A stretch of DNA of 64,000 nt, taken from positions 9,094,070-9,158,069 of the forward strand of contig JBOZIK010000001.1 of assembly GCA_051453625.1 (NCBI GenBank), given 5' to 3'. Each line of letters begins with the position of its first letter. Positions within the stretch are counted from its first letter, which is position 1. Below the pieces are notes generated by a model. It made no database searches. It was not told where the DNA came from and was given only the letters and a program-made list of their open reading frames with translations. Origin of the DNA: Welwitschia mirabilis (taxonomy: Eukaryota). Position numbers and translations under genes: made by a program. This document shows, one piece after another, positions 1 through 64,000 of this stretch.

Positions 1-181
1 CCAGGAGGCTGAAGGCACGTTGCTGCCCCCTGAAGAGTGGAGTAGGCAAGGACTGCCGAACCACTATAAATCTGGTGAATAGGGTAATTTCTCTTTACTT
101 TAACTGAAAACAGAAACTACAAGTATAATTGATAAATTATAAACAGAGACAATAAACCATGGTGCTTATTTGATCCTAACA
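1..181 (+). mobile_element. 3' part of an LTR (Copia/Sirevirus-like), truncated by the window edge
   Basis: Shares GTTGCTGCCCCC-GAGTGGAGTAGGCAA-CCACTATAAAT with 900-950 and ends in TGATCCTAACA like the LTR ending at 1088; no PBS follows. Confidence 0.6.
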
Positions 182-189
182 TTTGCCTC

Positions 190-1088
190 TGTTCAAAGAC
201 AAAAAGCACAAGGACGTCCATATCCTAAGGTGAGACTTCCACCCTTGTATTTGGTCCTCATTATGGGACATCCAGATTTTTTTCCGGGATGTCTGCCTCT
301 ATACTTGGTCCTTATTATGGGGACATTCGGATTTTTGATTGGGACGTCCGCAATCCTATGCAGTTTTCATAAGGGTCAAGTATTATAACAGGGACGTCCA
401 ACCCTTCAAAAGGGGACGTCCAAATAGGCGAACGTTGGAGCGGAAAAATAACCGTTGTAAACGTTAGAGTATGCGTTTCAAGATAGCAATGGTCATGGAT
501 CCTTTTTGGCATGTCATTCAACACAGAAGGCTTCTCATTTGAGGCTGTAACATTTATATTTTGCTAAACCTTATATAAAAGATGAGAATGTCATTCCGTG
601 GAATACACTTGTTCATGATATAACATTTGTCATATCTACCTCTGCAAGTATCTCACTCAGTGTACTGTTCCTAAATTTGGAAATCTTCTAGCTAAGTGAT
701 TTTATTACCTATCTGATGATCAGTGCATTCTAAGGCATATTCCTAGCATCAGGCTCTTCAACTCTCATCTTGAATTGTATGCTCAAGTCAGAGCATTTGA
801 GATAAGTCCCTTGAGAAAAGGGCATTGTATGATGCTTTAAACCCTATGCAAATGGGCTTGTAAGGTTTTCGATTGTAAAAGAACTAGGAGGCGGGAAGCT
901 GTTGCTGCCCCCTAAGAGTGGAGTAGGCAAAGGGCTAAACCACTATAAATTTTTGGTGTTATCTGGGTGCTTGTGGTTTGTCTTTTAATTTGTTATTTTT
1001 GATTAAGGGTTAAGGAACAGTTGTTTTATTAAAGAAATATTTTGAACACCCTGTTCAACTTTCTCTAGGGTGCCATATGATCCTAACA
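190..1088 (+). mobile_element. Sirevirus-like LTR (solo or 3' LTR)
   Basis: TG at 190, ends TGATCCTAACA at 1088; repeated palindrome GGACGTCC (about 212, 342, 392, 414); TATA-like TTATATAAAA at about 571; U5-like TTCAACTTTCTCTAGG. No TSD or PBS seen; 5' boundary approximate. Confidence 0.55.
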
Positions 1089-1524
1089 AGGAGGTGGTTA
1101 GAGACCCAAACTAAAAGCAAAGCTCAGACGTGAAGAATGTGAGACTATCATTGAATTATGTATCTGATCCCTAAAGTTGAGCTAGAGACCAGAGGCGAAT
1201 GGTAGAAGGACTGAGACGCTGGATTGAATTCCACACCCTTGGCATGGTATTGGATGGGATTCCATGGACTATCTGGCTGACTGAGGAAATTTTTAAAGAA
1301 AAGGAGAAGAGAGGAGAAAATGAGAGAAGAAGGAGAGAAAGAGGGTGTGGGGTCTCAGGGAGAAAGGGGGGAGATTAGGTAGAATAGGAGGGTAGGTGGA
1401 CGAGAAGGCTCAACAAGATTGAGAATGGGGTCCTCTAGCATTTGGGGTTCAGGTTGGTATCCAACACTGACCCACCACCAATCATCCGTGTAAGAGGAGA
1501 GGAGAGGAATGATAGAGTTTAAAA

Positions 1525-1992
1525 TGTTAAGGAAGTTTTAACAATGTAGTCAAGGTAGTTTTATGCTTTTGATTGGGGTGTTTCCAACCTTATCTTTTGA
1601 TGTGACTTGTATAAGGCATAAAGGTTGGAAGCCCACAACACAGGTTTTTAGGAAATATTCCTCATTTTTCATGCAAACCCTAGTCTTTCTTTATAAAAAG
1701 GGGGCTCAACACCTCCTTTTGCACCTACCACTTTCCATTTTTCTTGAGTTATATGCGAGTTTCTGTGAATTTGTGCTTTCAAGGTGGCTAGCTAATCTTT
1801 AAAGATCACCTTGAGGATTGGATCTTCTTCCAAAACTACCAAAGGAACCTAAGGCACTCCCTCTGCCTTTGTCACCTATGAGTCGTTCCTTCCATCTGCA
1901 TTTATCCTTGTATAATAACTGCTCTTAGATTATCACTTCTTTGAGCTTTCCCCTTGAAAAGGAATCTTATTGTTCTTCAAACCACACCGACA
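1525..1992 (+). mobile_element. Possible solo LTR
   Basis: TG...CA ends and a TATAAAAAGGGGGCT box followed by a pyrimidine-rich tract; no TSD found. Confidence 0.25.
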
Positions 1993-3122
1993 TGATTCCC
2001 ACTGCTACTCATTTATGTGAATGGGTAACACGATGCACAAGTGGGAAGAGGGGAGGGCAAACATATGGGATCGTCGATCACTTTTCCCTCCTTCAATTCA
2101 TTTAGGAAAATAGAATGTTGGTAGGAAACTTGAAATGGGCTAGGTTGTTTGAGTTAGTTGTCTTCACGGTCTTTAAGCATGCTCTAGCTTAAGTAGATAT
2201 TGGGATTCGGTCGAGAGGAAGAACTAGTTCCCTTGTGTATACATCCCTAAATCGCCGAATCTGACTCACATCTAGGTTCCAGTCTTTGCAGATGATATTG
2301 GCTAGATGTTTGATCTTCCTTCGAAGAACTAGTGGGATGTTCAAATGATTTGGGGCACAAATTCAAAGAATTTCCAAACTTCTTAGAAGAGTGGAGGTTA
2401 CATGCAGTGTCTGCCCAGGGACTCAAAAGCGAGAAGGGATCTTAGTTTATCTCCTTAGAGAACCACTCCAACCCATGTGTCTCTTCGCTTGTTCTAGATT
2501 AATATGCTTTGATAAGGGGACACACATCCCTCAAGTATTCTTCAAGGCTATGTGTGAGGTGGTGGCTTCTAGAACAAAATATGCCTAGACTAAGTTGGTC
2601 AAAGAGAAAGTGTCTGCCAACTTAACCCACTATCAGAAAATCAAAAAGTTAAGATGTGTGGCAACCTTCTAATGCCTAGGCCATGAGAGTTTGGTCTGGA
2701 AGTAGACTAGTGAGAGAAGATGTCTTGTCTCTTCTAATGGAGTTTTATAAAGAAAATAGGGATATGTTAAGTCGCAATTATCTCAATGTCATCAAGGAAG
2801 CCATTTACCCAAGATCACCAAGTCATCATATTAATAAAGGTATCATCTGTTTGCTACCTAAATCAAGTGATCCTCTTCTTATAAGTAATTGGCGTCCTAT
2901 CACATTATTAAATGTCACTTACAAGATTAGGGGCAAATGCTTTACTCATTAGCTTAAAAGAATTCTACCTGATATTATCATTGAGCTGTAGGCAGGCTTT
3001 GTTCCCACTAGGAATATTCTTTTAAATGTTGGCATAGTATGGGAAGGTCATTAAGGGGTCATTGCTTCAAACAAGTATATTGTCTTTATCAAGCTTGGTT
3101 ATGATAAAGCATATGATAAAGT

Positions 3123-3556
3123 TGTTGAGTATGCCTTGTATTTACTAACCTGTGACAACATTTAGGACAGTTGTTCTTTTTTTAGCTATCTTTTCTTTCT
3201 TTGAAAGAGTGGTTTGGAGGTAGAGTTAATTGTAAAAGTTGCTAGTTTTAAATGAAAACAATAGGCCATGAGTTGTAACATACCCAATAGTTCAGCCACA
3301 ACAGTCTGTAAAAGGACTACAACAGTTGTTAAATATGTAGATTGGTTTTAGGGATCTTGATTTTTAAGTGATTATACTCCATTATTGTACTCCTCAAGTT
3401 TTTCAATAGTAGAATTTTTGCTCCTTTTCCTTGTGGATGTAGGCCACAGAACCACATATTTTTTGGTGTTTGTTGGTGATCTTTTTCTTTGTTGTTCTCA
3501 TTATATTTACTTTTACTTCATTTCTACTACTTGTTGATATGTTTCTCTGGGCAATT
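3123..3556 (+). repeat. 5' LTR of the Copia element (3' end deleted)
   Basis: Aligns by eye to 5343-5786 and stops at GGGCAATT, lacking the terminal TCCTAACA. Confidence 0.9.
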
Positions 3557-5342
3557 GATATGGCTATGATGAGTTGGTAGCTTATGCATTTATGGTTAAA
3601 GAGACAATTGAAGTTGTTGTGCCTACCACTTACTGTGAGGCAGTCTCATCCACTAATTTAGCTACATGGTTGGTTGCCATGCATGAGGACATGGAATCTC
3701 TTTATAAGAATCAAACTTGCGAACTTGTTAAACCACAAAAGGAGAGAAGATTGTCGGCTACAAATGGGTCTTCAAGCAAAGCGAAGGAATCTTAGCTTTT
3801 TGATCAAGCACTCTTGCACCAAAGATGAATGGGACTAAGCGATCTGCCGAAGATGTGGGATATCTTAAAAACATCGGTAGGGGTATGAATGATAGTAAGT
3901 ATAAAGCACGCTTAGTTGCTAAAGGATTCTCTCAGGTCGAGGGAGTTGATTTAATGATGTTTTCTCACCTATTATTAAACACACTACCNNNNNNNNNNNN
4001 NNNNNNNNNNNNNNNNNNNNNNNNNNNNNNNNNNNNNNNNNNNNNNNNNNNNNNNNNNNNNNNNNNNNNNNNNNNNNNNNNNNNNNNNNNNNNNNNNNNN
4101 NNNNNNNNNNNNNNNNNNNNNNNNNNNNNNNNNNNNNNNNNNNNNNNNNNNNNNNNNNNNNNNNNNNNNNNNNNNNNNNNNNNNNNNNNNNNNNNNNNNN
4201 NNNNNNNNNNNNNNNNNNNNNNNNNNNNNNNNNNNNNNNNNNNNNNNNNNNNNNNNNNNNNNNNNNNNNNNNNNNNNNNNNNNNNNNNNNNNNNNNNNNN
4301 NNNNNNNNNNNNNNNNNNNNNNNNNNNNNNNNNNNNNNNNNNNNNNNNNNNNNNNNNNNNNNNNNNNNNNNNNNNNNNNNNNNNNNNNNNNNNNNNNNNN
4401 NNNNNNNNNNNNNNNNNNNNNNNNNNNNNNNNNNNNNNNNNNNNNNNNNNNNNNNNNNNNNNNNNNNNNNNNNNNNNNNNNNNNNNNNNNNNNNNNNNNN
4501 NNNNNNNNNNNNNNNNNNNNNNNNNNNNNNNNNNNNNNNNNNNNNNNNNNNNNNNNNNNNNNNNNNNNNNNNNNNNNNNNNNNNNNNNNNNNNNNNNNNN
4601 NNNNNNNNNNNNNNNNNNNNNNNNNNNNNNNNNNNNNNNNNNNNNNNNNNNNNNNNNNNNNNNNNNNNNNNNNNNNNNNNNNNNNNNNNNNNNNNNNNNN
4701 NNNNNNNNNNNNNNNNNNNNNNNNNNNNNNNNNNNNNNNNNNNNNNNNNNNNNNNNNNNNNNNNNNNNNNNNNAATTTGGGAGGAGTAGTGACAGTTTGG
4801 CTGGATATGTTGATTTAGATTATGCTAGTGATCTTGATAGGAGGACGTCACTCACTGGTTATGTGTTTTTCCTAGGGAGCTGTGCAGTTAGTTGGAGAGC
4901 CACTTTACACCGTATAGTTGCTTTATCTACCACAGAGGTGGGGTATATGGCAACGAGTGAGGTAGTCAAAGAAGCTATTTGGTTGAGAGGTCTGATTTGT
5001 AAGCTCAGCTTTTTGGTTCAAGAGATGACTATCATCCATTGTGACAACCAGAGTGTTATTCACTTGACTAAAGACCAAATGTATGATGAAAGGACAAAGC
5101 ACATTGATGTAAGGCACCATTATGTTCGTGATTTTGTTGCACAAGGTGGCATTCTTGTAAAGAAGATTGGTACTACATATAATCTAGCTGATATGTTGAC
5201 TAAGCCCCTTCTAGTTGCCATTGCTTGAACTTGAATGGTATGAGTTGTTTCTAAGTAATGCCCTTTGGGGCTTATATGGAGAAGGTGGAAGAATCTACTA
5301 TTTCTGTGAGGATTTGGAAGAATTCAAGCTAAGGTGGAGATT

Positions 5343-5794
5343 TGTTGAGTATGCCTTGAATTTAGGGACCTATGACAACAACATTTAGGACAACTGTTCT
5401 TTTCTTAGCTGTCTTTTCTTTCTTGGAAAGAGTGGTTGTCAAGTAGAGTTAATTGTAAAAGTTATTGTTCTTAAATGAAAACAAGAAGCCATGAGTTGTA
5501 ACCCACCCAATAGTTTAGCCACAACAGTCTGTAAAAGGACTATAGTAGTTGTTAAATATGTAGACCAGTTTTAGGGAGCTTGATTTCTAAGTGATTATAC
5601 TGCATTCTTGTATTTCTCAAGTTTTTCAATAGGAGAATTTCTGCTCCTTTTCTTGTGGACATAGGCCACTGGCTGAACCACATAAATTCTGGTGTTTGTT
5701 GGTGATCTTTTTCTTTGTTGTTATCTCATTATATTTACTTTTACTTCAGCTTTTTTTGCTTGTTGCATTTGTTTTTCGGGGCAATTTCCTAACA
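5343..5794 (+). repeat. 3' LTR of the Copia element
   Basis: TG...CA, preceded by the PPT and followed by the TSD. Confidence 0.95.
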
Positions 5795-8742
5795 AAAGTT
5801 AAGTGGTATTTTAATCTTTTGCGTATGGAGAAATTAAGTTTTAAAGCACAAGTTCTTCATATGGTGAGATGTTTATTTGTAAATGCAAAGGCTTATATTG
5901 CTACTTCCAAAAGATAAGTCCTACATTTTATATTCACCATTCATTTAGGCAAAGTTGCCCCTTAGCTTCACACATTTTCATAATTGTAGTGATTTCCTTT
6001 GTTGTGCTATTCAACATGATATACATGAAGGTTTACTTAGGAGAATCTCTTTAGGTGATGCTTCTTACTAGTTATTAAATTTGCATTTTGTTGATGATTC
6101 TTTCTTTATGGCAGCAAATGATGAACAATTGATCAATCAGCTTTTTACTCATGTTCAAGAATATTGTCAATTGTCAGAAGTTGATATAACTTGGCAAAAA
6201 GTCTTCAATTTATGTGGCAAGTTGAGACTATTAGCATCTCTCGCATTATGCATGCCACATTTTACAAGGAAATTATCAATTTTTAGGCATTCTGTTTTCC
6301 TTTAAAAGTCATCCTCAAAACTTATGGGATTGGACATTATAGAAAATTCAAAAAAGAGTGGTTAAATGGAGGACAAAATGTCTTTCTTTGATGGGCCGAT
6401 ATTTGGTTTGTAAATCTATCAGTGCCTCTACATATGTTTATTATTCCTCCTATTAGGCTCTTTCAAAATTTGCTTACTTAAAGCTAGAGGAACTCCTTAG
6501 AAGTTTCATGTGGTCATACGCAGAAGGGNNNNNNNNNNNNNNNNNNNNNNNNNNNNNNNNNNNNNNNNNNNNNNNNNNNNNNNNNNNNNNNNNNNNNNNN
6601 NNNNNNNNNNNNNNNNNNNNNNNNNNNNNNNNNNNNNNNNNNNNNNNNNNNNNNNNNNNNNNNNNNNNNNNNNNNNNNNNNNNNNNNNNNNNNNNNNNNN
6701 NNNNNNNNNNNNNNNNNNNNNNNNNNNNNNNNNNNNNNNNNNNNNNNNNNNNNNNNNNNNNNNNNNNNNNNNNNNNNNNNNNNNNNNNNNNNNNNNNNNN
6801 NNNNNNNNNNNNNNNNNNNNNNNNNNNNNNNNNNNNNNNNNNNNNNNNNNNNNNNNNNNNNNNNNNNNNNNNNNNNNNNNNNNNNNNNNNNNNNNNNNNN
6901 NNNNNNNNNNNNNNNNNNNNNNNNNNNNNNNNNNNNNNNNNNNNNNNNNNNNNNNNNNNNNNNNNNNNNNNNNNNNNNNNNNNNNNNNNNNNNNNNNNNN
7001 NNNNNNNNNNNNNNNNNNNNNNNNNNNNNNNNNNNNNNNNNNNNNNNNNNNNNNNNNNNNNNNNNNNNNNNNNNNNNNNNNNNNNNNNNNNNNNNNNNNN
7101 NNNNNNNNNNNNNNNNNNNNNNNNNNNNNNNNNNNNNNNNNNNNNNNNNNNNNNNGCAGAAGGGAAAAAGGGTTTCATAGAGTTGCCTAGAATATTATGG
7201 CTTTGCTCAAGTGAAAAGGAGTCTAGGCTATATTAATCTGTATTATCAAGGTATTAGCTTGGCTGCAACATGGGTGACATAGTGTTTCACTACTACTTCT
7301 ATTATTTCAAATATATTTTTTTCATAGGTCAAGAATTCATTTCTAAGGATTCAAAGGATATGGCAAAACATCCATCCTATAACTTGGCTTTTTACTCCCT
7401 CAGAGATAAAAATTGAGGGCATTCATCTTTTATTTGAAAGTCTTGGTTGATGCTTCATTCGTTTATTTTTTGGGATCATCTAAAGATTCCATGTGCGTTG
7501 CTTTAGCATATTGTCCCATGGTGGTTGCCCCTTTCTCCTACGCCTTTTGAAATTACAAATTCAACATTGGCTACTCAATAGTTTAATTGCGAAATAACAT
7601 CCTTACAAAGCTTGTGTTCAAGAAATAATTGGACAACCATATTTGATTTTCAGCAACTTTGTGAGGCACTTGTTGGCCTACAACAAGCTTTCCTTAAGCT
7701 TCATCAGTTTCTGCTTCATGCATGTCAAATCTCCTATGATCATTCTTCGTCTATAGAAGAATTATGCTACAAAGATGGCGTGCCTATGGTTTCGTTCTCT
7801 TGAGCCAAAGCTTATCATTTTCTGGTAAGTGATTGATGTTAGCTCTATTTGCAACTAGAAATGACATGTTTAGAAACCACTTCACTAGTGGATCTATTCC
7901 TTGAATCAGATTTGGAAGCTTCCAACCCTTCCAAAGATGAGGCACTTTCTTTGGTATCTAATGTTTCAAGAGCTTCCTATTGGGAATTATTTGCATCATT
8001 TGGGGGTGTCAGACCCAGTTTATTTAGTGTGTGGCTAGGCAGATGATTTCTTGCACGTTTTTATCCATTGTGACTAACCAAGAATGCATCAAGTTGGCTT
8101 TTTTGCGTCCTCCCACATATTCTTGTTAATCTGGAGACAAATTTTCCCAGGATTAGCCCTAATTTGAATCTTGTCTATGCTTTTCTTTGGAAGATCATTA
8201 AACCATACATTCTTTACCTCATTTGAAAACACAGATGTGACTTGCACTTCAGGAAACAAAATGTTTCTGAACTTTCTTTTTTGATATGTATGAGAAAACT
8301 AAGTTTTTCTATCTTGTTTTGTTTCACATTCGTACTCATGAAAAAAAGGTGCCACTGGAGGTTTACGACCTCTTCGAACTTCTTTGGCCATGGTCTTGTA
8401 ATCTTCAAATAAGGAATGCAACACTTAAAGTTCATCCTCTTTTGAGCCATAGTAGTGGGAAGTCCCATGATGACTCTCTATACCTTTAGAGACAGAAGAT
8501 TAAAATCATCCCTTCATAACAAATTAATGCTTTAAATTTTTCTTGAATAGTTCTTGTAATCTTTCTTTCCTTTTGGTAATTGTATTGTCTCCTAATGTGT
8601 TTCGTCTGTGATTCTTTTGCATGGCTTATGCCTTACACTTTTTTATGTATTTTCATTTTTTGCTATCTATTATAACCAAGTTTTAGGGTCTGACATCACT
8701 CCTCTGCTTCAAGAATCCCATTGAAAATTAATATTAAAAAAT

Positions 8743-8830
8743 GGTAGCTGAAATGGTTAAATTAGAATGGTAAAAGAGGAGAGGTCATGGGTTCAGATCT
8801 TGACAATCAAATAAAAACTTCTAAAAAAAG
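8743..8830 (+). mobile_element. tRNA-derived SINE-like head
   Basis: A-box-like TAGCTGAAATGG (8745-8756) and B-box-like GTTCAGATC (8791-8799) about 35 bp apart, followed by an A-rich tract. Confidence 0.4.
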
Positions 8831-9559
8831 GTAAGCGAATATTTTTCAACTTCAGAAAAAAATCAAAATTGAAGAGAGATGACATTTCATAAAGACGCTA
8901 TCCTTGGGAAGAGACATGAAGCCCATGAAATTGGAAGTATGCATGGAATCTAATGGAGAGCAAAGAAAAAGGAATTCAGAGAAGAGCATTTAAAAGAAGA
9001 AGAAGTCAAAAGGAGATCTATTCCAAGCAAAAAGCATTGAAGATCTTGAGAGATACATCTGATCTATGACATTGGAGAGATTTGAAGGCTATGGCTCTCC
9101 CAATTCTGTTCATTTCCTATTGCCTTAGTGGCTGATTTTGATTAGAAAATAAAGAAATTTGATTATTGTTTATTGTGCTTAGGGTTGTGCCCATTATTCT
9201 AGTTGTAAATTAGATCTATTACATTAATAAAATTATTTTTTTGATCAAATCTAATTTTTTATTAAAGTTTTTTATTGCTTTAAATTAATTTTCTATGTGA
9301 AAAATTAATTTATTTTTCCCTTCTTTATTTATTAAATTAGTATTTGGACTTGCTACATTCCTCACCATTGTTGATAAATTTTCCAAAGATTTGTTTCATG
9401 CTACTCAAATAAAAGGTTAGTTTTATTATTGCAAGATATGTCTTCAAAAATAGAACTTTCAAGAATATATTTTTCATAGTGGTCCTAGACAATTTCTAAC
9501 TATAAAACAAAGAGCACTATGGAGGATTTGGGAACACACAAAATGAAAGGTGTAATTTT

Positions 9560-9930
9560 ATTTAAACGATATTAAAGGAGGCATTTCTACAAAGGCAACT
9601 TATTTAAATACTACTATTCCCTTTGTCTATGGACTCAGATTTGTAGGGGGAAAATGGGATCTAATCATTTCAAGATTAAAATAAGTGGATCGTTCAATGG
9701 CCCTTGAGAAGAATAGAGGTGTTACATTGTAACTAGAATGTTGTTGAAGATGAATATCATGTCTTTCTTAAATGCCCTTGAATTGATAGCATGTGAAAGA
9801 AATGGAATATCTCAAAGCACATAATTTGGTTGATTTGTTCCAAATTTTACCAAAAAGTCTTTGAGGCTCATGCCATATACATTTCTTATGTCCAATAGAT
9901 CTTTATGGTTTTTATGGACGTAATAGAAAA
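9560..9930 (+). mobile_element. 3' fragment of a non-L1 LINE (RTE-X/L2-like C-terminal zinc finger)
   Basis: Translates with one frameshift as QICRGKMGSNHFKIKISGSFNGP*EE*RC-HCN*NVVEDEYHVFLKCP, fitting the pattern R..SH.L.IE.G...PREER.C..C....VEDE.H....CP. Confidence 0.6.
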
Positions 9931-10061
9931 AATTTCAGCTTCATAATTGGTGATTTTGATATCTAGTATTTCCCTTTTTTCCCCAAATTTTTTCTTTTTT
10001 GTTCTTATTGGAGGAAGTTAATTTGTGAGAACCTATATCACACTTCACCATGGTTACTTTT

Positions 10062-10540
10062 TGTTAGAAAAATGCAGCAGAGTAGAAACAAAATGCAAAT
10101 ATTAAGACACCAGATTTACGTGGAAAACCCCAATGTGGGGAAAAGCCATGGAAACAATGTAGAGCTTTGTTATTAGAATGAAAAGGGAAAGGACACAAGC
10201 CTTCCTCAATAGCCAATATTGCAACTCTTGATTCCCACACACTATGTAACATTCCATACCTCTATTTCCTTTATATAGATTTTCTTTTAGGTAGAAACCC
10301 TAACCCTAACTTCTAGAACTTTCTAGATGACCCTATTAGACTTCCTTCTCCCTTTAATATTAAATTACAACGAAAAGGGGACTATATAAAAATNNNNNNN
10401 NNNNNNNNNNNNNNNNNNNNNNNNNNNNNNNNNNNNNNNNNNNNNNNNNNNNNNNNNNNNNNNNNNNNNNNNNNNNNNNNNNNNNNNNNNNNNTACCTAA
10501 CCTTTTAAGATAACCTAATTTGGATACTATCTCTAATGAG
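10062..10540 (-). mobile_element. Copia-type solo LTR (spans a 100-N gap)
   Basis: Begins TGTTAG on the + strand; the minus strand reads GGGTTTTCCACGTAAATCTGGTGTC (typical Copia U5) and has a TATA-like CTATATAAAG; right boundary approximate. Confidence 0.55.
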
Positions 10541-10851
10541 AATGCGTGGCCTATGTGGTTCTGGCCTTTCCTCTTCAAAATCATTAAAAAGAAAGGAGCC
10601 TTAAGGTCAAATCTTGGCTCTAAGGGCTTTTAATTTTTAACATATTTTTATACTAAAAAATGTATAGAAATAGAAACAAAAAGAATTGAGACTCAAAAAA
10701 TTGTAATGAAGATTGTCTCTAAAGATAGAATGTTTACTAAAAGATAATGCGCCGTCTCTCTTGTGGNNNNNNNNNNNNNNNNNNNNNNNNNNNNNNNNNN
10801 NNNNNNNNNNNNNNNNNNNNNNNNNNNNNNNNNNNNNNNNNNNNNNNNNNN

Positions 10852-10919
<68 letters not shown>
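10852..10919. repeat. (CA)n microsatellite
   Basis: Pure CA repeat abutting an N gap. Confidence 0.99.
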
Positions 10920-10923
<4 letters not shown>

Positions 10924-11554
10924 ATTTTATTTAAAAATCACAACGATTTCTTTTAATAAATGCTAATCTTTCTCTCCAAGGTATACAAACCAAGAAGGAA
11001 AGAAAGTGACATTTGATAATTTGGTAAAATTTTAAAGGAATTAGACAACGTTATTTAAAAGAAAATAAAAAACAGCAAGCTTATGCTTTGACTATTGATG
11101 GAAGCTTCTAAATTTAGACTTAACAAGGAAAAGCTTATCCTCCTCAAGATTTAGGGTTGTCTTGGTCTAAAAAGGATCAACTTTGTTATTTTGATTTATT
11201 AATAGTTCATTACTTGAATTTATAGAAATTCTTTCCTTCGTTAAGCCATGTGAAATTTGTATACTAGTGGATGCTCTTTAGTAATTTCAAATTTTCCAGA
11301 TCTTCCTATTGTTTATAAATGCCTTTGAGTGGTCAAGTTACTTAGGCATTTCACTTGATGATTAATGTAAATGTGAATGTTTTGACATTCATTAATGCTA
11401 AGAGCAAATGTGTAAAATATATTTTATGTCTCTTGTGAAAGGTTGATATTCATGTCTAAATATCATAAAATTCTTATGAATGATTATTTACTTAATACGT
11501 TTTAATATCTTACTAATTTAGAATATTACATTTTATCTCCTTAAGGGTTAACAA

Positions 11555-14500
11555 TGTTAACAAATAATAATAAAGCAGAAAATGCAAAGAGAAATGAAAA
11601 ATAAAATTTACATGATATAACCTCAAATGTCGAAGGAAACATCCATAGAAAAGGAGTGTAAAGCTTTCATTAGGAAAAACAAGCTTATAAACAAGAAAAC
11701 ATGGCTTCAATCCTTATCTATTAACCTCTCTAATATGAGTCACTTGTTAACACAAATGTCGTTAAAATAGATTAATATCTTAACACAACTTCACAAAGAG
11801 ATTAAACAGGTGTAGGGTTAAATCTTCTAGAACACTCTAGACCTATTTCCTTTAATTACAAGTATCTAGCGATTCTTAGATAATCTTTAAAAGATTATGC
11901 ACAACTCCAAGGTGAATTTATTTGGAAAACTACCTTTTAAAATAATATTTTTTTAAACTAAAGTTGTTAACTACAAATCATCAAATTAAAAAGGGAATAA
12001 TTTTAACTTCACAATATAAAAATCTCCCACTTAAAGATAAATATCTAATCTATAAAATAAGCTCTAGCTTTTATTCCCAAGAGATGCACTGCTTTTCAAG
12101 GTTACCTAGGTTATGTTTTTTTAAGCTCAATGTCAAATAAGGAATCATGCTTTGATCCATCTCCTACATTAGTCAAGAAATCATCCAAGTTGTATTTTGT
12201 CCTTACATGATATGTAGCATTTTTAGCATGTTATGCAACATATTTAGCTCTAGGAAGTCAAACCATTCAAGCATGTATCTTAGCCAAGTCATCTCCTTTG
12301 TTTTCTCTACCGAAGTAATATATTCAGTCTTTTTGGTAGATAGAGCCAACAGACTCTACAAATATGACATTCATCCAACAATCCCACCATCAATTGTGAA
12401 AACAAAAGCTGTGTAGCAAGTTTTAGAGGTTAGCCTCTAAATTCACATATTTAGAGTAAATTCCAACAAGCTCTTCTAAGATTATCGACATATCTAGAGT
12501 AAATTCCTAGTACATAATCAATATCTGATCTAACACATATCATCACATACATCAAACTTTCATTAGCTAATGTATAAGGTACCACTCTCATATTTCATTT
12601 CCCCTTAGTAGATCTAGGATAATTCTTTTTTGAAGATCTGAAATGACCTAGAAAAAGTATATAAACAAGATCACAATTGGACATATTAAATATTTCTAAT
12701 ACCTTCTAATGTAATCATTTTAATTTAGACATATTTACTTGTTCTTTTTATCTCTTTCAATCCATGTTATAGGAATTTTCTTGAGCTTTCTAAGATCCCT
12801 TATAGGAAATTCCTTCATTACTTTAGCCTTTAACCTATTAATCTCACATAAATAATTTCTTGTAATATGCATATCATCAATGAGAAATACAATGATGATT
12901 AAACCTAGAAGAGGTCTATGCAAATAAACACAATGATCAACTGAGAATATCTAATACTTTTGTTGCATCATTGTTAAGGAGCTTGCTTTAGACCATAAAA
13001 ACTTCTCCTCAATTTACACATAAGGTTTTGATTACTTCTAAAATCTTTAGGCTAAAACATATGGATCTACTATTCTAAATAATCATTTGAAAAGGTGATT
13101 TAATGTCTAATTGTTATAGCTCGATCCACATAAGTAATCACTCTCAAAATAAATCAAATAAAAGTATGCCTAACATTAANNNNNNNNNNNNNNNNNNNNN
13201 NNNNNNNNNNNNNNNNNNNNNNNNNNNNNNNNNNNNNNNNNNNNNNNNNNNNNNNNNNNNNNNNNNNNNNNNNNNNNNNNNNNNNNNNNNNNNNNNNNNN
13301 NNNNNNNNNNNNNNNNNNNNNNNNNNNNNNNNNNNNNNNNNNNNNNNNNNNNNNNNNNNNNNNNNNNNNNNNNNNNNNNNNNNNNNNNNNNNNNNNNNNN
13401 NNNNNNNNNNNNNNNNNNNNNNNNNNNNNNNNNNNNNNNNNNNNNNNNNNNNNNNNNNNNNNNNNNNNNNNNNNNNNNNNNNNNNNNNNNNNNNNNNNNN
13501 NNNNNNNNNNNNNNNNNNNNNNNNNNNNNNNNNNNNNNNNNNNNNNNNNNNNNNNNNNNNNNNNNNNNNNNNNNNNNNNNNNNNNNNNNNNNNNNNNNNN
13601 NNNNNNNNNNNNNNNNNNNNNNNNNNNNNNNNNNNNNNNNNNNNNNNNNNNNNNNNNNNNNNNNNNNNNNNNNNNNNNNNNNNNNNNNNNNNNNNNNNNN
13701 NNNNNNNNNNNNNNNNNNNNNNNNNNNNNNNNNNNNNNNNNNNNNNNNNNNNNNNNNNNNNNNNNNNNNNNNNNNNNNNNNNNNNNNNNNNNNNNNNNNN
13801 NNNTTCTGAAGATATCCCTTTAAGGAGACCATTATCCAAGTCTAATTCTATAATAGAAACTCTGCTTCTTTATCATTTAGCAAGCTAATGTGTTTCTCAT
13901 AAGACTAAGGTTCTCCTATATGAGTATATAAAATATCATGCAAAGAAGGTAAATATTTTTATGAGGGTCTATTTTTCCTTATCAAGTTCCTAGACCAATA
14001 AGGAGGAATTTGTACTACTTCTTCCTCCTCGTCATGTTCAACTTTAATTTTACTAGGCATTTTCTCATCATTTTCCTATTTTGTTTCTTCTTCAGAAGGA
14101 TGTTCTCTCTCCTCTTCATGATTTAGAATTTTTAAAAATTTACTCAATGTGTCAATATTAGAATCTCCCTTCTTCGTCGTCCTTTCCAGCGGTTTATCTA
14201 ACATAATGTACTTAGTAAAAACTACATCTTATGATATAATCACTTTCTACTCCATAAGATCCTATAGTCTGTAGCCATGATAACCTCCAACATATCTAAA
14301 AAATATACATTTTCGTACACACTCTAATAATATGGAAGTATTCTGCACATAAGTATAAGCATTACATCCAATAGCCCTAAGGTGCACATAATAAATAAAG
14401 CTTCCACTCAAATAAGACTTTAGTATTCCACCATCCAGACTACCATGCAAAAACCTATTCAACAGGTAAATAACAGTGTGTCAATATTAATCCAAAAGTT

Positions 14501-16950
14501 TTTAGGTAAGTCTAATTATATTAATAATGTTTATACCCTTTCTAGGATATTTCTATTTTTCCTTTTAGCAACTCCATTTTGTTGTGGTATTCCATGCATC
14601 TTCTTATGCTTGATTCCTTACAAAGATTTTTAAACGCATGGGATCTATATTCATCCTTGTTATTAGTTAGCAATTCTCTCATCTTATAGTGAGACTCATT
14701 TTCAACTCTATCTTTAAAAGTATTTAAAATGCTAGGTGCATTAGCTTTAGATTTCAAATAATAAAAGTAAATTTTCCTAAAATAATCATCCAAGAAAGTT
14801 TTAAAAAAAATATTTAGCACCTCCCAAAAACATTTTTCACATAACAACTAATTCAAAATGTATAAGCCAAAGTTTGTTATTTTAAAAATGAATACCATTC
14901 ATTCTAAAGTTGACTCTCTTAGACTTTCTAACATCATAATCAAAACACAAATCTAGAGAAATAACAAACTTGGAAATAAAACCTTTTAAAGTAAGTAATA
15001 TAGCCCTTTATCACATAAGTACTTAATTCATCTATACCAAATAATAGCTAAATCCTCCTTGAAAGTAAAAGCATTTTCATATAAGAATTATCATGAAAGA
15101 TGTACATAGTCCTCTCCATATCTCTTCCATTTCTCTATAAGCCACTTTCATCACTCTCTTAGTAATTTTCCAATCTCACTATGTAGTCATCGGTATCTAA
15201 TTATCTCACTAAAATTAGATTCTTGGCAACAATATGGCCAAGCTCAAGATTCTTTAATGTTTAGATTTTGACCATTCTGTATCTTTAAAAACATGGTAGT
15301 GATGGATTTAATTACATATTTTTTTATCATGTCTTAAGTACACATACTACTTTGTAATGGGATCATAACAAAAGGACATTTTTCTTATTTAATCAAAGAT
15401 GAGACAACCCACATAAGTTTGAAATTAATATATCTAGAATTGAATACCTAAATACATTGATATTTCCATCCTACATCAGGAATAGCATCATTAGCATTCC
15501 CATACGTATGTTGTCCTAAGATATAGACGTCCTCCTTATCATTGCCTTTTTATTCTTACTTCTCTTAAAGTTGCCAACAATCCTTTCAAGTGTATCCTTT
15601 CTTCTTATAATAAAAGCAGACTACGTCTCATCCATGAGACCTATCTCTACTCTTATTTCTTTTGTGTTCTTCTTTTCTATATGAAAATCCTCGTTTTATT
15701 ATAAGGGCCTTTTTGTATGGTTCTTCACTATTTGAACATATAACATTTTTATGTTATACATCTATGTCAGGTAGAAGGTTATTCTTACTAACAAAAGTAA
15801 GGATCAGGTACCACATTTTCTCAACTATTGAATAAAGAAATTAGAATAGCATTAATGGTAATTTCTTTAAAAATTAAATATCTAGATTACCTATCTAAGA
15901 GAAATATTATACATCTTATTCAAATGATCTAATAACTATGTACCTTCTTTCATCTTTGTGGTAAATACTTGACCAAGTACTACAAACTTGCTAATCATAG
16001 ATGGTTGATCATATATATCCTTTAATTTTAGTTATAATTCCTATGCGAATTCAAGATTTTATTGCTAACACAAGGCCAAATGAAAGAACAACTTATTCAT
16101 ATAGCTTATTTTATTTGTTGTTGGGTATAAAATCTTTGTAGCCATTGCTATCTACCCCTAAGTCTACCTTTATCCTATCCTTCTTCTTCATGACTATTTT
16201 GCATCCTCTCCACTACAAATATCCTCCATCATTATTTTTCACATCCCCTTGTTTTAAAGAAATGATTTATTAACTACAAATACTCTAACTTAATGACCTA
16301 ATCTTCTATGAATTGTAATTATATAGATGTGCTATAATTGTGTGGATGTCAAAAGCGTTTTATGGATGACAAAAAAATTATCTATTGATTGCAAACACTT
16401 TACTTCACTCATAAATTTTGGGATATAAGATTAGTCATTAATCATGCAAGCTCTAAAATAGAACTAAATCTTAAATTCATGAGAACTAAATCTATGATAT
16501 TAAAAAATGACAATAAAAAGAAAACTGTAGAAAAAAATACATAGATACATTTTCGTGGTAGAGCCCTCAAACATCTACAAGAAAGTAGTGAAGAGATCTT
16601 AGAAGGAAAACACTTTGTTAAAAAAAAAAAAAAAAATCCAAAATTGGCTTCAAGATTTAGCTCTCAACCTCTTTGATAGGAATTACTCATCAAGTTAAAT
16701 GTTGCTAAAACAACTCAATATCCTAATACAACTTCATAAAGAGTTTAAAGAGATGTAGGGTGGATGCTAAACCTATTTTCATTAATTAAAAGTATTAGTT
16801 AATCCCCACATTATCTTTAAAGGACTATTCTCTATCCTAAGATATATTTATTAAAAATCTAAACTTCTATAATAATTTTTAAAAAATAAAAAGATGAATA
16901 ACAAAACATAATATTACAAAGGCTCTAAATTTAACTTTATAATATAAAAA
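11555..16950 (-). mobile_element. Ancient Ty1/Copia retrotransposon (gag-PR-INT-RT-RH remnants)
   Basis: Diverged LTRs about 11555-12020 and 16505-16950; PPT AAGTGGGAGATT (12021-12032, minus); decayed PBS near 16491-16502; zinc-knuckle remnant VCFYYKKKGYT*KDCW (about 15570-15625); integrase DDYFRKIYFYYLKSK..VENES..TNNKDEY (14542-14847); RNase H ALSTKKTEY, KNATYHVRTKY. Confidence 0.85.
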
Positions 16951-17684
16951 AATATCCCTACTTAAACATTTACATTCTACCTTTTGCTAACTAACTTTAC
17001 AAGTTTACTGTAAAGAAATTATATTGAGAAGCATGTTATGTAAATGAACATTGTAGCTTTACTATGTTATTTGGGATTGTCTCCACATGGAAATCACAAC
17101 TTAGATAAATAATATCCTTATCATAAATTAATTAGAAACTTAATGCATATTACTAGTGTTCAATCTAAGATTTTTTATGTACTTGGAATGCTTGTTATAC
17201 ATGTTGATAGGGGTAGAAGTAGTGAGATAGACTAACTATGACCTATCTTATCATATCATTGAAAGCTTCAAATATAAACCTTAGATACTATAAGATAAGA
17301 TTGGGATATTATCTTTCTCTAAATATTTTCCCAACTATCAAATAATAACTAAACAATATCGTTGTGACAAGTAAAAGTTGGAAAGAAAGAAACAATAATC
17401 AATAGTCAAACCTACAAGAAGAAAATTAGATAATCATTATTCTATAACTGTGATAGTCTATCATCCTATTGATCATAAGTTATCTATAATTATGGTTTGA
17501 ATGAATCCACTAATGGATCTGTTAGAGGATCATGTCACATAATGAAGGAATCACTAAACTATGAGAACAGAATCATGCATTGAGCTAAATGGTAAGCCTG
17601 TAGTATTGATAACTTTCTAATCAATAAGATTGGAAATGGAATTGGAATAGAAACAAAAAAGTAACAATTGGTTCTACTAGTGCT

Positions 17685-17960
17685 ATAGCATAATTTTCAT
17701 CCATATGCAGTAGAATCAAACTAAATTACTCAAAGAACTCAACAAAACAAGAAGCAATCAATGATATGAAGAACCTGGCTTCTGTGACTTGAGCAACATA
17801 ATAGAAAGGAAACCTTAAAGGAATATCCTATCATGAAACTAACCAAGATCACCTATCTATTACATTCAGAATGATGATTACAAGTAAAGTGTACTATAAG
17901 GGCTTAGATTTAAGCCTTTTTGCATCTAATTCGCATTTCTTCCACTGACCCCAGATCCCT
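17685..17960 (-). pseudogene. LINE RNase H-like fragment, copy 1
   Basis: Diverged direct repeat of 19017-19311; minus strand HMDENYAIA resembles the HxxREANxxAD motif. Confidence 0.5.
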
Positions 17961-19016
17961 TTCTATTTCTTGTTAGATTTATTGTTGAATCTTTTCTACT
18001 ACATATGGGAATCCCTCTAGAGGATGCAGAAAAACTAAATGTTAATGGCTGTTTTGGGTTGTTATGTGAATTTCGTCTATTACTCCTTCTGCTAGGGTAG
18101 CATTACTCCCTAACTTCATCCTTAACCTAGCTATACGTAAGTTGGTAATATAGATGTTTATGGTTTTGCAGTTGGTTCTTCTAAGTTAAATAGAATGCTA
18201 AGTACTTCTTGCAAAACTTGTGGGTTTGTAATGAGGTCAAGGTTCTCCTTATTCAATTATTCAACTACACTTAATGGGTTGTACTCAAAAAGGTGTTGTG
18301 AAGTTTTTTCTCTCTTGAAGACTCTTAGTTTGTAATGAAGTATTTGGAGTGGTAGATCTTGTTGTTTCACCTAAACGTAGTGGAGTATACTTGTTCCATT
18401 TCAGGTTGGTGGTGGTATGTTGCAAGCACTTGGATGATAGGCTCCCAACCTACATAGGTTATTGATTAGTATGCATTTACTTAGCTATTTCAGATAAAGG
18501 TTTTGTTTTCATAAAATTTTCAACATGCTTCCAATTATACCAATAAATTGAAAAGAAAAGAACTTTGAAATTTTCTAAATATTTGAAAAAAAATTCAAAT
18601 AAATAAATCATTTTGAAATTGAAATGTTATAAAATTTTCTAGGAAAGAATATTTTTTTTTATAGAAATGAATAGAAGGATCAAGGTACTTACCTGGACCT
18701 ACCCTTCAATGAAGGGCTTTAATCCAATGTCCCTTTGTCTTCCTTCCAATCATTTGACATGTGTCTAGTGATGCTTAAATAAGAAAATCAAAAGAAGTCT
18801 AATAACATCTATAATATAATTTATAGCTTATGAAAATAGAAATGAAAAATGCAAGAATTGAAAATTTGAATAAATTTAAATGCTACTGCACTTTGGAATA
18901 GGAAACTAGAAAAACAAAAAATAAGAATGAAAAATATAGGAATAAAAAATTCAATAATTGAAATTTATACTTTTTCTTTTCTATTATATCATTGATCAAT
19001 GGTACTGTAAAAGAAC

Positions 19017-19311
19017 GATAGCATAATTTGCATCCCTATGCAGTAAAAGCAAACCATATACTTAATAACTCAATAAAATGAAAATACATCAATAATATAA
19101 AAGAACTTGGATTTTGTGACTTAAGCAACATAATATCAAGGAAACATCAAAGGGGTCTCCTGTCATGGAACCAAACCGAGATTGCCTAGGAGACTGAGAA
19201 CTAAATCTTTATTGCATTCATAATAACAATTACAATCAAATTGTACTATAATTTTTTGGATTTAAGCTTGTTTGCATCTAATTCCTATTTCTTTCACTAA
19301 TCCCAACTCCA
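19017..19311 (-). pseudogene. LINE RNase H-like fragment, copy 2
   Basis: Minus strand ELGLVKEIGIRCKQA*IQKIIVQFDC...HRDANYAI matches the plant LINE RNase H pattern AEL..I..G...A...G..KIIVExD...HxxREAN. Confidence 0.55.
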
Positions 19312-19319
19312 TTTTTCAA

Positions 19320-19927
19320 TGTAATAAGGGGTACTTGTAATGTTTTACAAGTATAGTTTAGGCAAGATAATAAAGGATTCCATGTATGGGAGATAGAACT
19401 TCAAGTACAAAGTTAGATCCTAGTCTTTACATTAATTTTGGTATGAATTCTTGATTTTTTATACAATTTGGTCTTGTTGCATATTTGTTGCTCAAGTGAT
19501 AGTTATGAAATAGCTGTTTTGCTTCTTATCGCATGGTTGCGACTTCCTATTGTAATAGTTTTCGTCATGTGATATGCATATTGTCTTACTCAAAATAATT
19601 GTCTTATGCATCCCATCGCTAAAAGATAGTAAAGTTCTTTTGATCCTTATTGATTGACAATAGGCCATGAATGCATGTCTATTACCTGGTGATAAATTTA
19701 TCATGGAGTTGTCGTTAGGCAATATATTTGGATCTCAATTCTCTTAGGCATCTATTTATTCCTGTGTGCTTATAATCTAAACACATGATCCTTGGTTTGT
19801 CACCTAGCAATAGAGATCGATACTAATCTTTTTCACATCCAACTAGGTTTGTTCCTCCTTATGTCATGCTTCAATAACCTTTATTCCTAATTTGTTCACT
19901 CTGCAATACCTGCACATGTTCATTACA
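19320..19927. mobile_element. Putative solo LTR
   Basis: Perfect 6-bp terminal inverted repeat TGTAAT...ATTACA; no TSD match. Confidence 0.35.
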
Positions 19928-21099
19928 ATGATGAGATTTGGTCGCAAGTTTATTATGCAACGATGGACTTATGGATAAGAAAAATAACCTTATTTCTAAT
20001 ATATTTTATTATTTTAGTGCATAAAATAGTTACATCACAAATTAAATAATTTTAATTCCTTTTACAGTGAATTTCAGGGTGAATTATAGTGAAATATACA
20101 AAAAATGTATTTTTAAGTTTCATTACATGTACATGGTCAAATCTCAAAAAGGTCATTATGATGAGGTGGTTAAAGCTTTAAAGTAACTAAAATAAGTAAA
20201 AGATCTTAAAATTTTATTTGAGCAGGATGAGAAGTCAAAGATAATAACTCTCTTATATTTAAATTTCAATGATATTAAGATATCAAGAAGTTTATTAGAA
20301 GTTATATTATTGGGATCATTGTATATTTCTTAGATATGTAAATAATAAAATATGATAATAGATATATTAATTAAATCATCATGTATGATAACATTAGAAA
20401 GAAGGAAGTAGGTGATATGAATAAGAAATATGTTAAATATTCTAGACTCTCCATAGAAAAGGAACATTAAGCTATATGTGGGTAATCAATTTACAATTCA
20501 CATGATAAGGAATTCAATGTTTTATAACATAATTAAGTGCATTGCAACAAAAGTTTAAACGTTATGAGGACTTACTCAACACAGGGTGATAGATGTTTGA
20601 CATGCTTTATGAAAAGATAAAGTTGATAACATTGGATGAAGTCATTAATAAAATGAAATTCAAATATTTTATAAATCTCTTTGAAGTAAATAGCATTATG
20701 TCTTCTTAACCCAAGAAGAAGAACTTTATTTGATGATTGACCATTTGGAATTTAATGTCTTTTGAGCTCTATTAGTTTAGATTGAGATTTTTCTTTGAGC
20801 ACTTCATCTTGCTTGAAATTGTATGCTTTTCAAATTTTATTATTAGTGTGTTAGTTATATGTTTTTTTTTTCTATTGTAAGCATGATCTTTTAAACTTAG
20901 TGAAAAAATTAAATTTTCATGCCTTTTAACTTTACTTAGTATGGCCATAATCATGGTGCTAAAAGTAAAATTTCATCTATTAGTTAAAATTAATTAAAAT
21001 GACTAAAAAGAATTAACAATAAGGGTAAAATAATTAACATTAGAAATATTCATTAGAACATTTGAAAGCTTTCCATATGTTTTATAAGAATCCTTGTAG

Positions 21100-22595
21100 A
21101 TGGTCAAAGCATGAGGTAAGTGGCATATAGTTTAGGGTTTGAGGAGTGGATGAAGCTATGCCATGAGCATGATGCATCTTTTTATGCGAATGTATCAAAG
21201 TTTATAGTGGTGGGATTATCCCAACAAGCAGGTGTAATTGCATTGCATAAAGAGCACTAGGAGGAAGAAACTCTCATTTTTTAGGAATGGGAATAATACC
21301 AAGTGGAGCATTTATGGTAGTTGTTTTACCAAAGCACAAGGTTTCATAACCTCTCAAACCATGAAGTTCTATCAAGAGGGTGATAAGTTCAAGATTATGA
21401 TGGCACCAGAGCCCTACATCAACATAGAGAAAAAGTTGAAACATAGTCTTATTGGTAGAATTATTTTGTTAGGTACTCGACCGAGTATGAATGCCATAAG
21501 AAAGAAGGTGGTGCTTAGGTAGATAAGCATTTAGGAGGTTTAAACTATTACCTTGGCAAAGCTTAATGCTATTTAAGTTCATTTTAGAGGAAGACCTTAA
21601 CAATCTGATGATTAGAGATCCATGATTTTTGGTGTCCATGGCCTATCCCTTATACATTAGAAGCTTGAAGAAGATGTCATGAAGATTTTTTAGAAACTAC
21701 CTGTCTATGTGCACTTACAAGGTATTAGCTTTTCCATTTGGAATCATGCTTTCATCAAGGATCTAGTGGTGAAGTTTAGAAAGGTAATGAAGCTTGATCA
21801 AATTACCCTCAGTCTGATGCACATGGTTCTCATTAGATTTTGTGTCTAGATCCACATAAAGCTCATGAGAAAGTTCAAGAAATTTTGAGATACTACACAA
21901 ATATGAATCTAAATTCATTAAAGTAAAATATGGTAATCTTCCCACCACCTCTAACATCTACTTAGGATTCAAAAATTTAATGAATTTTTTACTTTAAACT
22001 TATAAATTACATCTATGATAGATGCAAGAGAAAATAATACCAAAAGAATCTATATTCTAAAAGCCTATGATAGGTGTAAAAAGTTTGAGCATAGAGGTGA
22101 AAACTACATATTCAAGAAAAATAGGGAAGAGGATTTTAGGTAGTCTAGTGAAAAAGGAAATTCCAACCATAGTTAAGCCATAAAATAGAATGAACGAAAA
22201 GGGTTTGAAGAAGAAAAGGATGAAAAGGCCTAGAAACATTCCCTTGCTTAAGTAGTCAGAGTTTCAAGGAAAAGCACAAGCAAGGACAAACCAACTAATA
22301 AAGCAAAGTAATAGGTTTAAGACATGAAATAGTAGCAACTCAAATTAGCTTAAATAAGATTTAAAAAAGGAATCTCCCATAAAAAAGAAGAACATAAAAG
22401 GGAAGATAACAAATCAGGATAGGAAGTAGTGCTTTGAATCAAGATACTCGCTAAAGGTGTTAAAGTTAGGAAAGAGGCAGTGAAAAATATAGTCAATGAA
22501 TCCCAATTAATCCTACTAGACATTTTCAAGGCTAATAAAAAATGTTTTAAATGAAGATCATGAGTTAAAATATTTGGGATTCCAAGGTAACCCCT
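21100..22595 (+). mobile_element. Host L1 LINE segment 1: 5' end and ORF1 (DUF4283-type)
   Basis: EKKLKHSLIGR, P*FFGVHGLSLIH, KLPVYVHLQGISFSIWN, KVMKLD, VLIRFCV; homologous to ORF1 of the minus-strand LINE at 57350-57950. Confidence 0.8.
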
Positions 22596-25500
22596 TATTA
22601 CAACTCCTAATTATTAATTAATGATAAAATAAATTTTAAATAAAGTGAATCTAATATTTATATTATTTGCATAAGCCTTGAATAATATTTAGATGCTTGG
22701 ACACATAAAGAAGAATAATAAAAGAAGGTAAAATAACTTGGACATTTGACTATTTATTGCTTTGAGGTCGACTACTTATTATAGTTATAAGTATAGATTT
22801 TTAGTAAGAGGTTGAACACCTAATGTTAATGGGTTAACTATCCACTATAGCTAAAAATAAAATTTTCAATAAAAGTAACTGTCTATTATTAGCACAGCAA
22901 CCACCTAAATATTTTTACAATACTTCATCTTCATGATGGGATCGACTAATCAATAATAGGATTGACTAGATAAGGAGTTGATCGACATTGAGGAAGAGGT
23001 TGACTACCTCACATAGGATTGTAAGTAAAAACAACTATTGAAAAGCCCACTTAACCATTAGACAAGAGCATTGAAATGCTACCTAACTATTTTAGAGGTT
23101 TCAATAGTTACATATCTTGGAATCATGACTCATAACAAGTAAAATTCATCTTCTATATAATTCATATATGATTGTACTTATTTATAAGGATTGAATCTCT
23201 CACACTTAGGCCTCATTGTATAACAACACATATTCTATGTTCTTTCTATTACTCTCTCTTTCGATTCTACATCATCTCTTATTATAACTAAATCTATTTA
23301 AGCTTGTTTAAAGGTTGAGGACTATCATAAAATCTCATTATAAGTGAAGAACTACTATAGAGTCCCATTAGAGTGTAGTTGGAGGCTACACTAGTAATAA
23401 AGGAAAAATAACACTAGTTATTATTTAAAAAAATGCTAGATTACATTGTGAAAACATAGTGTTAAATAATCAAATTGCAAAAACTACCTTAGCTATTCTA
23501 TTTACACTTTCCCTCAAGGATAACTGGTTTTAACAATTGGTATTAGATCTGTTGTATAGATCTTTTTACTATTATTTAATTATTTAACAAGTTTTCAAAG
23601 ATGGAAAGCCAATCAATCAAATGTCTTTCATAATTTGATGAAGATAACTATGAGATAGTGAAGGCTAGAATTTAAGTTTTCATTGAAGCTATAAGCTTTT
23701 ATTATTGGACCATAGTGGAGGAAGGATTCACTTCACTAATGATAATAAAAGAGATAAAAGGATAGTGGTTCAATAAACAAACCAATGGGAAAATGAAGAG
23801 AAAACTAGTGTCATGCTCAACAAAAAAGCCATGAATTCGAAATGTTGTGGACTAAACGCAAAGTACTATGAAAAGGTAAGCAACTTTACTACAGATAAAC
23901 AAATTTGGGATTATTTGTAGGTTACATATGAAGGCACTATTCAAATAAAATCCAAGGAAGTAAATAAGAAGTGTAATAATAACATGGCAACTTGAGATAG
24001 TAATAGAGATTCAAATCAAATTAAGATTTGCCCTTATAAAAAGTTATTTTTAATGGATTTTATTTCTATTCATTCTGCATCTATGTCTTTCTTAAAAGAT
24101 GACTTTAATCTATTTAATCCTTATTAGCATAAAATAGAAAATACTCTAGATCTCTTAAGTGTGAGTTATAAGAATGAAGAAACAAGTGAAGATGATAAGG
24201 AAGACTATTTTTCTAATTATAATAAAAGACATTAAGACAAGAATCTTAATACACTAATAGAAGAAGAAGGAGATGACAACTTACTTGAACAGGCCTATGA
24301 GGAATTATATCAAGAAATCAAAAAGATCTTAAAAGAAAATTTACTTCTTAAGAGACTTATTAAGGATATATAAGAGGGGAAAAAATCTACCTTGAGTTAG
24401 ATTAATTAGTATAACAGAAGTTAGCTCATAGGACTTCATGCTTTGAAAAATATGCTAATCACCTCTAAGAGCTCATCAAAGAAAATGAATAGAAATCTAA
24501 ATGTCTATTAAATAAAATTAGTAAATTATCTAATATTATTTTAAAGTTTTCTACTAAAAAAAAAAAAGCATTATGAAGAAGACGCTCTTAAAACGAGAAT
24601 CACCTTTGGACAAAAGTGGTATTTCATATTTACCTTCATTTACCTTGGTATCTGATTTATCCAACAAGCTAGCTTCATTCCCCAAGGGTAATAACTCTTA
24701 TTTAAAAAAAAAAAACATTAAAACAAGGTGATGTGTCACCTTGATTTTGTTAGTTTCAATATGGTAAAAAGAATAGAAAACATTTTATAATTCATTTTTA
24801 TAATAGATTTGGTTTTGGCAGATTATGTAATAGATATAGAAGCTACCTTATAAATTTTGATACTATGAAAGGATTTCATTTTATTCCTAAAAAAACACAT
24901 TTTAAATATAGATGAATTAGTGGTAGAGACCATGTCCCTTAGTGACATTTTCTTAAATATGTAATTTATTATTTTTATGCATTTATGTTTGAATAATTAT
25001 ACCTTTAGCTTAGTTCTAAAAGCTTCCTTTACAATGTTTTTCTAAATCGAATTTTTTTAAAAGTGGTAGTATAAGCCAAACAAAGAGAGATGTTGGATGT
25101 AAACTTAGATGATGTTTCAATTTTTTTTTAACTTGCACTTTGGTTGATGTTCTAAAATTTTTACATTGGTAGTATATATAATGTTAAACATTTTTATCAT
25201 AATCTCTCTTTTCTTGTTTATAATGTCTATGAGTGTGCTCTTTTTACTCTTTCACACTATCTTCATAGCTAATAGCATGTAACAAAGGTAAATTTTTGAA
25301 CTCACCTAAGTACTTTTATTTGCACAATTTACATCTTGTATTGGAAATCACATTGTGATTAATTAAATATTATCAGTAGTGCCTTTTCTCTTAAATCTTA
25401 TTGTAAACCTTATTCCCTAGCATTAAACCTTACAAATTTTAGACATCTCCAAATGTGATTTTCTAGGACATCTATTATTTATATTACCTTTTTATAAAAT

Positions 25501-26924
25501 ATGCACCCATTAATGGAAAGTTATTTTTAAGGTTTCAATTGTGGTACTAAACGAGGTGATCATTTCTTGATTCTCTCATATTATGTATATCAATTGGTAT
25601 CATCATGTATTCTCTAGTAATTGGTATGATATTTTTTTTGTTATTAGAAACTTGTAGTAATTATTTATTATAATGTGAATTTTATTTCCTCCATTATTGC
25701 TTGCATCTGAGGAAGAGAAAGATTATGATATTGAAATTTTCAAGATGATAAATGCCTTTATATACTATATAATATATTAGTCTTTGTTGATGATTTCATG
25801 AAATGGATAGATTTAAAATAAGCATAGACTTAGGCGAGCATCAAAGAAAGTTTATTTGTCATCAATGATAAAGAGGAAGATTGTTGCATCTTCTAATTAT
25901 CAATTAATGATAAAATAAATTTTAAATAAGTTGAATCTAATGTTTATATTATTTGTATAGGCCTTGAAGAACATTTGGATGTTTGGAAACATAAAGAAGA
26001 AAGAGAAAATAAGGAAAAATCACTTGGATAGTTAGTTTCTTATTACTTAGATGTTGACCACCTATTACAGTTATGAGTGTAAGTTTTTAATAGGGGGTCG
26101 ACTACTTACTATTGAGGGGTCAGCCGCCCAATGTCACTGAAAATGAAATTTTTGATAGGGTACGACTACATACTTTAGGGGATTAACAACTTGAATACTT
26201 TTATAATACTTTATCTTCATGATGGGATCAACCAATCATGAATAGGATCGATTAAATAAGAGGCTGACTAGAATTAAGGAAGAGGTCAACTAACTGACAT
26301 ATAGCTGTAAGTAAAAATAGCCATTAAAAAGCACACTTAATCATTGAATAAAAGCATTGGAAGGATAAAGAACTATTTTAGAGATTTCAATAGTTACATA
26401 CCTTGGAATCATAGTTCATAATAGTTAGAAGTCATCCCTTATATAATCCAAGCATTACTATAGTTCTTTATAAGAATTGAATCTCTTACTATTTGGCCTA
26501 ATTATATAAAAACACATCTTTTATATTCTTTTTATTATTCTCTACCAACTCTACATTGTCTCTTATTATAGTTGAAACTATTTAATCTTGCTTAAAGGAT
26601 AAGGACTATCGTAAATTTCCATTATAAGTGGAGAACTACCACAAAGTCCCATTGAAGTGTAATTGAATGCTACACTAGAAGTAAGGAAAATAAACTTGTT
26701 TATTACCTTATTCCTATTTATTTTTTTTGTTTAGTTAATTTCATGTGCTAAGTCATTATATCCATTATTAATTGTATAAATTATTATCATAGTTAAATTG
26801 GCATTGGCTATTGTTTATATTTGATGCTAGATTACATTATGCAAACATAATATTAAATAAAATTGCAAAAATTACTTTTTCTATCCTATTCGTCCCCTCC
26901 CCTTTAGGATAGCTGATCCTAACA
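22596..26924 (+). mobile_element. Non-autonomous Sirevirus-like LTR element carrying only a gag remnant (TR-GAG-like)
   Basis: LTRs 22596-23535 and 25882-26924; PBS TGGTATTAGATC (23538-23549); PPT AAAGAGGAAGAT before 25882; TSD CCCCT/ACCCT (4 of 5 match); gag MESQSIKCLS*FDEDNYEIVKARI..WTIVEEGF and KQIWDYL*VTYEGT; no pol motif in the 2.3-kb interior. Confidence 0.85.
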
Positions 26925-28742
26925 ACCCTAAGGCGTATATACTTAATGAATTTATTCTTAGTTATAAGTTTAATATTATTTATCTATAAGAAATAAAAAC
27001 TTAGTTTATAAGTAATTTTCTTAGATTTCAAAAATATTAGGACATACATTATATTCCTTACCTTAGTAAATAGTTAGATGCACCTAAAATTAAAATTTCC
27101 TATTGGTTTAAAATATTTGGTATAGAATATTTATGGCTTATTTGTGAATCTATATAAATCTCAGAAAGTAGGGGAATGAATAAGACTATGAGATAGGCTA
27201 CAATAGAATATCATTAGCAAAAAGTACACTATTATTGAGGACTTTAATCAAATTCATTTTAAGTAAATAAAAAAAAAACTACAAAAAGTGTAACCAATAG
27301 GATCCCTAGAAATGGATAGCTTCATCTTCAACATTAATCTTGTTAATCTTCATATTCGTAAAACCTAGCTTAACTAATTCAATAAAAGTCAAATAAAGGA
27401 TAGGATTTTTTTCTAGAATAAATATAGATTTAATGTCTACAAATTGGTTTTCTAAAATAGAATGGATGTTAAAAAAATAAGGAACATGATGCTCTAAACA
27501 TAAACCTGTTTTCTCGTCTACCAATAATGATAAATCAAAAACTAACTAATTTGCATTTGAATTGGTCATGTTACAAGAGAAGGAAGTTGAAGATTTTATC
27601 AGCAATAACTAGAAAATCTATGAAAGAAATCCAATAAAAAACCTTCAAATAAATCTTACTTACCTAAAGATATGAATCAAAACTAGAGGAAATTCTAAAG
27701 GAATAAAATAGCTTATAAGAATGTGCTAAAGCAGGAGCTAACAGGCATTCAACTCAAATGAGATAAAGTAAATATCTTCAATTAGAAGAATAATAGAAAT
27801 TGTGAAAGCTTCATTTCAATAATATACAAGAGGAAATTTAGTGATGATAAATATCTTATATCAGTTGGCTAAACGATGGTAATAAACATATCAATTATGC
27901 TTTCAACATGGTTAATCTGAGGAAGAAATCCAACAAGATCTCCAAAATAAAGGCTAATGAAGAGACTATTTAAGAAGATGTAAATTTAAATGTCTTCATA
28001 GAAAACCAATAGCAATTATAGATAGTTGAAGGACATAAAAAAATTTCTTATAACTACAAACAATTATGGAAAGGGCACAAAGTTGTTATGTCTACTACTC
28101 AGTAGGAGATTTAGAATTTAGAATGTTATAATAATGATGAAAGTATGTAGGATTCTAAGTATAGATAGATGGACAATCAAATTTTTCATAAAGTTCTAGC
28201 CCCACCTAGGCATTCATCTTGCAAGAATCTTTAACTAAGTTTTAAATACAAGTATAATTCCACATAGTTGAAATACTAATAATTATCTCATGATTCCAAA
28301 AAAAATAGAGGCACCAGAGGTTTGGGACTATAGGCCAATTGGTATGTGCAATGTCATCTACAAAATATTTTTCAAAATCTTAGTTAAAAATATTAGACTA
28401 TTTCATTTCTCAATAATAAGAGGGAATTAAGCTAGAATCTTTAAAGGCAAATGAATTCTAAACTAAGCCATTCTTAACCATGGAATTTTTCATTTCCTTT
28501 CTAAGGAAAGAATCAAGAAGTTGTATTCTCAAAATTTATATTAAGAAATAAAGTTTACAACAATATTTCTAAAAGTTTCTTGAACATGTTTTAAAAAAGA
28601 AAGACTTATAAGAAAAATTATCAAGCTTATTTTTCATATACAAAGTTTAGCAGGATTTAGCTTCAAGATCAATTAACAGCTTCATGGATGCATTTCCACA
28701 AGAAGAGGTCTAAGATATGAATACCCTTTAGCTCTCTATTTA
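26925..28742 (+). mobile_element. Host L1 LINE segment 2: ORF2 endonuclease and start of RT
   Basis: TAATG stop/start overlap at 26944-26948; IYL*EIK (LQETK), EDFNQI (GDFN), DYRPIGMCNVIYKI, RRGLRYEYPLALYL ending at the Sirevirus TSD. Confidence 0.85.
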
Positions 28743-29929
28743 TGTTAAGTTAATTTTTTACCAAGTTGATGTCAAACTAACATTTTCTGATATAGCAACA
28801 TATGTTGTATTTCTTATAGAAAATATTAATCCTTGTAGCTCAGAAGTAACTGACATTTTTCACTAGCTATGCGTGAACCTAATAAGTAATAGATCTCTTA
28901 AGGGGTCGACCGGATTCCTAAGAGTTTGACTAAACCTATACAAAAAATTGTCAAATCTTTTCTTTAAGAGGTTAACGAGATGTTTGAGGGGTCAACTGGA
29001 CCTGTGCAAACATTGTTACATCTATTTTCATAAGGGGTCAACTAGACTAAAATGTGATCGCCTGGACCTAGATATATGGAATCAACCAAATCCTAAATGA
29101 GGTTAACTTGANNNNNNNNNNNNNNNNNNNNNNNNNNNNNNNNNNNNNNNNNNNNNNNNNNNNNNNNNNNNNNNNNNNNNNNNNNNNNNNNTGGATGTTT
29201 CAAGAGGTCGAATGATCATAGTGGAAATAGAATTTCTCAGTCTATTTTCTAGCCATGCCTTCCTATTTTTAACCATTGGAATATCACATTCACTTATGAA
29301 ACCCTAAAATTCTTCTTCTATATAAACCATAGCCATCAAAATCATAAAAAACATTTTTGGTTAACCAAAATCAAAAAATTATTCTTTCACTATCACTTTT
29401 TTGGTCAATCAGGTTATACTATATGTACTTGAATGTGTAACATCATTTTTAGATAGTGTAATACTATCTTTATTGTACTTTAGATCTGGTAAATCCTATG
29501 CATCATGGCACAATATTGACACCAAAAGACATTTATTTAAAGATTAAGACTAAGACTCCAAAAGGTTGATTGTAAAGGTTATGGATTAACTTGATAAACT
29601 TGAAAAGTAAGTAATAAGGACACAAATCAGCCTTGGATAGAAGCTGATTGCGGAGAGTGGAATAGTGGATTTCTCCAATCACTATAAATATTGTGTTTGT
29701 CAACCTTCATTAGTATTTTCTAGTTTTAATTATTTTTCTTTCAATAGTATTTTGTTATTTAGTATACATAAATATTTTTACAGTATTCAATATTTTGTGA
29801 AGATAGGATTTTAATTTATTTTTAATTTATTTATTCTCTTCTTGTAGGATTCTAAATCCAACATTTGGTATTAGAGTAAGGTTGAGTCATTTGTAGATCC
29901 TAATAGATCTTAACTTCTAAACCTCAACT

Positions 29930-32900
29930 ATGAGTAATCTTTCTGATGGCCTCTCTATCGGAAGATCACCATGTTTAATGGGACCAACTATGCTTACTAA
30001 AAGGCCCAAATGAGTATCTTTCTTAGATCCTTAGATGTCGACATAAAGGAGGTAATCTACAATGGATACGTTGTGCCCACACTATTCAAAAATAATACTA
30101 ATGAAACCACTATAGTTGTTGAGAACTCTTGAGACCAATGAACCCTTACTAACAAAGATAAGGAAATCTTAGATGTCATGCTCTTAATGCTATTTTTTGT
30201 TTAATTTGTACAAATGAATTCAAGAGGACTGTAAACTATTAACATGCCAAGAAATCTTGGGATATACTTGAAATCATACACAAAGGAACATTCACTATAA
30301 AATAGACAAAGCTATAGATGCATATCTCTAAGTTTAAAGATATTTGTATGGAAGAAGAAGAGAACTGACAAGAGTTTTTTTCTAGACTAACAGACATAGT
30401 AAATTCTATGAAAAGCCTAGGTGAGAAAATAGATAAAGAAAAAGTATTACAAAACATTCTAAGATCTATTCCAAAATGCTTTAAGCCAAAGTTCAGGGCT
30501 GTTGATGAAAGCAAGAACATCAATTGAATGGCATTAGAGGAACTACAAGGTAATCTTCAAACTTATGAGTTAAAGTTTTGTAAAGATAAAAAGAAAAGTC
30601 TTACATTAAAAAGTGTGCAGAAACGGTCCAGATTTGAAAAATCAGATGAAAACCTTAGTGAAGATGAGGTTGCTCTTTTAGCAAGAAGATTCAAAAAGTT
30701 CTTCCATAGAAGAAATGAAGATGATGAACCAAGCAAGGAACCAAATAGAGATCTTTAAAACAAAGAAGAGATCCAGAAAAAGGAAAAGAGATTGGTGCTA
30801 TGCATGTAAGGAATACATACATGTTGTAAATGAATGTCTAAATAATATAAGAGATAAGAGAAAGTCCAAGGCATCGTCCTTCATTGCCATCTGGGATAAT
30901 GTAGATGGAGAAGAAGATAATATCTCAACTCAAGAGTCAAACAGAGATAGAAGACTTTCTTTCATGGTAATAGTCCCTTCCATGAAAAACATGTCATGCT
31001 CAACTAAATTAAATGATCTAAACCTTATTGAAGAAGGTCAAAAAAAGCTAGAAGATACTTGTCAAGAACTCTATTCAGAATGTGAAAAACTAACAAAATG
31101 GATTGACAAATTAAATAAGATTATGAAGGCTCTGAATAAAGAAAATAAAGAGTTGGAGACAAAGTATAGGATGGTTCAAATAGAAAACACTGAGCTAACT
31201 CAAGAGATAAAAATATTGTCTCATTTTGTAAATAAATTTTCAAATAGTTCAAGAAAATTAAAATAGATGTTTGGGATATGAAGACCAGTCCATGATAAGA
31301 AAGGTATTGGCTTTATCTTTAAAAAACCATGTAGTTAATTGAATAAGGAAATATGGCAAAATAACTTAAGTTAAAGATTACCTATCTTTTTTATGGAAAG
31401 ATAAGTAGTTTAAAATTCTTTTGCAATGTTAGAAAGATAATGTGTTTTTCAAGCTGTGTTAGTACTTTTCCATTTAAATTTATCCCAAGGGGGAGTGTAC
31501 CACAACAGTCTAAACAGACTAAGTGGATAAGCATGAATAACAAATGGAACTTGCTAGTACATGGATAGTGGATGTTCTTAGCACATGATAGGTGAAAAAT
31601 CAAGATTCCGACATTTGGATGACTTTGATAGAGGAGAAGTAACTTTTGAAGATAATGAAAAAACAAAAATTGAAGCATTGGAAGCATCATGCCTAAAATT
31701 AATGAAGTTTTATATGTGACTGATCTTAAACATAATTTGCTGAGTATTAGCTAGATTAATAAAGGTTATAAAGTTATTTTTTATAGTAAAAAATGTGAAG
31801 TTAAACACAACAAAACAAATGACGTTCTTCTTAAAGCAAATAGAATAGACAAAGTTTATAGCATTGATCAATCCTTACCTGCTTGTTATTTTTATCATAT
31901 AAATCAAGAAGAATTATAGTAGCAACGATTAGGCTGTGTAAACTATGACCATTTTAAAATCATCATTGAAAAAGGGATTATGAAAAGAATCCCTAAGATC
32001 AATATTGATAAACATGGATTGTGTGATGCTTGTCAAAAAGAAAAACAAGTTAGAACTTCTTATAAAAGTAAAAACTTAGTCTTCTCAACAATGCCACTTA
32101 AACTCATTCACATTGACTTAGTGGATCCTATTTAAACTATAAGTATAGAGGGAAAACGATAGTTTTAACTATGATGGATGGATTTTTTAGATTTAATTGA
32201 ATTGCTTTCTTAGGAAATAAAGCTAAGAGCTTCAACATTTATGTTAAAATCTATAACAAAATCCATAATAAGAAGGAATATGCTATTAAAAAAATTAGAA
32301 GCAATCATGAAGCAGAATTTGAAAATCATCTTTTTGAGAAATATTATGTGGACAATGGTGTATCACATTAGGTTTTAGCCCTAAAGACTCCACAACAAAA
32401 TGGAATTATAGAAATAAAAAATAATCAGATCCTTTAAGAGATGGCAAGAGTGATGCTAAATGATAAGGAAGTATCTAAAATGTTTTGGGCTAAAATAGTA
32501 AGTACTGCATGCTACATTATCAACAGAGTGTATCTAAGACCAGTTATAAATAAAATCCTTTATGAACTTTAGAAAGGAAGAAAGCTAAATGTATCATATT
32601 TTAAGGTCTTTGAAAGTAAATGTTTTATCTTAAAAGATAAAAAACATTTGAGGAAATTTAAGTTCAAAACTAATGAAGTAATTTTTTTAGGATGCTCAAC
32701 TAGAAGTAGCACATACTAGATATTCAATAAATGAAATATAATAGTGGAAAAATTTATAAATATTTAAATAGATAACTTTAATACTAGACTTCTTTCCTCA
32801 TGTGGTGAAAAAAATCCTACTCCAAGTATCTTCACTATAAAATAAATAACAAGTAAAAAAGGATCATCTCAAGAGGTTATATCTAAAAAGTTTAGAGAAC

Positions 32901-34382
32901 TAAAAGATCATCTACTTGAGTCTGTTATTGAAGATGTAAGCTCAAAAATTCACACTAGCAACTTCTTAAAAATTTTTTTACCCACATTGATTATGTTTCT
33001 CAAATTGAACCTAAAAAGTTTAAAGAGGTTGAGCCTCTTGAAGAATCGATAATGACTATGCAATAAGAACTTTAATAATTCAAAAGAAATAATGTTTGGA
33101 AACTAGGAAAAAGACTAAAAGATCAAAATGTAATTAGGACAAAATTGATCTTTAAGAATAATTACAATGAATATAATAATATAACTAAAGATAAGGCTAG
33201 ATTAGTGGCTCTAGATATAACCCAATCAAAGGAATATATGTAGGAGATACATTTACTCCATTGATCAGACTGGATATTATTAGAAAGTTTCTCTCCTATG
33301 TATCTTTTAAAAACATTAAAGGATTTCAGATGGATGTGTAAAGTATGTTTTTAAATGGAACTATTAACAAAGATACTTATGTGGAAAAACTATAAGGTTT
33401 CATAGATCCTCATAAATCACACCATGTTTATAGACATAAAAAGGCTTTATATAACTTAAAATAGGCTCTAAGGATTTGGTATGAAAAACTAGTAACATTT
33501 CTTAAAGAAAATGGTTACACTCATTGAGCTATAGATAAAAATTTGTTTATCAAAAATCTTAAAGAAGACTTTATCATCATTTAAATCTATGTTGATGACA
33601 TAATTTTTGAAGCCTCAAAAGAGGATCTCTTAAAATAATTTGCTAGTATTATGATCACATAATTTAAAATGAGTATGCTTAATGAGGTTTACATGTTTTT
33701 AGATCTATAAAGTGAACAAATAAAACATAGAATTTTTTATCTCTCAATATAAATACTCAAGGGAGTTGATTAAGTAATTTGGACTAGAAAATGCAAAATC
33801 AACTAATACACTTATTTTAACTTCTTATAAGGCCAGTCTAGATCATCATGGAAAATTAAGGGATTAAAAACTTTATAGAAGTATGATAGGAAGTTTATTG
33901 TATTTAACTACTAATAGACCTAACATAGTATTCAGTGTTGTTGTATGTCCAAGATATCAGAATCAACCAAGGAATCCCACCTCCAAGGTGTCAAAAGAAT
34001 TATAAGATATATAAAAAACATAAGTAATTATGGGACATGTATCTTGTAAAAAATTCTTTTGAGCTTATAGGTTTTAGTGATGCAAACTACGTTGGTTTCA
34101 AGGAGGATAAAAAAAGCATCAATGGAAAATATTTTCTTTTAGTATTATTTTGGATAGGATGGACAAGTAAGAAGTAAAATTCTATCTTTTTTTCATAGAA
34201 AAAGTAGAATATATAAGTCCAGGAAATTGTTATATCCATCTTCTATGGATGAAGGAGATACTTAAAGATTTTGAAGTTAATTTTGAATACATCGTAATTT
34301 TTTTTGATAATACTAGTGTAATTAATATTTCAAAAAATTGTGTTCAACATTATTGAATTAAACATATTAAATGAAGATACCA
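29930..34382 (+). pseudogene. Sirevirus gag-pol pseudogene (gag, PR, INT, RT, RNase H)
   Basis: FNGTNYAY*K, LEELQGNLQTYEL, VALLARRFKKF, *YMDSGCS*HMIG (31555-31596), GLCDACQK, TPQQNG, KARLVA, IYVDDIIF; many stops and frameshifts. Confidence 0.93.
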
Positions 34383-34482
34383 NNNNNNNNNNNNNNNNNN
34401 NNNNNNNNNNNNNNNNNNNNNNNNNNNNNNNNNNNNNNNNNNNNNNNNNNNNNNNNNNNNNNNNNNNNNNNNNNNNNNNNNN

Positions 34483-36720
34483 AAAATGAGAAAGGATACA
34501 CTATTAAAAGGATTAGAAGTGATCATGGAGGAGAATTTGAAAATCATATTTTTTTGAAATATTATGTAAACAATGGTATATAACATCAGTTTTTAGCCCC
34601 AGAGACTCCATAAGAAAATGAAATTGTAGAAAGAAAAACCTGAGTCCTTCAAGAAATGGCAAGAACAATGCTAAATGATAAGGAAGTGCCTAAAACATTT
34701 TGACCTGAAGCAGTAAGTACTACATGATACATTATTAACGGAGTCTATCTAAGACCAGGTATAGATAAAACCCCTTATAAACTTTGAAAAGGAAGAAAAT
34801 CAAATGTATCATATTTCAAGATCCTTGGAAGTAAATGTTTTGCCTTAAAAGATAGAAAACATTTGAGTAAATTTGAGTCTAAAGCTAATGAAGTAATCTT
34901 CTTAGGATACTTAACTAGAAGTAGAGCCTACTGAGTTTCAACAAATGAAGTCTAATAATAGAATAATCCATAAACATTCAAGTAGATGACTTTAGTATCA
35001 GGCTTCTTTCCTCAAGTGGTGAAGAAAATCTTATTTCAAGTATCTTCATAGTAAAAGAAGCAACAACTAAAATAGAAGAAGAGCCATATCAAAAGGCTAC
35101 CTCTAAAAAGTTCACAGAGCTAAAAGATCACCCACTTGAGTATATTATTGGAGATGTAAGCTTAAAACTTTGTACTAGAAACTCTCTCAAAAATTTTTAT
35201 GCCCACATTTGTTATGTTTCTCAAGTTAAACCTAAAAAGTTTAAAGAGGCTGAATCTATTGAAGAATGGATGATGGCTATGCAAGAAGAACTTCAACAAT
35301 TCAGAAGAAATGATGTTTGAAAACTTTTAGAAAGACCAAAACATCGAAATACAATTAGAACAAAATGGATCTTTAAGAATAAGTGTGATGAATACAACAA
35401 TGTGATTAAAAACAAGACAAGATTAATGGCTCAAGGATACAACCAAATCAAATAAATAGATGTAGAAGACACATTTGCTTCAGTGGCTAGACTAGATAGT
35501 ATTAGAATGTTTCTATCTTATGCATCCTTCAAGAATATCAAAGTTTTTCAAATAGATGTGAAAAGTGCCTTTTTAAATGGAAATCTCAATGAAGAAGTTT
35601 ATGTGAAACAACCACAAGGTTTCATAGATTCATACAAACTAAACCATGTCTTTAGACTCAAAAAGGATTTGTATGGTTTAAAACAAGCTCTAAGGGCTTG
35701 GTATGAAAAATTAGCAACATATTTTAAAGAAAATGGTTACAGCCATAGAGCTATGGATAAAACTCTATTTGTCAAAAATCTTAAAGAAGACTTTATCACC
35801 ATTTAACTATATGTTGATGACATAATTTTTGAAGCCTCAAAATAATATCTCTTAGAAGAATTTGTTAGCATTATGATCATGTATTTTTAAATGAGTATGC
35901 TTGGTGAAGTTTGCATGTTTCTTAGTCTTTAAATTAAACAAACAAAATAGGGATTTTCATCTCTCAATCCAAATACTCAAGGGAATTGATTAAGTGATTT
36001 GGACTATAAAATACAAAATCAACTAACAGATCTATGTCAACTTCATGTAAGGTTAATCTTGATGATCATGGAAAATCTATGAGCCAAAGACTTTATAGGA
36101 GTATGATAAGAAGTCTATTGTATTTAATTGTGAGTAGACATAACATAATACTTAATGTTATTGTATGTGCAAGATATCAGAATCAACCAAAGGAATTACA
36201 CCTCCAAGTTGTGAAAAGGATCATAAGATATATAAAAGGCATGAGTGACTATGGGCTATGGTATCCTATAGAAACTTCCTTTGAGCTTATAGGTTTTAGT
36301 GATGCAGACTAGGCTAGATGTAAAGATGATTGAAAAAGAACCAATGGAAATTGTTTTCTTCTAGGATCATGTTTGGTAGGATGGGTAAGTAAGAAGCAAA
36401 ATTATCTCTCTCTTTTCATAGCAGAAGTAGAATATATAGCTATAGAGAGTTGTTGTACCCATATTCTATAGATGAAGGAAATGCTCAAAAATTTTGGAGT
36501 TAATTTTGAATAGTTTCCAATATCTTATAATAATACTAGCGTAATTACTATCTCAAAAAACCCTATTCAACATTCTCAAACTAAATGTTGTAAACTAAGA
36601 CACCATTTCCTTAGAGATCAAGTAGAAAAAGTTAACATTTCTATGAACTTTGTAAGCACTGATAGATAACTAGCTAATAAATTTAATAATTTTTGAGACT
36701 TCATCATAAATTAGAATTTG
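34483..36720 (+). pseudogene. Second copy of Sirevirus INT(core)-RT-RNase H
   Basis: IKRIRSDHGGEFEN, ARLDSIRMFL..FQIDVKSAFLNG..LYGLKQALRAWYE, YVDDIIF, LIGFSDAD, KNPIQHSQTK; colinear with 32267-34382. Confidence 0.93.
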
Positions 36721-37102
36721 TCTCTCCATTCTTCAACTAAAAGAAAGACAGTCGACTAGATCTTACATTTGGTCGATTGAATATAGAAAACTTAAGTCAA
36801 TCAAATTTTATCTAATCACTCATACTTTCCCAGAATAGATCCAGCCTAAGTCGAGTCAATTAAACTAAAGTCTGAGTTGATCTAACTTAGAAATGTTTTG
36901 ACTCGCATCTCAATAGATTGACTGAACCTATAGGATTATAGTATGGAAGAAATGCAATGGACCTAAGTTTTTTCTTAGATTCACCTTAGTTTTCCCCTTT
37001 TATAAAATCTTGTGAAGCCTTACCTTTCTTATTTCCACTTGTCTACCTGTATCTTTCAAATGTAGCTGTCTTCTTCCATTTTCTTTATTTTCAGCAATTG
37101 CC

Positions 37103-38215
37103 ATGAGTTGTCAAGTAACAAAGGGTCCCTCTAGAAGAGCTCGATGGAAGGAGCTTGCAAGCAAAGATCTTGGATATTTTTACTCTAGAATGTCAGATAA
37201 AGCCCTCGATAAGTTTAGTGCAAAGTTTAAAAAAAATCCTATCTATTAGGAGAGGTCAATAGCTTCAAGGAAACTTAGAGAACTTAGGAATGTAATGAGA
37301 CTCCTCAATGATCTCACGTCCATGATCGATCAAGACGTATATGATAATATGGTGTAGCAACTTAATGCATATGGTATCTCTCTTATTTTCTTAAGGTTTT
37401 TAGGTATACCTATTCTTTTCTTACTTGCATGTTCTACTTTAATGCTTCTTTCAATCCAAACTCCTCTATCCTTATGACTCTTGTGTTGGGGAAAATAATT
37501 CGAGTAATTGCAAATTGAATAGAATCCCTTATAAATATTCTTAGAGAATATTATAAGGAATTTTGGACCTTGAATGATTTTATGGAATACAAGACAGAAA
37601 TCACTAAAGAATTCTATGGAAACTCAATCGGTGGAAAACTACCCTTTCCACCTTCCATCTTACTCTAAAATATCATTTTCTTTATTTAGTTTTTACTTAC
37701 AATTTTTTACCTCTTGCTGATCATCGTGATGAGACCTCAAACTATCATGCTTATTTGTTGTACTTGGTAGGAATTCATCACTCCATTGATGCTCCTACCA
37801 TTATTCTTAAGAATATTGTCTCTTAGTTAGAATATCATAAAACTAGGGATTTTCCTTACTCCATCCTAATTGCAAATATATGTCATCATTTTAGGGTCTA
37901 AATGCATCCCAAACATGAACCTTAACTCCTATCTACCATTGGATGTGCTACTCTGTCTGCATGTATATTTTTTCTGGATCTAAGAAATATTCAAAGTTTT
38001 TACCTCTAAAGTGCCCCCTCCCCCCTAAAAAGACTCTATCATACCTCAAGAGGCTAGATTCTTGAACTTGGCATATGACAGAGGCACTCATTGTAACAGG
38101 ATACAAGATTGCAGATACGTCTGAGGAAGTTAGTAGCTCTGTAAAAAAGGTAGAAGAAGAAGAAGATGATGATGACCTAGATTCTAAAGAGGAGGAAGAA
38201 GAAGAATCTAATTAA
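37103..38215 (+). pseudogene. Sirevirus env-like extra ORF (plant transposon protein / Transposase_32-like domain), degenerate
   Basis: Lies between RNase H and the PPT region; FSAKFKKNPIY*ERSI, VYDNMV*QLNA, YNFLPLADHRDETSNYHAYLLY..IDAPTIILKNI, FPYSILIANICHHFRV and an acidic C-terminus. Confidence 0.75.
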
Positions 38216-38309
38216 TTGTGTTTGCTTTCTTAGTTGTTATGGTTGTTTTGTTTTTTTATTAGTACTTTCCTTTTTCTCTCCTTTGTTATTGATTACTACA
38301 AGAAATATA

Positions 38310-38600
38310 GGCTTTTAAGGCGTTTTTAAAATGCTTTAAAAGGCCATAAAAAATTCCTTAAGATGTTTTAAGGCATTTCTTCACAAAACGCTTTAAAAAG
38401 CATCACCTTAAAAGCCCACAACCTGTTAAGACATTTCGAAGGTGTTTGAATAAAAATGCCTTAAACAAGTCTTTTAAGGCCTTTGTTTTGTAAAATGCCG
38501 CCAAAAGATTTTGAGGCATTTATCTAATAAAATGCCTTAAAAAGGATAACATTTTGAGGCATTTTATTAGATAAACACCTCAAAAGCTATAACTTTTGAA
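38310..38600. repeat. CACTA left subterminal repeats
   Basis: Many direct and inverted copies of TTTTAAGGCRTTT / AAATGCCTTAAAA. Confidence 0.9.
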
Positions 38601-39797
38601 AAAAAAAAAAGATTACTACAGAATGGTTAAAAAATGTTGCCTTCAAAATTGACAATCTAGGCTCCCACTTGTGTTCTTGCTTACCCTTTCAATTTCAAAT
38701 TCTATCCTTTCTCTGCGAAGGGCCTAATTACATGGTTAAATAGAGACATTTGGCTCCAATAAAAGCAAGATCATTGTAAAAAATGGCTTTACAATCTATA
38801 AATCATAATGGACTTGCCCTCTTATTATAGGCTCTCAAAATAGGTTAGTAGCTTTTTGCAATCACACATTCATCATGGGGATTATCCCCCTTATTTAAGT
38901 CTCTATATTCTATTAACATTTCACAATTATTACTGAGGTGATTATTAAGAAAATGCATTGTTTTGTCCATGTTGTACAGCCATTTAAGTTTGGGACTTTA
39001 TTGTTATTATATTTCTCTTTCTTTTATTACATTTTGATATATCTTGAGCTTATTATTATATCCTGTATCCCTTAAAACCTTTCCTTTTCTTATATTTACA
39101 TAAATTGTTCTCATTACTCTCTTTGATTACTATTTTCCCTATTGAGAATAGAGAGAGAAGGGTTTTGTATCTTATTGGGTTATTCTTTGAGTTTATTTAG
39201 CTTTCTTATGATATGTTGCTCTCGGCAGATAATCAAGATGATGAAGATTACTTCCTTTAGCCAGACATTTTCAAATCAGAAAGGAAATATAGCTTATTCA
39301 CCTTTTTAGAAAAGAAAAGATTAGCTAGTTGTTACAACCTATTCTAACTGGGGCTAAAGGCTCTAGAAATTCATCCTAAGATCATTTGCAATTGCTGTTT
39401 TCTTTTCCAAGTTGTCACTTGACCTCTGCTCCTCTCCCATAATATTTAACCCCTTCTTATATTTATATCTATTAAAATGTGTCAAATTTTTTCCTCTTAG
39501 GTCTTGTGTCTATGAGTCTCTACAGATTTGATAGTACATTGTTCTATCATTGTCCATATTTGACTATAAGAAACTTAAGATTTAACCTTCAATAATTTAT
39601 AAGATAGATATAATTTTTAGTTTGTTAAAAATTCTTGGTTGTAGTGCCAGCCCTTTTAAGTTGACATCATGAAGACAAACGGATAAAGCAAACATGCAAT
39701 TGATGATACTTACCAAGAAGCTAATTATTTAAAGAATTGAGTGAATCTTTAATGTTTCTTAATTATTTCAAAATGATAATGAATATCACACACTAAC

Positions 39798-41217
39798 CTT
39801 CTAAAGTGTGCTGAACCAAAAATAGTAGCTAAAGTTTTTAAGTTAGTTTTCTTCATTAGATGCATAGCTTCTTCAGCATTCCAAACTATCTCATATTCAT
39901 AGTTTAAACTCTCATCCTTTTATTTGGTATTTTCTTGTGAATTGGATTCTATTAATGATGAATAAGAGCTATTTTACTTTACAAAACTAATAAGAGACAT
40001 CCACACCATTTGTAGCCCACAAAGTAAGAACCACTCAAGTTATAGAAATAATCTTGCATACCTGTAAAATAGAAAATAGATTTACAAAGATCAATTGCAT
40101 AGTAGTGCTAAATCTTCAACATTTGAAATGTGATTTTCCAATAAAAAAGTAAGAGATTACCATAAATATATGTGTGTTTGATAAGGAAGAAAGTACAACT
40201 AGGATGAAAACATTACGTCTTGACTAGATTTCTTTGAAGATGAACTTACAGGTAACAATAAAAAGGATGGGTATAGATTTCCCTGTTGCTAGCTAAAGCT
40301 TCCAACAATGTGTTGACATTAATTAAACATAATTAACTAATAAGTAAATAGGAAAAGAAAACTTGACTAATATCAAGGAAGAAATATGAGGTGGNNNNNN
40401 NNNNNNNNNNNNNNNNNNNNNNNNNNNNNNNNNNNNNNNNNNNNNNNNNNNNNNNNNNNNNNNNNNNNNNNNNNNNNNNNNNNNNNNNNNNNNNTGATAA
40501 AAGACATCCACACCATTTGTAGGACAGAAAGTAAGAATAACACAACTTATAAGAAACAAGCTTGCATGCCTGTGAAATAGAAAATGGATTTACAAACATT
40601 AATTACACATTAGTGCTTAATATTTAACATTCAAAATGGGGTTTGCCAATACAAAAACTAAGAGATTACCATAAATATATGTGTGTTTGATAAGGAAGAA
40701 AGCACAAATAGAATGAAAACATTCCATCTTGACTAGATTCCTCTAAAGATGAACTTAAAGACAATAATAAAAAGGATGGGTATAAATTTCCCTATTACCA
40801 GCTGAAGGTTCCAACAGTGTGTTGAAATTGATTAAACATAATTAACTGATAAGTAGATAGGAAAAGAAAGCTTGACTAATATCAAGGGAGAAATATGTAG
40901 TGGTCCTGAGCATTACCTCAATAACTTGTCCACTTAATACATGATGAAACACTGTGCATTATCATGATCATGTCCATAGAGGACTAAAATCTATCAATTT
41001 TCACCAATTGAATTTAATTGAAATGTTAACAGATTAATGCATAGAAAGCAAAAAAAAACATTAGATTCTAAATATAGATCAATTGATATTATTGAGTAAT
41101 TTGTAACAAAATTTATGGGGAATGAACCAGAATTTACAAACTAAAGCTATCTTACATATAGGGTTAAGGAGATTCAGTAACTATTCTGAGGTCTTCTCAG
41201 TTAAGAAGTTCTAATAC
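39798..41217 (-). pseudogene. Captured multi-exon fragment of a Cdc1/MPPE1(PGAP5)-like metallophosphoesterase gene
   Basis: Exons: 41217-41160 (Y*NFLTEKTSE*LLNLLNP), 40990-40917 (ILVLYGHDHD-CTVFHHVLSGQVIE), 40821-40670 and duplicate 40312-40161 (HTVGTFSW..GNLYPSFLLLS..LCFLPYQTHIYLW), 40569-gap and 40061-39798 (YARLF..WATNGV..KDESLNYEYEIVWNAEEAMHLMKK); mostly GT-AG boundaries in compatible phase. Confidence 0.88.
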
Positions 41218-41616
41218 CTATATATGTCCAAAAAAAATTGAAGAAAGCATGTGATTGCTAATGTGGTCCATTTGTTAAAATGGTGTAGCTTTTATAGGAA
41301 GAATATTTGTCATTACTAGAAATATCTTTGTTTAATTTTAACTAATATGATATAGCTTTTATAGGAAGAATATGAAATCTTTAAAAGAAAATTGACAAAA
41401 TAGTGTTAACAGGGGATATATCATTATTTCTTTTTATATCAAAGGATGACTTTACATTTAGAGATAGTAACATTTTCAATAACTCAAGTGTTATCAAGGT
41501 CTTTACTAGATTAATATCCTTTTCACTCTCAGAGAAGCATAAGAGGGTGAACTATCGCATTTGATGATATAGTAACTTGCATTTTTTTTTTTTTTTTTTT
41601 TTTGTGGGCATGTGAA

Positions 41617-42300
41617 GGAAAATAAGGAAGAGGAGAACTGATGTTATTATGGCTCAACTCCAGGAAGGACAACAAGTTTAACTGAACTAGTGTAGGAGGC
41701 CCTTTATCATGAAGCTAATTACTAGCTAAATTCAAGAGATGAGGAAATAGTTCCATTGAGGGCTCGACTAGGCAAATTGATTATGGACACCTTGCTATCA
41801 GCATTGGATCTAATGCCCATTCAATTCTCATAGTGACTATTACTAGTTTAAGACGATCCCATTGGACTTGATTAATTCATAATAGTAAGGAAATCCAAGA
41901 GTGAAGAAACCTCTAGACCATAAGGAAAGCTCTATTTTAATTAGCAAAAGAAATTAACAAGTGAAAATAAATAGTTCTAAAATAGGGATTTCAAAACATG
42001 TTGTACCTCATTAGCTAAAACAGACTTAACACTAATTTTTTGTTGTTCTTGGATATTTTTTTCCCATATGCTTTCTTATGGCCTTAGAGATGGTTGCAAA
42101 TGAATAGTTTCATGGTATGCCATGTGCAATGAGTTCTGCTGGACTCAATGAATTCCCACACTTATTGAGTATGCTACATCTACTAAGTCTGGTGAGCCCA
42201 ATACCACCAAACTCATCTCTTTGACTTCCAGTGTTCAACCTCACCATAAGCTAGAGTTACCTAGACTAGTAACAAGTTTGGTCAATTTGACAACACTGTG
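41617..42300 (-). pseudogene. TMK: Captured fragment of a TMK-type LRR receptor-like kinase ectodomain
   Basis: LEVSSLLDFLTIMN...*MGIRSNADSKVSIINLPSRALNGTISSSL...GPPTLVQLNLLSFLELSHNNISSPLPYF (41916-41617) matches the TMK island plus final LRRs; weaker LRR-like sequence continues to about 42300. Confidence 0.8.
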
Positions 42301-42770
42301 ACATATAAATATTCTAATTGGCAACATCATATTCATTAGATAAAATTCCTAATGATAGTGATGAGAATAATGAATTTGTAAAAGAAAATTTCTAAACAGC
42401 ATTACCTTACCTAATTGCCTTTACATCTATACTTTTAACACTTAGGAATTTAGGATAATAATTTTTAAAAAGGTTTTAAAATGAGTTTAAATTTAACAAA
42501 GCCATATGAAGGGGTGAAAACATTTAGATAGTTTTAATTTAGAAAATCATATTTTTGAAATGTCTTTGATACAGTAATTAATGTTTTATGTTAAGAACTC
42601 TATACTTCTCTAGATTCATATTTTACATTTAAATAGAATTTGGACAATTAACAAAAAAGAAAAATATCTAAAGTGAGACAATCCATGGATGAACATTTGA
42701 ATAATTTTTAAAGCATAGGTGTATAATAACACCATACAAAAATATTTATGGGAACTGATTAAAGGCATAC

Positions 42771-42889
42771 CTTCTATTTGTGTAATAGGCTCTACACCAT
42801 TGAGCACACATCCATATTGCTTAACTAATGATACAAGATTATTAATGATGGCCTTAGCAATATCATATATTTTGCTTACAAGAAGACCC
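42771..42889 (-). pseudogene. TRE1: Captured single exon of trehalase (GH37)
   Basis: CAG|GLLVSKIYDIAKAIINNLVSLVKQYGCVLNG-RAYYTNR|GTATG; canonical splice sites, one 1-bp deletion. Confidence 0.9.
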
Positions 42890-43349
42890 CTGCATAAATT
42901 GAATGTNNNNNNNNNNGTTAAAATTAGAAAACAGACTTAAAAAGTATGAAGGCCTCACCAACTGTAAAAACTGATAGAACAATGAAATTATCAAAAGGCT
43001 TGTAGAAACTGAAAGGTTTATTGGCTATAAGATAATTCTAAATATCCAACTTAACAAAAGCCAATTTAAAAATAAAAAAATTTTTTCTCAGTTTTTTGGT
43101 ATTTATGGTTGTTTACGTATTTCAAATTTGGAAATAGAACTAAAGATTGCATCTGAAACAGCTTGATTGGAACTAAGGTGATCTCAGCAATGATTTCCAA
43201 AAAAAAATAATATATGTAGAGAAAAAGATATGGTGGAGTAATTCATGCTTATTAACATTTCTTCAGTTAAGACCTGCTTCCATTACATCCATGTTTCTTT
43301 AAACGGATTTCTTTTCTTTCTGCTTTTGACTTCTGTGTATCGTGCTTTT

Positions 43350-43500
43350 AGTGCTTTGTCAAATATCGAATTCATACTATACATTGGGCACAAAGTTCCC
43401 TTTGGAATCATAAGTATAGCATCCATGTACTAGGCTTAATGATATGAGTGGAAGCATCATAATCTGGAATATTCAACCATAGACCATGAGAAACAATACT
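43350..43500 (-). pseudogene. RGP: Captured fragment of RGP / UDP-arabinopyranose mutase
   Basis: [21 protein letters not shown]...YMDAILMIPKGTLCPMYSMNSIFDKAL versus conserved [48 protein letters not shown]. Confidence 0.92.
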
Positions 43501-44227
43501 ACTAAAAGCACATTTATATAATATAGATGGATTTCTTGCACTACATTGAAGTAGTTCAGGCTGAAACTTCATGAGAAAAAATAATGAGCTACAACTAGAA
43601 TCAATCTATTTGGAATTTTCTTATCCTTCAGAAAGCTATGGCTGATGATTCGGCTTAAAGTAGGAAGTGAGTATGTAGTGAGAAGTTCTCTAAGGTGTCA
43701 AATGGCCTTCACTTTATTCACAAGAATATCAAGGAGAGGAAAAAGCTCTTTAATCTAAAGTGCAAACTGGTTTGAAAACCAGAGAATAGGCCTTAGTCCC
43801 TTCTTATAATTGGTCATGCTTGTCCCGTTGCTATATGTCAATGATAGTAGTGGAACTCCACCACAATATTCATTGTCACTTTCATTCTCATTTAAATTTC
43901 TGCAAGTTGTAGTCAAATCTTATGACATCGCCACCTAGTGAATCCTTTAATCTAATCCACTTTCTACTATCCATGGACCTTTGTCTACTCTTTAGTGGTG
44001 ATGAAATCATCCCTTGATTACTTGAAAAATGTGGGGAGATGTAAACTATGAAGGCCATAGTAGAAATTGTAGTAATTGTATGTTAAAAGATGTTTCCCAC
44101 AATAGTGCTCAAACTCTTTTTTCTAGAAACATACAATCCATCTATAACAATTGCTTTCATTCCACATGTAGGATCATAGTTAGATGCATCAATGAGATTT
44201 CTCTATTTCTAGGAACATATAGTCCTG

Positions 44228-44500
44228 TTAATTGAGCTTCTCTCTTCTTTTTCTTTCAGCCTTGACGTGGTTAAGGGGTTCCTCTCTTCCATTTGTAGGC
44301 TTTCTTCCTCTTTTTCTGGGACTTCTTTCTTAAACAACAGCAGCAGATCTCTTGTTGTCCTAGCAAGAATCTTCATTGTTCGAGTGCTCATTAGGCTTTA
44401 CGACATATGGACTTGAAGTAATAACAGAACTAATTAAAGGGCCAATAAAGGGAGGCCAAAATGCATGAGTAGAATATGGTTAATTTGGTCTGATATCAGT
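44228..44500 (-). pseudogene. Captured fragment of a JAM/MYC2-type bHLH transcription factor (subgroup IIId/e)
   Basis: [51 protein letters not shown] versus conserved [32 protein letters not shown]; core at 44329-44228. Confidence 0.92.
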
Positions 44501-46649
44501 ACAGTCGCAAGTTCTTTATATTAAGGAGTCTAAGCAGAAAATGAGTGGAATATGATCAGTTTTGTCTTTCCAAGCGCAACTTTTGTTTGATTAAAAGAAT
44601 GAAAGGTTTTTCATATTTGGATAGAGAACTCAAACTAGAGGAAAAAATAAGGGACTATATTTAAAGTTCTTATGCAAGATCCTCCTAAATTTTCACATTT
44701 ACTAACTAATAAGGTCTTTTAGAATGACATGGACTTTGCTATGTTCTTATGTTAAAAAAATTATGCTTATCACTAAAGGCTAATGAACAAATCAGTAATG
44801 ATAGACACACACAAAATGTAAGGCCTTATGAATGCCATAGCAAAGAAGGCATTAAGAGATGTATGCACAGTAAATTATTATTGAGGAAATATTCTTTATT
44901 GGATTTTCGTAATCCATGAAAGCTTTGTTTGAAAGGATTTTGGCTTGTTTCTCTTACTTTTACTATCAACATGTTTGGATACATTACAAGAGAGTGAATA
45001 TACAACGTATAAGAGGAAAATGCAAAGATACACTAGAAATAAAGATAAAGGATCTAGATTCTAAGAGATGAATCAAAACAAAAGCAATTTAAGTGACTAA
45101 AACAAGAGGAAAAAAATATAAAACTAAAAAGGAAGCATAAAAACTTAAAAAGTATAGAAAAGAGGCTTAAAATAAAGAAATCCAAAAGAGAAAATCATCA
45201 TGAACTGCATTAAAATCAATTTTTAGTATGACATCTCCAATTAGTAGATCACTTTATTTAGTTGGTAAAGAAAATGTAGTGTGCAAATTCTTCTTGATGG
45301 TCGTTATCTACTTTTATTCTAATAATGTTTCTAGTATTACTCTACATAAACATGCATTGAACATTGGAATTCTTTCTATAGTTTTCTAAGAACTCCTTCA
45401 TGTTACTTGTTTAGTAGTGGAAGAGTTACTAATGCTTGATCTCATATAGAGCTCAAGTTCATAGACATATTTTAGTTTTAAGAAATCCCTTGGCCTAAAG
45501 ATAAAACTTTCATATATCGATTATGAGTAATGAGCTACACCTGAGGCTATAAAGCTAAGCAAGAATCTTCCTAGCTAAGAACCAATGAATAATATCTATG
45601 CCATTGGCTAAAAATTGAATTATAAAGATTTAAAACTATTGCATGAGTTGTGTATTCAAGGATATGATAAAGAAGTACTTTTAATTGACTTAATTTATAA
45701 GAATCTATTTAAAATTATCACAAAACCACCTAAATTCTAATATCCATATATGGACTACAAAAAGTTCATGAAATATTATAAACATAATAGCATGTAAGTG
45801 ATGTCATTCTAGTTTCTAGATGAGTAACTACAAAACTATTTAACAAAGATACCACTTCTAAATCAGAGTCTGCCGAACAAAGAGGAGTTTGTTCCACTAT
45901 TTAACAAAGATAGATTTCACAAATATATCTATCTGATTTCATCAAAGTTTGGGAGACAAAGATACCACTTTTGTATCAAGATCTATTGAACAAACATCCA
46001 CCAACATGGAAATATTAATTGATAAGTTATTTTAGAGGAAAAGGAAATGATGAAATGAAAGAAGAAAGTATACACTTGGATATCTTTATTAAACCTTGTC
46101 CGAAATTTGTTAGTAATGCTATCTAAGGATTAATACCTAAAGTATCAACTAGTCTTCTCTTACATTTATTATTATTGTTATTGTTGTTTATGGTGTTGGC
46201 TATGAAACATTCAAATGAAATGGATTTATAGTTGGAGCATATTGAGAATGATGGAAAAGGGATTGATCTCTGAAGGAAGAGGCCTATAAAATTAGAGAGA
46301 AAATGGCTCCTCCTGAGGACGTACTCTGCTTACAACTTCAAACATATTGACCATGGTAAAAGCACTAAAATCTGTCTTGTGGATTAATTAACTTTTACAA
46401 AACTAGTGCTTGGATAGTATTTTAAATATTCTACAGTATCAGATTTGACATATATTTATGTGTGTTGGGTTTCACATGCAATCATCATTGTTTCAAAGAG
46501 GAGTTTCATGAATTTTGCTTTTTTAACAAACCCTAAATGAAATAAATGTAGGCGAAAAAATATCTTTTCATGTGTGGTGTATTTTTAGAAAAAATGTGCG
46601 AGGGTTTTATTTTTAGCAATGCACACGTGGTTTTTTTTTTCGGGAAATA

Positions 46650-46920
46650 AACCTAGCTTTTAAGGAATTTCTTTGGTTAAGCACCTTAAAAAATCATTGC
46701 TTTTAAGGCATTTATTTGGTTAAGAGCCTTAAAAGTCCATTTACATTTAAGATATTGATTTATAAAAGCCTTAAAAACATCTAACATGGGCTTTTAAGGC
46801 ATTTATTTTAAAAAATACCTTAAAAAGTTTTTTTTTTTAACACAAAGCATTTAGTAAAATCTGCACCTTAAAAAACCCTATAATTAAGGTGTTTATTTAA
46901 ATAAATGCATTAAAAGCCTC
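46650..46920. repeat. CACTA right subterminal repeats
   Basis: Repeated CTTTTAAGGCATTT / CCTTAAAA units in both orientations. Confidence 0.9.
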
Positions 46921-48434
46921 TATTCTTGTAGTGGATGCCAAAAGAGGGAGAAATAGAGTCTATAAATTATTTATAGTCAATTGTTATTATAAGTTGTTAT
47001 CATATATCAGTTGTTATCACATGTCACTTGTTATTGTCAATTATTTTCACATGAGTATCTTTCAGATGTATTATGTAAAACTGGATAATAGAAATAAATT
47101 CTATATCATTTTTCTTATCTATTAATGGATAATATATTTTCCATAAACTATGCTTTTAATTTTTTTATGGCTCTCTTTGGAAAACCATTATGAATTCTTG
47201 ATCTGGATACACATGGTCAATAATATTTCATAAATGTGAACAGGTACTTTTTAAGAGGGAGTTTTCGAATTAAAATTTTTAAATAAGTATAGTTTGTCAT
47301 CAATGTCGAAGGGAAAGATTGTTAAGTTATATTTTTGCCAAGTTGGTCTCAAACTAACATTTTTTGATATAGCAAAATATGTTGTATTTCTTGTAGAAAA
47401 TATTAATCATTGTAGGTTAGAATTAATCCATATTTTTCACTATCTAAGCTTGAACTTGATAAGTAATCTCTCAAGGGGTCAATTAGATTCCTAAGGAGTT
47501 AACTAGACTTGTGCAAAAAATTATCAAATATTTTNNNNNNNNNNNNNNNNNNNNNNNNNNNNNNNNNNNNNNNNNNNNNNNNNNNNNNNNNNNNNNNNNN
47601 NNNNNNNNNNNNNNNNNNNNNNNNNNNNNNNNNNNNNNNNNNNNNNNNNNNNNNNNNNNNNNNNNNNNNNNNNNNNNNNNNNNNNNNNNNNNNNNNNNNN
47701 NNNNNNNNNNNNNNNNNNNNNNNNNNNNNNNNNNNNNNNNNNNNNNNNNNNNNNNNNNNNNNNNNNNNNNNNNNNNNNNNNNNNNNNNNNNNNNNNNNNN
47801 NNNNNNNNNNNNNNNNNNNNNNNNNNNNNNNNNNNNNNNNNNNNNNNNNNNNNNNNNNNNNNTCATTTGTAAAACCCAAAATATATCTTATATATAAACC
47901 ACATCCATCAAAATCATAAAATACTTTTTAATTAAGCAAAATAGAAAAAATATCCTTTCATGATTAGTTCTTTGGTTAATTAGGTTGCACTATATGTACT
48001 TGAATTTATGACATCATTTTTAGATAGTGTAGTACTATCTTTGTTGTACTTCAGATCTAGTGAAGCTTGTTCATTATGGCATAATATTAATACCAAAAAG
48101 CATTTCTTTAAAGGTTGATACTAAGCCTCCAAAAGTTCAATTATAAAGATTATGGGTTAACCTAAGAAACCTAGAAAGTAATTAACTAAAATCCAAGTTA
48201 TCCTTGGGTAGAAGCTGGTTACTAAGAGTGGAGTAGGGGATTTTCCAAACCACTGTAAATCTTGTATCTATCAATCTCTATCAATATTTTCTAGTTTTAG
48301 TTATTTCTATTTTTAGATTATTTTGTTATTTTGTATGCACAAATATTTTTATAGTATTTAATATTTTGTGAAGATAGGTTTTCAATTTATTTTTAATCTT
48401 ATTCACCCCTTTCTCTAGGGTTCTCGATCCAATA

Positions 48435-51400
48435 ATTTATTCATTATTATAATTGACTATCTACTAGACTATTAGAGAGAGGAAGAAAGTATAGGCATAA
48501 ATGTTCATGGCCTTAACTTCTGATATAATCACTTCACCAATGTCATAGTGATCTTTTCATAAGTTGATATCTAACAAATTAGGGCCATCAAAAGAGGGCT
48601 AGACAAGTTTGAAAAAGATTATAGTTTAAAATTGACTAGTCTGAAATCATAGCTCATTATAGAGGAGTGTTTAGTAAGTGATTTATAAGATGCTAGAAAT
48701 TCAAAGAGAAGATGATAAGGACAGCTACCTAGAATTCCTCATATTTAATTAGAGATATTTAGTAACTTGGTAAGATTTAATCTAGAAGTTAAAGAGCAAG
48801 TGCAATAATTAGGTTTTTCTATTTCTTTTTAGTAAAGCAAAATTCATTTTGGATAACATATTTTTTAATAGCTATAGCTAGGTAGAGCACCATAATGGGA
48901 GTGTTACCAAAGTAACTTAAGAATTCACTCAATCAGATAATTTGTAATTTCAATTATAAACGTGACAAAGTAGGTGGCATATACCATGGGATAGCTCAGA
49001 AAGACATTGTTAAAACGATATTATCTAGATATTAGAGGATTCAAGATACAAAGAGCTATACATTTTTATCTCAAATAATGATTATTAAAAAATTAGAAAT
49101 AGGGGGAAAATACCCTAAATGAAGATTATAAGGGAAAACATTTAGAATGGAAATCCAAACAAGAGGGTTCTCCTTCTAGGTATCCATAGGTAAAGGGAGG
49201 AAAAAGCTAGATACTTAAGTAACTTATAAGCTAGATAAAAGGAACATTTCCTTTTGCAAAATCATAATTGTAAATCATCATACCCTCGATGACTTGGAGA
49301 AACTTGGGATAGTAAAAGATTACTTAAAAGAACATGTGGGAACTAAGAAAAAAAACTACTAAAGCATGGGGTTTCTTCCTAGAACTAGAGATCAAGGAAT
49401 TAATAATGCGATTCTAGCTCTAGAAGAACTTATAACTAAATGAATCCTAGTGAGAGGATCTATCTTAAACTAAAGAATGATTAATGGAAAATCCTTCACT
49501 TCAAAGATTTATGTTACTTAAGTATAGAAAGGATCCTCTTGTATCTAAATCTTACAAGAACTATCTAATGGAAAAATATGGATTTATTAAGTGGCTCCTA
49601 ATAAATAATAAAATTTTAATTGTTGTTAGTCTAGGAAGAAGAGGTCTTAAAATTAAATAATATTTCAACTTTTATAAGCAAACAAATACCACAAAACATC
49701 TCTTTTAGAATTGCCCAATGTTCAAATCCATTTTGACAGCACTCAAGTGGACTATAAGTTGGAGTTACATATGTTCCAATAAAGGTAAAAATTTAAAAAT
49801 TATCACTTGGCATATCTAGATGACAAGAAACATGTAGGTGTTCAAAATAGAAGGGCTTGAAACACTTGAAATCCTTATTCACATTTGATACAAAATTTAG
49901 CTTAACCTTATGCTTTGCATGATGGATTTTCATTTCAGACATAAGACTGCGATTTTAAAATGATATCTAAAAATTTAGAACTATGGAAAAATCTACAAAT
50001 TATGGATTAATACTGGCTAAAAAACCTAAAATATTATTCTCATTGCATGTGTAGAAGCGTGTGAAGTAGAGAAGATTACTCTAAAAGAGGCATAGGATCT
50101 CCATTTTTTCTAAGTTAGTTGTGGAGTTCACAAATTTAAAAGAGGAAGGGGAGCTGATTCTACCCTCATTTATGAAATATAATAATGCTACGTTTTCAAT
50201 GAGAAATCCCCCCAAGCAAAGGAGGGTCATGTTTGAAAATCCTTACTATAGGACACATAGGATCTCATGATATAACTTACTGATAGATCTGTCATTCATA
50301 ATGAGAATTACTTCAAGCTATAAGGTCTTAATTCCATTTTCTTCTCACACTTAGAGAGAGATAGAGAATCCATATTTGCATTTTCTAGCTAAGAAGCTTA
50401 AGGTAAATGCAGTGGTTAAGCATTACAATCTTATTCAAAATCTACTCAATTTTTCAAAATCTTGAGAAGAAGGATCCTCAAGAGTAAAGGCAAGTAAATT
50501 ATGAGGCAAACCTTTAAGGTTTAGAATGATAAAGAAATGGAAGCAAAGCATTAACCTAAAGCATTTAAAGGTGAATTGTCAAAGAGGAGGTTGGGATAAA
50601 TGGTGAGATGGATAGAGGAGAAGAAGAATAAAGGAAAGTCCTCAGACTAGAATTTCAAGGGGATACACCAAGTTAAAATCAATGAGTAAGCAAGCTCAAG
50701 AGAAAATAAGGAAAGATGGGAAATTCAAGGGTTCTACCTCTCATAATAACTTAAGGTCATGGAGTAAGCAGGCTTGGGTTATGGAGGGTTTGTTAACTAA
50801 AATTTTTGAAGCCCCTACTAGGCCTAAGGTTGAGGTCACATCCTCTTTAGAACATGTTTCCAAGCCCCTTAGAGGTAGCCCTTCTTGAATCTAAAGCCCT
50901 AGCTTACATGTTAGCGATAAGGACTTGGAGAGTGCCTCCTCTATTTAATGAATAATGATGATGATAAAGATCTAAGAACAAATGATAGATACCAAAATAG
51001 TTTTTGGACTCAGTTCAAAGAAAATCTAGAAAAAGAGAAGTAGTGCATGAACTCTAGTAGCAGAGATAGCTACTTCAATACTTGGATTGATTCTAGTGAT
51101 GAGGAAGATATGGAGGATATACCAAATTATGAGAATAATGTAGGGTAATCTATGAAAGAGGAAGTGTGGGAACAAAGTGAAAAATCATAATATAATAGCT
51201 CATCCCAATCAAAAATTGGACGGAGCATTACAAGTAGCTATGGATAAGTCTAAAAGCCTCTATTGATCTTATTCTAAAATTCCATAAGCCCATAAGAAGA
51301 TTATCCTATAATCAAAGTCAAATAAAATAAACACAGATAATAAGAGGCATTGGAGGAAAAAAGAATTTTAACTAGACCAGGAAAACCTTAGGTAGCTATC

Positions 51401-51554
51401 ACCAAAGAATAATGTATCATCTCATGAACTAGGAAAAACTCATTCAATGATATAGAAGATGGTATCTTCCAATATGTTAACTTTAATGCAAATATTCAAG
51501 CTCTTTTGTTATTAGTTTTTGCCTTGTTCTTTTGTTTTTTCTCAGTTCTTCAAT
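48435..51554 (+). mobile_element. Host L1 LINE segment 3: rest of RT, C-terminal region, long 3' extension and start of 3' UTR
   Basis: The RT frame resumes directly after the TSD (PLALYL|FIIIID); RNase H-like remnants near 49800-50090; purine-rich coding-like tract 50200-51480; T-rich 3' tract. Confidence 0.75.
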
Positions 51555-51862
51555 CTTTTTTTGGAAAAAAGTATATATATTAAGCTAAAAAATATACATC
51601 AGGGGATGAAAATGCCCAAGAATAACATGACGATTAAACTATTTAGAAAAAGAGAAGTAGTTCACTAGCTGGTAAAGGGGGGACTGAGGAAAAAAATAAA
51701 ATGGGAATGAAACCATTCCTCGATGACATCCTATCTAGAAGAGAAAAATCATAGAAAAACAAAAACGTAGTACTACTAACAAACTAGAGCAAACATATCC
51801 CTTGAGACTAGAAAGTTACAAAAAGCTCAATTTTAATAAGGAACAGACCTGAGGGGGGAGGA

Positions 51863-54800
51863 TTAAAGCCCTCTATAGAATGGAAAAATGTTACTATGAT
51901 TATGGTCAAGAAGGAATATGTCCAAATCATTAGAGAGAACATCAAATGCTTAATTTATCTCCTTAAATTCTTCGAAATCTGCTGGATTTTTATCTGGATG
52001 TAGTCGTAGGGCTTTCTTCTTGTAGCTCGATTTAATGGCCTAAGGGAGGGCTCTATGAGAGAGTTCCAATGTGATGAAGGAATATCTCTTCAGCCCCTAA
52101 ATGGTTTCTATCAAAACCTCCCATCTAGCAGCATTTATTTCAATGTCCTCCTATGGTTGAAGTTGGATTTAGACTGATGAAGAATCTGAAGTGGAGTTCT
52201 ATGAAGAGCTAGGGCCCGAGGCTAGAGTAGAGGAGGTCTGGGCATGCCTACCTCACTCTTGAGAGTTTGGTGATAGTTAATCCTGAGTTAATTCTTGGGC
52301 TATGCTAGAGTTAGACTCCTCAGCTATCTTTTATTGGATCAGGGTCGAAGACATCTCCCCTGAATGACCTGGGGGTGAAGTCATCCCTCTCTTGCTAGGT
52401 CTGCCATGTGCAATGGTTTCCTCTAGAATAGGATTTCTTTTAGAAGAGGTTCTTATTTTAGAGGTTCTCCTAGGGGGAGTCTAGTGAGGATGACAATGGG
52501 GGGAGGGAAAGGGGCTCCTCTTGCCCTAATTTCTTGTGCTGCTCTCCAAAGGGCCAGGACTAAGACCAAGTACCTTAAGGAATCCTTCCATTTAAAAACT
52601 TTAATAAAAGAGAATGGCAAGTTCACCTAACATCCTAATTCAAGAGCTTTAAAAAAAGCAAAATAAATACCTGAAAGCTTAGAGAAATTCCCCAATTGGA
52701 TGAAGTAATGGTTCACGACTTCTGTACCAAGTCCCCAAGGGGATGGTAATGCCTTTCTGCTAATGTGCTAGCTTGGCAATTTAGGAACCCCATTAGGGAA
52801 GAAGTGAAGTGCTTCATTTTGTCTTCTACTTCTAAATGGAATCTGTTCTCCTTCTTTAGGGATTTCCATTAGCCTAGAGAGGGAGTCTTTGGTGATTTCT
52901 ATTAGAATTCTTTAGAAAGTGGTGTCTCCTCCTTTCCATCTTCTATAAAATGGAATGATATCAGCCCCTAGGTCTCCTCTAAGATTAAGCAGAAGGAGTT
53001 CCCATCCCACCACATACACTTTATCCCATAGAGCAAGGCATCCTTTGAAGAGGCCTAGGTTAGAAGGCTCAATTGTTGGCATGGCTCCCATCACGACTTT
53101 GATTTAGAAGTAAAGGTACATGATCCTCCTTTTTGTATTTATAGGAAAGGATGGGGAGCTTTATTAAAAATCAGATTATTTCTAATCCACCAAATCTGCC
53201 AAAATATTAAGTGGATCCTATTTAATAAATGCATATTAGGGGCATTACAGGTTTGATAGTACTTTGTTATAATGAAGATTAATTCTTTGCTTTAAAAGCA
53301 GTGATGAAATAGATGTTGTGCTATTTCTAGATTGGACTGGCAGATGGGATAATTTAAGTCCACTTGGGATACCCTTTTGAGCAATTCATCTTTAGTTAAA
53401 ATTCTCTGATGGTCTTTAACTAGAAAAAAACCTTAATTTTTTCTAGAATCTGTCACTTCCAATACTTCTTATATGTATTCTCTTTTCCATATTTCTTTAG
53501 TAGGATCTGCTTAGTTGAATCAGACTGAGAAATGTTTAAGTTAATAAGATGTTGTAAAGCTTTACTAAGGTGTTTCCTTAGGTAGAAATCCTTATGATCA
53601 ATGGTCTAATATCTGTATTTGTAATTGATTAAATCACACTAGGGATGACCTCCTTTTTGCAATCTCTTTAAAATTCTATGTGCTCTAGTAAGGATGCAAT
53701 CTTATGGTTTCTGAATCCCCAAATCCTCTGATTCTCTTGGGTGGGCAATAATCTCTCATTTGTAGAGATGAATTCGGCAGTAATTCTTTCCTCTTAACTA
53801 AATAAAATCTTTTAAGATCCTATTGATTTTTTGAATNNNNNNNNNNNNNNNNNNNNNNNNNNNNNNNNNNNNNNNNNNNNNNNNNNNNNNNNNNNNNNNN
53901 NNNNNNNNNNNNNNNNNNNNNNNNNNNNNNNNNNNNNNNNNNNNNNNNNNNNNNNNNNNNNNNNNNNNNNNNNNNNNNNNNNNNNNNNNNNNNNNNNNNN
54001 NNNNNNNNNNNNNNNNNNNNNNNNNNNNNNNNNNNNNNNNNNNNNNNNNNNNNNNNNNNNNNNNNNNNNNNNNNNNNNNNNNNNNNNNNNNNNNNNNNNN
54101 NNNNNNNNNNNNNNNNNNNNNNNNNNNNNNNNNNNNNNNNNNNNNNNNNNNNNNNNNNNNNNNNNNNNNNNNNNNNNNNNNNNNNNNNNNNNNNNNNNNN
54201 NNNNNNNNNNNNNNNNNNNNNNNNNNNNNNNNNNNNNNNNNNNNNNNNNNNNNNNNNNNNNNNNNNNNNNNNNNNNNNNNNNNNNNNNNNNNNNNNNNNN
54301 NNNNNNNNNNNNNNNNNNNNNNNNNNNNNNNNNNNNNNNNNNNNNNNNNNNNNNNNNNNNNNNNNNNNNNNNNNNNNNNNNNNNNNNNNNNNNNNNNNNN
54401 NNNNNNNNNNNNNNNNNNNNNNNNNNNNNNNNNNNNNNNNNNNNNNNNNNNNNNNNNNNNNNNNNNNNNNNNNNNNNNNNNNNNNNNNNNNNNNNNNNNN
54501 NNNNNNNNNNNNNNNNNNNNNNNNNNNNNNCAAGGACATAAGCTATGTACCGAGAAGAGGAAATTAATCAAGAGTTTATAAGAACAATTGTAGCTTTGGA
54601 TGAAAGAAAGTTATTTTTCCATGAGTTGCACCACCTTTGGATGGATTCCAAGATGTAATTCCAGGAATTGGTATTATGTCAATTTTAAAGAGGCATATCC
54701 AAGTAGATATCCTATAGGTCTCCTAATTTTGTACTCAGAATTCGGGTAATTTCTACCCCTCTAATACGTTTTCTACCAAAAATATGGATTATCGATTTTT

Positions 54801-56887
54801 TTCAATTATTATGTAACATATGTTCATAGCATTTTTTAATTAATTTTTCTTGCTGATATGATGCCCTGATCATGATGATAGTGTCATTTGCATAATGATT
54901 GTTGAAAAAGGTTTAGCCTCCAATTTTAATTCCTGTAACTCTGTTCCTTCTTAGAAAAACCTATAATACATTCATCACAAAAATAAAAAGGTATGAGGAT
55001 AGGGGGGGCCCCTTGTCTCAAGCGTCTATCTATTGAGAAGCAATTTGATCTATGGTTGTTGACCTCCATACTAAATTCGATGGAAACCTGCATGTCTAGC
55101 TAAAGATTAATAATATCTTTAGAAAATCTTATTTTCTTAAGAATACATCCTAAAACTTGTTAACTAACTAAACCATAAGCTTTAGTGTTTTCCAATTTAG
55201 CAATAAAGAGAGGAAATTTGTATTTTTAAATAGAGTGCATGATCTCATGAGTCAAGAGGATTTGGTCTTGGATATACCTAGATCAAATGAAGGCGGCTAG
55301 GTTCTCTGAAATCACATTGGAAAGAAGGGGGGTAATACAACCAACCATGATTTTTGCAAAAATTACATAAATAATATTATAAACACTTAGAGGCCTGAAA
55401 TCTTTTGGTTTACTAGCATCCATTTTTTTTGGTATAAGTACCACCCTAATTCTATTCATTTTCCTAAGAATCTTTCTATTGTGAAAGACTTCCTGCATTA
55501 CATCGTGAAGGTTATCCCTTAAGATGGAGAAGTAGGATTTGAAAAATTCAACCTGTCAGCCATCAAGATTAGGCATTTAATTATTCTTCATGGATCTGAC
55601 AGCAGATAAGATCTCTTTTTTACTCAGAGGTTTAAACAACATATAGTTATCTTCACTTGAAACTTTCTTATTTTTTGGAATTAAATCAGGGGAGATATCG
55701 TTTCATTCCCTGATTTTTTTTAAGATGGACCTGCAATTCCTTAGCTATATCTTCTTCATTTTCTGTAATTTGACCTCCTATGGATAGTCTTCTAATCTTG
55801 TTATCTAATCTATGCTAGTTGGCCTACTAGAATAAGAATATAGTACATTTATCACTCTCTTTAAGTCATTTGATCCTTGATTATTCTCTACAGTAATGTT
55901 CTTCATCAATGTTTATTTCTTAGAGATCCATTAGGCATTGATATTCTCTGTTCTATAGACTGTCCTAGTTACCTCCCTTCTTCTGCTCTGTTTGGATTCT
56001 TTTAATTTCTTCCTCAAGCTCGGTTTTTTATTTAAACCTCTTTTTAGCTTTCCTTCTCCAATCTCTTATGTGAGCCTTTAGGGTATTAAGGTCCCTATAC
56101 AAAAAATTTATGGATTGAGTTCCATCATACTGTGCCCATATTTTTTCCAATAGCACTCTAGTTTCTGTTTGGTTAATCCAATACTATTTCATATGAAATG
56201 GAGTTTTCTAGGGCAAAATCATCCCCACTCTAAGTTTGATAGGATGTTGATTTGAAGCAATTCTATTCAGACCATAAGCTTCAAATAAAAGTTTAGCTAG
56301 ATCCTTCCTAGCCAAAACTCTGTCAATATTGGACATTATCACATCTCTACCTACTCTTTTATTCGATCACATGTACTTACATCCAAAAATAGGGATGTCT
56401 ATGAGGGAGTGTCTTGCCAAAAAATCTTTTAGTATTGAGCTACCTCTAGAATTCCAGTTATCACCTTCTGATTTTTGCAATGATGAAGACATTGATTGAA
56501 GTCACCCAAGATGAGCCATTTAGATTTATCTACTATTGTCCTCTGAGCTTCTTCCAAGATAAAGGCCTTGTTTTGATTATGTTGGGAACTATAAAGATTC
56601 ATGATATCTAGCCTTCTTTTTTAAGGAGAACTATGATGTGGTTCTTGCTAGTGTGAATCAGATCTACCTCTCTTTTGGTAGAAATCATAATGCCACTAGA
56701 GTTGCCTTGGGCTGTAATGATGAAGGAAATCCATTACTACTCTAAATTCATTTTTCCCATATCATTTTTGGTCTTTGTTTCCTGTAAGCAAATTAAATCA
56801 ATATTATACTAACTGATCATATTTCATAGGGTTTTTTTCCTTATAGGAGAACCCTAATTTTCTACAATTCCATATGAGATAATTTAT
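51863..56887 (-). pseudogene. LINE ORF2 (APE endonuclease, RT, C-terminal region) plus 3' extension
   Basis: NYLIWNCRKLG, LICLQETK, WLILGDFNQ, LIPKKMDASKPKDFRPLSVYNIIY, LRQGAPLSSYLF, HYANDT, IFWQIWWIRNNLIFN (53165-53210); decayed TAATG overlap (TAATA) at 56889-56885. Frame continuity into the extension is inferred. Confidence 0.85.
51902..52084 (-). pseudogene. DnaJ/Hsp40 J-domain inside the LINE
   Basis: Single frame YSFITLELSHRALP*AIKSSYKKKALRLHPDKNPADFEEFKEIN*AFDVLSNDLDIFLLDH; HPD at 52000-51992; all four helices fit the J-domain consensus. Confidence 0.92.
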
Positions 56888-58000
56888 TAGGGGTGTTTTC
56901 ACCCCTTTTTGAGTGCTTAACCTCCCCTTAAGGTATCTTTAATGGTCTTTTGGGAATTATTTACAACATTATTTATCATTTCTCATTCTTAGAGAGTCCT
57001 ATTATTGGGCCTTTCCTTCGTTTGAGTTTCTACTTTGTTAGGTTCATCATCATTCAGAGGTTTTTAGGTGTTATAAGAGGTTGAAAGAGCTTATTCTCTA
57101 GTTTTGGTACTCCTTTTTTTTTGCTTTTCTTAGGAAAAATTGTAATACTTTTTCTAGTTTGTTCCTTTGTTTACTTATGTCAGCATATATTTTGATTGTG
57201 ACTAGTTTTCTCACAAAAAGTACAGGTTTCTTTTGGCTTTTCTTTAATATCAATCAATATTTTTTGACGTTCTTCTCTTAGATTATCCAAGCTTCCAAAA
57301 TGTGAACATTTCTTTTCAAGTGGAGCACATCTTTCTAGAGAGATGTCCTAATTTTTCACATAGGGACCAGAAGACTCTCGTAGGTAATGTTAAGTTCACA
57401 AATATTCCATTTAGATCTAAACTTTATAGATTGGATCTCCTTAGTATCCTTTAGGCTCATCTAGACACAAAATCTGGCCAACACTAATCTTTTCTATTTA
57501 ATAGTAATCATGTTGAGTTTGATGAGTTCACTAAACTGAGCTACCATTTTTCTTAAAAGATCTTCATTGCAAAACTCCAATGGAAACTTGTGGATTTAGA
57601 TCCAAATTAGAAGTCTCTTAAATAGATTAGGATCCGATTGCATCTCTAGTGTTTATTTGCCTAGGGCAAGGCCACGAACCCTAAAAAACCAACGTCCTCT
57701 TGTGATTATTTCATCCCGATCTCATTTGTTATCTAGTTGAAATAACACCAACCCTTCAAGCATTGCAATAACATCAACTTTACTAACTCGTGTCCATTTA
57801 GTAGCAACCTATTCACAGATCCGATCCAACCTTGATTAAGAACTGAAAGAGGCAAACTTTCTAATTAGACTGTATTTGAGTTTCTTCTCAATCTTACTAT
57901 AGGCATCTTCATTGATGTCCAATATAAGGGATTTTTCTTCCCTAAAGAACTAAGTCTTTTTCATATTGGGGCCAAACCCCTCGAAAAAAATCCTAAACAT
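56887..58000 (-). pseudogene. LINE ORF1 (DUF4283-type)
   Basis: EKKLKYSLIRKF, RGRWFFRVRGLAL, LLIWI*IHKFPLEFCNEDLL, LARFCV; start approximate. Confidence 0.85.
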
Positions 58001-58222
58001 AGATCAAAACTACTAAATGAAAAAAATCCCACAACTTACCCATAGAATGACTGTTTGATGACTAAAATCACCCCTGCATTTTGTGACCATGGACCAAAAC
58101 TGTCCCCACCAATTCGTGGCCCTCCAAGACTTGCTCCCTCATATGCTCTAGATCCGTCAAAACTTAGCAGAGCTTTAAAACCCTAGCAAATCTCCTCAAC
58201 TTAGCATGATCAGTTCTTCAAT

Positions 58223-58546
58223 GTTTTAAACTAAAGAGTTTTTAAGTTTATAGCTATCTGCATGCTAGCTTTTTAAGAATGGCAAAGGCCTAGTATTTTC
58301 CTAGTTGAGATAGAAATTTAGTTGCTTAATATAGTCTCTAATACTTTTTTTTTTTCCTTTTCTTTTCTTTGTTTAGCTAGGATTTCAAAATTAAATTTTG
58401 TGAATAGAGGTTTTTTCCATTTATCTTATTGGACTTTTGGAAATTCCTTTTTGCTTTGTTAATATATTTAGCCTCTTTTTAGGGAAAAACAATAAAGGTA
58501 AAATCTTTAGTGAACATCTAATTATTAAAAAAAGAAAAATAAAAAA
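58223..58546 (+). mobile_element. Host L1 LINE segment 4: rest of 3' UTR and A-rich tail
   Basis: The T-rich tract resumes after the TSD of the inserted LINE and ends in AAAAAAAGAAAAATAAAAAA. Confidence 0.5.
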
Positions 58547-61500
58547 CTTATCCTAGATTTCTAAGTAGGGGATCTTATCCTAATGATTTTGTTTCACAAT
58601 GACAAATGTTATGATGTTGAATAAAGATTGTTGTTGCATGTGTTAATCTTTTATATTGTTTTTTTACTAACTTTTTTCCTATTTATTTTTTCCTCATCTT
58701 TATAAGTTAACTCAATATATTGATATTCTAACAAAGTTGGATGATTCCTTATGTGCTCTTATATGCTTTTCTTTCATATGTCTCCTACATAAAGCAACCT
58801 TAATCTTGATATCTAAGCTCTTCATGCAACATAGAAAATTGTTAAATTTTAATATAAAAGAAAGATGTTTATGTAAAGAAGAATATAAATAAATTAAATT
58901 GAAAATGTTTTGAGTATTATATGAATATAACACAAGTTAGAACTCAGCATAAAGTCGACTTTATTCAACCCATGCTCATAAATTATGATCTTTAACATCT
59001 TTTATTTAAATTCTGCAATGTGTCGGTTGGCTTGTGATTTTATCCATGTACTCAAGGTGCAAATGAATGTGGATTTTAACATCTAGGATATGAATTACAA
59101 GTGATTTCTAAATGTTGGATGGCTACATTCTAAGATGATAAAGGCCTTTTATAGGGTTTTATCTAATCAAGCATAAATACAATTTGTTCTTCTTATCATA
59201 ATTTTTTTCTTAATTATCAATGATTAATAATAATTGTTGTGATAATAGTTTCCTACGTCCTTGTTTTTTAAATGAATGATAGAATTGTTATGTCTATTCA
59301 ATTTGGGCAACTATTACATAATTATTAAACATTTGTAACCCACATCTTTATCATTCATCCATGTAGAGGTTTAGATGTATTTATGCTATCATTTTTATAT
59401 GGAAATCCTTCTATGCTTATTCATTATTATTCATTCATAGTTATCTAAAATAGGTCCCTAACACTTCCTTATAATCCTAAATAATATATACAAGCTAAGA
59501 TAATTTGTAAACCTTCTAATACTTCCTTGTGAAAGTGCCGTAGTGAATTCATCAAATATATAAAGTTTACTATTAATGTATTTGAAAATTAGGAATTTAT
59601 CTTCAAAAAGTCAAACTTTGCATCAATACGTTTGGATTTGCTTTTTTGAAATGAATTAATCATTAGCTTTATAGTATCTTGATTATTAACTTGAATTGGT
59701 CTTAATTATTAACTTGAAATGGTTGTATTTGAAACTTATCTACACTTTTCAATGAGCATTTAATGTACTCAGTTATTTATTTTTTAAAACTTTTTCCGCC
59801 TTTGCTTTTTGGGGGTATATTTATAATTACAACATTGTTTGTTTTGCAAAGGATAATGCAGAACTTCTTGTTTACACATTACTAAGAAAAAATGGTTTGC
59901 AATGTTGAAGAATAAAGAACCCATAGGTGGAGACACAATCATTTTCATTTTTAGTAAAACAAAAGTAAACTTTTTTATTTTAGTTATTTGTTATTTTATG
60001 TTATTCACTTTCATATAATATGGTTGGCCAACCAATTATTATGCCAACTATGATATGACATGTCTGAGACATACTAGATTTCGGACTTCCTAAACTTATT
60101 GATTAATCTAATATGTTTATACTATAATTAGGATTATTTAATTATTTTGATCATAAGTTCTTTGGAAACTGATTGTTATAAGCATGAGTTTCCAAGAAAC
60201 TATATGGAAGTCTTCTATTATTTAACGAGTAATAAATAACATAAATTTGTACATATAATATACAAGCTAGAGTAAAACGTATGCTTTTGTTTTGAAGCCT
60301 ATAATAACTACTTCATGCAATTAAATTTATGAGATCATCTGAATCATCTTTTGCACCCTACTAAAACATCGTGATACAAAGTTGGTTTTACTTAGTAAGA
60401 GCATAAGAATTATAACTGATTTGATATTATCTAAGACAACTTTAAATCTTGTTTTTTTAACTTATTTTTAATGCAATTTTTTTTAATTAATACTATGCTC
60501 TTTATATACAAAAATTTCTTTGCTTTAATGAATTATCCCTAGTTTGTTTTTTCTTTAACTTTTACAACTGCTTCCTTTACCTCTTACATCTTTCTTATAA
60601 TTGTTAAAGAATTCTTTGTGTTCATCATGTTACTTGTATAATATTTCAAGTGTTCCACCCCCTTCCCCGTCTTTCCCTACCCCTCCACCCCCTCCACCTC
60701 CATTTTTCCCCCTTCTCATGAGTGTGTAAATCTTTCCAAGGTAATTGATAACTTATATTTTGTAAGCTTTATAAAAAAAAGTAATTTGAAAAAATATATA
60801 TATATAATCGTATTGTAAAAGAAATAGATGACTTATTAATTTTTTTTTTTTGACAGGAATAGGAAATAGCAAATCACATTTAGTACGTAGTGTTCCATTG
60901 TCTGTTTTCTATTTATAGCCTTATAGGTGCAAAACACCATGAACACTAAGAGGTTCATCCATAATGAGTATACATCTAGTAAATAATCTTCATATATATG
61001 ATATCATTATCCTAAACAACTATTTTGAAGTAAAATTAACTAAAGGTATAAAATATATATTCTTAAAAAACTAAATGAGATAAATAATTTTAAGAATGTG
61101 CACAAAATTTCTTGGTACTAACATATTTAACTTGTATTTTACTTTGTGCTATAATAATAAAAAAAAAAATAAAAATGAAATACCTAAGATTAAGTAATGG
61201 AGTAAATTCATGTCAAATGAATCTACAACTATTATATCTTAATATAATAAAGAAAAGAATGAAACCATTGTAAAACAAAAATATGTATGTGATATCAACC
61301 AAAATGAAAAATTCCATGAAATTAAATAGTGTAAATTTTAACCTATGTTTTCTTAACTGATATTTTTTTTTCATTGAAGGACATTTTTCAAGAATTGAAC
61401 TCATGGTCACAATTATATTATAGTGTTGCTCTACTGTTAGAATGTCTCTTCAGAGATAATTTCAGTTATATTTTACATAAGTTAATATCAAATTATCTAA

Positions 61501-63671
61501 ATGAATTATCTATAAAATATTATGTGGTTCTTTGTATCTTTGCTTGTCATTGAAAATTCTATGACACCTTGATCATAATAAAATAATCTAACGATCATTC
61601 ATTAGAAGTTTCAAATTCAACATCCCCTATTATTTATCTTTTTCAAGAAATCAAAACCTAATAATATTAGGATGTAAAAAGTAAGTATCAATTAAATTTA
61701 ATTTTTACTCTTGAAGTTATCAACTAAAACCAAGGTAAGTTTATTTCAATTACATGTTATACAAAAGCCGTTTACACTCACTTCTTTAGTTTAATTAAGT
61801 AATATTTATTTTTCTATCTATTTTCTATTATTCCTTTTTTTTATTTCTTTAAGGTTATTAGTTAAAACATTTTATTCTAATCAAATAGGTAACCAAGATA
61901 ATTTACTGATTACAAAATAATTAGTGGTAATAGCTATGATTAGATCACTATAAATATTTATAAGATTATTTTTCTAAGGCAAATTAGCAAAGAATTCACT
62001 AAAATAATAAAAAGGTGATTTACAAGTCACCACTATGATACTTTCTAAGTAACTTTTATCTTTATCTACATTTGGAATGTTACTTTTATATTTAATTCTA
62101 TTTTAATTCCTTTTTAAGTGGTTATTTATTAATTACTTTTTAAATATTTAAATAAATATTATTAATATTTTTAATTTTTTAATATTGATCTAATTTTCTT
62201 TAAGCTTTATAACTACCTAAAAACTCAATTGGTTGATTTGATAACTAGAATAATTAAAACACATCTTATATTATCCAAGTTCTTAGTAATATGCAAAATA
62301 TTTTTTTCTTTTTTTCATCTTTTTCCCTTTTTTTTTGTCCCTTCTTTTTGGGTTTATAGTTGAGGTGACAGTATGGGTTTAATCCATCGAAAAAAAAGTC
62401 TTCATTACAATTTAAAAAAGAGTTTAAAACTAAGCCACCTAAAATGTCAATTTTAATAAAATACTCCATAATTTTAAAACTATGCATATTTTAGTGGTAT
62501 GTTTACATTTAGATTTTTTAAGCCTTTTTAATTAATTACTTAAAAATTATTAGTTAAAATATTTAATAGGTCTTGTTATCTTTTTTAACATTTATTCTTA
62601 ATCCAGTTTACTTCAAGATTAATATCTAATGAAAAACGAAAAAGGCTTTTTCTCTAATTCGAATAATTAGAATATGTGTTATATTATCAAAATTCTCATT
62701 GTTATCCACATTACCAATCTAAGTCTCAAGACAACTTGTATTACTAACTTCAAAAAACTACACATGAATTTTCGAATTAGTTATTCTGTGTGTCTTATAC
62801 TACTATAAATTAACACTTTTTATGAATACTTTAATTTAGAATAAGAGTTTAAATAATGTTACTATAAATCTTGCTAACATAAACTACTGTTGCATGAGAT
62901 TCAAGAAGTCTCAAATCATGTAAAATAGTATTTAAAGTTTGATATGTCAAAGTATTGGATTCAAATCCTATAGTATGCAAGTTATCTTATGGTTCATATT
63001 CATATATTCAAATTGAATTTGGGTGCAACCTTCAATGTCTTCGATATGAATCACAGACCTACACTTGGTGGTGAACTCCTAGGTCGATATGAGTTTCACC
63101 TAGCTAAGAAAACTAGTAACCAGAGTGAGTGTGATACACCCTTTCATCACTTTACTTCCTTAACAAAACTCAAAAAAAGAGTTAAATTAAAAAGGGGGGA
63201 AAAACTCCTTTAGAGTACATCTTTGTAAAAGTAACATCAAATTTAAATCTTTGTATTCAATCTAGTGAAGATATTTAAATACTATTGTTATTCTTCTATA
63301 TTAACTTACTAATAATCTTTTGAATAACACAAAGAATATAGGATTTTAAGAAGAAATGAATTGAAGTGTTTTAAGTTTTCTAGTATATTATCTTTCAATA
63401 TCAAATATTAAATGAATAAATAAGAAAATCATTATTTCTTAAAAATTTCTACTTTTGAACTCTTATAAATGTGTAAGATCATTCTTTAATGTTATATGAG
63501 TAGTCCTCTCACATATAATTACAAATGCACAATTCAAAATGGAAATATTTTAATATCACTATACATGATAATAACATAATTAAAAAATTATATATTCCAT
63601 CAATTTAATTATGACTTTATATTAAATATCTGATAAATGTATTATCCCATTTCTTGCATTAATCTAAAATT

Positions 63672-63711
63672 ATATATATTCATATNNNNNNNTATATATA
63701 TATATATATAT
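63672..63711. repeat. (TA)n microsatellite around a small gap
   Basis: TA repeats on both sides of 6 Ns. Confidence 0.85.
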
Positions 63712-64000
63712 GAATAACTATTTGAAAATAATATGATCAAATTGGAGTCATGATTCTCTTAAAGAACAATTATGGGTTCTTTCAAGGAACATCTTTCATA
63801 ATCTATAAAACTAAGAGATAATATGAAATATTAGATTTCCTTTATCAAATCAAAATGTAAAGTCTAAAATGAAAGATCGATGAATACTAATTTAGTTATT
63901 ACTTTTATTTACTATGAAAATGAAAATAAATATTAAATAGTCTACAATGTTATAAATAATACTCAATAGAGCACATTAATAACATATTATAATAGTTATA

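Follow-up and report, generated by a model that had tools for sequence, protein, structure and literature searches.

The window analyzed here, a stretch of 64,000 nucleotides of Welwitschia mirabilis DNA, contains two inverted CACTA-type ends that enclose 8.6 kb (38294–46933), a length that is uncertain because runs of N lie inside it at 40395–40494 (100 N) and 42907–42916 (10 N). Between the ends, pieces of unrelated host genes lie on the minus strand. CACTA-type elements carrying host gene pieces are known. The two ends are made up of the following features:

38291–38293, no strand assigned: left copy of the target-site duplication (TSD), GAT
38294–38325, plus strand: 5′ terminal inverted repeat, starting TACTACAAGAA..., with T instead of C as its first base
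38294–38610, plus strand: 5′ subterminal repeat region, with GCCTTAAAA and TTTTAAGGC units running in either direction and A12 at its end
46620–46933, minus strand: 3′ subterminal repeat region
46902–46933, minus strand: 3′ terminal inverted repeat, whose reverse complement reads CACTACAAGAATAG...
46934–46936, no strand assigned: right copy of the TSD, GAT

Aligned with each other, the two ends were identical in 27 of 32 columns, the 5′ end now reading TACTA and the 3′ end CACTA. The subterminal repeats cover ~315 bp per end in two symmetric arrays, each closing with an A run, and 13 of the window's 18 CCTTAAAA sites fall within 38313–38535 and 46658–46866. The flanking GAT/GAT is the 3-bp TSD of the element; at the local base composition, a 3-bp match would arise by chance with a probability of 0.024, and past mobility of this copy may be read from the duplication. 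Pfam scans of 204 stop-to-stop ORFs of at least 24 aa (108 on the minus and 96 on the plus strand, with N-containing ORFs left out and the 100-N gap unseen) returned no transposase family, and the plus-strand matches were noise only (E 0.039–0.089). The preliminary description, which had placed CACTA termini, a GAT TSD and subterminal repeats around 8.6 kb with no recognizable transposase, was thus borne out. Together, the CACTA-type inverted termini, the 3-bp TSD, the subterminal arrays and the absence of a transposase of its own mark the unit as a non-autonomous CACTA (En/Spm) element.

The terminal 11-mers at 38294 (TACTACAAGAA) and, as reverse complement, at 46923–46933 (CACTACAAGAA) were the only two matches in the 64 kb at one mismatch or fewer. 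By itself, the 11-mer is at chance level (1.78 expected in 64 kb), as would be the case if termini and TSD were fortuitous and two unrelated CACTA ends flanked a decayed stretch of ordinary genic DNA. We consider this extremely improbable: the ends are correctly inverted between matching GAT flanks, the subterminal arrays mirror each other down to their closing A runs, and five unrelated genes, with parents expressed elsewhere (see below), make up a mosaic interior, unlike a decayed gene cluster. An internal CACTACAA at 39639 (minus strand), considered as a terminus, was rejected as a chance match, since the 8-mer occurs four times in the window and is not accompanied by subterminal repeats here. 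Neither the element nor its flanks had a second copy within the window, and there was no Rfam family in 37500–47500 and no empty-site joint 38293>46937 among the 15 of 243 joints listed for the DNA contigs.

The termini form a highly repeated family. Summed DNA contig depth, which is not equivalent to copy number, was about 3300–4800 over the 5′ module, about 3000–8800 over the 3′ region and about 5 over unique pieces. Contigs of X1 with variable flanks numbered 40 just outside 38295 and 18 at the 3′ end. From these observations, the family termini appear to number in the hundreds, and short members of the family without cargo are seen in joints such as 38325>46792. Interior pieces identical to those of the element were also present in a second organism, coded B.

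Five cargo fragments were identified, all on the minus strand and packed into ~4.7 kb (39798–44500). They and the features that accompany them are:

44228–44500, minus strand: MYC2-type bHLH fragment, firm over 44231–44329 (basic region and start of helix 1)
43350–43495, minus strand: fragment of a reversibly glycosylated polypeptide (RGP), with a frameshift near 43433
42771–42889, minus strand: one trehalase exon, its AG and GT borders intact, with a 1-nt frameshift and intron DNA on either side
41617–42300, minus strand: LRR receptor-type ectodomain fragment, decayed, with several frameshifts and stops
41582–41603, minus strand: A22 run directly downstream of the LRR fragment
41359–41391, no strand assigned: short stretch with matching reads in both RNA runs, loose ends falling at 41359 and 41391
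39798–41237, minus strand: fragment spanning several exons of a conserved, GHDHD-containing plant protein, with in-frame stops and a frameshift
About 41217–41156, 40990–40917, 40830–40669, 40571–40496 and possibly 39919–39798, minus strand: exons of the GHDHD-motif fragment
40315–40160 and 40061–39985, minus strand: duplicates of exons 40830–40669 and 40571–40496, respectively
39990–40903, no strand assigned: tandem duplication of ~509 bp, its halves 86% identical over 407 bp, with the 100-N gap between them

Three of the fragments were assigned to families by significant matches. The bHLH part at 44231–44329 was identical to MYC2 (5gnj) at 18 of 20 positions (E 2.3e-5), the RGP fragment matched PF03214 at E 1.2e-5, above the curated cut-off, and again at E 3.1e-3, below it (17.2 versus 23.8 bits), and the trehalase exon matched PF01204 at E 9.2e-7. 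These results agree with the JAM/MYC bHLH, RGP/UAM and trehalase pieces of the preliminary description and with the shared strand that it had reported for the cargo. For the claimed TMK LRR ectodomain, the LRR part holds and the TMK part does not: the piece gave generic LRR matches only, TMK3 was the best PDB match for 41725–41820 but at E 1.3, and TMK1 ranked 32nd of 42 PDB matches for 41532–41714 (E 0.039), so that the fragment may be described as TMK-like by its best, non-significant matches. There was no PDB match for 42113–42250 or 41784–41876 (both minus strand) and no homologous protein for 41532–41714 (minus strand) at a 0.01 threshold that is overly strict for a short piece, and an Atlas search with the LRR piece gave leads below 0.8 only.

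The exon at 40830–40669 and its duplicate matched plant relatives by local tblastn with E values of 1e-9 to 4e-12. These relatives carry the GHDHD motif adjoining the matched exon, and the only named one is an "uncharacterized protein". Judging by this motif, the protein is probably a metallophosphoesterase, possibly of the Cdc1/MPPE1 family. The claim of Cdc1/MPPE1-like exons stands as regards a conserved plant family and not as regards its name, which no tool returned: Pfam gave nothing for the pieces of the fragment and nothing relevant for five plant relatives of the phosphoesterase-like exon, and an Atlas lead to a Metallophos cluster scored 0.75 only. Searches for homologous proteins gave no match with P0001 and none with 39752–39919 (minus strand) at the 0.01 threshold, too strict for this short piece as well, and a PDB search with P0017 gave no meaningful match. 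Seven of the 16 matches from one search, made up of multiple stretches, were set aside; the four inspected (P0002, P0003, P0005 and P0013) were tandem-repeat proteins summing many weak matches.

Two RNA runs with the same species label (X14 and X17) gave 158 and 95 reads on the element, respectively, 151 and 88 of them only partly on it. Reads 90 to 95% alike to the element numbered 102 and 76, and a single read per run was at least 99% alike. Fixed differences between reads and element were listed at eight places in 44251–44332, five in 43440–43480 and three in 41183–41213. At exon or breakpoint edges, the reads go on into unlike sequence, that is, into other exon neighbors: at the bHLH capture breakpoint (44227/44228), 42 and 17 reads in the two runs continue past 44227 with unlike sequence, the reads of the RGP parent stop at 43495 and 43433, and those of the GHDHD-motif parent have loose ends at 41158 and 41217. 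The reads derive from expressed parent genes elsewhere, known here through the reads, and not from the element. Family matches and 90–95% reads entering other exons thus identify the cargo as host gene fragments with parents elsewhere, as in Pack-TYPE elements. A sixth donor is possible at 41359–41391, where likeness to the reads extends by eye to about 41420 and the read sequence differs on both sides. For ~3.2 kb of the interior (38628–39750 and 44501–46620), no origin was found.

Differences between copy and parents were strongly biased. The window had A/T where the RNA had G/C at 35 of 60 differing places in X14 and 39 of 62 in X17, with the reverse at 6 and 4 places, respectively. Such a strong C>T/G>A excess in the copy is expected of a silenced transposon. 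Every cargo fragment was interrupted by stops or frameshifts, and the acceptor site has been lost before 40830 and before its duplicate, where CAA stands in place of the CAG predicted from the relatives.

In line with the many intact splice sites claimed earlier, AG and GT are retained at most exon borders. These borders, together with the minus-strand orientation of all five identified fragments and the soybean element Tgm-Express1, whose fragments are spliced as cassette exons (PMC1947982), could be taken to mean that the fragments form a functional or once functional chimeric gene or were captured with an orientation bias. We regard this as very unlikely. The two-sided chance of five fragments sharing one orientation is 1/16, which is not significant, so that the orientation-biased mechanism suggested previously is uncalled for. 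As to a chimeric gene, no promoter evidence accompanies the interrupted fragments, at least one acceptor has been lost, and the chimeric transcript that had also been suggested was not seen in the two RNA runs, in which the one read per run at least 99% alike provides no support and the remaining reads come from the parents.

The retained introns show that the cargo was captured from genomic DNA, and they rule out an origin from spliced RNA. The preliminary description had proposed serial capture from five or more donors; five donors were found, and a stepwise order is plausible. It fits the DNA contigs, whose depth varies strongly from one part of the cargo to the next, as does the count of distinct contigs. 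The latter was up to 16 at places in 40712–40822, 7 to 10 for the trehalase part and 5 for the LRR part; variant depth in the bHLH and RGP exons was 0 (X1). The metallophosphoesterase-like, trehalase and LRR parts thus look multi-copy and the RGP–bHLH block looks single-copy. Alternatively, all five fragments may have come together in a single capture from an already mosaic locus, such as a second Pack-type element or a Helitron, as their single orientation within ~4.7 kb and the similar listed parent–copy differences (about 5 to 8%) would allow. We consider this unlikely, given that from one part of the cargo to another contig depth and distinct-contig number differ by an order of magnitude, which suggests that family members share only some of the parts, and that stepwise capture is the documented pattern in multi-fragment Helitrons (PMC3288121).

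The unit at 38294–46933 is, in our view, very probably one non-autonomous CACTA (En/Spm-type) transposon of the Pack type (Pack-CACTA), silent and decayed. We compared it with known systems as described in PMC1947982, PMC6379663, PMC8903248 and PMC3288121. Tgm-Express1, a 5.7-kb CACTA element in a gene intron (wp allele of the soybean flavanone 3-hydroxylase gene), is likewise non-autonomous, and its cargo comes from five unrelated host genes, in pieces that include exons as well as introns and keep usable splice sites (PMC1947982). The Welwitschia element differs from it in size (8.6 kb), in cargo (bHLH, RGP, trehalase, LRR and metallophosphoesterase-like), in its position in transposon-rich DNA, in its visible decay and in that no chimeric transcripts were seen in two RNA runs. 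With Arabidopsis and maize Pack-CACTA elements it shares CACTACAA-type termini, a 3-bp TSD, the lack of a transposase and genic DNA from multiple loci, and the maize elements hold the most distinct loci among Pack-TYPE elements (PMC6379663, PMC8903248). Mobility was shown in real time in Arabidopsis, whereas for the Welwitschia element it may be read from the TSD. Pack-MULEs and gene-carrying Helitrons similarly contain transduplicated pieces of genes, which in many cases come from multiple donors and were taken up stepwise (PMC3288121, PMC1947982), but they belong to other superfamilies and differ in termini, TSD length and transposition chemistry. Published precedents exist for five unrelated fragments, for spliceable cargo and for stepwise capture (PMC1947982, PMC8903248, PMC3288121). 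The gene-carrying CACTA kind has been described in soybean, maize and Arabidopsis, and the present element adds a member and leaves existing knowledge unchanged. It is a clean, well-delimited case of CACTA gene-fragment shuffling from five or more donors and a test case for capture models, and it is of use in annotation, where one might mistake its pieces for pseudogenes of the bHLH, RGP, trehalase, receptor-kinase or phosphoesterase type.

In our reading, the element kept only the cis parts needed for movement, namely its inverted termini and, at each end, ~315 bp of subterminal repeats, and its interior was filled with genomic copies, exons and introns included, from at least five unrelated host genes. 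Acquisition would have been stepwise, through tandem insertion followed by aberrant excision or through template switching in gap repair. Insertion into transposon-rich DNA, with duplication of GAT, would have relied on a transposase that an autonomous member of the family provided in trans. The copy was later silenced, presumably by methylation, and has decayed through C>T/G>A mutation, stops, frameshifts, the internal 509-bp tandem duplication and the change of the first base at the 5′ end.

One further feature lies at the inner edge of the 5′ subterminal region:

38611–38627, plus strand: second GAT followed by the terminus-like TACTACAGAATGG (relic)

The TACTACAGAATGG behind the internal GAT is the family terminus minus one base, and TACTACAG occurs once in the element. 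GAT is thus found three times (38291, 38611 and 46934), and the chance of a match to GAT plus TACTACAGAATGG is estimated at about 0.02 or less. One explanation, following the Pack-CACTA tandem-insertion model, is that a solo 5′ module (38294–38610), left by aberrant excision, abuts a second element at 38614–46933 that owns the GAT/GAT pair, the outer ends forming a hybrid unit. Precedents exist in PMC6379663, which records direct insertions at close spacing and, after aberrant excision, a remaining 5′ fragment of 264 bp with its TSD. This composite origin nevertheless appears unlikely: no subterminal repeat array follows 38614, so that an element starting there would have no 5′ binding sites, the insertion would have to fall exactly into a 3-bp TSD, and the boundary at 38614 is unsupported among the contigs listed.

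In the single element that we favor, such an internal TSD with a terminus relic would be a difference from intact Pack-CACTA elements, for which it is not described in the available portions of PMC6379663 and PMC8903248. The relic is the sole feature of the element that a specialist might follow up. It could conceivably be a trace, left in nature, of cargo gained through direct insertions close to one another and aberrant excision, in which case the strict co-orientation of the cargo would reflect directional capture, a reading to which we give little credence. To our knowledge, capture by this route has so far been watched only in Arabidopsis epigenetic lines.

The preliminary description placed CACTA termini, a GAT TSD and subterminal repeats at 38294-46933, and reported no recognizable transposase between them. 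The 5′ end of the element reads TACTACAAGAA on the plus strand at 38294, with T instead of C as its first base, and the 3′ end reads CACTACAAGAA on the minus strand at 46923-46933; these ends are inverted relative to each other and agree in 27 of 32 aligned columns. With up to one mismatch, the terminal 11-mer matched the window twice, at these two ends and nowhere else, a count that taken alone is at chance level (1.78 expected in the window). GAT lies on either side of the element (38291-38293 and 46934-46936), and the chance of matching 3-bp flanks at the base composition of the window is 0.024. Each end is followed inward by an array, about 315 bp long, of GCCTTAAAA/TTTTAAGGC units in both orientations; an A run closes each array, and the two arrays together account for 13 of the window's 18 CCTTAAAA sites. 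The inverted ends, GAT flanks, and subterminal arrays are the cis features by which a CACTA (En/Spm) element is defined, and on these data the proposed boundaries hold.

Stop-to-stop ORFs of at least 24 amino acids without N were scanned against Pfam on both strands of the element. The minus strand (108 ORFs) yielded RGP (two members) and four families at noise level, and the plus strand (96 ORFs) yielded eight families, every one at E 0.039-0.089. No transposase family was found among these N-free ORFs of the two strands, the scan excluding the 100-N gap at 40395-40494; within that scope, the reported lack of a recognizable transposase was upheld.

The interior was confirmed to hold fragments of five unrelated donors from distinct families, located where they had first been placed. 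All of the identified cargo lies on the minus strand, and the fragments leave about 3.2 kb of interior sequence without a matched donor.

Cargo fragments of the element.
44231-44329, minus: bHLH, MYC2-type (basic region and start of helix 1); PDB 5gnj, 18/20 residues, E 2.3e-5
43411-43605, minus: RGP, first piece; Pfam RGP, E 1.2e-5, 25.1 bits, cut-off 23.8
43286-43429, minus: RGP, second piece; Pfam RGP, E 3.1e-3, under cut-off
42619-42906, minus: Trehalase match; Pfam Trehalase, E 9.2e-7, 28.5 bits, cut-off 21
42889-42771, minus: trehalase exon; preceded by cag and followed by gta, 1-nt frameshift
41617-42300, minus: LRR ectodomain, decayed; PDB matches to LRR proteins
39798-41237, minus: multi-exon fragment of a conserved plant protein; protein search and tblastn

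The bHLH, RGP, and trehalase names were borne out by the PDB 5gnj and Pfam matches; a frameshift separates the two RGP pieces. For the region previously named a TMK LRR ectodomain, a 61-aa piece matched 42 LRR proteins in PDB, the best being a polygalacturonase inhibitor (E 8.9e-5), with TMK1 at E 0.039 only, and the best PDB match of a 32-aa piece was TMK3 at E 1.3; two further pieces of the region had no PDB match. We regard 41617-42300 as an LRR receptor-type fragment. The LRR part of the name thus stands and the TMK part was not established by these matches; TMK is kept as a putative identity, suggested by the layout.

The remaining cargo had been described as Cdc1/MPPE1-like exons. When 40741-40875, translated with X at its two stops, was used as the query, 16 proteins among 1.84 billion representatives matched at E up to 0.001. 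Nine of these were single-stretch matches of 55-74% identity to short plant gene calls in which a GHDHD motif precedes the matched exon, one being the NCBI record 'uncharacterized protein ..., partial [Humulus lupulus]'. The seven multi-stretch matches were set aside; the four inspected were tandem-repeat artefacts. Local tblastn of the nine plant proteins and one cluster member against the window located the matched exon at 40830-40669 with a second copy at 40315-40160 (E 1e-9 to 4e-12), a frameshifted GHDHD exon at 40990-40908, and an upstream exon at 41237-41124 (E 0.06). Conserved plant exons are therefore present, but the family name was not confirmed: Pfam returned none for the plant-relative fragments, and a metallophosphoesterase cluster, as an Atlas lead, scored 0.75 only. 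The Cdc1/MPPE1 label of 39798-41237 is putative, suggested by the region of the last metal-binding motif in that family. Within the fragment, a tandem duplication has its copies at 39990-40394 and 40497-40903, which are 86% identical over 407 bp and separated by the 100-N gap; the two N runs within the element leave its length and the structure of this duplication uncertain.

Raw reads of two RNA runs under the same species label (X14 and X17, about a quarter of each) were compared with 37800-47400, excluding likeness below 92%. This placed 158 reads from X14 and 95 from X17, of which 151 and 88, respectively, overlapped the stretch only partially; 102 and 76 were 90-95% alike to the element, and a single read in each run reached 99%. 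The reads concentrate on cargo exons and carry fixed differences from the element, numbering, among the rows listed, at least eight in 44251-44332, at least five in 43440-43480, and at least three in 41183-41213; divergence among the rows listed, given the 92% floor, is about 5-8%. They turn into unlike sequence at 44227, 43495, 41217/41158, and 41391/41359, and by eye the continuation at 44227 extends the bHLH helix while that at 41158 enters the GHDHD exon. Fixed differences and divergent continuations together indicate that the reads derive from expressed parent genes, the host genes from which the cargo was copied, and not from the element. Positions 41158 and 41217 are splice borders of exons kept in the element with their introns, 44227 is the capture breakpoint, and 43495 marks an intron border or else a breakpoint. 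Exons kept with their introns show that genomic DNA was the source of the capture. The element was not detectably expressed in the two RNA samples.

A short stretch at 41359-41391 (by eye to about 41420) was matched in each RNA run by reads that turn unlike on either side, with 8 and 11 reads covering 41378 in the two runs; a sixth donor may be its source, perhaps by way of a 3′ untranslated region, and a 31-nt direct repeat (41276-41306 and 41343-41373) flanks the stretch. Five X17 reads match inward from 46491, with unlike sequence before it, and 46491-46560 may be a further transcript-derived piece beside the 3′ subterminal region. On the minus strand, an A22 run (41582-41603) directly follows the LRR fragment at a cargo-block junction; filler, a retroposed piece, and a SINE tail are candidate origins.

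At places where window and RNA differ, the window has A/T and the RNA G/C in 35 of 60 (X14) and 39 of 62 (X17), and the opposite direction (window G/C, RNA A/T) occurs at 6 and 4 places. An excess of C>T/G>A in the element is what would be expected for a methylated, silenced copy. This excess agrees with the C>T at the 5′ terminus and with exon 40830-40669, where CAA/CAG codons have become TAA/TAG stops; every cargo fragment has stops or frameshifts.

The structure is most likely a non-autonomous CACTA element of the Pack type, whose ends and subterminal repeats would be bound and cleaved by a transposase supplied in trans, as established En/Spm knowledge suggests. Its interior was gained at the DNA level, probably over several steps; the element would then have inserted at its present site, giving rise to the GAT duplication, and mutated thereafter. 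An orientation-biased mechanism had been suggested from the shared orientation and intact splice sites. Both observations stand (five of five fragments on the minus strand; AG/GT kept at most cargo exon borders), but such a mechanism is not required, because the two-sided chance probability of a shared orientation of five fragments is 1/16; shared orientation by itself needs no directional mechanism. Since most exon borders retain AG/GT, the cargo could be spliced if transcribed.

This kind of element is already described in soybean, Arabidopsis, and maize, and the Welwitschia mirabilis element adds another example. Soybean Tgm-Express1 is a 5.7-kb CACTA with intron/exon pieces from five unrelated host genes, spliced as cassette exons (PMC1947982); movement was observed in Arabidopsis for Pack-CACTA elements that have 3-bp TSDs and CACTACAA termini, leading to a model of closely spaced direct insertions and aberrant excision (PMC6379663); in maize, Pack-CACTA exceeds the other Pack-TYPE elements in the number of distinct loci carried (PMC8903248), and stepwise capture is documented for Helitrons (PMC3288121); and captured gene fragments are reported in Chenopodium CACTA elements too (PMC8978399). 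Tgm-Express1 and our element both have five unrelated donors, but splicing is demonstrated for the former, whereas the fragments of the latter are broken by stops or frameshifts.

Right behind the 5′ module (the subterminal repeat region at 38294-38610, ending in A12), 38611-38627 reads GAT and then TACTACAGAATGG. This is a third GAT, and the adjoining terminus is one base short of the family end; we estimate the chance of GAT and the first seven bases repeating as a 10-mer within the element at about 0.02. The segment may be what is left of another 5′ end. It may have travelled here from an earlier locus, or the unit may be a hybrid in which a solo 5′ module is joined to a second element owning the GAT/GAT duplication, which would resemble an intermediate of the Arabidopsis Pack-CACTA model.

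Contigs of DNA runs X1 (organism A) and X5 (organism B) were also compared with 37800-47400. In X1, unique pieces have a depth of about 2.4-5 and the end regions of the element sum to about 3000-8800, summed depth not being equal to copy number; flanks vary in 40 contigs just outside 38295 and in 18 beyond the 3′ end, and joints such as 38325>46792 represent short members without cargo. X1 depth is about 100-213 at 40368-41009 (up to 16 contigs), about 98 in the trehalase region (7-10 contigs), about 45-52 in the LRR region (5 contigs), and about 8 at the RGP and bHLH exons (zero variant contigs). This unevenness in depth and variant contigs suggests that older cargo parts are common to sister elements, the RGP-bHLH block being rare or confined to this copy. 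Interior pieces such as 43662-43979 and 41105-41313 are present in organism B with 0 differences; among the pieces listed, none extends across a junction or an empty site.

With about 30% G+C, the window is AT-rich and resembles plant DNA; its 12 N runs, which are gaps or masked stretches, total 3,540 N (e.g., 3989-4773, 40395-40494, and 53837-54530). The element is inserted in transposon debris. Just upstream of the element lies a degenerate plus-strand Ty1/copia (30500-36300; RVT_2, E 5.9e-30), which in a Pfam search of 63 flank ORFs also matched gag_pre-integrs, rve, and SH3_retrovirus, and whose ORFs are interrupted by N runs and stop codons. A weak match under cut-off to Pfam Transposase_32, a putative plant transposon protein (E 0.0015), lies at 37608-37823, some 470 bp to the left of the insertion. 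Two of the 63 flank ORFs outside the element matched TMF_DNA_bd (E 3.1e-6) and PigN (E 6.9e-4); they may represent additional gene fragments, or the matches may be due to chance. By eye, 2680-2949 (plus) and 55286-55555 (minus) have a LINE-type reverse transcriptase look; no such family is among the Pfam results for the 63 ORFs, these two stretches included. The right flank of the element is repeated in the genome (depth about 1100-1800), and a 219-bp repeat of 82% identity links 47320-47534 with 28743-28961.

Follow-up and report, generated by a model that had tools for sequence, protein, structure and literature searches.

A predicted J-domain in the 3' extension of a high-copy LINE family

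Accessory domains in related elements

LINEs are mostly described as elements with two ORFs, and the gain of a further domain (RNase H, helicase, methyltransferase or esterase) is uncommon enough that each case tends to be published singly. In plants, L1-clade LINEs that gained a C-terminal RNase H domain were reportedly described by Smyshlyaev et al. in 2013. J-domains are known in DNA viruses, where the polyomavirus T antigens are regulators with an N-terminal J-domain of demonstrated function, and the hepadnaviral RT is said to need chaperone recruitment. Insect R1 LINEs, as outlined in PMC4686597, carry a C-terminal SF1 helicase domain fused within ORF2. The LTR retrotransposons Athila and Tekay carry additional ORFs (aORFs), including Transposase_32 (PF20167) / Athila ORF1 (PF03078) (PMC11728184); the sections of that article at hand report no J-domain in plant LTR-retrotransposon aORFs. 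In Arabidopsis, the MBD5/6 methyl-reader silencing complex has a J-domain protein, SILENZIO, and the contact of its HPD with Hsp70 is described as acting at methylated transposons (PMC10651127). At the level of titles and abstracts, we found no LINE-borne J-domain or Hsp70 co-chaperone in print; the Welwitschia transposable element tables (PMC8275611) may list the family.

The LINE described here lies in a window of 64 kb, the whole stretch of DNA that was analysed; the host genome is very GC-poor and probably that of a gnetophyte. Like the RNase H plant L1s, the LINE has an ORF1 with DUF4283 and CCHC, an ORF2 (here with weak traces of APE, RT and zf-RVT), a poly(A) and an acquired 3' module that is a family trait; unlike theirs, its module gives no RNase H match and seems to make up an ORF3 of its own, with a J-domain as the last part. 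With insect R1 LINEs it shares the gain of a foreign protein domain downstream of the RT, but what was gained here, in a genome of gymnosperm type, is a co-chaperone domain that probably has an ORF to itself. As with the aORFs of Athila and Tekay, we are dealing with a family-wide accessory ORF of a retroelement, and these aORFs are the nearest language-model leads (0.86 to 0.88) for the N-terminal domain of ORF3 (domain X); the present element is however non-LTR, and the Pfam models of those families give no match. As in the polyomaviruses, a selfish element would encode an HPD J-domain with which to commandeer the Hsp70 of its host, a role that is here predicted from sequence; in the LINE, moreover, the J-domain is C-terminal. 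SILENZIO is likewise a plant J-domain protein, but a host silencing factor, and it is likened to the LINE product by description.

The element and its domains

The element is a 6.65-kb LINE on the minus strand, lying between exact copies of a target site duplication (TSD) and ending in a short poly(A) at its 3' end. Its parts are the following, in window coordinates.

58210-58222, TSD on the 5' side of the element, exact 13-mer
57464-57823, minus strand, ORF1 DUF4283, decayed (Pfam PF14111, E 1.2e-15)
57183-57224, minus strand, ORF1 zinc knuckle CX2CX4HX4C (CCHC), read directly from ORF 57180-57347
56659-56853, minus strand, Exo_endo_phos trace, APE-type endonuclease (PF03372, E 0.015, 15.5 bits for a cut-off of 24.5)
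54900-55555, minus strand, reverse transcriptase N-terminal motifs, frameshifted (RT-like motifs legible in the translated frames)
53283-53411, minus strand, ORF2 zf-RVT Cys/His region (PF13966, E 0.0015, 19.6 bits for a cut-off of 27.5)
53104-53160, minus strand, ORF2 tail, ending with TAA 53104-53106 in the frame anchored at 53298
52620-53091, minus strand, putative ORF3 start ATG 53089-53091 and domain X, about 160 aa (HMMER homologues; 3 stops in 160 codons)
52073-52619, minus strand, S/P/T-rich linker (frames and stop densities)
51863-52072, minus strand, predicted C-terminal J-domain (PF00226), the frame's stop being at 51863-51865
51556-51862, minus strand, 3' UTR and residual poly(A) (sequence; contig breaks at 51556)
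51542-51554, TSD on the 3' side of the element, exact 13-mer

The 13-bp TSD, TCAGTTCTTCAAT, has two exact occurrences in the window, solely at the two ends of the element, and seven A on the element strand at 51556-51562 are the residue of the poly(A). The initial annotation had indeed described a TSD-bounded LINE with a poly(A), and the motifs it quoted, J-domain text included, were all found on the minus strand. Because TSD and poly(A) enclose the unit, retrotransposition mobilised it whole, J-domain included, in one event. No second DNA copy of the LINE is present within the 64-kb window.

ORF1 has both the DUF4283 domain (residues 129 to 248 of the frame starting at 58207) and the CCHC knuckle, as in L1-type plant LINEs; the ORF piece 57180-57347, which holds the knuckle, has no Pfam match. 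In ORF2, RVT_1 is matched in one piece, at 55283-55555 (E 0.043, under the Pfam cut-off), and an alignment of 243 aa with a second RT of the window shows 27% identity. A run of N at 53837-54530 hides the RT core. The motif WQIWWIRN lies at about 53179-53202, on the minus strand. A query made of the ORF2 tail retrieved no homologue at E <= 0.001 among longer proteins.

The J-domain was searched as a 77-residue read-through of 51890-52120, with stops written as X. Pfam DnaJ (PF00226) matches it with an E-value of 4.6e-13 and 49.5 bits, above the curated cut-off of 27.8, over query residues 17 to 65 (51926-52072) and profile positions 5 to 56 of 63; the frame of the whole element also matches PF00226 (E 5.3e-11). 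The HPD motif is intact at 51992-52000, within LHPDKNP. Thirty-two solved J-domain sequences match at E <= 0.001, the best being the J-domains of dnj-12, DNAJA1 and DNAJB1 (E 2.9e-09 to 1e-08); the alignments with dnj-12 and DNAJA1 span helix II, HPD and helix III, with HPD aligned to HPD. Two stops interrupt the Pfam-matched domain, at 52040-52042 and 51950-51952, and a third lies just upstream (52097-52099). Judged by these alignments, the J-domain proposed in the initial annotation is real and canonical.

Domain X stands out by its reading frame, which has 3 stops in 160 codons, as compared with 9 and 18 in the remaining frames (stop densities of 0.019 versus 0.056 and 0.113). HMMER found three homologues, P0003 (E 1.5e-30), P0004 (9.2e-09) and P0005 (4.7e-05), of which one is an ORF in a Welwitschia transcript, one a protein of Ginkgo and one a protein without a name. 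Each begins within three alignment columns of the window's Met at 53091. Domain X is therefore, by homology of its predicted product, related to a stand-alone gymnosperm domain that begins at a common Met. A query of domain X gave no homologue at E <= 0.001 among proteins of near length. The one metagenome locus (L001) retrieved with the P0003 query was discarded as a chance match, as it is a high-GC bacterial contig with a GH15 glycosidase and an alanine dehydrogenase.

An RNase H-like stretch had been proposed within this region (LSGIYFAFFKALELG, around 52633-52677), and this did not hold: in none of the three sense frames does an RNase H family match at E <= 0.1, and a 217-aa stretch compared with the RNase H family models gave none at E <= 1. 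Domain X and its three homologues match no Pfam family at E <= 1, the Transposase_32 and Athila ORF1 models included. The language model leads to Transposase_32 (PF20167) and Athila ORF1 (PF03078) score 0.86 to 0.88, below the mark of 0.9, and domain X is possibly akin to these families. An AlphaFold2 model of P0005, built on a four-row alignment, was too poor to be used (mean pLDDT 40.9, pTM 0.31).

Occurrence of the extension in other copies

Contigs from two DNA runs, X1 and X5 (two organism labels), were placed at 80% likeness on 2.5 kb of the window, which gave 12,065 pieces for X1 and 13,308 for X5. The depths given below are sums of contig word depths, not copy numbers, and a small number of collapsed contigs may make up most of a bin. 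At 51300-51384, in the flank, the depth is 7.1 (X1) and 3.4 (X5), whereas the 18 bins of the extension (51555-53084) range from 438 to 7,089 (X1) and from 631 to 6,495 (X5), and the nine bins of the ORF2 tail from 1,698 to 6,756 (X1) and from 2,906 to 8,001 (X5). The extension is thus hundreds-fold deeper than the flank and near the depth of the ORF2 tail, though somewhat lower. In the RNA runs, only 85 and 65 reads were placed, and none was at least 99% alike.

Likeness is lost exactly at 51556 in 52 contigs of X1 and 46 of X5. Beyond this point, the contigs continue into mutually unlike sequences that are A-rich on the element strand (loose-end agreement 0.47). Among the 12 best-supported DNA positions of this kind, none forms a cluster of loose ends near 53090-53140, and two of the 16 pieces listed (records 13 and 14 of X5) connect the ORF3 start with the zf-RVT region. 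The 1.5-kb extension, J-domain included, is a trait of a high-copy family with a shared 3' end, and in other copies it is contiguous with the ORF2 tail. The attribution of the J-domain to a LINE family in the initial annotation therefore stands, since the extension is not confined to a single copy. For the same reason, a one-off L1 3' transduction was rejected. No A-run longer than five, as a remnant of a progenitor A-tail, is present at 53100-53170.

Depth is uneven along the extension. The two bins of the J-domain are its deepest (7,089 and 5,587 in X1; 4,108 and 6,495 in X5), with neighbours at about 2,000 to 2,650, and this suggests that the J-domain may be more conserved among copies than the rest of the extension. 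Only the zf-RVT Cys/His bin equals them; that region falls in one of the two deepest contig-depth bins.

Reading frames, origin and possible function

The question arises as to what the 3' third of this family is. Our preferred reading, to which we give a probability of roughly 0.55, is that the present copy is a dead, near-full-length member of a high-copy family of L1-type plant LINEs, whose 3' third holds neither UTR nor RNase H but a third gene, ORF3. An ancestor of the family would have captured a complete intronless CDS, running from an N-terminal domain through an S/P-rich linker to a C-terminal J-domain, by template switch or by read-through onto a processed transcript. The 3' UTR and poly(A) of the captured gene would then have become the new 3' end of the LINE, a change that a poly(A)-primed L1 should tolerate. 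Transition-type decay would later have inactivated the present copy.

A less favourable reading of the same segment, which we regard as rather unlikely, is that a master LINE, through 3' transduction or template switching, acquired part of a gene or pseudogene (domain X plus J-domain), which served as 3' UTR only; its spread would be owed to a prolific master, and the segment would never have been translated for the element's benefit. The linker agrees with this, having stops in all frames at a near-random density (0.055 to 0.091), so that no frame is clearly open. Likewise, the J-domain and domain X are out of frame in this copy, with at least one -1 frame change between them. Three gapless contig pieces (52140-52454, 52166-52498 and 51816-52144) keep the frame relation of this copy over 51816-52498, and because of this the frame break upstream of 52498 could be family-wide. 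No canonical -1 slippery heptamer was seen by eye at the T/A run around 52589-52600. The GC content also fits a foreign sequence, at 0.41 to 0.45 in the extension (0.43 to 0.45 in the linker) versus 0.31 to 0.32 in the ORF2 tail and LINE body. No intact ORF3 was seen; the present copy has about 14 stops over roughly 408 codons. It also counts against our preferred reading that no protein joining a LINE ORF2 to DnaJ was found in the searched protein collections, where a query of linker plus J-domain gave no homologue at E <= 0.001.

Several observations nevertheless speak against a segment that was never translated. Two stops of this copy are sense codons in the majority of copies, each in the frame of the domain next to it: TAA 51950-51952 becomes CAA (depth 13,795 of 15,384), and TAA 52453-52455 becomes GAA (3,661 of 3,899). 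The former is the Q that the initial annotation had guessed at one of the two J-domain stops (position 51952). Depth within the extension peaks at the J-domain core, at a level like that of the zf-RVT bin, so that this core is probably its most conserved stretch, and the HPD and the residues of helices II and III still reach 49.5 bits despite heavy decay. Finally, a complete CDS from its native Met, lying 12 nt past the ORF2 stop and in frame with it, would be an odd coincidence. Two further arguments on the frames were dropped. The balance of silent and replacement changes among 39 majority differences is no test of the linker frame, as changes in a dead copy are mostly neutral and post-insertion; and the lack of majority indels is no proof of a family-wide frame break, as contigs are soft-clipped at the indels at 53161 and 53415.

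Whether the third gene is separate from ORF2 depends on the ORF2 tail. At 53161, the loose ends of 31 (X1) and 43 (X5) contigs, aligned by eye, have a consensus identical to the next 30 bases of the window plus one extra base. This points to a net deletion of 1 nt within 53149-53160 that is private to the present copy. Once it is corrected, ORF2 appears to stop 12 nt ahead of the ATG at 53089-53091. A UGAUG stop-start overlap at 53089-53093 was abandoned, since ORF2 is not in that frame given the 1-nt deletion. Because ORF2 appears to stop before this ATG, we lean towards a separate ORF3 that begins with a Met of its own (domain X, S/P-rich linker and C-terminal J-domain), rather than a fusion to ORF2. 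The initial annotation had left the choice between the two; the ORF3 alternative is strengthened, as the homologues share the Met and the ORF2 stop precedes it by 12 nt, and the fusion is now less favoured.

In the fused version, which we hold to be distinctly unlikely, TAA 53104-53106 would be private to this copy, and active elements would have made a polyprotein of ORF2, domain X and J-domain. ORF2 and domain X do share a frame once the deletion is corrected, with this single TAA between them, and CAA to TAA takes a single C-to-T transition; transitions account for 628 of the 807 places that vary in X1. However, all three homologues of domain X start at a Met aligned with 53091, and an end about 19 residues after the RN motif is usual for a plant L1 ORF2. 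Lastly, it is highly improbable that the extension is a piece of another high-copy element (an LTR-retrotransposon additional ORF or a retrogene family) whose depth we recorded and which only this LINE copy carries: the weak language-model leads from domain X to Transposase_32 and Athila ORF1, which are LTR-retrotransposon additional-ORF domains according to PMC11728184, and the somewhat shallower extension would fit, but about 50 contigs per run end at the poly(A) site into unlike flanks, as expected of poly(A) retroposition and not of an internal LTR-element segment, there is neither a depth step at 53090-53160 nor a well-supported loose-end cluster there, and in two of the contigs listed the ORF3 start is connected with zf-RVT.

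Returning to the separate third gene, 12 nt separate its ATG from the ORF2 stop, with no change of frame, and we therefore propose that ORF3 would be translated from the LINE RNA by reinitiation or stop read-through. Its N-terminal domain would bind a client, either the RNP of the LINE itself or some complex of the host, and the HPD loop of the J-domain would trigger ATP hydrolysis in host Hsp70 on the bound client, which would be folded, assembled, remodelled or disassembled as a result. Recruitment of Hsp70 to the benefit of the LINE is what we infer. As a speculation, the LINE J-domain might be a decoy or antagonist of SILENZIO-type silencing. A fuller form of this idea, in which ORF3 would be a LINE-encoded counter-silencing factor, with domain X docking on a chromatin or methyl-reader assembly and the J-domain hijacking or out-competing the SILENZIO-type partnership with Hsp70, is a long shot.

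The accessory itself is real, family-wide and apparently undescribed, with a function that is so far predicted. If our reading is correct, it would be the first LINE-borne Hsp70 co-chaperone found in print. It would make testable whether retrotransposon RNPs need dedicated chaperone recruitment, and also whether transposons fight plant silencing that depends on J-proteins and Hsp70, of the kind described in PMC10651127. If the lead to Athila and Transposase_32 holds, a retroelement accessory domain would have crossed from LTR to non-LTR elements. And if ORF3 did act in counter-silencing, this LINE family would have proliferated with it in an exceptionally heavily methylated, deamination-eroded genome.

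The element and its J-domain

The element on the minus strand at 51555-58209 is flanked by an exact 13-bp direct repeat, absent elsewhere in the 64-kb window, and its sequence ends in seven A at the 3' terminus. Its three sense frames, with X in place of stops, were searched against Pfam:

DUF4283, minus strand: E 1.2e-15 (sense-frame translation)
Exo_endo_phos, minus strand: weak match under the Pfam threshold, E 0.015
RVT_1, minus strand: weak match under the Pfam threshold, E 0.043, a single 91-residue piece, the RT core being masked by N (53837-54530)
zf-RVT, minus strand: weak match under the Pfam threshold, E 0.0015
DnaJ, minus strand: E 5.3e-11 (sense-frame translation)

A CX2CX4HX4C knuckle was read in the ORF downstream of DUF4283. 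With all features combined, the element is, judging from its sequence, a plant LINE of the L1 type, near full length and decayed.

The J-domain that the initial annotation had placed at the 3' end was borne out by a PF00226 scan: the 77-residue read-through of 51890-52120 scored 49.5 bits (cut-off 27.8; E 4.6e-13) over profile positions 5 to 56 of 63, with an intact HPD at 51992-52000. At E <= 0.001, 32 distinct J-domain sequences of solved structure were matched, led by C. elegans dnj-12 (2.9e-09), human DNAJA1 (3.6e-09) and DNAJB1 (1e-08), and the alignment to these three spans helix II, HPD and helix III. Because its frame ends at a stop (51863-51865) about ten codons past the domain, the J-domain is C-terminal.

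A family with a common 3' end

Matches to 51542-53300 were found in public runs (thirteen rows, four studies, two organism labels; all DNA contigs). We aligned two DNA runs (X1 and X5) and two RNA runs (X14 and X17) to 51300-53830 at 80% likeness, clear of the N run. The contig pieces placed, 12065 in X1 and 13308 in X5, were mostly less than 95% alike, with 324, 1142, 4002 and 6597 (X1) and 268, 1327, 4636 and 7077 (X5) in four likeness classes. Summed word depth, which for contigs is not equal to copy number, was 7.1 (X1) and 3.4 (X5) in the unique flank bin 51300-51384, 438-7089 and 631-6495 in the extension (18 bins, 51555-53084, 3' of the ORF2 tail), and 1698-6756 and 2906-8001 in nine bins of the ORF2 tail; neither run had a depth step at the ORF2/extension border. 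Likeness is lost exactly at 51556 in 52 (X1) and 46 (X5) contigs, beyond which they are mutually unlike (agreement 0.47) and A-rich on the element strand, a pattern expected of independent insertions that each end in poly(A). None of the 12 best-supported DNA clusters of loose ends lies at 53090-53140, and among 16 pieces listed, two X5 records join the ORF3 start to the zf-RVT region. Within the limits of the depth data and of the rows listed, which are a small share beside 25678 further pieces and 3004 further loose ends, the extension, as the contigs indicate, belongs to an old and large family whose copies share their 3' end.

Directly beyond the 3' repeat, 51385-51554 is moderately repeated (depth 37-154, against 3-7 farther out), and position 51427 is C in most contigs and A in the window; this points to an older repeat that may have been the insertion target of the LINE. 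A small number of RNA reads, from X14 and X17, match only 51944-51991 (48 bases of the J-domain), with identical loose ends on both sides, an agreement of 0.86-1.0, and an upstream side about 70% like the window by eye. They look like a single expressed and diverged copy of the family, one that has an indel at its HPD codons.

Elsewhere, another decayed LINE-like element lies at 21300-29100 (+); tblastn with the element frames matched 21367-21861 (ORF1-like part) and 28032-28745 (RT, 27% identity, 243 aa), whereas neither the J-domain nor the region upstream of it, domain X, had a match there. A further RT-like trace, at 2737-3138 (+), is 28% identical across 135 aa to the RT frame of the element. 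A Copia-type gag (Retrotran_gag_2) lies at 30180-30570 (+; E 8.5e-16), and a second, weaker trace near 23800 (E 0.0069). Adjoining the gag at 30180-30570, 30682-31266 is the sole ORF of 120 aa or more that is clear of the twelve N runs (3540 bases in total, e.g. 3989-4773, 13180-13803). Apart from it and the outer part of 3804-5228, ORFs of that length are N-run artefacts, so the window is without an intact gene.

Reading frames and domain X

The ORF2 frame anchored at 53300 continues through WQIWWIRN, the RN motif. Contigs are soft-clipped at 53161 (31 in X1, 43 in X5), and their clipped consensus is the window's next 30 bases plus one extra base within 53149-53160 (aligned by eye), where the window copy would carry a private 1-base deletion. 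Once this is allowed for, ORF2 would lie in the frame anchored at 53298; its corrected stop is TAA 53104-53106, about 19 codons past the RN motif. Twelve bases downstream, in the same frame, is the ATG of domain X, the putative N-terminal domain of an ORF3; across its 160 codons this frame has 3 stops, versus 9 and 18 in the others. The J-domain is in the -1 frame relative to domain X, the change falling somewhere within about 52600-52100, which is S/P/T-rich and has no distinct frame. Three gapless contig pieces keep the frame relation of the window copy across 51816-52498, so that, if only one break exists, it would be placed upstream of 52498, the alternative being a family-wide break.

What had been taken for an RNase H-like stretch, within the 1.2 kb that separate zf-RVT from the J-domain, is not RNase H: no such Pfam family scored in any sense frame or in P0002, a 217-residue query covering domain X. 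Exhaustive HMMER comparison of P0002 with 1.84 billion representatives found three proteins, none with a Pfam family, all starting at most three alignment columns from the Met encoded at 53089-53091:

91-aa ORF, Welwitschia mirabilis transcriptome: 63% identity, E 1.5e-30
Gb_10421, Ginkgo: two domain copies, E 9.2e-09
One unnamed Logan protein: E 4.7e-05

Language-model look-ups placed two homologues with Transposase_32 (PF20167) and Athila ORF1 (PF03078) clusters at 0.86-0.88, under the mark of 0.9, and this kinship is a lead only; in sunflower, PF20167 is described for an Athila element, in an additional ORF on its 3' side (PMC11728184). The predicted structure was too poor for use (pLDDT 40.9).

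Past coding and origin of the extension

We favor, with a probability of about 0.55, a scenario in which a LINE family captured a complete intronless gene (domain X, linker and J-domain, 3' UTR included) that came to serve as its ORF3. In X1, 628 of 807 variant places are transitions, consistent with the methyl-cytosine deamination described for the Welwitschia genome, of 29% GC (PMC8275611); GC in the window is 0.20-0.41. Most copies have CAA rather than TAA at 51952 in the J-domain frame (depth 13795/15384), and GAA rather than TAA at 52455 in the frame of the adjoining domain (3661/3899). Depth in the J-domain bins is two to three times that of the neighbouring bins and equals that of the zf-RVT motif bin, which suggests that more copies remain within 80% likeness there. 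These majority sense codons and this depth are suggestive of selection, not proof of it. Passive hitchhiking, without the segment ever being translated, is a possible but distinctly less probable account. Unlikelier still is an in-frame ORF2 fusion, a variant of the ORF3 reading, in which the frame is shared and the intervening TAA would be private to this copy. The initial annotation had named a J-domain confined to this copy as an observation that would refute its reading; the runs show otherwise, the extension being at high depth in both DNA runs. A one-off chimera on another repeat is very improbable.

In the literature listings and the passages cited, no J-domain encoded by a LINE or other retrotransposon is described. 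Among the repeated sequences of a sunflower database of repeats, 'DNAJ-like protein' ranks second by frequency of the gene families (18 sequences; PMC3852528), and repeats may carry J-domain sequences in other plants too. SILENZIO, the J-protein of the plant MBD5/6 complex (PMC10651127), prompts an analogy under which ORF3 might have had an anti-silencing role, which we consider very improbable. Under the capture scenario, the ORF3 protein would recruit Hsp70 of the host to the binding partner of domain X.
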